Shown: in pieces, positions 1 through 37,626 of the stretch
How the letters are laid out: every line of letters starts with the position of its first letter
Position numbering within the stretch: the first letter of the stretch is position 1
IMG/VR virus record: IMGVR_UViG_3300012953_004257
Span: 1 to 37,626 of that record
DNA: 37,626 nucleotides
Reading direction: 5' to 3' (one strand)
Source of the DNA: a virus
Lineage: Duplodnaviria; Caudoviricetes
Notes under the pieces: model-generated
The model's database searches: none
Told to the model about the DNA's origin: nothing
What the model saw: only the letters and a program-made list of their open reading frames with translations
Position numbers and translations under genes: made by a program

Positions 1-2
1 AG

Positions 3-3000
3 AACCTTACCTGCATTAGCATTGGTGATTGTAACGGTGTCTGTGATTAGATATCCAGAACCACCTGCATTTACTGCAGCAGCAGTAATGTTTCCATCAG
101 AATCAACTGTAGTATTAACAGTCAAACTAGATCCAGTTCCACCAGAAGTTGCGACTCCTGTTCCTGCTGTGAATCCCCCGCCACCACCAACACTGACTCC
201 TGTTGTGACAACTGCACCTGGTGTTGGATCTCCACTAAGTCCTAGTGTAAGTGTAGTTGATGTAGCAAGGTTGTTTAACATTGCTCTTAATTGTTCAAAA
301 GCATTATCAAGTTTTGTTTGAACTCTTGCTTCTGTATAGTATTGATTCGTACCTTCAGATAGATTTGTTGTAGATTTACTGGATAGATCTAAGTTTGCAC
401 CAGTCTGTAAGTTAACTCTTGCATCAGCACGAGTGTTATTAAAGAATAATTTTGTAGATCCTTCTGTTACATTATCAGTATTGATATCTGCCTGAGTAAC
501 AGAAAGTTCACCACTACCAGACAACGCAATACCTGTTCCGTAAGTAAAGTGTGTCCTTGATCGAACAGCAGTGGTGAACAAGTTGCTCGATCCTTCAGTT
601 ATTGTATCAGTATTAACGTCTGCTTGAGTAACAGATAGTGTATATGTATTTGCAGAATCATCGTAAACCTTAGTGATACCAGTTCCTGCTGTAATAAGAG
701 CATTAACTCTGTCATCAACTCTCTCATCTGTATAGAATAGTTTAGATCCTTCAACGATACTTCCTGTGTCAAATTCTGTGAAATCTATTGCTAGAGTAGC
801 AGAGGTAAGTTTGATACCTGTGCCATATGTAAAGTGAGTTCTAGTTCTAGTAGCAGTTGTGAATAGATTTGTTGATCCTTCAGTTACGTTATCAGTGTTA
901 ACGTCTGCCTGTGTAACTGATAATGTGTAAGTATTAGCAGAGTCATCATATACTCTAGTAATACCAGTTCCTGCAACGATTAAAGCATTGACTCTATCGT
1001 CAACTCTTTCATTAGTAAAGTATAGATTTGTTGATCCTTCAGATAATGCATCAGTATCATGGTTTGCAATACTAGAAACTGTTCCAGTTACATTACCAGT
1101 TAATGCAGCAGTAATAGTTCCTGCAGCAAAGTTACCAGACGCATCTCTGATTACTAGGTTGTTTGCAGAATTAGTAGATGCACTAGCAACGTTAATTGTA
1201 GTATTACCAGAAACGCCATCAGCGTTAGTAAGCGTAATTCCAGACGATGCGGTGACTTGGAGAGTTCTTTGGGCATAAGTGTTAGCAGCAGTTCGTACGA
1301 CATAACCAGTTCCACTCATCCCTGCTAAAGCAGTGATGTCGGCATCAGCATAAGTTGTTGTAATTGTTGGAGCAGAACTTCCATCTACAGATACTGAACC
1401 TAAAACGACACCTGCAAGAGTAAATGTTCTAGCAGTCTTCCATGCATCAGCAGTGGATGCATTTCCTAAGAAACCTGCACCAGATCCTGCAGCACTAGCA
1501 GCAGTGATTTGATTAGCAGCAAAGTCACCAGATGAGTCACGATTAACAACTGTAGAGACTGTTGCAGCAGTCGCAGTTGTCATACCATCTAGTAAGTCTG
1601 CGTTAAGATTGTTGATCTTATCTGTTGTAGGAATAACAAGAGCAGGACCAGAAGATACTTGAGATATAATTTGACCATCTACTGTTGCTGTTCCATCAAC
1701 ATTTAAATTATTATCAATGTCAACAGATGTACCTGCACCTGTTACATGAATAGAACCGACTCTTAAAGCACCATCTGTGCCTCCTAAAACTTCTGAAGTA
1801 TTAGTTGCACTTGTTAGGAATGCGAATTCGGATGATGATCTGTCAAAACCAAAGAAACCAATTTTAGCAGAACCATCGTAGTAACGAAATTCCACACCTC
1901 TATCCTTACCATCGTTAGACGCGGGTGCTGTGTCACCACCAACAGTAATGATAGGGTCATCGATTGTTGTGACCGTAGAGTTGACTGTAGTTGTTGTTCC
2001 ATTGACTGTTAAGTTACCTGTGACTACAAGATCAGACTGCAGTGCAGCATCACCTGCAACAGTTAGTTGACCTTGAGATACTACATTACCATTATCAGTG
2101 TCTACTGTGAACTTGTCAGCAGCAGAACCGTTCTGTATTTTAAAGAATTTATTATCTGCAGTGATAGTAACATCATCATGAGTTACTAAAGCACCAGATA
2201 TATCAGCACTATTATTAAGATCAAGAGCACCAGTAAGTTCAGTTCCACCATAAACTCTTAATCCTTCACCAACAGCAAGGTTCTTACCGATACCTGCACC
2301 ACCAGTTAGTTTGAATGCACCATCAGCAGCATAAGATCCAGTCAGAGTTTGCTGAGTGTTTCTTGTTAAGGTTACAACGTTAGAAACACCAAGAGTATTA
2401 TTAATTTGAGTTGCATCACCAACTGTTAATGTTCCAATAATATTTGTATTACCGTTATCAGTATCTACTGTGAACTTATCAACTGCAGATCCATTTTGAA
2501 TAGCAAATTCTTTATTAGCATCATTAATTAATAAACCAGATGTAATTGTAACAGCTTCGTCTACAGTCAGTGTGCCATCAATAACTGTATTACCAGTTGC
2601 AACAGCAACAGTAAACTTGTTTGTGCCAATATCAAAGTTTCCATCAATTCCTACAGCACTTGTTACATCTAGAGTTCCCCCTATTACTGTATTACCAGTA
2701 GCATTAGCAACTGTAAACTTATCTGTTGTTCCATTTCTGACTGCAAATGCTGCATCAACATCTACAGTTCCGTTGAATTCGGAGTTACCAGTTACTGTAA
2801 GTTGTGCACCAAGTGTTGTATTATTATCAACATTAAGAGTGCTATTTAATTCTGTGTGACCATCAGCAGTTAGTGAACCTTCTATGTTAGTGTTACCTGA
2901 GGCAGCAGTAACAAAGAACTTATCAGTTGTTCCTGATCTAACTGCAAAGTCACCGTCTTGATCTAAAGTTCCGTTGAAGTTTACATTATCATTAACAGTC

Positions 3001-5705
3001 AGTGTACCTTCGATAGTTGTGTTACCAGTTGCACCAATAACGCTAAACTTCTCAGTATCACCACTTTCTTTTTTACCAACAGAGAATCTTTCACCAGATC
3101 CAGTAGCACCAACATACAAAGATTTCATAATACCTGCACCACCATGTGCTTTTAAGGTGGAAGTATTATGAGATGCGTAGGAAGGAGATGCTTGATAACT
3201 GTCACCAAAACGACCTCTGTATCTAACTCTCAACCAGTTCAATCTAGATTCAGTTTCTGTTGCACTATCCTTAATCTCAAGAGGACCGTTAACGTGTAAC
3301 GTACCATCAATCAGAGCAGAACCTGCAACGTATGCACCACCGTCAACTCTTAATGAACCATAATCATTTGATTGGATCTCCCAAGCACCAGATGTTCCGT
3401 TCTTGGCAGTAGTAATATCATTTGTGCTTTCTGAGTGAATGTTACCTGCAATTGTAACGTCACTGTTAGCATCTACAACACCAGTGACTGTAAGAATACC
3501 ACCAATTTCAGCATTACCTGTAGTGGTATGCATTTGAATTTTAGTTGTGCCACTACCATTATTCAATGATAATGTCTTAGAAGCACCTTGGAATACAATA
3601 TTATCATCAAATCTACTTGTAGAATTAGCACGGAATGTGCCATCTACATCTAATAATCCACCAATATTAACATCATCTCCAATACCTGCACCACCTGCAA
3701 CTACTAAATCTCCAGTAGTATTAGATGTTGAGTTTGTATTTGTTGTAAGTTTTAAGTTACCTGCAGTTATACCACTCGCTGTCCCCGCAAAAACTTCTGA
3801 GGTATTAGTGGCATCGTGTAAGAATGTGAATCCTCCGACGTGTCCTCCGAGGTCTGTGTAGTTATCATCGTAACCAAAGAATCCAACTCTTGCTTGACTG
3901 TCGTAATATCTGAATTCAACTCCACGGTCTTTATTGTCATCACTACCTGGAGCAGTATCACCACCAAGAGTAATAATGGGATCATCAACTGTTGTAACTG
4001 TTGAATTAATTGTTGTAGTCGTTCCATCTACCTGTAAGTCTCCCATTATTTGAACTTTACCACTTACTGCTCTGTCATCACCAGGATCCAAGATCATGGT
4101 AGCAGCAGAGGAAGCAATATAATCCCCTTGGAAGTATGTGTCTTCTACTTGGACTTTACCCGCAGCATTTGATGCAGTGATTGTAACTGTATTTTCTGCA
4201 GTTACTACAACACCACTATTACCAGAACCAGAGTTAGTTGCTAATATACTTAATGTTCTAGCAGAAGATGAGTTCTGTGTAGTCTGGAATGTTAAATTAC
4301 CGTCTCCAGTCTTGTCTAAAGTTTGTGCAACAGAACCGTCAAGTGTAATATCAGGATCACTAAAGTAAGAACGTACGTTTACATCTATCTCACCTGCACC
4401 ACTATCACCAGTATTATTAGCAGCGAATAGTAAATTTCCTGAGGTATTATTAATCTTAACAAAATTTAATTTATTAAAACCTGTATTAGCGGTAGAAGTT
4501 GTAAGTTCGTTATCTAATTCAAAATTTTCAACAGCATTACCATCTGTGAAAATAAGTTTATTGTTTTGTAATTGAGTATTATCTACACCTGCTAATGCAA
4601 TACTTACATGACCTCCTGCAGTTACATCGAAATCCTCCTGTGCAAAAGAAGCCAATCCCTTCTGCTCTGTGGTCTCGGCAGCGAGATATCTCCACCCGCC
4701 AGTGTCACCACTACTATGAGTAGGAGCACCTGCACCTGCAGAAATAGATTGTAATGCCTGATATACCTTAGAGGCATTCTTAATAATGTCATACCTAACG
4801 TATGCTGTACCTGCTGCATAATCTAGTGCAGTTGTTCCTTCAACTGCTGTAGCGATTGGTACATTTGTCGCAGATGTTAGTCTACCGTAAGCATCAACTG
4901 TGAATTTAGAAGCGTTAACTGTCTGCGTGCCAAAGGGTTCGCCACTTCCACCTGCTCCTGATACAGATGTCAGGGATTCCGTATTATAGTTACCTGCTGT
5001 AACAGCAGTAGTGATCATATCAATGGTTGGGTTACCAGATATACCTGCACCTTCGTTTACAGAAATTCTTGTAGCAGTTCCAGTAATAGTTCTAGTTGCT
5101 ACGGTATTAGCAGCAGTTCTGGAAATTATACCAGTAGTAGTAAGAGCTGCAAGTGCAACAAGGTCTAAGTCATATGGTTGAGCAGAAGATCCTTCTACAG
5201 TTCCATTAAGATTATAGTCTGCAAGTGTTGTTGGATTTGAAGCATTTTTAATTCTACCTTTTGCATCAACTTCTACTTTTGTATAGGTTGCTGTAGGAGA
5301 TGATGAACCATCGTAATGTGGGAGAGTTGCAACAAGTGCTAATTCAGATGATAAGTTTAAGTTACCAGAACCATCAAATACACCAGAAGCGGTAATCTCA
5401 TTGGATAATTGAATCTGTCTAGATGAAGCAAGTCTAGATGCAGTAGATGCATTACCAATAATAGTTGATGTGATCGTACCTGCAGAGAAGTTACCATCAG
5501 CATCTCTTTGAACTAAAGTATTTGCAGTATTAGATGTAGATTCTACAGGACGTTCGTATCTTAAAGTATTCCATGCGGAAACTCCATCACCAATCTTGAA
5601 CCTTCCAGTATCAAGTTCGACGCCAAGTTCACCTTGTGCAAGAGTGGGATTTGAGTTCGCCCATTCCTGTGCGCCACCTCTTCTTAATTGTAGTCTGTTT
5701 GCCAT
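3..5705 (-). CDS. Long tail fibre / receptor-binding fibre protein with N-terminal Mtd_N-like anchor domain; partial, 3' end beyond the left window edge (>=1901 aa)
   Basis: ATG at 5705-5703 translates MANRLQLRRGGAQEWANSNPTLAQGELGVELDTGRFKIGDGVSAWNTLRY, the hallmark of the Mtd_N/hyaluronidase-type N-terminal fibre domain. My manual translation stays in the same frame at the window edge (...GGSGYLITDTVTITNANAGKV) and showed no stop in the stretches read. G/T/S/A-rich with fibre-type repeats. Absent from the ORF track, presumably because no stop lies in the window. Confidence 0.88.
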   Translation of the reverse strand, partial: MANRLQLRRGGAQEWANSNPTLAQGELGVELDTGRFKIGDGVSAWNTLRYERPVESTSNTANTLVQRDADGNFSAGTITSTIIGNASTASRLASSRQIQLSNEITASGVFDGSGNLNLSSELALVATLPHYDGSSSPTATYTKVEVDAKGRIKNASNPTTLADYNLNGTVEGSSAQPYDLDLVALAALTTTGIISRTAANTVATRTITGTATRISVNEGAGISGNPTIDMITTAVTAGNYNTESLTSVSGAGGSGEPFGTQTVNASKFTVDAYGRLTSATNVPIATAVEGTTALDYAAGTAYVRYDIIKNASKVYQALQSISAGAGAPTHSSGDTGGWRYLAAETTEQKGLASFAQEDFDVTAGGHVSIALAGVDNTQLQNNKLIFTDGNAVENFELDNELTTSTANTGFNKLNFVKINNTSGNLLFAANNTGDSGAGEIDVNVRSYFSDPDITLDGSVAQTLDKTGDGNLTFQTTQNSSSARTLSILATNSGSGNSGVVVTAENTVTITASNAAGKVQVEDTYFQGDYIASSAATMILDPGDDRAVSGKVQIMGDLQVDGTTTTINSTVTTVDDPIITLGGDTAPGSDDNKDRGVEFRYYDSQARVGFFGYDDNYTDLGGHVGGFTFLHDATNTSEVFAGTASGITAGNLKLTTNTNSTSNTTGDLVVAGGAGIGDDVNIGGLLDVDGTFRANSTSRFDDNIVFQGASKTLSLNNGSGTTKIQMHTTTGNAEIGGILTVTGVVDANSDVTIAGNIHSESTNDITTAKNGTSGAWEIQSNDYGSLRVDGGAYVAGSALIDGTLHVNGPLEIKDSATETESRLNWLRVRYRGRFGDSYQASPSYASHNTSTLKAHGGAGIMKSLYVGATGSGERFSVGKKESGDTEKFSVIGATGNTTIEGTLTVNDNVNFNGTLDQDGDFAVRSGTTDKFFVTAASGNTNIEGSLTADGHTELNSTLNVDNNTTLGAQLTVTGNSEFNGTVDVDAAFAVRNGTTDKFTVANATGNTVIGGTLDVTSAVGIDGNFDIGTNKFTVAVATGNTVIDGTLTVDEAVTITSGLLINDANKEFAIQNGSAVDKFTVDTDNGNTNIIGTLTVGDATQINNTLGVSNVVTLTRNTQQTLTGSYAADGAFKLTGGAGIGKNLAVGEGLRVYGGTELTGALDLNNSADISGALVTHDDVTITADNKFFKIQNGSAADKFTVDTDNGNVVSQGQLTVAGDAALQSDLVVTGNLTVNGTTTTVNSTVTTIDDPIITVGGDTAPASNDGKDRGVEFRYYDGSAKIGFFGFDRSSSEFAFLTSATNTSEVLGGTDGALRVGSIHVTGAGTSVDIDNNLNVDGTATVDGQIISQVSSGPALVIPTTDKINNLNADLLDGMTTATAATVSTVVNRDSSGDFAANQITAASAAGSGAGFLGNASTADAWKTARTFTLAGVVLGSVSVDGSSAPTITTTYADADITALAGMSGTGYVVRTAANTYAQRTLQVTASSGITLTNADGVSGNTTINVASASTNSANNLVIRDASGNFAAGTITAALTGNVTGTVSSIANHDTDALSEGSTNLYFTNERVDDRVNALIVAGTGITRVYDDSANTYTLSVTQADVNTDNVTEGSTNLFTTATRTRTHFTYGTGIKLTSATLAIDFTEFDTGSIVEGSKLFYTDERVDDRVNALITAGTGITKVYDDSANTYTLSVTQADVNTDTITEGSSNLFTTAVRSRTHFTYGTGIALSGSGELSVTQADINTDNVTEGSTKLFFNNTRADARVNLQTGANLDLSSKSTTNLSEGTNQYYTEARVQTKLDNAFEQLRAMLNNLATSTTLTLGLSGDPTPGAVVTTGVSVGGGGGFTAGTGVATSGGTGSSLTVNTTVDSDGNITAAAVNAGGSGYLITDTVTITNANAGKV
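330..1060 (-). repeat. Tandem protein-level repeats (T-D-x-x-x-EGS-x-N/K-L-Y/F) in the tail fibre, about six copies arranged as a ~95-aa double unit
   Basis: EG(S) cores at ~1040, 880, 752, 595, 464 and 356. ERVDDRVNALIxAGTGIxxVYDDSANTYTLSVTQADVNTD occurs twice about 285-288 nt apart. Confidence 0.85.
2050..3070 (-). repeat. Beta-strand fibre-shaft repeats (D/E-KF-x-V-x-x-x-x-GN-T-x-I-x-G-x-L-x-V)
   Basis: EKFSVIGATGNTTIEGTLTV, DKFFVTAASGNTNIEGSLTA, DKFTVANATGNTVIGGTLDV, NKFTVAVATGNTVIDGTLTV, DKFTVDTDNGNTNIIGTLTV, DKFTVDTDNGNVVSQGQLTV read from the minus strand. Confidence 0.8.
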
Positions 5706-5742
5706 TTTTTACGACAAGTCTATGAGATTATGCTTCGTTTAT

Positions 5743-5750
5743 TATTTATG
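5743..5750 (-). promoter_or_regulatory. T4-type late promoter (CATAAATA) upstream of the tail fibre gene
   Basis: Plus strand tatttatg at 5743-5750 = CATAAATA on minus. It is intergenic, 37 nt upstream of the ATG at 5705, and matches the gp55-dependent TATAAATA/NATAAATA consensus. Confidence 0.75.
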
Positions 5751-5752
5751 CT

Positions 5753-5778
5753 AAAAAAAGAGGGGGACTGTGCCCCCT
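5753..5778 (-). terminator. Rho-independent terminator
   Basis: Minus strand reads AGGGGG-CACAGT-CCCCCT-C-TTTTTTT: a 6-bp GC-rich stem, 6-nt loop and 7-U tract, starting 4 nt after the stop of the 72-aa ORF. Confidence 0.85.
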
Positions 5779-5782
5779 TCAA

Positions 5783-6001
5783 CTATTCCTCAGTTTTTGG
5801 ATCGGGAGGAGTCGAAGCTGTCTCTTCCTCTTCTTTAGGATTGAAATATTCTAGTGTTTCAATAGCACCTAATAGTTTAAGTGCAGTCACCTCATTTTCT
5901 TTAATTTTGGCAGACAATTGTTGATTGTCTTCAATCAACTTTTGATACCTCTCTTTAAATTGAGAATGCATCTCTTCTTGTGATACTTTTTCAACAGTCA
6001 T
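5783..6001 (-). CDS. Small coiled-coil hypothetical protein (72 aa)
   Basis: ORF track. Heptad-like E/K/Q-rich helix (…YQKLIEDNQQLSAKIKENEVTALKLLGAIETLEY…) with an acidic tail. TAATG stop/start overlap with the upstream ORF, followed by a terminator. Confidence 0.85.
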   Translation of the reverse strand: MTVEKVSQEEMHSQFKERYQKLIEDNQQLSAKIKENEVTALKLLGAIETLEYFNPKEEEETASTPPDPKTEE

Positions 6002-6228
6002 TATGATGTTTGGTTTTGGACTAACGTTAGTAAGAGTGATTTAATTTCACCCATATCTGATTTTAACTCAGAAACTTCATTTTGTAAAGTGTTAAATTCA
6101 TCTTTTTTAATTTGTTCTGCTTTATGGGCAGCCATATATTTTTGATAAAAAGATGCATCAGCACACTGCACGGAACCCGCTTTGGAATCCCTAAACCAGT
6201 TTGCTTTGTCTTTGACAGGAATTTTCAT
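6001..6228 (-). CDS. Small hypothetical protein with C-terminal coiled coil (75 aa), of the kind found downstream of VrlC in T4-like marine phages
   Basis: ORF track. FRDSKAGSV…Y..Y followed by LQNEVSELKSDMGEIKSLLLTL. TAATG overlaps at both ends indicate translational coupling. Confidence 0.85.
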   Translation of the reverse strand: MKIPVKDKANWFRDSKAGSVQCADASFYQKYMAAHKAEQIKKDEFNTLQNEVSELKSDMGEIKSLLLTLVQNQTS

Positions 6229-9200
6229 TATACAGCAAGAGCAATTGCTCTAAGATCTTTGATGATCGGCACTAATGCCTGATTAGGAGAAACAAACACT
6301 ACCTTAATTTGATATTGATCGAAACTCAAACCAGATACTTCATATTCATAAGACTTGTAAATCTCTCTTTCTGAAGTTGCTGGAATCTTAGCACCTGTTG
6401 TTGGGAAGAAGTCAAATCCCAGTTGTTCTATAGGAACAGAAGATCCAACAGGACGTACTCTATATAGCACCTTGATCTCACTGTTGGGTGGGCGATATCC
6501 CGCAAAGTAAAGTTTGATGGAACCAGAAGGATTAGTTAAGGTAGCAACTCTAGTAATGTATACCGCATCATGTCCATCACCAACTGCTAGTTTTGCAGTA
6601 TTAGGATCTGCAGGAGAATTAACACGATTAGATACTAAAGTAGCAGATAGTCTATCTGTGTCAATAACAGGAGAAATAGTAGTTTTCTCGGAAGTCATTG
6701 TAAGATCCATTCTGAATGATTTAGAACCGCTAAGTTCAGATGACTCATTAATAGCAGAACATACTAATTGAGGAGTAGTTAAATCATTACTTATACCCAA
6801 TATTATATCAGAAAATACACCGTCATTAGAGAATGATGCCTGAGATAATGTATTACTATCATTGATAGACGTACCAGTAATTGTATTAATTCTAGCAGTA
6901 ATATCAGTCTTAGGAAGCAGCATCCTTTGAATCTGAGGAACCAGAGTGCTGTATTGAATATTCTGTGTTGCTATAATACCTCTTCCTCCGCCAAGAATTC
7001 CTAATCTACCAATAGAGGTTGTAGAAATTTCGTAGTAATCTAAAGTAGTAGTTCCAAGTCCTGCATGAGTTTTATTAATCTCTGTTAAAGGAATACCATC
7101 AAGGTTGTAGCAATTAACTACAGATTCATCTGCATGAGATACTGCACTTGTTCCATCAAGACCACGATCTTTTACAGTGATAGTCTTATTGTCACTAGAG
7201 ATAGCACTGTATGACATAATTTCATTGTTGATCTTAATATAACCAACATTACTTGTGCCAATAGCAGAACCATTAATTAGTTTATGGAATGCAGTAGCAT
7301 CTCCAACAGCAACACTAGTGTCTGAGGCAGAGATAGATGCAGTTAGAGCAGTATCAGAAACTTCGGAAACAGCACCTTCAATAATTACATTATTGGATGC
7401 ACTATGCATACAATGATTACTATGATAAACACGAATCTTTCTTTGTGATGTTGAATAGGTTGGTGTTCCTGTTGGGTATGAAGCAGCTATTGCAGCAGAT
7501 TCAACAGCATCTCCACTGTATGTGATACTGCTAACTGTTGCAGTTTTTGTTGAAGTTCCACCAGTAATAGTTTCTGATGATGGAGTAAACGCAGAAGACA
7601 CATACTTAAGTGTCAATGTATTTGTTCCAGTAGTCCAAGTTACAACTTCTGCAGTAGGAGCAGTAGAAGAGTTACCTGTAATTGTTTCACCGACTGTAAA
7701 GTCACCAGACGCACCAGTAACAACCATAGTTGCTAATGTTTTAGAAGAAACAATACGGTTAGCAATTGTTCCACCTGTATTAGAACCCGCAGCCCAACTT
7801 CCACTAATATCATTAATTGTTAATTGAACACCACCAGATATCACAGTTCTTGCAGTAATCGTACCCTCTGCTAAAGTAGTCTTTTGATAGATACGAGAAC
7901 CAACTGTGTATGGTAATGTTGTGGAGTTAAGTGTAAGAACCAACTCTGGTTGGAATGTTTGAATAGCATCAGGACGAAGTGTCAACTTACCACCATTTCC
8001 TCTACCAAGAGCTGCGTTATTTAATACCAGTTTAGTCTGTCCAGTATTATCGAACGATGCAGCATTAATAATAAACTTAAGATCTTCATACTGGTCAGCA
8101 GTCCATGTCGATGCGTTCTGTGATTTGAATAAAACACCTGCATATGGTTGCTCAGATATAGTTCTATCTCCTGTTATATCGATCTCACCCATTCTAGAAA
8201 TCCAAATCTGATAAGAATTGGAGTCTGAAAGGAGAACAAAACAATGTTCTTGAGATTGAGGAATGAATACTGGAGCATCAAATGTAAATCTAGTTGCAAC
8301 AGCAGCAGATTCAGATAACTGAACTGAATCAGGTTCTAAAGTTACATCAGAGAAAGGCAAGATAGTTGTTGTAGGATATCCATTTTCCATTGTTCTGATT
8401 TGCATGGAAACAGGAATATTAGTATCTTTCTTAAAGAAGTAAACATCAACAGAAGTAATAAAACGACCACCAGTTTCATCTACAATAAATGATTGTGCGA
8501 GAGGGTCATACCAACCAACCTGTCTAGTTTCAGTTCTAGTTGTAGTGATTGTCTGTTCTTGAGTTTGTGTATCCATAACCATTTCTGCGTTACGAATCGC
8601 TAGTATATTTTCTTGAACAGTATTCAACGTACCTCTTGCTTCATATTGTGCTTGAGCAGAAGATGCTACTGCACCTGCAAGACGTGAATCAGTATCAGAA
8701 GTAGAAAGTCTTAAAGTTCTAGTTCCTGTTGCCCATCTTGGATTAGTATCATTACCAGGATTAGGAATAAAGAATGATGCTTTCATTTTACCGAATCTGT
8801 CGCTAATCAATCTACGATCTTTAACAACAGCACGAGCACCAGAGGTTCCAACTAAAACTTCTTGAACCTGCATGTTTCCATAGAAATCACCAATCGCTTG
8901 TTTAGAAAGTTCACCAGTATCGATATTCAAAAATGCAGTTGTAGATGCATATGAAGTAGGAAGTGCGGTATCATCATATGGATTAAACTTGAAGAAATCA
9001 TCAGGGGCAGCAACTTTAAACTTACAACCACTGGTCTCACCAGTTACAGTTTCACCAATAACAAAAGGTGTAGAGTTTGTTCTACTATCAACTGTAGGAT
9101 CTTTGATAATTTCAATAATTTTAGGAATTTGATATTCAATAGTTGCCTTTCCATCAAAGAATGAATAGAAACGAGTTCTTGGTTTTAGACGAGCAACGTC

Positions 9201-12200
9201 AACTTCAACGTTTCTAGAACGAATCCAAGGAATAGATGTGCTAGAAAGAACATTATCACCCTGAGATACCCTATCAATTCTAGGAATAACTTGAGTTCTA
9301 ACACCAGTTCTTAATTGTTCTTCAGTAGTAGAAATAGTTGTAGTTTCGTTAACACGACGCATACCACGACCACCCCAAGCATTTGGAAGAGGTGAAAGAC
9401 CTACATCTTCTTCTAACCAACCAGGATTTCTAGTAGTCTCAGAAGATATAGTTTCTTCACCAGTCCATGTAGTTTCCCATGCATTCCATTGTATAGGAGC
9501 AAAACCATTCTGGTCAACATTAAGTTCAGAAGAAACTTGTAAATAATCACCTTCAATTTGCTGAACTTGTGCAGGAAGTCTATTAGTATCCAACCAATCA
9601 TCAGAACCAGGTGTCATTGTAATACGGCCAATGTAAGTAAAGACGTTGAATGGGTTAATATTTTCAACACGAGAAGCATATGGTTGATTAACAATTGCCT
9701 CTTCACTATATGGTAATGTAATTAAAGGACCAGTTTGTCTAATATTAGTTGATAAAGTTGTATTAATAATTAATGGAACGTTAGTTGTATAGTGAGAAGG
9801 ACGTGCATACCCTTTTGAGAAGTCAAGTGATGCAGCAAAATCCTCATGACTAGTATCAGATTTACTATGATCACCAAAATCATCAACTATAAATCCATTT
9901 TTCAAACGATTCTTACCACTAGCATCAAGAATTTGAGTATTAAATGTATCTGACTCAAGCATATTGAGTGAAGTATAATATTCAACCTGATCTAATCTAC
10001 GTTCTAAACCACCGATGTCACGCATTGTATAGCGTTTGTTATCAGAACGTTTAATTACTACGTCACCAAGAGGATCAAAACCATATGGTTTATGACTGAT
10101 AGTTGCTAGATGCATAGCATCTCTAATATTATCAGGTTCTTGAGGTCTCTCACTAGATTTACCTTTAATAATTTGGAAATCACCCTCTGGAGTTACAAAT
10201 GCCTTATCAATTCTAGGAAGATACCAATCAAAATCACAACGGAAATTACTGTTTAATTTTGGAATATCAAACACAGTGGCGTTAGGTGTACCTGCTACAT
10301 TGAATACTCTTGACTTAAAGTCAAATGTAGAACAGTTAACATATGCAGGAGATGCTACCGTACCTGTTCCACTATACAAGTTTCTAACACCTGGTCTAAA
10401 GTCTAAGTAATCTGCAAGATACTTGAATTTAAAGAAAGGAATATCAGCATATGCTGTATCAAGATATGATTGTCCACCAAAATAATCACCAGTTGCAGAA
10501 TGACTATAGTAATCAATAATAATTTTTAATTTTCTTATTGGAGCAGCAACACCTTTTTTACGAACAATTTTTGCAATATCATATAGGAAACCTGTTTGAT
10601 TTGGTTCCATGAAATAATTTTCAGTAACAACCTTAGAACCAACAACAACAGATCCTATACTATCATTAATAATTGCACTAATTGCAGTATTATTACTATC
10701 AAAACCATCAAGAGTTTCACCTGCTTGTAGTTGACCAGATAGATAAACAACATTAAGTTGTAAAGTTCCTGAAGAGAACGCAACAACTTTTGCTCTTGCT
10801 TTAGAAGTTCTACCAGTTACGATGGTTCCTGTAGCAAAGAAAGTAGGTTCAACTAAAGTTACAGATGGAATGACGGGATCATTATCATCATTAGATTCGT
10901 ATACAGCATGAAGACGATAGCAATCAACTAAACCAAGAGATAAATCTTTGTCTTGAATTCTTGTTCCGTAAAGATTTGAATATGTTAAATTATAATTTTG
11001 TTTATCAAGATCTTTAATTGTTTTGTTAACTTTAAGAACAAACATCTGATTACCAGATTTTGTTTTTCTTTGAGTTACGTTCTTAGAAATTGTTGCTGTT
11101 ACTTTGATAGAAGTAATACTTGTTAAGTTAGCAATCTGTAATGTTGTTCTATCTGAAGAAGTGAACGTAGTATAACCAATGGCACCACTAGCAGTGGTAT
11201 TGATTGTAATTTGATCACCTACAGGATGAGTGGAATTACTTCCTGCAAGAACTGTAAACGTATAGTTTTCATCACTAATAGATTGGAACTGTTCATTTTC
11301 AGGTAAGGTAATTGATATAGAGTTAGAAGCAACAGTTTGAGCATCAAATGTTCTTCTGACAACCATAGATTCATCAGAGATACTCTTAACGTACTTCTTA
11401 GGCATATCACTAAGAAGATCAGCGTTATTAACACCAAATAATTTAGATCTAAATCTTAATAGTGTATTATATGAACCTGCTGAAGGAGGAGTTGATCCAG
11501 CTGTTACATTTACAAGTTGTCTTCCATAATTAAAAATATTTGACATATTAGTAGTTGCTATTGCTGTCTGAGTAACAGAATCAACAGTAACAAACTGACT
11601 AGAATTAAAGTATACTATATCACCAGGTCTTAAATCTAAAGCAAAGTTTGATTGTAAACCTTCAATAGATACGCCAACTGTAGCAACATCAAATGTAAGT
11701 GAAGCACCAGCTCCACCAATTTGTGCATTAGTAACAGTAAATGTTTCGTTTACAACGTATCCAAAACCACCTTTAACAATATTAACTGTTGCAGCACCAG
11801 ATCCATCAATTACGATAGAGAATGTTGCTCCCGTTCCAGTTCCGTCAGTGGTGTATGTAGATACAGCGTATGTTCCTGCCACTCTAGCTCCATCAGCAGC
11901 ACTGATAGTATCTACAGTTGCAACATTACCTGCACTAGTGCTGTATGTAAACTCAGCACCTTCAACTTCTGCAATATCTTCTAAGATTGCATCAGCAGTA
12001 AATTCAACAGCACTTGTGCTTTCATCTCTAGAAACATATTGACGTGTATCAGAATATTCATAAGCATGCATCGCAGCAATAGTTTCAACGCTTTGACCAT
12101 CAACAGTAATCATCTCACCTTCTACGAAGTTACCTTCTATTTGGTATACAATGAGAGTATCATCAGCAGAAATAGCATTAACTAAATGTGCTCTTGCATT

Positions 12201-13685
12201 GGAAGTTACACCGACAACTAAAGAACCTGCTGCAATAGTTTGAGCAGTTGTTAATTCTAAGACTGTAAACATTTGAACATCAAAAACGCTCAATTTATAT
12301 TGATCGTCTGCACTTCCAAAAACATTATCTGGATCTCCAGTATGTTCTAAAGATGAAACGCGAGCAAAACCAATAATAGCACCCGCAGCAGTTCCAGGAC
12401 TTGATGTTAAAGTATCTCTTAATTCTACAGTTTGATATGCATTAGTAATTGTAGAACCTGCAACATTAGGGAATCCAAAAACGTTTTTTACATTGGTAAA
12501 GTTACCCATTTCAAATGGGACAATAACATTTTGTGCAGCTTTAGTTTCACGAGGTTTATCTAGATCGACATATGCAGGTGCTAATCTCTTAATTCTATAT
12601 CCTTTAACGTACGCTACACCTGATCCAAATTCAACAGAATATTTTGCTTCTGAAGCAGTAGCACCAGATGAAGTTGTAGTACCTACAGCATATACACCAT
12701 TGTTGAAACCATCATCAAGGTTTTGTCTAACAGTAACTTCAAAGTCTTTAACAACATAGTTACCAGACTCTTCAAAAGTTCTAAGTGCAATACTCTTTTC
12801 TAATTCATCATATGCACTTCTATCTACAAGTTTCTCTACCTTTGATGCATTAATACGAAGAAGTTCGATAAAGTTTTTATCAGCATCATCAGTAAGAAGT
12901 TTCTTAATTAAATTTGTTGTGATTCTAAATCTATGAGAACCAGGAGCAGCATAGTTAGATGTTCCTGCAGCATTATCGTTGAGACTAAGGTCGTCTTCTG
13001 GGGTAACAATTGATTCTTGAATATCAAGTCCGATACGATAGGAGGGGTTGCTTCCATACTGATCTAAAAGAATATACTGATATGGGACATCGACGAAGAA
13101 TCCCCTAATGAAATATACACCTGTTTGAACATAAGCAACAGAACCTGTTTGAAGAGCACCAGTAGGAAGTAGTTGTGCAAAAGGAGAACCAACCTCAATC
13201 AAAGTGGTTCCAAAAGTAATTTCAGTATCTGTAATTAATTGTTCGTTTACTGAGAAAGTTGCTTGAGTGCTGTTAGTTCCACCAGACTCAATATACTTGA
13301 CATATAGAGTAATATAACCTTTATCTGAAACAGTCGAAGAAATACTATAAAGAACTTTTGCCTTAACACCTGTAGTAAGACCAGTAATAATTTTATCAGT
13401 TAATTGAGATCTATAAAGTTCAACATCAGCACCTAAGAAAGATTCTTGGAGCATAATACAATCGACATTCAGGTCATAACCAATTTGACCTGGTATAACC
13501 ATTGAACCATCTTTAAACAAGTGGGCACCAACATTCTCCACCTGATTCTGCATGATGCTTTGCATCGTGGTAAGTTCCCTTGCTTGAATAGGGAATCCAG
13601 GACGAAACAATACTCGATAGAAGTTTTTACTCGTATCGAAGTCGTCGTAATAAGGTGTGACGTTTAGATTGGTATTTTGTGCCAT
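6228..13685 (-). CDS. vrlC: VrlC-like / DUF4815 large virion structural protein (2485 aa)
   Basis: N-terminus MAQNTNLNVTPYYDDFDTSKNFYRVLFRPGFPIQARELTTMQSIMQNQ, plus AAPGSHR, RTFEESGNY, KRYTMRDIGGLERR, DPLAQSF and W-T-ADQ-EDLKF motifs and C-terminal P-IKDLRAIALA, all characteristic of the DUF4815/VrlC family. Lies directly after gp8. Confidence 0.9.
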   Translation of the reverse strand: MAQNTNLNVTPYYDDFDTSKNFYRVLFRPGFPIQARELTTMQSIMQNQVENVGAHLFKDGSMVIPGQIGYDLNVDCIMLQESFLGADVELYRSQLTDKIITGLTTGVKAKVLYSISSTVSDKGYITLYVKYIESGGTNSTQATFSVNEQLITDTEITFGTTLIEVGSPFAQLLPTGALQTGSVAYVQTGVYFIRGFFVDVPYQYILLDQYGSNPSYRIGLDIQESIVTPEDDLSLNDNAAGTSNYAAPGSHRFRITTNLIKKLLTDDADKNFIELLRINASKVEKLVDRSAYDELEKSIALRTFEESGNYVVKDFEVTVRQNLDDGFNNGVYAVGTTTSSGATASEAKYSVEFGSGVAYVKGYRIKRLAPAYVDLDKPRETKAAQNVIVPFEMGNFTNVKNVFGFPNVAGSTITNAYQTVELRDTLTSSPGTAAGAIIGFARVSSLEHTGDPDNVFGSADDQYKLSVFDVQMFTVLELTTAQTIAAGSLVVGVTSNARAHLVNAISADDTLIVYQIEGNFVEGEMITVDGQSVETIAAMHAYEYSDTRQYVSRDESTSAVEFTADAILEDIAEVEGAEFTYSTSAGNVATVDTISAADGARVAGTYAVSTYTTDGTGTGATFSIVIDGSGAATVNIVKGGFGYVVNETFTVTNAQIGGAGASLTFDVATVGVSIEGLQSNFALDLRPGDIVYFNSSQFVTVDSVTQTAIATTNMSNIFNYGRQLVNVTAGSTPPSAGSYNTLLRFRSKLFGVNNADLLSDMPKKYVKSISDESMVVRRTFDAQTVASNSISITLPENEQFQSISDENYTFTVLAGSNSTHPVGDQITINTTASGAIGYTTFTSSDRTTLQIANLTSITSIKVTATISKNVTQRKTKSGNQMFVLKVNKTIKDLDKQNYNLTYSNLYGTRIQDKDLSLGLVDCYRLHAVYESNDDNDPVIPSVTLVEPTFFATGTIVTGRTSKARAKVVAFSSGTLQLNVVYLSGQLQAGETLDGFDSNNTAISAIINDSIGSVVVGSKVVTENYFMEPNQTGFLYDIAKIVRKKGVAAPIRKLKIIIDYYSHSATGDYFGGQSYLDTAYADIPFFKFKYLADYLDFRPGVRNLYSGTGTVASPAYVNCSTFDFKSRVFNVAGTPNATVFDIPKLNSNFRCDFDWYLPRIDKAFVTPEGDFQIIKGKSSERPQEPDNIRDAMHLATISHKPYGFDPLGDVVIKRSDNKRYTMRDIGGLERRLDQVEYYTSLNMLESDTFNTQILDASGKNRLKNGFIVDDFGDHSKSDTSHEDFAASLDFSKGYARPSHYTTNVPLIINTTLSTNIRQTGPLITLPYSEEAIVNQPYASRVENINPFNVFTYIGRITMTPGSDDWLDTNRLPAQVQQIEGDYLQVSSELNVDQNGFAPIQWNAWETTWTGEETISSETTRNPGWLEEDVGLSPLPNAWGGRGMRRVNETTTISTTEEQLRTGVRTQVIPRIDRVSQGDNVLSSTSIPWIRSRNVEVDVARLKPRTRFYSFFDGKATIEYQIPKIIEIIKDPTVDSRTNSTPFVIGETVTGETSGCKFKVAAPDDFFKFNPYDDTALPTSYASTTAFLNIDTGELSKQAIGDFYGNMQVQEVLVGTSGARAVVKDRRLISDRFGKMKASFFIPNPGNDTNPRWATGTRTLRLSTSDTDSRLAGAVASSAQAQYEARGTLNTVQENILAIRNAEMVMDTQTQEQTITTTRTETRQVGWYDPLAQSFIVDETGGRFITSVDVYFFKKDTNIPVSMQIRTMENGYPTTTILPFSDVTLEPDSVQLSESAAVATRFTFDAPVFIPQSQEHCFVLLSDSNSYQIWISRMGEIDITGDRTISEQPYAGVLFKSQNASTWTADQYEDLKFIINAASFDNTGQTKLVLNNAALGRGNGGKLTLRPDAIQTFQPELVLTLNSTTLPYTVGSRIYQKTTLAEGTITARTVISGGVQLTINDISGSWAAGSNTGGTIANRIVSSKTLATMVVTGASGDFTVGETITGNSSTAPTAEVVTWTTGTNTLTLKYVSSAFTPSSETITGGTSTKTATVSSITYSGDAVESAAIAASYPTGTPTYSTSQRKIRVYHSNHCMHSASNNVIIEGAVSEVSDTALTASISASDTSVAVGDATAFHKLINGSAIGTSNVGYIKINNEIMSYSAISSDNKTITVKDRGLDGTSAVSHADESVVNCYNLDGIPLTEINKTHAGLGTTTLDYYEISTTSIGRLGILGGGRGIIATQNIQYSTLVPQIQRMLLPKTDITARINTITGTSINDSNTLSQASFSNDGVFSDIILGISNDLTTPQLVCSAINESSELSGSKSFRMDLTMTSEKTTISPVIDTDRLSATLVSNRVNSPADPNTAKLAVGDGHDAVYITRVATLTNPSGSIKLYFAGYRPPNSEIKVLYRVRPVGSSVPIEQLGFDFFPTTGAKIPATSEREIYKSYEYEVSGLSFDQYQIKVVFVSPNQALVPIIKDLRAIALAV

Positions 13686-15217
13686 TAGAATTCGATTACG
13701 ATTTTGATGTCTTCTACTTGGTCGTTAGCACGACTGATTGCTCGTCTATTATCTATATAAACAACCTGACCGCTATTTGACGCTAATTCTGGTTTAGAAT
13801 AACCATTATTAAACTTCATACCCAAATCATACTCAGTGTTGTTGATTGTTCTAGAAGAAGAATTGGGGACAGCAGGGAAATTAACATCTGGTTGACCAGC
13901 TGCACCAGAAGTTGCACCATTGATGACGTTAGATCCATCAAATTCATTTTGAGTTCCTGTAACTTCTGGGAAGATACCATCAACTGAGTTCTGATAATAT
14001 TTCAAAACTTTAGTTGTAGCATTCCAAGAAATGACACGACCACGAGCAGTAACGTTGGTTCCACCAACAACTCGTGTTTGAGTAATAATTTCATCAGGAA
14101 CGTAGTTACCTTGGAATGTAGGAGAGAAGATTGCTGCTTTTGTAGCAGATATCGTCAAATCAGAAATTAATTCAGAGGTTCCATACTTTAGAGGATTAGT
14201 AACAAGACCGATACGACGATAGTCGTTATCGATTGGGAAGTCACCTGCACCTTCATCGTATGAAAGTTTAGCGTTGATCATAACACGGAAAGCACCCAGT
14301 TCAACAACTGCGTCTGAACCATGACCGCCTGGAGGGGGAATGATAACATCAACTTGTCCACCAGTTCCTGTACCAATACCAGTAATATTATCAACACTCA
14401 CTTTACCAAATGTATATCCTGTTCCACCTGATGTAACAGTAGCAGAAATAATTTTACCACCATCTACAACGATAGATACACGACCACCTGTTCCATCACC
14501 GTTAATAGCAACGTTATCATAGGTTCCGTTGTTATAACCAGAGCCAGCAGAATTAATAACAACTGTATCAATTTCACCTGCAACTGCATTTGTCTTTACC
14601 GATGTGTTGGTGAAGACAGGCATGTAATCATTTGAGAAGAATTTAAGAACCGATGCTACGGGGATGGTATACATGTATTTCCAACGATAACCATCACCAG
14701 TAGTGATAATTGAAGTAGAAGTACCTGTAGGTTCCACTGTAGAAGGTTTTCCATTTGGGTCTGAGGGTGAAGTTCCGTTATAGATGACCTTATAACATTG
14801 ATATTGTGAATTCACAACATAAAAGTCTGAGTCATATAGTTTTGTAGCACCTGAAGCAGCAGTCTTAGTAGGAGAATAATCATGACGATACATGTCATAA
14901 GTAAATCCTAATCCACCAGTAGTTTGTTCTGGGGAAACCCAGTCAATTCTACGAACGACCTGAATCGTATCAGAAGCGAGGACTCTCTTCATCGATATCA
15001 TATCATCGTACGATCCAGAAAACTCTGAGAATGAGTCTACTGCCTGTGGGGGCGAGTTCTCATTATCCCAAGTTTGGGGTCTACCAATGAAAAGATATAA
15101 ACGGTCACGGGAAGTTCCCGCTGCATCGTCACTCTGAGTTGCGTCAGGACCTTCCAGTGCTTTTATAAATTTCTTTGCAGAAAATATTCTAAATTGATCT
15201 GTTAATAGGGCTGCCAT
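13685..15217 (-). CDS. gp8: Baseplate wedge subunit, T4 gp8 homologue (510 aa)
   Basis: LYLFIGRPQTWDNENSPP, VVRRIDW, GDGYRWKYMYTIP and C-terminal SGQVVYIDNRRAISRANDQVEDIKIVIEF are gp8 family motifs. Synteny with the gp7-like gene and vrlC. Confidence 0.93.
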   Translation of the reverse strand: MAALLTDQFRIFSAKKFIKALEGPDATQSDDAAGTSRDRLYLFIGRPQTWDNENSPPQAVDSFSEFSGSYDDMISMKRVLASDTIQVVRRIDWVSPEQTTGGLGFTYDMYRHDYSPTKTAASGATKLYDSDFYVVNSQYQCYKVIYNGTSPSDPNGKPSTVEPTGTSTSIITTGDGYRWKYMYTIPVASVLKFFSNDYMPVFTNTSVKTNAVAGEIDTVVINSAGSGYNNGTYDNVAINGDGTGGRVSIVVDGGKIISATVTSGGTGYTFGKVSVDNITGIGTGTGGQVDVIIPPPGGHGSDAVVELGAFRVMINAKLSYDEGAGDFPIDNDYRRIGLVTNPLKYGTSELISDLTISATKAAIFSPTFQGNYVPDEIITQTRVVGGTNVTARGRVISWNATTKVLKYYQNSVDGIFPEVTGTQNEFDGSNVINGATSGAAGQPDVNFPAVPNSSSRTINNTEYDLGMKFNNGYSKPELASNSGQVVYIDNRRAISRANDQVEDIKIVIEF

Positions 15218-15241
15218 TTGCGGATACTATTGTCCTCCTTT

Positions 15242-15249
15242 TATTTATG
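15242..15249 (-). promoter_or_regulatory. T4-type late promoter (CATAAATA) upstream of gp8, followed by an SD-like AGGAGGA at 15233-15239
   Basis: Plus strand tatttatg at 15242-15249 in the 35-nt intergenic gap. Confidence 0.75.
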
Positions 15250-15252
15250 GGG

Positions 15253-18200
15253 TTACGAGCGAACAGTTGCTTGATGATCAATACTTTTGATCCTATATCT
15301 TGCTCCACCGTTCCCTACGAGGTCCTCACCTCCCAAGATTGCTTGCGCTGATGCGTTCGCACCTGTAGTATCACCAGTAGCATTCGTAAATGTTATGGTT
15401 GGATGTAAGGCATAAGTGCCATCTACAGTTTGTGGAATACCATATCCACCATTATTGATAGTAATAGATGCAACTTGATCTCCTGCAGCAGTAAGAACTG
15501 CGGTTCCAGTTGCTTGTATATCACCAGTATTTTCAAATGCTACTGTTGGTGCAGCAGTATAGTTGGTGCCAGGATTTTGCACAAGAACATCAACTACAGT
15601 GCTATCATGAGAAAACTCATAAAGATATCCTGCAATACCAACTGCAATGTTTCCAGTGTTAAATGGAACAATACTACCAACAACAAGAGTTGACGTATTA
15701 GGATCCCAAGAAACAACAGTTCCTATCACACCAGAAGTTGCACCTGTAACAACTTCATTAACACTATAGTTTTGACCATTACCATTAGTAGCATCGACTG
15801 TAATACTTAAAAGTGCAGTATGTTCAACACCATCACTCAAAGCACCAGCTGTAAGAATTGTTGCATACTTGAACGGTATGCTACCATCTTTTACATTATC
15901 ACCAACTTGGAATAATGTAGTATTAGTTCCACCTTGAGTTTCTTCAATACCATATAAAGAATTATAGATACCACCATCAAGACTAATTTGATTTGCGTAA
16001 TCAGTTCCTGTGTTATCTAGGTCAGCAATACCATCACCTGCTGCTGTTGGCAAAATATCCTGAAAAGATCTATCTGCCAAAGTAGAAACAGGTTCTGTTA
16101 GTAAAAAGATAGAAGATCCAGTAGTTGTAAGAACAGTATGAGGTAGGAATCCAGATGGTGCACTAGAAGCAACACCACCATCAAACTGTACGATTGCATC
16201 TTCAGTAGAAGGAATACCACCGTCAATGAATGCTAATTCATCAACTTCAAATGTAACTAGAAGTTCTCTACTTATAGGATTCCAATCATATACTTTTGCA
16301 ACTTTGTTATTTGCATTCTCAACCTTACGAATAACTCTGTCACCAACATTAAATGCATAGGTTGAAACACCACTTGAATCATTCTGGCCAGCGTCAAGAA
16401 TAACACGCTGATCATAATTGAAATTTACACCTCTTGTTAAACCACCAAACTTACCTGCAGCTTTTGAAGTATATGTGATAGTTTCATAATTAAGAAGAAT
16501 TTGACCAGAACCAGGAAAAGCATCTGTAGAACTTACATATATTTCAGAATCTGATGCAGTAACATTCTTAACAAGACCAGTTAAATAAAGATTTGATGAA
16601 TTAAATGCTTGACGTGCTCTAGACTTTCTCTTAAGTGTTACTAATTTTGTAAATATAATATTAGGGACTGATGTATATCCACTACCAGGATCTGTAATAT
16701 TGATTGCTGTTATAACACCTTGAGCAATCGTTGCTTCTGCCTTGGCACCAATACCTCCACCACCTGTAATTAAAATATAAGGAGGTTCTTGATAGAATTC
16801 ACCAGAGTTTGTAACTGCAATAGATGTAACTTTACCTAGAGTATCAATTTCAGCAGCACCTTGTGCACCTTGTCCACCACCACCTTCAAAAATAAGTGTT
16901 GGAGGAGTAGCATAACTTCTACCACCACCTAGTAACGCTAAACCAGTGACAGTCTGCACAGTAGGAGTTCCTAATGCACCAGTTCCTTGACCACCAAGAA
17001 TTTTTGCTTTTGCAGGTCCGAAGAAATTATCTCCCTTCTTCGTCATCTTAATATATGAAACACTACCATCGGATGCAAGAACTACATCACCTTCTGCCTC
17101 TGTTGGAAATACAGTTGGTTGTGCAGGTGCTGTTGCTCCTTCAAACAATGGTGTACCATACATTTTAGGACCAATGGCATATGGATATACAGGATTACCA
17201 CTGCTATCTTCAGTCATAAAGTATGCATAAGTTCCGTTAGGATACTCTGGTGTTACAGCAAACTTACCGTTAAATTCATCAAGAGTTCCTACAGTAGAAT
17301 CGTAAATATAATCTTCAACTAAATCTCCTAAAACATATCCTTCTTGAACAGTTCTAATACCATGACCTGCAGTTGTATACGCAAACAAATATAACGCACT
17401 AGGTGCGTTTACTGGAACCGTGAATCTTATTTCACGAGATGATGCTAAATTGAATCCAGAAAGATATGATTGATAGGTTACTTCGGAACCGTCAATATAA
17501 TATTTAATTCCATTGCCAGAATACAAATTTGCAGTATTCCCAATGATAACAGGATTTTGCCCATGCCATCCATCGCTTGTAGTAGAGATTAGTAAGTGTT
17601 GACTGTCATTAGATGCGTCATTTTGATTGAAAACGTACGTTTTACCGCGATCTAATTCTAAGAAAGATGGACGAGAACCCCCGAATAGGAACTGTCCATT
17701 AGAAATTGTAACTGTATATGTAACAGTAGATACTGTATTTACCTGGGGACGAGCACCTGCTAATTCAGCAGTTGTTCTAAGTCTATATGATGATGTCTCT
17801 CTTGCTACAGCACCACTAGAATTATATCCCCAAGGTCCGTAAATAGGATAACCATCAAAAGAAACACCAAGAATTTGTGAATGTCCATCAGTATATCTTG
17901 AACGATCAATTGTATTTGGATCATTACTATCAGATTGATAAAAATCTGCAACGTAATAATTGTTAGTAGGTGTATATGTTTCTGATGTAGTATTTAATGA
18001 AATATATCCTTCATCACCTGTATAACCTGCCATATGTGTATGGTAGGCACAATGGAAATAAATGTTAGCTGTCTCATCACTGTTCATTAAGAACAATGGA
18101 GCAAATATTGATTCATAATCTGCTGAAGGTGCTTGAGATACACCAGTGCTATTATAATACAAAGCGCCAGGACTTTGATTTAAAGGACCATCAGGAGTCG

Positions 18201-19401
18201 TGCTGAATCTTATAGGATGACCATTAGAACCTGCTTGATTAGATGCATCGGATTGGTTAAATTTAATTAAATAATTTGCTCTAACTTGAATATTTTCAGG
18301 GGCGAAATAATATTGTCCTGCTGTGAAAGGACCAAATTTTGCTGCATCAGTTCCAAAATCAATATAATATGGATTGATTGTTATAGGATCTCCACTAATT
18401 TTAAACTGGAATCCGTTAGAACCTAATACAACATCATTTGCTTGGAAAGGATCTCCTGTTAATAATCTAATGTATACTCTAGTAACAGTGCCAGAAGTTG
18501 TAACAACTTTAGCGATTTCACCTCTAGCAGTTCCAGAAACTTCATCAACAATTCTACCAACTTCAATAGCACCAAGAGTCTCATCTACTGCTGTTACATC
18601 AACAACTATATTTCCTGTTTCTACTTTAATATTCCAAGTATAAAGTTGAATATTTCCCCAATCAAATACACCATTGGAAAGATTAAATTCATTTATGATA
18701 TTCTTCGTTTGATAATAATAAACACCACTATCATTTACAGCATCATAAGTTGTTGTATTTTTTATGTAATCATATTTTACAGTATCTACAGAGAAATTTG
18801 TAGGTGTTCCTCCTGCTGTTCCCCATTCTGGAGTATGAAGTAAAGCACCATTTGCCATGACACCAAGTGCTTTATTCTTTTGAAATTCTCTTGTTCCTGA
18901 ATATGGAACATCTTTACCACCACGATAAATTATCGTATGATCAAAACTCCTATCTACAACATCTGTAGAACCACCTGGTTGTCTTTCAGTTAGAAAAATT
19001 TGAGATGGTTTAGGATGATTATCGGTAACTAGTCTAAGTCTATCAGAAGTAAACGTACCTACGGTAGAAGAATTAGGATGAGACTGCCATACTCTATTAA
19101 TATCAAATGATGTAACAACGTTTGGAGTTTCCTGTTCAGGAATAATTTGCAATCTTAAAGGATCGTATCCCTTACCTCTGTTTAGAACTCTTACATGAAT
19201 AATTCTTCCAGAATCAGAATCAATAATTGGATATAATAATGCTTCTGTATCAGGAGTTCCACAACCAGTTACAGTAAGACGTGGGGGATCAGTCGGGACG
19301 TATCCAGATCCTCCATTTATTACTCTGACCGCACGAACACCAAATATTTCATCAAATATCGGTTCAATTACAGCACCAGTTCCAGGAACAGTTCTTGCCA
19401 T
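15253..19401 (-). CDS. Virion structural protein with split YHYH-type domain, two cupredoxin-like modules and GxGY repeats (1382 aa)
   Basis: ORF track. ALGVMANGALL…HSQILGVSFDGYPIYGPWG…LDEFNGKFAVTPEYPNGTYAYF…YPY match the YHYH-domain pattern. HPIRF…YFHCAYHTHMAG is cupredoxin-like. Repeated GSGY-x-x-x-P-x-I-x-x-x-GGGG-x-GA units. Confidence 0.85.
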   Translation of the reverse strand: MARTVPGTGAVIEPIFDEIFGVRAVRVINGGSGYVPTDPPRLTVTGCGTPDTEALLYPIIDSDSGRIIHVRVLNRGKGYDPLRLQIIPEQETPNVVTSFDINRVWQSHPNSSTVGTFTSDRLRLVTDNHPKPSQIFLTERQPGGSTDVVDRSFDHTIIYRGGKDVPYSGTREFQKNKALGVMANGALLHTPEWGTAGGTPTNFSVDTVKYDYIKNTTTYDAVNDSGVYYYQTKNIINEFNLSNGVFDWGNIQLYTWNIKVETGNIVVDVTAVDETLGAIEVGRIVDEVSGTARGEIAKVVTTSGTVTRVYIRLLTGDPFQANDVVLGSNGFQFKISGDPITINPYYIDFGTDAAKFGPFTAGQYYFAPENIQVRANYLIKFNQSDASNQAGSNGHPIRFSTTPDGPLNQSPGALYYNSTGVSQAPSADYESIFAPLFLMNSDETANIYFHCAYHTHMAGYTGDEGYISLNTTSETYTPTNNYYVADFYQSDSNDPNTIDRSRYTDGHSQILGVSFDGYPIYGPWGYNSSGAVARETSSYRLRTTAELAGARPQVNTVSTVTYTVTISNGQFLFGGSRPSFLELDRGKTYVFNQNDASNDSQHLLISTTSDGWHGQNPVIIGNTANLYSGNGIKYYIDGSEVTYQSYLSGFNLASSREIRFTVPVNAPSALYLFAYTTAGHGIRTVQEGYVLGDLVEDYIYDSTVGTLDEFNGKFAVTPEYPNGTYAYFMTEDSSGNPVYPYAIGPKMYGTPLFEGATAPAQPTVFPTEAEGDVVLASDGSVSYIKMTKKGDNFFGPAKAKILGGQGTGALGTPTVQTVTGLALLGGGRSYATPPTLIFEGGGGQGAQGAAEIDTLGKVTSIAVTNSGEFYQEPPYILITGGGGIGAKAEATIAQGVITAINITDPGSGYTSVPNIIFTKLVTLKRKSRARQAFNSSNLYLTGLVKNVTASDSEIYVSSTDAFPGSGQILLNYETITYTSKAAGKFGGLTRGVNFNYDQRVILDAGQNDSSGVSTYAFNVGDRVIRKVENANNKVAKVYDWNPISRELLVTFEVDELAFIDGGIPSTEDAIVQFDGGVASSAPSGFLPHTVLTTTGSSIFLLTEPVSTLADRSFQDILPTAAGDGIADLDNTGTDYANQISLDGGIYNSLYGIEETQGGTNTTLFQVGDNVKDGSIPFKYATILTAGALSDGVEHTALLSITVDATNGNGQNYSVNEVVTGATSGVIGTVVSWDPNTSTLVVGSIVPFNTGNIAVGIAGYLYEFSHDSTVVDVLVQNPGTNYTAAPTVAFENTGDIQATGTAVLTAAGDQVASITINNGGYGIPQTVDGTYALHPTITFTNATGDTTGANASAQAILGGEDLVGNGGARYRIKSIDHQATVRS

Positions 19402-19404
19402 CTA

Positions 19405-20640
19405 TTAACCCACAATAGTGATAGTTCCATTCATTTGTGAATGGATTGTGCATTGATAATAAAGTGTAGTAGGTGCATCCATCGGAACAGTCCAGTAAAG
19501 AACTGCAGTTCCACTACCACTTTGACCAGTAGTATATGGAGTTCCACTTAATCCTTGAGAACTCTGAATTCTAAATGGATGAGCACCACCATTTGTAGAG
19601 TTATCAAAAGCATATGTTGCTCCTCTCATAACATAGATTGTAGGATCATTTGTTGCTGCAGAGAAACCAGGACCATTGAATGTAAAGTTTTGTGCGTTAC
19701 CAGTAGCACCAAGTTCCCACCATGTGAGAGGTGATCTAGTAACAACCCAATTAGATCCATTGTAGAATAATGAATCACCTTGAGTAAGACCAGATGTATC
19801 TGCGTTACTTAAAGATCCTAAAGTTGTTACCAACGTTCCACTGAAGTTAACGGTAACCGTATCACCTGCAACCGCAGTGGTGATATTACTTCCACCAGCT
19901 ATGGTTAATGTATCTGTGGTAGTGTTTGCTGTAGTGCTACCACTGTCACCAGTAAAGGTAGCAAACAAGTTTTGAGTAGATCCTGAAGTTCCCTGAATAT
20001 CATCTGCAGGAGCAAATTTACTACTAGCAGCAACCCACTTCAATACTTGACCATCAGTAGGTGCTGCAGTTGTAATATCAACATCAGATAATAATCCAAC
20101 ACTAGAATATTCTGTTAGAACTTTTGCTCTTACATCGCCCGCTCCACCTGCTGTTATATTAATATTTACATAAGGGTTATCATCACCATCTATAGTGAAA
20201 AAGTAACCAGTATATGTCGCTGCAGCAGGAGCAGCAGACAAAGATGTATATTCGTTTTTATAATAAACTTTTGTAGGTAAATCAATTATTCCTGTAGTTC
20301 CGTTGAAAGTATTAGTAACACTTCCATTAGTAATACTTACGTTTCCAGTTCCGTTAGGGGTAATTGCTATATTACCATTAGTCGAAGATACAATATTGTT
20401 GCCATTTACATCTAATGAAGATGTGAGTTGAGTATAATCGGAAGGTAAAAACGTACTTCCATTATATCTAAGAACGTGACCAACAGCAGGGTTTGAAACA
20501 CTAACAGTTAGCGTAGTTCCATTACCGATGGCACCGTATATTTCGTTAAAGTTATCATTGATCTTATCGCCACCAGCTCTCAGGGTATCACCTGAGTTAT
20601 CATTTGCTGATGAACCTAGACCTAGTGCTTGTTTAGCCAT
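19405..20640 (-). CDS. Short fibre protein with T4 gp9/gp10-like N-terminal anchor and C-terminal cupredoxin-like domain (411 aa)
   Basis: MAKQALGLGSSANDNSGDTLRAGGDKINDNFNEIY resembles the gp9/gp10 N-terminal motif (D-x-x-GD-x-LR-x-G-x-x-KIN-x-NF-x-E-x-Y). Three G-x-x-L-x-Y/W-x-x-x-x-x-F/W fibre repeats. C-terminal HPFRI…LYYQCTIHSQMNGTITI. Confidence 0.85.
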   Translation of the reverse strand: MAKQALGLGSSANDNSGDTLRAGGDKINDNFNEIYGAIGNGTTLTVSVSNPAVGHVLRYNGSTFLPSDYTQLTSSLDVNGNNIVSSTNGNIAITPNGTGNVSITNGSVTNTFNGTTGIIDLPTKVYYKNEYTSLSAAPAAATYTGYFFTIDGDDNPYVNINITAGGAGDVRAKVLTEYSSVGLLSDVDITTAAPTDGQVLKWVAASSKFAPADDIQGTSGSTQNLFATFTGDSGSTTANTTTDTLTIAGGSNITTAVAGDTVTVNFSGTLVTTLGSLSNADTSGLTQGDSLFYNGSNWVVTRSPLTWWELGATGNAQNFTFNGPGFSAATNDPTIYVMRGATYAFDNSTNGGAHPFRIQSSQGLSGTPYTTGQSGSGTAVLYWTVPMDAPTTLYYQCTIHSQMNGTITIVG

Positions 20641-20660
20641 TAATCGATACGTTTTTTAGT

Positions 20661-20668
20661 TATTTATA
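20661..20668 (-). promoter_or_regulatory. T4 late promoter, perfect TATAAATA, overlapping the stop codon of the giant gene
   Basis: Plus strand tatttata at 20661-20668. The TAA stop (20664-20666) lies within it, and it is 20 nt upstream of the ATG at 20640. Confidence 0.8.
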
Positions 20669-23600
20669 GGATCTCTGGATCAATTACTTCTTCACCATAC
20701 AGAGATAAATCAGGTGCAGTCCAATCATCAGGAACACTACTCTCAACTGTAACAGTTGGATTTTGATATCCAGATCCAGTTGCGCTTAGTTCAACACCCG
20801 CAACACCAACTAGTGCACGAATATTTCCATCAAAACCAGAGATAGAGTCAACACGAACTGTAGGTCGGGAAGTGTATCCTGAACCACCACCAGTTACCTG
20901 AACATTATTAATAAATCCAGATGTTAGAGCTGCAGTTCCGACAGCGTTCTGTCCAAATACAGATCCAAGATAATCAAATGTAATTAGAGAGTTAGACGAT
21001 TCAATAACCGCAACTTCTCTGTCTGAAGTCTCACCTTGAATATCAATAAAGTCACCAGGTTCAACTGGAGGAACAACTTCAGCAGCATCAACGTCCGCCT
21101 CAGAACCAACATAAGAGAAGGCAACGAATGTTGATCCAAATCTAGGAACTTCAGTAAAGATTATTCTAGAACCAACAATCTCAAAACCAATACCAGGTTC
21201 CTGAATAACACCATTCAATGAAACAATAATATTATTTTCAGGTCTGATTGTGCTTGACTGTACACCTTCAGTTAGAGTCAATGAGTAGAATACATCATTA
21301 CGTTTCAAGTTAAATGATTGACTCAATGAATCAAACTCGAAACTAATATCATCAAGTTGTCTTAGTTTACCAACGTAGAATCCTGTAAAGGATGCTCCCA
21401 AGTCAGGTGCTTCAGTAAACTGAATGGTATCAGAGAACGCTGTGTATGCATTAGTTGCACCAGGTGGTTGTAGAATACCATTGATAAAGATGAGCATGTG
21501 TCCTGCAGGATCAGGTAGATATTGAGTTCCATTATTCTGTGTGAGTTTAAATTGTGTTTGAACTCCATCAAATCCTCTAAATGAACGTTTAACACGAGCC
21601 TTAACATCTTCAACATTGAGAATCGCTGCAGCATAACTATCAGGACCTTTAATACCATCATTGTCAGTAAACGAACCAACAACTCCAGAGAGATATAATC
21701 TCTTATTCAAAACGACATCTTCAATATCTTGAACTCTTGCTGCTCCTGCACCTGCAGTTACAACAGATGTGGTGACTGTTGCATATCCAACAGGGAATGC
21801 AGTTCCTGTTCCATAATCACCAACAATATCACCATTAGTAATAGTTCCCTGAACAGGAATTACATATAAGAAGTTATTAGAGATATCTACTTCAGCAATA
21901 ATTGCGTAAACAGAAGTCTGTTGAACACCACCAACAACCTTATAAAGTCTATTACCCTCAGTAAATACATTCAAACCACTGATAACAGAAATACCAAAGC
22001 GAGTATTACCCGTAGAAGCAATCAAATCACCAACTTTAATATCTAAACCTGCATGCTTCTTAACATCAATAAACTTCCTAGAAGTTTGAGGATATACAAC
22101 TGCAGTTGTTTCAAATGTTCCATTTAGACTTGCAGTATCAACTGTCAACGTACCGCCAGTGTTATCTGTGACCGCTGCTTTATTTTGATAGAATGCTGTT
22201 GGTTGAGCAGTGTTACCACTTGTATATCCTTTGAATGGGATATTATTTACAAATTCTCCTTGAAGATCAATGATATGAACACGACTCTCAATAGCACTAA
22301 TCTGAGCAGTAGTAGAGTTAGATGCACCAACAACGTTATCAGTGATTGCCCAAGTTCCTGCGGTTACCCGAACATCAAGATACTTATAGTTTGTATCTTC
22401 GTAGAAACCGTATACAACACCCGTAACACCACCTGCTCCCTGTTTAGCAACAGTTTCACCCATTGTGTAAGGACCATCAGTTATACTGCCATCAATTCTA
22501 AATCTCTGATAAACTTGAACTACTTGTCCAGTATTTTCTGTAAGTGTTTCAACTTCAGCAGATGCATCACTGAGTAAACCATAGAAATAGTCAGCAGCAG
22601 AAACACCACCACTAATTCCAATTGGAACTTCTGGATTACCATATTTAATTGCAGGAACAGTTATAGCATTACTGGAAGTAACGGTTGTATAGTAAGTTGA
22701 TTGTGCTAATTGATTTCTAATAATATTTAAATGATAACGAATAAATCTTTGAATTGTAGATTTGTTATAATCTGATGCAAGAGTAGAATCATAGAACTTA
22801 TAGAAAGATGCAAGAGTTGAAGGAGATGTTAAAGTATTGTCAAGTGCCTTACCCATGAAATCTTCAAGATTGTTTAATGCAAATGTCTTGATGTTATAAT
22901 CAGTATTTGAATAGAATAATTGACCAGATGCTGCAGTATAAGGATCAAGTGCACCCTTATTAAGTTTATGACCCCAAACTAATATTCCATCAGTCCCATT
23001 ACCTGCATGAACTAAAGCACCTGATGAACTTCTAACATATACTTTTGTGCGGAATTCAGAGAATCCAAATCCAAATGTTGTTGTAATATAAGCACGATAC
23101 CATCCGTTACCATGAGGAATAACTCCAAAGGCATCTACATTTATAGAAACATCGGGTGTAAAGATAGAACCTTTAGTTCCATTTGATAAATCAAGATCAA
23201 AGAATGCTCTTTGACGTGTAGCAAGACCATCATCAAGTGCTAGGTATATACGAGTCTTATCATACCCACCTGCCTTAACAAAGATTGAATATGTGTATGT
23301 CTGAGTAGCTGCATCACCTGCAGAACCAGTATCAAATGTTTCAGTTCCAGAGTCAAATTTTACAGTATCACTATCAAAAGTTTCAAAAGAACTTAGGGTA
23401 AAGTTTTTATATTTTTCATGCTCAGTGTTATTAGTAGAAGGAATTAATTTATCTGCTGTTGTAGATTCATCAGGAGCAGCTGCGACATTTAATGTAGTAG
23501 TTGTTTCTGATGCAGTCCAACCTGTAGCATTAAGATTTTCTGGATCAGGGAAAAGGTTTGTAGTAGAAACAAGACCTTCAATATTAGATGTAAGAGTTCT

Positions 23601-26600
23601 TGCTCTCGAAAGAATCTTAACATTAGTTGGATTATTATACCAGTTATAAGAAGAACTTACACCACTAGATGCAATGGTTCCTGTCGCACCACTAGGTGCA
23701 GTTAGAGTATTGGTAGCTACCCATGCAGTGCTTCCAAATGCACCAACATAAAGAATCTTAGCATCTGCATCCCACTCAAGAACAGTTGCTTCTCCACCAC
23801 CACTAGAAGTTACAATTTCACCAACAGCAAACGTACCTGAACTTGCACTCAGTGTAATAGTATATGCTGTAGATTTATCGTAAGTATTAGTTGTAATAAT
23901 ATCATGAACAATATCAGAAACAACACCTTCTACGAAATCTTCTTGTGCATCAGTCCATGCACCAGATCCAAATTGTGCATTAACTAGAGATTGTAATTCA
24001 TTAGTATAGTAATTTTCATTAAATTCAATTTGTTTAGCAGCAGATCTTGCTTCTTTTCCACCAGGTGAGAATATCTCTTTAACAACTTCAATTAAATCTC
24101 TCCATGCATACACAACATCATTAATAGCGGTAGTTGAAACAGAATCTCGATATGCTGTTTCATCAGTATACTGTGCTGCATATTGAGTAGAACCTGCAGA
24201 ATCACCATTAGTATACAATCCATTTTCAATCGCATACTCACCGAGAATACCTACTTGTTCAATAGCATATAATGCTGCAGGGAGAACATTATCAATAGTT
24301 TGAATATTGAGAACAGCAGTTAAGTAAGTGCTTGCCTCTTGAATTGCACTATCTGTTCCACCAGCTTGTAAATCAGAAATAAGAGCAACTATTAGATCTT
24401 CAACATCTAACTCATCATTGTAAGAACCTGCATTATAATTAACACCGTTTAGAACGTATCCAAGATATTGTAGAACTAAACCATTAACTTCTTCTTTAAT
24501 GAATTTCTTGTTGAAATATGCTCTATCTGCACCTGTTGCAAAATCTGCACCTGTTGGAGCAATAACATCATTAATTGTTGTAATAAGAGTATCAACAGCA
24601 GCAGTAACAGTATCAAAGTAATTTGAAACTCCTGCACCAGTAACACCCCAGTTACCAACAACAATACTATTAGTATTAGTGTCATCTAAGGTTCCTAAAA
24701 TTGCTTGTTTTGCATAATATGCAAGTCTTTCATGAGCATAAACTGATTGGAATACTTGAAGACGAATATAACGTAACCCACCATTGCTATTAATATAGAA
24801 TCCAACACCTGATATAGTATCAATATTACCACCTTCTTGAATATCGTTTGCTATAGCATCTAAAAATAGACCTAAATCAGTTTTACAACGAATAGTTCCA
24901 TCAGTGCTTGCACCACTTTGGTTTCTAGGCATATCCTGTGCTAGTTCAGGATAACGCTGTAGCATATCATACGCTGCTTTATCAACAATCGGTGTGCGAT
25001 TAAGTCTAATTAAGTTTGCAGCATCTCTAAAGCGATACTGAGTATCAGGACCAATTTGATTAGTGTAAGAAACATCAGTTCCTGCATCATGATAATCAAC
25101 TGATAGACTTGTCTCAATATAAGCATCTACTGTTCCACCAACAAACTCATACTGAGGTTCAACTTTAGTAACGCTTGCTAAATGATCAACAGGTGTTGCA
25201 GCAGAAGCGTTTGTAATTGTATCTGTAATAATATTAATTAAGTTACCAACAGTGGAATATACATCAGCACAGTCACCAGTGGTGTAATTTAATTCAGTGA
25301 CAGAATTAGTTACTGCGGATACAAATGTATGAGTATATTGATCTTGTGCTCCTGATTTACCAACATTAACTGTAATTGATGTGTTTGCAACAACAGCAGT
25401 GACAGCTAGAACTGCCTTTGCAGCAGGATCAGTTTTTCTTGGATATGCAGTAGGACGATCATTACCATCTTTGTCACAAGTAAATGTGATACCACCGATT
25501 GCAATATTAACTATTGATGATGTGGTCATTGAATGAGTTCCAATGGTCAATACCATTTCACCAGTAGCAGAATTGTAAGTTGCATTAGTAGGTGTAAACT
25601 GATTTAATGTAGTGTAAGAAGAATCAGTAATTGAAGTATCAGTAAATTGAGTTAGACCATGATCACCTTGAATTGGCCAAAGAGCATTAGTAATGACATA
25701 CTGAAGCATATCATCAACTTTTTCATAAGCAAATAATGTTTCTTTAACAGCAGGTTCAATCTGTGCAATAGCAACTGGATTTACAGTTCTATCAACATAG
25801 TATGATGCAGCATCCCAAATATGATTATTAGATCCATTACGAAGATCTTGAATGATTGCATTCAATGTATCACGAATATCATCTTCACAGTTAATACCTT
25901 CATCAGCAATAACTCCTCCTGTGACTGCAGATACAAATGTATGTAAGTAGTTACCACCAGTAACAACTGCGTTTGCTGCAGCAGATACAAAAGTATGAGC
26001 GTATTGATCTGCTTGAGCAGAAACACCAACGTTAATAGTTACAGTTCCACTTTGTTTAATTAGTGCACCTGAAGTTGCAGAAACAAATGCATGTGTAGAA
26101 GTATCACTAGATGTTCCAATATCAATAGTAAATGTATCAGCATCAACAACGGTTACTGCAACCCACTCACCTCTGATAGGATCAGTCTGTCTTGGATATG
26201 TGTGGTTTGTAGCATTACTATCGTAAGCACATGTAAATGTTAATGAATTATCAGCAATTTGAATTCTATTGCCAGTAGATAATCCATGGTTACCACTTGT
26301 ATTGACTGTTAAAATACCTGTTGTAGGAATATATGCAGCACTACTAATATCTTGTGTAGTTGTTCCGACTGCAGTTACATCTAGAGCAGTATTATACGCA
26401 GGATCAGGAGATCCATCGCCAGCAGTTGCACGAGGATAAGTCTTCTGTGCACTGTTGCTATCTTGTGTGCAAGTAAATGTGAATGAATTTGCAGTTAATC
26501 TAATTTGTGTTCCAACATTAATTGTATGATTAGCAATGGTCATTACAAATGCACCAGTTGCAGGATCGTACGTTGCGTTAGTTGGTTGGAAATTAACTAA

Positions 26601-29600
26601 AGGAGAAGGTCCGACATTAACTGTTAAATTAGTAGTGCTAGAAGATACTATTGGAAGAGCAACATCTTTAGATGCAGGATCTGTTGAACGAGGATATGTC
26701 TTATTGGCAGTATTACTATCCATTGCACAAGTAAATGTTAGTGCATTATCCTTAATCTTAATTCTATCTTTCTCAACAGTAATTGCATTAGTTAAAGCAC
26801 TTACGAAAGTATGAGATGTTGTATTTGATGAAGTTCCAACATCAATTGTAAATGTATTTGCAGTCGCATTAGAAACTGTCAACCATTGACCTGCAACAGG
26901 GTCAGTAGAACGAGGATATGGATGATTTGTAGCATTACTATCTTCAGCGCATGTAAATGTAATACCACCAACTTTAATATTAATTCTCTTACCATTTGTC
27001 ACACCGTGACCAATCTTAGTAATAGTCAATATACCTGTTGAAGGATTATATGCAGCAGACTGAGGTGTAAATTGTCCACCATTAGTAAATGTGTTTCCAG
27101 TCACTGTCATTGACAATAGACCAGTTACAGCATCATATGTTGCGCCAGTTGGAGTGAAACGAGTTCCTAGAATAACAAGTTCTGGATATCTCTGTCTCAT
27201 TTGATATACAACTTCTTTCTTAATGAAATCAATGTTACCTTCAATATTATCTGCAGCGTTATAGTATCTGTGAGATTTGCCCGCAAATCCTGCAGGAGCA
27301 CCAGTCTTTCTAGAAGTTTCTAGAATTGCATCATTATTGAAGTATTCATCCTTAGTAAATGATTCACCACCAGACCAATCATCTGTATGCTGTTGTCCTT
27401 CAACACCATCAAAGTGGATGAGTAGTTTTGTATTTGAATCACCTTGGAAAATACCTGTAGGTGCAGTAAATGCTGCAGTATAACGAGCAGTTGTAGAAAC
27501 TCTAAACTCATCAATATATCCGATAAAGTGATTATTACCTGCAGTATCATCACCAATTCTAATTGGTTTATTTGTTCCATAGTTATTACTATCACTATAA
27601 GAACTACCATCTTGAACACCATTAACAAACATCTTAGTAACAGATCCTGATTTGCTAATAGCAACGTGTGTCCATTGATTTGCAACTATAGTTGCTGTTC
27701 CTTGAATTACTATAGCACCATTAACATAAAACTCAAGATTTGCAGCATCAAGATATAAGTAAGGAGAAAGTTCAGTAGCAGTAGTTCTGAAATCAAATAT
27801 AGATCTTGTTCCTGCAGAAACTGTAATAGGTCTAATCCAACACTCAACTGTAAATGCAGCAGTTCCAAATCCAAATTCATCAGAGGCCGCGACTGCAAAA
27901 CTTTCATCAAGAGGAACTATACCTACGTTAACTGTTATTGTAGTTGATGTAACTGCAGTGATACTTCGGTTAGAACCAGACGCAGGGTCTGTGGAACGAG
28001 GGTACGTTTTAGTAGAAGTATTACCATCTTGTGCACAGGTAAATCCAATACTATTATCAGCAATTAAGACTGTGTTACTTGTTGTTAGAGAGTGATTTCC
28101 AATTTCAATTACTAAATTACCTGTCAATCCATCATAGGTAGTTCCTGTAGCAGCAGTGAACGAACCAGTTGCACCTCCTCCTGCAGTGATGCCATCTGTA
28201 ACTCCACTCACAAAAGTATGTGCTTCATTACCAGGTGAAAGACCTAAACAAGCATCACCAAATTTCTGATTAGTTGCATTGAGATATGCATTAGTAAATG
28301 TGAATGTATGATAATCTCCACCATTTCTAAGAGATCTACCAATCTTACCAACGTATACAGTTTTTCTTGCTTGGTTTGCACCAATAACTTCTGCCTTTGT
28401 ATCACGAGTTCTAATAATTTGACCAGGAACAAATAGACCAGTTCCAACTGTATCCCTATAAGTAAGTCTACGAACTACAGCACCTTCACCTGCAGCAAAC
28501 TCACCATCATTGTTACCATACTCTAATTTGTAGTTACGGATAGTTTCATTTGATAAATCTCCTGAAGCAGTATCATATGGAATAACATAATTATTAATTT
28601 CCTCATTAGCAGGGAATTTAGTATTGTAATCAGTAAGATTATCTGTAAAGTCAACAATTCTTATTTGAGATGCTGCTATGTCATCAAGAACAACGTTAGG
28701 ATAAGTCTGAGATGTAATTCTGTTGAATAAAAGACCAAAGAAAGAAGATCCTTCAGATATATTAACCTGACTAATAAACTCTTGAGTTACAGGATCTTGA
28801 TATGTTGAAGTTGCTGTAATACGAGCAACAACACCAGACTGTGCACCAATAATAACTTCATTTAATTGAATATCATATAAACCAGGTTTAGACTGATATG
28901 TTCCAGTTGTCTTACTTAAAGTCAGTGAATTATTAACAGAAATCTGAGTTCCATATAAAGGAATATCTTCTTGTTGAGATACAGCAGTAGTTCCAGATTG
29001 TGCTCTAGTTACACCAAGAGTTGTAGATTCAGAACCTTGAGTAATAGTGTTAAGTAAGAAAATTTCAGAACCAAACTGATAGTTTTGACCAGTAGTAAAT
29101 GTTCCTGCAGGAACAACTGCATCTGCAACAGTATTATCAGTTTTATATGCAACTGCTTCAAAGGAAGTAGTAGAAGGTCCTATTGTATAACGTAATTGTG
29201 CTAACGGTGTTTCCTGACCTTTCTGTAAGTTAATTGATTCAACTTTAGCAACATCACCTTGGAAATCAGTAACTGTCTCACCGAAAGTAAATAGACCGAT
29301 GTTACTTACCGCTGTTACACCATTAGATGCAGCAACAGTAGAGGCAAACCCTGTTGCACCAACTGTTGCAAGTTCACTAGGAGTAAATGTAGTTCCTGTA
29401 GTGAAGAAACCAAATACATCATTTCCTACAACACTAGTAACAGTCAGACGATTTGCTGATGCTGTTCCAACCATTTCCATACCTGCAGTAGGGAAAATAC
29501 CACTAATATTATCGAATGAAACCTTAACAGTGCTAATTTGTTGAATAGTAACATTAACATACTTAATACTAGCAGGAGGTTGAGGAGGTTCATTGAAGAC

Positions 29601-32600
29601 TATTGAATCACCTTGAAGATTGAAAGATGATCCAGGATTCTGAACAACACCATTTAAAACAATCATTAACTGATTAGCATTAGCAACTAAAGTGCTTCCA
29701 TTAACTGTTAATGGGAATGCGATTCTCTCTCCATCAAATAGAGTAGAAATATCGTCAATACGTTGAACAACAGAAGTTAATATGTTTTCTGAAGAAGTAA
29801 GTCTTTTCTGACGGAAAAGAATTTCTGTATTATTAAATTCTGAGTAAACTGGTTCTACTAGAGCAAAACTTTGAATATTAGGAACTATTGCATCTCTAGC
29901 AAGTTCAACAGATTTAGTAAGTTGGAAATCAGTTTCTTTATTAGGAACGAATCCATAATCAGAAAGATTTAATTCACCAAATACTTTGAATGATGCAGGG
30001 TGTACGTTTTTAATAAGAATATCTTTCCATTCACCAATAGAAACAGCAGACTTAATAGCATAGGAGAAATCTTGATAATAGTAAGAGTCTTGAATCTTCT
30101 CGATAATTTCAGAAGGTTTTCCAACATCATCAATAAATTGACCTGTAGTTTTAGTAAGAGAACCTATCTCAAGAACACCTTTAGCAATATTCAAATCACT
30201 GATCGTACCAGAAGATTTAGAAATAACACCAGTTACTCTCTGTCCTGATATAAAGTCACCAGTATAATCTACAATTTTAAGAACTCTAGGTCCTATCTGC
30301 CAACCATTATTTGTAGAAACATAACCTTGTGCAGTTGCTGTTTCTAAAGTATCACCTTGATAAACAAGTTCACCCTCTAAGAAGGTAGATGTGATAACGT
30401 TTGCTGTAGCACCACCACCAAAAGATTCAGTAAGTAATTGTTGACGACCTGATCCTGCGTTAACATAAGAAATAGCATCTCCTAAAGTAGCATTTGCAGC
30501 AGTGATAGCGAGTTTTAACTGATCAGTTTCAAGAGAGTTTGCAGAACCTGTAATAGCAAAATAAGTTGTAGTTCCACTTAAACGACCAGTAGCACCTGCA
30601 GCAAGTGGATACTCTGCTCCATCTCCAGTATCAACAACATTTAATGTAACCTGAGAACCGTTAGCAATACCATGAGGGAATGCAAATTGTAGAAGACCTA
30701 AGTCAAGGTTTACAACATAGTTAAAAGAAGATCTAAGAGCAACTGTAGGAGTAGAAGAATAACCTGCACCTGGATCTTTTACGATTATTTGATCTAAACG
30801 TCCATTCTTAATTGTTGCTTCAGCAACAGCACCAGTTCCTCCACCACCAGTAATAACAACTGCAGGTGCCTGTGAATATCCAGAACCTGGATCGGTAACT
30901 GTGATACTGTCTAGAATACTGGTAGAAGTTAACTGAGCATTTATTGGGAATGTAATTTCAGGGCGTAGTGTATAATCATGAGGATAATCATAACCAAAGT
31001 TATTATTCTTAAGTTTCTTAATCTTACCAACTTTATCACCTTGAGTAAATATAGACGCACCAGTTCCAGTCGCAGGAATAACAACTACTAATTCTGCACC
31101 AGAACCAGTTAAACCAGATCCAAGAATACCACTAATTGATTCAATATCAATTGTTGCTGTAGTATAATTTTTACCAGGTGATGTGACATTAACCTTATTG
31201 ATTTGACCAGGAATAGTTACTCCTGCGTCATCTGTTCCATCGGCAACAATAATTTCTACAAATCCACCCTCTCCATCACCACCAATAGGAACACCAGTAT
31301 ATGTTCCAACAGCATATTCTGTGCCTGGTGTATTGATAGCAACTCTTTCAATTTGTCTAGTAGATTGAATACCAGTAACAACAGGTAATCTTGTATAGAA
31401 ACCACCAGGATTAACAATACGAATAGCACCAATAGAACCAACTGCCTTAATAGAACTGGTCATATAACTTGCTTGATTTATATCAGCAGCTGCCTCTGGT
31501 TCATTAATAAGAGGGAATTTAATTATATCAGCACCACGAGTAATTGTAGCACCTTGAATAGATTCAACTACGAACGTACCTGTATAGGGAGAGTTAGTAA
31601 CATCAAGATAACTTCCACTATCAACTGGAGAATCAGCACCAGTTCTAGAAGGATCAAAGTAATAAGAAATATTTGTAACAATACCAGTATCAATTTTAAA
31701 TTTTACAGTAGGATTGGGATTTCCTGCACCTGTAACACCTGGTATTCCAACACGTTCAATAGAGTTGAATGAATATTCTAATTTATTTAAGTTATCTTTA
31801 GAGAATGATAAGTTTCCACCTGCCATTGAGGAATGACTGACATCAAACAAATATTGATGTCCATAATACATTTTAAGAACTGGAGACTTAACATATACAC
31901 TAACATTAGCAGGAGTAGTTGCAGGAGCAGTTAATGCAGCAGTAGGAAGTTTATATACAAATTCTCTAGCACTTACAATTTGATCAACTGCAAATGCACC
32001 ATCATATTCATCATATGTTGTGGAACCAATAGTTTGAGTAGGGTTACCATCAATATAAAGCATATCACCTACAGATAGGTAATGATTTGTTCCAGTGATT
32101 ACATATACTTGATCACTATTTGTAACTGCAGTAACTTGTAAAATTTTAGTTAAGTTTGCAATTACAGTAATCTCTTCAACAGCTGTTAGATTAGTAATTT
32201 GTGCTGTAGAATATGCAGCGTTAAAACTAATATCAGAAGAAGTAATTGTAACTACAGATCCAACAATGAATGTTGAACCACTTGAAGATATCTTATCAAT
32301 TCTAATTGAATAATCAATATCACTATGAGGTTTGAATTTTGCAAAAGTATCAAGATTTCCTGTGCAAGTAGCAATAGTAAAGGTCGCATTAGCACCACCA
32401 CCAGTAATAGTAATTGTATCTCCAATTTTGTAACCAGAACCAGGAGTATCAATTGAAACAGAAGAAACATTACCACCTGATGCAACAAAGTCAACAGTCA
32501 ATCCTGTTCCAGATCCAGTCGTTGTTGTTGCAACATTATCACCAGTGTTAGCATAACCAGTTCCTGCTGCAGTCACTCCGCTTAGTGTTGCAGGAATATC

Positions 32601-35600
32601 TGCACGAGTTCCATCTAAATCAAAATGATCTAGATTTAAATCGAATGTGCCAGGTGTTGTATTAACTACATTTGCAAAATTATAACCTTGAATTTCATTA
32701 ACATCAGCAGGAATAGGACCTACAATACCATAAGTGGATTGCTCACTAAATTGTTCAGTTACTAACTGACCTGTATTTAAATCATCAGACCAAGAATTAT
32801 TATTAACAGAAAGATATATCTTATTGGTAGCAGTATCTTTAGAAATAATATAACCGCTATTGACAAATGTTCCAGAATTATTGTTTAATCTTAATTTAGT
32901 TCCTACAGTGAAGTTAAATGCCTGATTGATAGTAAGTGCTTGAATATTATCAATCTTAGATGTAGTAGTTGTTTTAAAATAATATCTGTCTCTAATAATA
33001 GCAGTAACTTTAAGTTTACGAGAACCTGGTGAAGGAACAGTTGCGGTTCTAGAACTCCAAATATCTTGCTTATATGTAAGTGATTCAGTTCCTGCACTCA
33101 TGCTAGTTGTAGAATCATCAAAGTCTAAATTTTGGAATCCTGCATCACCTAAAGCAAAACCAGTGCTAGTAACAGTCAGTGATACACCTGTTACTGGAGT
33201 AACACTAGTTCTGATGAATCCAACTTGAGTATTAGTTTGAACAGTTTGAGTTCCAATTCTTGCAGCATCAGCAGGTTTGTCAATCTTAAGACCCCAACCT
33301 TCATAATCAATATAATCATATTTTGCAAGATTAGTAGTGAACCATGCAGAATCAGTCCAAGTGTATGCAAAGGCAAATGCACCTGTAGTCGGGAATGCAG
33401 TAACATCACTAGGTACGCTAGGAGTGATTGCTCTATTTCTAAGTCTGAGATGATCAATAAAGTATTGACCTTGCTCATTCTTGCGGAATGAACCTGCTGT
33501 AGTGTCTCTACCAGTAATTTGACCAAAGAGAAGATCTTTACCGTTTAATGCTGTATTAGCAACACTTCCTGTAAATGCTTGAAGACCATTTACATATGCT
33601 GTAAATTGATTACCTTCTTTCTTAAGTCCAATATATTGCCAAGTATTATCAGCAAACATTGTAGTTAATGTAGACTGCAGTGCAGATCCTGCAGCATTTA
33701 TCTTAGTAGTATTATTTGTAACTACTAATTCTAGTTTTCCACTAGAAACATCATAGTATAACCAAAGACCACCTGTGGTGCCTTCAGCATCACCAATAGA
33801 AACTAATGTATGTTGTGTTTGAGATAATGTTTGAGAAGAACTTGCTTCTTTATAAAGTCCAAATTCAATAGTCCAATTCTCATTTAATTTAGTTCCTAAC
33901 TGAGCAGAAGTAATTTTAAGATGTGAATTTACCCAAGTAGCATTAGATCCTGCAGGATTGTAACCATAAATCTTAGCAACATTATCAGCATAAGTGATAG
34001 AGTTATTAGTTGATGTAGATGTTAAAGTATAATGACCAGTTGTATCAGCATTAGATCCAGATGTGAATGGGAAAATAAATTCATTTCTATTCCAAGAAGT
34101 TTGTCCATATAAATGGATATCACCAGAATTATCAACAGCAAGACTATTGACAGTAATACCTTCAATATTGTTAAGGTTAAATTGTTGTGTAGTATGATTC
34201 TTAATTACACCATCATATCCAATCTTAATACACTCTGCTGTACGCACTGAATCAGTTGTTGCAACTTTACTAATTGCTACGTTAAGATCACCAAATATAT
34301 CAATAACACACTTACTTGCTGCAGTAATTGATCCATCAGCAACTGCATATCTCTTATTATAAATTATATCTCCAGTTGTATTGAATTTACCTACCCAGAA
34401 ACCAGTTGTAGTTGTATTGTCAGACTTAAGTCTAGTTGTAGCAGTAATATACGCTTCATTAAACTCGTCCATTGCAAGACTTGTATTTAAGAAAGAATAA
34501 ATTGTGCTACTAATTTGTTTTATATAAGGAATTGTAATTACACTAGTTCCAACAGTTGCCTTACCAAAACCAACGTCAACTGCAGTTGCTGAAGTGCTAG
34601 ATGCTATTTCCATGGAGAAATACACATCAGTTCCATTAACTACAATGTCAGTAATTTTTTCAGAACTACTTGCTGATGTAAGTTTTCTCTTAATAGCAAA
34701 AGTTCCTGTTGTATCAACCAAAGCAATGAAAGCATCATATGGATTAGCAGAGTTAGTATTTGTATATCCACCAATAACAAATCTAGTATCAGAATACTTA
34801 GTAAGTGCAGTAATTTCATCTGCACGAGTGGATCCAGAAATACCAGCATATGCTTTCTGGAAATTAAGTGTTGCACTAAGACCATTCTCAGCTTCAACAT
34901 ACTTAACTAGAATAACATCTGGGTTATATGCATTTAAAATAGAAGAATTAGGATAATTTCTACCTGCAATCCAAATATTTTTATTATCAACATATATTTT
35001 TAAGAATTCTGCATCATCTAAACCACCAGATAGTTCTAAAGTTGCTTCCCATTCTTTTACACCAGTTGCAGAAAGTTTTGCAACAAAAGCAACTAAATTG
35101 TTAGCTGTATCGTGGGTTTTACCACAAATATACGCTTCCTTATTATCATTTACAAAAACATCATTTACTGATACATAATTTTCATTTTCAATTACAGAAA
35201 CATAATAATCTGCCTTTTTGAATACTTGAGGATGTGATAAAATAACCCTAGGATTAGAAGTATAACCAGATCCAGAATTTATGATATTAACAGTATCAAT
35301 AGAACCTACAGAGGTCACAACTGCTTGAAGTTCACCGTCAGTTCCATTTCCATCGATTATAATTGATGGGGGAATATCAGTGTTGTAACCAGATCCAGTT
35401 TGATCAATTTGAATCTCTTCAATACCTTTGTATTGACGTACGACATAAGACTTATTAGTATTGTCCATTACAGGAGTGTAATCAACAAATACAGTATCTC
35501 CTGCGATTAAATTATGTGGATTAGTAGTTTTAAGAAGACCATAATTTACACCACTAGTATTTTCAAAACCGTAAGTTAATATTGATTCACCTTTAATTCT

Positions 35601-37625
35601 AGAAACACGAGCAGAAACACCAGAACCATCAGTATCAGTGTTATCGAATATTAATCTATCATTAACCTGATAACTTGTTCCTGAGTTTTCAATCGTAAAT
35701 CCTGTTACTGATGCATCTTCAAATTTAGTAATCGTTTCAACTTCAATATCAACTTTAGAATCAAGTTTTACTTTAGGGAAGTAATCAAAAAGTTGTAATG
35801 GAGATTCTTCAAAAACCTGATCTGGATCAGCAGTTTCATCTGCATCAATAATACCACTTCTATCTTCATCTTCTATATCAAATAGTAGTATATCACCATT
35901 CTCCAGTGTTAGAGCGTTTGTAGAGGCATTTGGTGCCCTCTCAACGTCAATATCAACATTCTCATAAGGATCACGATATCTAACAACACCAGTAGGAATA
36001 TTTTGCTGAACAGCATCAGCACTTAAGTTCCAAGTATCTACAACAGAGTTAAAACTAGGACCCATAATATATGGGAATAATGGATTACCATCTTCAGTAG
36101 AATCAATAGTTACAAAGTAACAATATCTACCCTGAGGATAATCAGGTGTTTTACAGAAACGTCCGTTATATTGATCAAGATCACCTAAACCAAAAACATA
36201 CTCATAATCTTCTACAAATTTACCTGCAGATTCTTCACTAAGAAGAGGACCAGCAGTTCTTACAGGAGTTGGATTTGTTTGAGTATTTAATACAAGATTT
36301 AACTTAAGACGATATGATGTGTTTAATTTATTAACTGCAGAGTTTTGATCAGTAGGATCAGAATAACCGTAAGGACCATAAATTGGGTTACCATCAAATG
36401 CCCAACCTATAATAGGTGAGTGTGCAAGTTGAGTTTCTTGTTCTTTAATTGCTCCCGCAGTATTTTCAAATAAATTATCACCAAGAATATACCTTAATCT
36501 TTGTGGGTTAGATATGTGTGCATATTCACCACCATACTGGTTATTATACCCTGTAAATACTCCACCCTTCGCAGAGTCTAAAGTAGATGTTTCTTGTAAG
36601 TTATAAGTCCATTGGAATACATTTGCTGTAAATGTTGCACTAGAACCAACAGAGTTTAAATTAATTAATGTCGTACCTTGAATATATCCAATACCTCTGT
36701 TAACAATAGTGATACTAGTAACTCTTCCTGCATTTTCACCATCAACATCGATAGTAGCACGAGCAACAGCACCAAAACCTTCTCCCTGAATATCAATCGT
36801 AGGAGCAGTTGTATATCCTGAACCTGCAGAGATAATAGCAATAGAAATGATACGACCATTCTGAACAATTGCTTGAGCAACAGCACCACTACCAGAACTT
36901 AGTGTGACAGTAGGATTTGAAGTATAAGATGCACCACCAGAAGAAACAGATACAGATTGAATAGGACCACGAACAGATGCAGTTCCAGTAGCACCAGTTC
37001 CTCCACCACCAACAATAGTAATAGTGGGTTGAGATGTATATCCTGTTCCACCATCATTAATTAAAACTCTAGATACAACACCCTTTGTGATAATAGCAGT
37101 TGCTGCAGCACCAGATCCGCCACCACCTGCAATAGAAACAAGAGGAGACGAAGTATATCCAGATCCACTTGCAGTTACAGTAATTTCACTAACAGATCCA
37201 TTAACAGTTACAGTAGATGTGGCACCTGTTCCACCTCCACCAGTAATTGTGATATTTGGAGGAGAAGCAGCATCATAACCTGAACCTGCATTAGAAATAG
37301 TAATACCAGTAACAGCACCAAATGTTTTCTTGATTGTTGACTTATAAGACCATATAGAAACACCGTTTACCCATGTACCGATAGGACCAGATACAATATC
37401 ATTTTTTGTGGAAATTGTAGTTGATACTAGTGGGAAACGATTTAATTTACGTTGGTTGCCAGGTAGAAGTGCTGAACCAGGAAAAGGACCTATGTTGTAG
37501 TTGGGTATACCTGTTGAGGCAACATAAACATAATTATCATTAAAGAAAGAGTTTTGTATATTAGTTGTGTAAGGACCAATCGCATTTAAAACAGGTGTGT
37601 CTGTAGATTTACCTTTATTAAGGTC
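20664..37625 (-). CDS. gp7: Giant gp7-like baseplate wedge initiator / multidomain structural protein; partial, 5' end beyond the right window edge (>=5653 aa)
   Basis: The ORF-track frame (20664..36065) continues without a stop to the window end in my manual translation (DLNKGKSTDTPVLNAIGPY…PLFPYI-MGPSF). It contains KIQDSYYYQDFSYAIKSAVSIGEWKDILIKNVHPASFKVFGE (~29975-30105), a motif typical of cyanophage gp7-annotated proteins. It also has YHYH-like, beta-propeller-like, two LamG-like, helical-repeat and jelly-roll segments. It lies upstream of gp8. Confidence 0.8.
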   Translation of the reverse strand, partial: DLNKGKSTDTPVLNAIGPYTTNIQNSFFNDNYVYVASTGIPNYNIGPFPGSALLPGNQRKLNRFPLVSTTISTKNDIVSGPIGTWVNGVSIWSYKSTIKKTFGAVTGITISNAGSGYDAASPPNITITGGGGTGATSTVTVNGSVSEITVTASGSGYTSSPLVSIAGGGGSGAAATAIITKGVVSRVLINDGGTGYTSQPTITIVGGGGTGATGTASVRGPIQSVSVSSGGASYTSNPTVTLSSGSGAVAQAIVQNGRIISIAIISAGSGYTTAPTIDIQGEGFGAVARATIDVDGENAGRVTSITIVNRGIGYIQGTTLINLNSVGSSATFTANVFQWTYNLQETSTLDSAKGGVFTGYNNQYGGEYAHISNPQRLRYILGDNLFENTAGAIKEQETQLAHSPIIGWAFDGNPIYGPYGYSDPTDQNSAVNKLNTSYRLKLNLVLNTQTNPTPVRTAGPLLSEESAGKFVEDYEYVFGLGDLDQYNGRFCKTPDYPQGRYCYFVTIDSTEDGNPLFPYIMGPSFNSVVDTWNLSADAVQQNIPTGVVRYRDPYENVDIDVERAPNASTNALTLENGDILLFDIEDEDRSGIIDADETADPDQVFEESPLQLFDYFPKVKLDSKVDIEVETITKFEDASVTGFTIENSGTSYQVNDRLIFDNTDTDGSGVSARVSRIKGESILTYGFENTSGVNYGLLKTTNPHNLIAGDTVFVDYTPVMDNTNKSYVVRQYKGIEEIQIDQTGSGYNTDIPPSIIIDGNGTDGELQAVVTSVGSIDTVNIINSGSGYTSNPRVILSHPQVFKKADYYVSVIENENYVSVNDVFVNDNKEAYICGKTHDTANNLVAFVAKLSATGVKEWEATLELSGGLDDAEFLKIYVDNKNIWIAGRNYPNSSILNAYNPDVILVKYVEAENGLSATLNFQKAYAGISGSTRADEITALTKYSDTRFVIGGYTNTNSANPYDAFIALVDTTGTFAIKRKLTSASSSEKITDIVVNGTDVYFSMEIASSTSATAVDVGFGKATVGTSVITIPYIKQISSTIYSFLNTSLAMDEFNEAYITATTRLKSDNTTTTGFWVGKFNTTGDIIYNKRYAVADGSITAASKCVIDIFGDLNVAISKVATTDSVRTAECIKIGYDGVIKNHTTQQFNLNNIEGITVNSLAVDNSGDIHLYGQTSWNRNEFIFPFTSGSNADTTGHYTLTSTSTNNSITYADNVAKIYGYNPAGSNATWVNSHLKITSAQLGTKLNENWTIEFGLYKEASSSQTLSQTQHTLVSIGDAEGTTGGLWLYYDVSSGKLELVVTNNTTKINAAGSALQSTLTTMFADNTWQYIGLKKEGNQFTAYVNGLQAFTGSVANTALNGKDLLFGQITGRDTTAGSFRKNEQGQYFIDHLRLRNRAITPSVPSDVTAFPTTGAFAFAYTWTDSAWFTTNLAKYDYIDYEGWGLKIDKPADAARIGTQTVQTNTQVGFIRTSVTPVTGVSLTVTSTGFALGDAGFQNLDFDDSTTSMSAGTESLTYKQDIWSSRTATVPSPGSRKLKVTAIIRDRYYFKTTTTSKIDNIQALTINQAFNFTVGTKLRLNNNSGTFVNSGYIISKDTATNKIYLSVNNNSWSDDLNTGQLVTEQFSEQSTYGIVGPIPADVNEIQGYNFANVVNTTPGTFDLNLDHFDLDGTRADIPATLSGVTAAGTGYANTGDNVATTTTGSGTGLTVDFVASGGNVSSVSIDTPGSGYKIGDTITITGGGANATFTIATCTGNLDTFAKFKPHSDIDYSIRIDKISSSGSTFIVGSVVTITSSDISFNAAYSTAQITNLTAVEEITVIANLTKILQVTAVTNSDQVYVITGTNHYLSVGDMLYIDGNPTQTIGSTTYDEYDGAFAVDQIVSAREFVYKLPTAALTAPATTPANVSVYVKSPVLKMYYGHQYLFDVSHSSMAGGNLSFSKDNLNKLEYSFNSIERVGIPGVTGAGNPNPTVKFKIDTGIVTNISYYFDPSRTGADSPVDSGSYLDVTNSPYTGTFVVESIQGATITRGADIIKFPLINEPEAAADINQASYMTSSIKAVGSIGAIRIVNPGGFYTRLPVVTGIQSTRQIERVAINTPGTEYAVGTYTGVPIGGDGEGGFVEIIVADGTDDAGVTIPGQINKVNVTSPGKNYTTATIDIESISGILGSGLTGSGAELVVVIPATGTGASIFTQGDKVGKIKKLKNNNFGYDYPHDYTLRPEITFPINAQLTSTSILDSITVTDPGSGYSQAPAVVITGGGGTGAVAEATIKNGRLDQIIVKDPGAGYSSTPTVALRSSFNYVVNLDLGLLQFAFPHGIANGSQVTLNVVDTGDGAEYPLAAGATGRLSGTTTYFAITGSANSLETDQLKLAITAANATLGDAISYVNAGSGRQQLLTESFGGGATANVITSTFLEGELVYQGDTLETATAQGYVSTNNGWQIGPRVLKIVDYTGDFISGQRVTGVISKSSGTISDLNIAKGVLEIGSLTKTTGQFIDDVGKPSEIIEKIQDSYYYQDFSYAIKSAVSIGEWKDILIKNVHPASFKVFGELNLSDYGFVPNKETDFQLTKSVELARDAIVPNIQSFALVEPVYSEFNNTEILFRQKRLTSSENILTSVVQRIDDISTLFDGERIAFPLTVNGSTLVANANQLMIVLNGVVQNPGSSFNLQGDSIVFNEPPQPPASIKYVNVTIQQISTVKVSFDNISGIFPTAGMEMVGTASANRLTVTSVVGNDVFGFFTTGTTFTPSELATVGATGFASTVAASNGVTAVSNIGLFTFGETVTDFQGDVAKVESINLQKGQETPLAQLRYTIGPSTTSFEAVAYKTDNTVADAVVPAGTFTTGQNYQFGSEIFLLNTITQGSESTTLGVTRAQSGTTAVSQQEDIPLYGTQISVNNSLTLSKTTGTYQSKPGLYDIQLNEVIIGAQSGVVARITATSTYQDPVTQEFISQVNISEGSSFFGLLFNRITSQTYPNVVLDDIAASQIRIVDFTDNLTDYNTKFPANEEINNYVIPYDTASGDLSNETIRNYKLEYGNNDGEFAAGEGAVVRRLTYRDTVGTGLFVPGQIIRTRDTKAEVIGANQARKTVYVGKIGRSLRNGGDYHTFTFTNAYLNATNQKFGDACLGLSPGNEAHTFVSGVTDGITAGGGATGSFTAATGTTYDGLTGNLVIEIGNHSLTTSNTVLIADNSIGFTCAQDGNTSTKTYPRSTDPASGSNRSITAVTSTTITVNVGIVPLDESFAVAASDEFGFGTAAFTVECWIRPITVSAGTRSIFDFRTTATELSPYLYLDAANLEFYVNGAIVIQGTATIVANQWTHVAISKSGSVTKMFVNGVQDGSSYSDSNNYGTNKPIRIGDDTAGNNHFIGYIDEFRVSTTARYTAAFTAPTGIFQGDSNTKLLIHFDGVEGQQHTDDWSGGESFTKDEYFNNDAILETSRKTGAPAGFAGKSHRYYNAADNIEGNIDFIKKEVVYQMRQRYPELVILGTRFTPTGATYDAVTGLLSMTVTGNTFTNGGQFTPQSAAYNPSTGILTITKIGHGVTNGKRINIKVGGITFTCAEDSNATNHPYPRSTDPVAGQWLTVSNATANTFTIDVGTSSNTTSHTFVSALTNAITVEKDRIKIKDNALTFTCAMDSNTANKTYPRSTDPASKDVALPIVSSSTTNLTVNVGPSPLVNFQPTNATYDPATGAFVMTIANHTINVGTQIRLTANSFTFTCTQDSNSAQKTYPRATAGDGSPDPAYNTALDVTAVGTTTQDISSAAYIPTTGILTVNTSGNHGLSTGNRIQIADNSLTFTCAYDSNATNHTYPRQTDPIRGEWVAVTVVDADTFTIDIGTSSDTSTHAFVSATSGALIKQSGTVTINVGVSAQADQYAHTFVSAAANAVVTGGNYLHTFVSAVTGGVIADEGINCEDDIRDTLNAIIQDLRNGSNNHIWDAASYYVDRTVNPVAIAQIEPAVKETLFAYEKVDDMLQYVITNALWPIQGDHGLTQFTDTSITDSSYTTLNQFTPTNATYNSATGEMVLTIGTHSMTTSSIVNIAIGGITFTCDKDGNDRPTAYPRKTDPAAKAVLAVTAVVANTSITVNVGKSGAQDQYTHTFVSAVTNSVTELNYTTGDCADVYSTVGNLINIITDTITNASAATPVDHLASVTKVEPQYEFVGGTVDAYIETSLSVDYHDAGTDVSYTNQIGPDTQYRFRDAANLIRLNRTPIVDKAAYDMLQRYPELAQDMPRNQSGASTDGTIRCKTDLGLFLDAIANDIQEGGNIDTISGVGFYINSNGGLRYIRLQVFQSVYAHERLAYYAKQAILGTLDDTNTNSIVVGNWGVTGAGVSNYFDTVTAAVDTLITTINDVIAPTGADFATGADRAYFNKKFIKEEVNGLVLQYLGYVLNGVNYNAGSYNDELDVEDLIVALISDLQAGGTDSAIQEASTYLTAVLNIQTIDNVLPAALYAIEQVGILGEYAIENGLYTNGDSAGSTQYAAQYTDETAYRDSVSTTAINDVVYAWRDLIEVVKEIFSPGGKEARSAAKQIEFNENYYTNELQSLVNAQFGSGAWTDAQEDFVEGVVSDIVHDIITTNTYDKSTAYTITLSASSGTFAVGEIVTSSGGGEATVLEWDADAKILYVGAFGSTAWVATNTLTAPSGATGTIASSGVSSSYNWYNNPTNVKILSRARTLTSNIEGLVSTTNLFPDPENLNATGWTASETTTTLNVAAAPDESTTADKLIPSTNNTEHEKYKNFTLSSFETFDSDTVKFDSGTETFDTGSAGDAATQTYTYSIFVKAGGYDKTRIYLALDDGLATRQRAFFDLDLSNGTKGSIFTPDVSINVDAFGVIPHGNGWYRAYITTTFGFGFSEFRTKVYVRSSSGALVHAGNGTDGILVWGHKLNKGALDPYTAASGQLFYSNTDYNIKTFALNNLEDFMGKALDNTLTSPSTLASFYKFYDSTLASDYNKSTIQRFIRYHLNIIRNQLAQSTYYTTVTSSNAITVPAIKYGNPEVPIGISGGVSAADYFYGLLSDASAEVETLTENTGQVVQVYQRFRIDGSITDGPYTMGETVAKQGAGGVTGVVYGFYEDTNYKYLDVRVTAGTWAITDNVVGASNSTTAQISAIESRVHIIDLQGEFVNNIPFKGYTSGNTAQPTAFYQNKAAVTDNTGGTLTVDTASLNGTFETTAVVYPQTSRKFIDVKKHAGLDIKVGDLIASTGNTRFGISVISGLNVFTEGNRLYKVVGGVQQTSVYAIIAEVDISNNFLYVIPVQGTITNGDIVGDYGTGTAFPVGYATVTTSVVTAGAGAARVQDIEDVVLNKRLYLSGVVGSFTDNDGIKGPDSYAAAILNVEDVKARVKRSFRGFDGVQTQFKLTQNNGTQYLPDPAGHMLIFINGILQPPGATNAYTAFSDTIQFTEAPDLGASFTGFYVGKLRQLDDISFEFDSLSQSFNLKRNDVFYSLTLTEGVQSSTIRPENNIIVSLNGVIQEPGIGFEIVGSRIIFTEVPRFGSTFVAFSYVGSEADVDAAEVVPPVEPGDFIDIQGETSDREVAVIESSNSLITFDYLGSVFGQNAVGTAALTSGFINNVQVTGGGSGYTSRPTVRVDSISGFDGNIRALVGVAGVELSATGSGYQNPTVTVESSVPDDWTAPDLSLYGEEVIDPEIL
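25295..28220 (-). repeat. Six copies of a ~95-aa module (A-x-Y-x-x-x-TG…H…FTC-x-x-D-x-N…YPR-x-TDP…T-I/V-N/D-VG…HTFVSA) in the giant protein
   Basis: FTC…YPR cores: FTCAQDGNTSTKTYPR, FTCAEDSNATNHPYPR, FTCAMDSNTANKTYPR, FTCTQDSNSAQKTYPR, FTCAYDSNATNHTYPR, FTCDKDGNDRPTAYPR. Six H(T/A)FVS strands. Confidence 0.92.
27400..28290 (-). other. LamG/concanavalin-A-like lectin domain within the giant protein (interrupted by an inserted module)
   Basis: QKFGDACLGL…FGFGTAAFTVECWIRP…NQWTHVAISKSGSVTKMFVNGVQ…FIGYIDEFRVSTTARYTAAFTAPT…TKLLIHFDG follows the Laminin_G_3 pattern common in phage virion proteins. Confidence 0.8.
33430..33900 (-). other. Second LamG-like domain within the giant protein
   Basis: NWTIEFGLY…TWQYIGLKKEGNQFTAYVNG…YFIDHLRLRN. 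Confidence 0.65.
34090..35190 (-). other. Probable beta-propeller within the giant protein
   Basis: Roughly 55-60-aa periodic blades: DVFVNDNKEAYICG…AFVAKLSATG, IYVDNKNIWIAG…DVILVKY, RFVIGGYT…DAFIALVDTTG, FWVGKFNTTG, LAVDNSGDIHLYG. Confidence 0.6.
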
Positions 37626-37626
37626 A

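Follow-up and report, generated by a model that had tools for sequence, protein, structure and literature searches.

The giant gp7-position protein

The window analysed here (37,626 nucleotides of a marine cyanophage, the whole of IMG/VR virus record IMGVR_UViG_3300012953_004257) was occupied over much of its minus strand by a single open frame of at least 5653 amino acids, which was still open at the window end and whose start lay outside the window.

20664..37625, minus strand: giant gp7-position baseplate protein (single open frame; PHROG 701 "virion structural protein")
29934..30164, minus strand: gp7-type wedge core motif (Pfam Baseplate_wedge and PDB matches, both weak)

The orthologue in P-RSM4, PRSM4_106 (6603 aa), directly follows gp6 (PRSM4_105). 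The wedge core matched Pfam Baseplate_wedge (PF23786) in 10 of 10 members with E 0.0005, though at 20 bits, under the cut-off of 27; gp7 ranked first and second in the PDB profile search with weak E values (0.065 and 0.15), and a single-sequence search of the wedge core gave no match. This gene position and these weak matches uphold the gp7 assignment of the preliminary description. A gp7-position protein with one module copy, S-SCSM2R ORF104, is reported to occur in the virion proteome (PMC12801897).

Nested order of the modules

Positions 27164 to 25899 (minus strand) encode four copies of one beta-module in the order A1[B]A2[C1[D]C2]A3. The same order had been read previously, with all seven segments within about 10 nt of the boundaries recomputed here; the module length, previously put at about 95 aa, measured 100-105 aa.

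27078..27164, minus strand: A1, opening hairpin of root barrel A (module alignment)
26769..27077, minus strand: B, intact barrel at site 1 of A (module alignment, single-module fold model)
26604..26768, minus strand: A2, middle of barrel A, FTC..YPR..VNVG (module alignment)
26364..26603, minus strand: C1, first three quarters of barrel C, at site 3 of A (module alignment)
26049..26363, minus strand: D, intact barrel at site 2 of C, depth 3 (module alignment, nest-model fold match)
25953..26048, minus strand: C2, last two strands of barrel C (module alignment)
25899..25952, minus strand: A3, closing strand of barrel A (module alignment, fragment-pairing model)

Four landmarks were followed along the chain (1, the opening Y-x4-TG hairpin; 2, FTC..YPR; 3, VNVG; 4, HxFVS) and occurred in the order 1 1 2 3 4 2 3 1 2 1 2 3 4 3 4 4. 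A strict stack parse closed 4 of 4 copies with 0 violations and a depth of 3, and the closers appeared last-in-first-out as described before: HAFVSA (D), HTFVSA (C) and HTFVSA (A). Over 2000 landmark shuffles a mean of 0.42 copies closed (p 0.0005), a weak null that a tandem order would also beat; it is more telling that plain 1234 runs account for only 2 of the 4 copies.

The alignment that the preliminary description had proposed as a check came out full-length for both split copies. Re-joined A shared 45/101, 42/102 and 44/102 identities with B, D and E (z 18.7-20.1), and re-joined C shared 41/102, 42/103 and 49/106 (z 14.7-19.5). A collinear tandem reading was rejected, since four consecutive blocks scored 70-140 against E, compared with 199.5 for re-joined A and 223.5 for re-joined C. 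An assembly artefact was likewise rejected: the isolate genomes P-RSM4 and S-TIM4 carry the same nest, 94% identical over all 458 residues. The four-module nesting in the sequence is real.

All four central copies named earlier were recovered, and two further ones (U and E) had been overlooked:

27906..28244, minus strand: copy U, barrel in a LamG-domain loop, circularly permuted so that its closing strand leads (module alignment)
27483..27893, minus strand: LamG domain, part after copy U (PF13385, E 5.8e-23)
25284..25610, minus strand: copy E, intact barrel in a later loop of the same helical unit as the nest (module alignment)

Copy U was present in 54 of 64 scored loci, the LamG loop being empty in the other 10, and the loop of copy E held from 1 to 20 or more copies in relatives.

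Fold of the module

Cys, Pro and His were invariant in 96 of 96 module members, accompanied by a near-invariant Asp and more His. The single-module model (pLDDT 97.1, pTM 0.88) was a beta-barrel; rows L028, L041, L072 and L051 and one duplicate were dropped from the alignment used for folding, and six rows were shortened. Within model range 1-105, the best solved fold match was the FCCH domain of UBA1 (Z 8.1, rmsd 2.7, 79 residues aligned); the endosialidase barrel of phi92 came next (82 residues at rmsd 2.3, Z 7.6). The module is thus predicted to be a small FCCH/endosialidase-like beta-barrel, at a Z of about 8, which is borderline and says nothing about function. The listed fold matches included no HABAS/hybrid-motif domain, and the module may still belong to that family.

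In sequence searches, copy B had no Pfam match at E 0.01, and Pfam FCCH and endosialidase profiles matched 7 and 6 of the 96 members weakly (best E 0.0014 and 0.0067, under significance); Pfam and NCBIfam held no family for the module or the nest. Two PDB sequence matches were set aside: the MET receptor (E 0.46, chance level) and an iota-carbonic anhydrase (E 0.0012, confined to 40 residues and lacking fold support). The juxtaposed termini attributed to the module are predicted and find support in copy U, a naturally occurring, circularly permuted barrel in which a few Gly-rich residues bridge the original ends.

The nest model and its host domain

27165..27272, minus strand: host globin/phycobiliprotein-like domain, helices before the nest (nest model)
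25611..25898, minus strand: host domain resumed, helix from the invariant Cys (C-E-D-D), then more helices (nest model, alignment)
24531..25088, minus strand: following helical repeat, a paralogue of the host domain with no insertion, resembling phycocyanin alpha (PDB and Pfam profiles)

The nest had been placed inside an alpha-helical repeat; the helical surroundings were found, but the host is probably better described as a globin/phycobiliprotein-like domain. The uninterrupted repeat matched C-phycocyanin alpha in the PDB (E 0.027), 21 of its 23 matches being phycobiliproteins or derivatives, and PF00502 with E 0.0033, under the cut-off. The profile of the host domain from empty sites added little (phycoerythrin E 0.29, IMP dehydrogenase ranking above the phycobiliproteins). 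In the host domain the Cys was invariant in 21 of 21 sequences and followed by E/T-D-D, the next repeat having C-K-T-D; the bilin attachment motif C-x-R-D was absent from the 21 host-domain sequences.

The nest model had a mean pLDDT of 80.9, with 10-residue blocks of 72-95 over residues 41-450, split pieces included, and a pTM of only 0.62. In its fold search, which returned one alignment per entry, all barrel matches landed on D and none on the discontinuous A or C, and residues 1..532 aligned with ApcE as a single domain (93 residues at rmsd 3.2, Z 9.3), a score tied with colicin pore domains and under the mark of about 13 for helical bundles. Since the flanking helices match ApcE as one domain, the chain would be back at its starting point after A3, and the nest is predicted to form a closed loop within one host domain. 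Both the sequence nesting and this model support the branched tree built from a single chain that had been proposed.

It is quite unlikely that the nested sequence folds with swapped strands, the closing strands finishing barrels next to their own and the whole forming an interdigitated rod or clump that resembles Si3 of cyanobacterial RNA polymerase. In favour of this, strand swapping is reported for the recursively inserted HABAS domains of Si3 (PMC11515920), all closing strands of the nest are homologous, and the nest model has a pTM of only 0.62. When A1+A2 and A3 were modelled as separate chains, the score was 0.52 against 0.02 for the best control and runs agreed in at least 80% of contacts, with a partner pLDDT of 60-64; among reference pairs, 116 of the 157 solved ones came up to the mark for chain pairing, as did 2 of the 215 mismatched ones, and those that did so at 0.60 or under were only 18 of the 157 but included both mismatches, so that the pairing is weakly supported, and the test is blind to A3 versus a sister strand. 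Against swapping, the host helices lie 5 residues from A1 and A3 and are closed in the model, the junction linkers are too short for a crossed path, and collapsed spacings matched intact ones at site 3 (median 14 versus 13) and came close to them at site 1 (36 versus 33).

Variation among relatives and growth of the nest

The comparison of copy number among gp7 homologues suggested earlier gave 0 copies at 35 loci, 4 at 26 and 5 at 1 for the nest loop (68 rows scored, 6 with mis-anchored flanks counted neither as empty nor as filled; the counts are loci and not genomes, several being the same contig twice). No intermediates with 1, 2 or 3 copies were found among the scored loci. The four-copy architecture was conserved across 62% to 95% identity; synonymous codon changes equalled or exceeded non-synonymous ones in most nest segments, and on this codon comparison the nest is under purifying selection. 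One locus (L010) had the nest without U and another (L078) had U without the nest.

Insertion points were nearly fixed, in counts that, like the nearest-neighbour counts, draw on many close orthologues and lack independence: the left offset of site 1 was 29 in 24/26 and the right 28 in 25/26, the left offset of site 3 was 17-18 in 30/30, and the right offset of site 2 was 19 in 24/24. Junction words were common to different lineages. In an unfinished quick tree on 105 columns, D grouped with the site-2 guest of a nest at another loop, in L023 (64% identity, SH-aLRT 96), and in P0001 the whole four-barrel nest was repeated as a unit.

Larger nests occurred in relatives, with up to 12 copies and seven levels: depth 5 was obtained by strict parse in L023 and L057, and depth 7 was read by hand in L044 and L058. 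In loci, the automatic parser balanced only 96 of 243 clusters, and 51 of these were single copies; among 150 listed proteins it balanced 9 of 137 clusters with several copies, 5 of them plain tandems. The unbalanced clusters were cut off, permuted or had landmarks missed. The module was hosted by LamG, by the globin-like domain and by the module itself; among virion genes it was present in those for neck, tail fibre and wedge, in up to 13 places per phage record.

This breadth of hosts and genes would suit an autonomous mobile element, intein-like or acting at the DNA level, that targets its own copies. Such an element is largely refuted and highly improbable: no terminal inverted repeats or target duplications were found around the copies, which are only 60-77% alike in DNA and have the same GC as the host gene, there was no Pfam match to splicing or nuclease domains, and the permuted copy was inherited stably. 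Of the earlier proposal that the module propagates into its own copies, the self-nesting stands, but autonomous self-insertion does not, the terminal repeats and target duplications being absent and the junctions fixed.

The module appears instead to have spread by copying of host-guest cassettes rather than by fresh insertion each time, which is favoured because the insertion points are fixed and the junctions shared; at least six insertion points in relatives imply that fresh insertions do occur. Because its two ends lie together, a guest barrel would be tolerated in the turn of another, replacing 2-4 residues and leaving the fold unbroken. A few junctions would have been established first, and recombination among the many similar copies in T4-like cyanophages would then have put whole sub-trees in the place of single barrels. 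Such an exchange would take a first crossover in the opening part and a second in the closing strand, which would keep the brackets balanced.

Putative function

Nested FCCH-like modules that probably form a branched, host-facing adhesion or spacer appendage, grown by recombinational cassette copying, are the reading that we favour, with somewhat better than even confidence. Our best guess for the nest is a passive adhesion appendage; the tree would project from the baseplate, no structure of this virion having been found. The barrels might contact glycans on the host surface in a multivalent, low-affinity manner, and the invariant Cys and His, with the Asp or the second His, might bind a stabilising metal; both of these are weaker suggestions.

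The nest may also be a neutral or purely structural accretion that plays no part in host recognition, being either tolerated bulk or a strut stiffened by metal, a possible but rather doubtful reading. It fits the 35 loci with no nest at all, the independent variation of the nest and copy U and the lack of a known ligand. It fits less well with 1.3 kb carried in a packaging-limited genome, and with a four-copy architecture kept as identity falls to 62% through mostly synonymous change. Virion fold relatives moreover face outward (FCCH domains on siphovirus tails; PMC13576161) or bind glycan (the K1F endosialidase barrel, with a sialic acid site; 10.1101/2025.10.06.680778).

It is unlikely that the barrel is a device for capturing iron (a "Ferrojan horse") or zinc, nesting serving to multiply the metal sites of the virion. 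The invariant Cys and His with the near-invariant Asp and further His would suit this, and the "Ferrojan horse" hypothesis has already been proposed for tail fibres. The second His was kept in 25/37 terminal copies versus 7/20 host copies (Fisher p 0.026, the copies not being independent). However, the metal site is putative, read from residue conservation, and a fixed Cys-His-His site is weakened because the second His is replaced in four of the six window copies (Lys in A, C and U; Ala in E). The module motif also differs from the His-x-His repeat of trimeric fibres.

Returning to the adhesion appendage, it is tempting, though decidedly speculative, to see a "tree grammar" of cyanophage baseplates, in which one barrel and a few inherited junctions, reshuffled by recombination, yield branched single-chain adhesion appendages of variable reach and valency on phycobiliprotein-derived domains. 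Tree shape would tune host capture, and the four-barrel nest would be the smallest branched unit in cultured phages. If the tree does bind host glycans, a host-capture device would be named for abundant ocean viruses.

The growth and folding of such trees can be studied directly in the empty, four-copy and five-copy states of one loop, and the rare architecture is testable in cultured viruses because copy states vary at the same spot in related phages. P-RSM4 and S-TIM4 are cultured, and a nest of about 420 residues is small enough for structure determination. A permutable barrel that takes guests at several loops also lends itself as a scaffold to the design of branched single chains.

Comparison with known systems

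The protein shares with T4 gp7 (1032 aa) the gene position right after gp6 and a weak wedge-core match, but it is six times longer and its LamG, YHYH, globin-like and barrel additions lie outside the T4 gp7 matches. The host domain, globin-like in the model, may share its fold with phycobiliproteins (PF00502; C-phycocyanin alpha, ApcE), and its Cys occupies the position that, in the paralogous repeat, aligns with the bilin Cys; it differs in its C-E-D-D motif, in the weakness of the matches and in the 420-residue nest just before the Cys. Like the E1 FCCH (PF16190) and endosialidase (PF12195) barrels, the module is predicted to be a small barrel with adjacent termini, inserted or appended as a domain and presumably surface-exposed on the virion, as are the FCCH domains of siphovirus tail tubes, but its identity to them is 9-18% and it has about 25 extra residues (an FTC..YPR hairpin and a closing HxFVS strand) and the invariant Cys/His. 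None of those barrels is known to nest in itself.

The preliminary description knew of no such architecture in these phages. As a principle it has been published: the Si3 region of the cyanobacterial RNA polymerase beta' subunit (RpoC2) arose by recursive self-insertion of HABAS/hybrid-motif domains and in Prochlorococcus comprises eight domains at six levels (PMC11515920; PMC13114784). Recursive self-insertion is rare, and the six-level cyanobacterial RNA polymerase is the showcase of a survey published in 2026 that covered 48,551 insertion events; its main text uses neither "phage" nor "viral", and the supplements of PMC13114784 could list viral cases. Our literature search, whose coverage mostly excluded subscription papers, found no report of recursive self-insertion in phages or virions.

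As in Si3, copies of one small all-beta domain family lie in loops of other copies, at more than one level. The best fold match of the nested domain was an FCCH-like barrel, the nest is part of a virion protein whereas Si3 is part of an enzyme, and close relatives differ widely in the number of copies and the shape of the tree. Against the eight domains and six levels of Si3, the nest has 4 copies at depth 3 and its relatives reach 12 copies at depth 7. As far as our searches extend, what is new here is recursive self-insertion in a virion protein, on a principle already known from Si3.

Nested order of the module copies

The nest and its neighbouring features were located as follows:

20664-37625, minus strand: giant reading frame bearing the nest, 5653+ residues
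29934-30164, minus strand: putative gp7-type core motif, from PDB and Pfam profile searches
27906-28244, minus strand: copy U, a circular permutant of the barrel in a LamG loop
27164-25899, minus strand: nest of the module copies A, B, C and D

Four landmarks per module (1, the opening Y-x4-TG hairpin; 2, FTC..YPR; 3, VNVG; 4, HxFVS) gave the string 1123423121234344 across the nest, which parsed with 0 violations as A1[B]A2[C1[D]C2]A3, the order proposed in the preliminary description. Two further copies flank the nest: U, and the intact copy E (25284-25610) in a later loop of the same helical unit. Once re-joined, the split copies A and C aligned over their full length with the intact copies B, D and E (41-49 identities in about 100 positions, z 15-20), as had been predicted, and the collinear tandem reading was rejected, its collinear cut scoring far below the re-joined copies. 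The nest is real, and its architecture is very probably one of nested domains. The juxtaposed termini postulated earlier were also found: U presents the closing strand first, followed by a link of a few residues to the opening strand, direct sequence evidence that the module ends lie together. Among relatives, the LamG loop held the permutant in 54 of 64 cases and was empty in 10; the same cassette preceded an intact copy at E's loop in two relative loci (L006 and L030).

Module fold and predicted structure of the nest

Cys, Pro and His residues were invariant in the alignment of 96 intact copies, and the AlphaFold2 model of a single module reached a pLDDT of 97.1. Among solved structures it best matched the ubiquitin E1 FCCH domain (Z 8.1, rmsd 2.7, 79 aligned), then a head-to-tail chain of phage FCWL1 (Z 7.7, rmsd 2.5, 78 aligned) and the endosialidase barrel of phi92 (Z 7.6, rmsd 2.3, 82 aligned). 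These borderline values, with which Pfam and Atlas weakly agreed, suggest an FCCH/endosialidase-type barrel; such barrels have no counterpart to the extra Cys/His hairpin of the module. The family comprised 764 cluster representatives (E 0.001), present in wedge, neck and fibre proteins of cyanophages, and 320/320 matched phage records were labelled Synechococcus, Prochlorococcus, cyanophage or marine.

The nest model (536 residues, from 25 sequences) had a mean pLDDT of 80.9 and a pTM of 0.62, with pLDDT 72-95 in every barrel piece; the split copies repeated the strand pattern of the intact ones. In a fold search, residues 1..532 behaved as one helical domain matching ApcE (Z 9.3, rmsd 3.2, 93 aligned; colicin pore domains tied), other phycobiliproteins and globins, so the helices that precede A1 and those that follow A3 are predicted to meet and the nest to be a closed excursion. 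Strand pairing within discontinuous A and C would follow from domain closure and linker length. When A1, A2 and A3 were folded as individual chains, the support was weak (0.52 vs. 0.02): passes at so low a score came from 18 of the 157 solved pairs and from the only 2 false passes among 215.

Helical host domain

The domain whose loop holds the nest has a Cys invariant in 21/21 empty-site orthologues, reading C-E-D-D; a profile of these orthologues matched phycobiliproteins at E 0.29 only. The next helical repeat, which is uninterrupted, matched C-phycocyanin alpha (E 0.027), the alignment placing its Cys at the bilin Cys, and PF00502 below the cut-off. The host domain was called phycobiliprotein-like, not a phycobiliprotein member.

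Two to three more helical repeats follow the nest unit (25088-23826, minus strand), the first phycocyanin-alpha-like with C-K-T-D and the second without Cys or Pfam match. After E, the helical unit closes with a helix beginning G-D-C (25176-25292, minus strand), whose Cys also occurs in L006 and L023 and may be reminiscent of phycocyanin beta at its second bilin Cys.

Giant protein and genomic setting

The 37.6 kb virus record belongs to a T4-like cyanophage near P-RSM4 and S-TIM4 (94% identity over a 458-residue query) and covers its baseplate region. The giant frame was treated as a putative gp7-position protein because its P-RSM4 orthologue (6603 aa, annotated "structural protein") lies directly after gp6 and the core motif weakly matched T4-type gp7 (PDB ranks 1 and 2, E 0.065 and 0.15) and, below the cut-off, Pfam Baseplate_wedge (10/10 members). 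Genes for gp9-like, wedge, gp8, DUF4815 and Mtd_N proteins lie downstream. YHYH domains (PF14240) occur in both the giant protein and a 1382-aa wedge protein (29064-37625 and 15253-19401, minus strand), and a GTA spike-fibre-like domain (NF048003) lies close to the giant protein's end.

Copy-number variation among relatives

Comparison of homologues revealed variation in copy number: of 68 nest-loop rows scored, some from duplicate loci, 35 were empty, 26 carried the four-copy nest, 1 carried five copies and 6 were mis-anchored, with no 1-3 copy states seen. In the empty loop, 4 spacer residues stand in place of the window's 425. The absence of states between 0 and 4 copies is consistent with the nest having arrived as one block, but may reflect sampling. 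E's loop held 1, 2, 4, 8 or far more copies; its equivalents in L054, L110, L120 and L121 contain many-barrel inserts of 1589-2711 residues, against one barrel in the window.

Strictly balanced nests reached 8 copies at depth 5 (L023 and L057, automatic parse); read by hand, L044 (7535-15472) and L058 (5933-18799) had 11 and 12 barrels, balanced at depth 7, and used additional insertion points that lie in the first and last strands. The parser resolved only 96/243 locus clusters and 9/137 protein clusters, and plain tandem arrays are also present; nesting is therefore not established uniformly across the family.

In S-SCSM2R ORF104 (L123:14850-15800), a single canonical barrel apparently lies within a divergent sister barrel that is in turn nested inside another, an arrangement suggestive of a second nesting subfamily. 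In P0001, a protein of 4764 aa, a four-barrel nest recurs several times over residues 270-4000 (spacing about 465 residues); the gp7 core motif is absent and phycobiliprotein-like C-x-x-D repeats occupy the C-terminal part.

Proposed growth of the nest

Module copies were 60-77% alike in DNA, and no terminal repeats or target duplications were found. Insertion offsets were almost fixed, and junction words recurred across lineages. The nearest neighbour shared the guest site in 74% of cases vs. 31% for shuffled labels (57 representatives, <70% identity), a figure inflated by orthologues. D clustered with a site-2 guest of L023, from another loop with the same junction, and in P0001 a whole four-barrel nest is repeated. 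The module had been thought to propagate into loops of its own copies; this may hold for rare founding insertions, which would have come first, while the near-fixed offsets, shared junctions, D/L023 grouping and P0001 repeat favour cassette copying as the somewhat likelier route of later growth. Crossover balance points the same way: two crossovers would put a sub-tree in place of a leaf with the brackets still balanced, whereas a single one between nested copies would leave one barrel unfinished.

Possible role and comparison with known recursive insertion

S-SCSM2R ORF104, a gp7-position protein that bears the module, has been reported as a virion component (PMC12801897). FCCH domains on siphovirus tails face outward (PMC13576161), and sialic acid binding and host discrimination are described for the K1F barrel (10.1101/2025.10.06.680778). 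The preferred reading of the nest, and the most tentative of our proposals, is a passive multivalent appendage for adhesion or as a spacer, probably stabilised by metal; adhesion itself is somewhat less likely than not.

The architecture had been presented as apparently undescribed in these phages, and the literature searched, of limited coverage, yielded no description of recursive self-insertion in phages. The principle is nevertheless already published: Si3 of cyanobacterial RNA polymerase shows recursive insertion of one domain family (PMC11515920), with eight domains at six levels (PMC13114784). The small nest in cultured phages offers a practical test case, and Si3 and the cyanophage nest are alike in that one domain family is inserted into its own copies.
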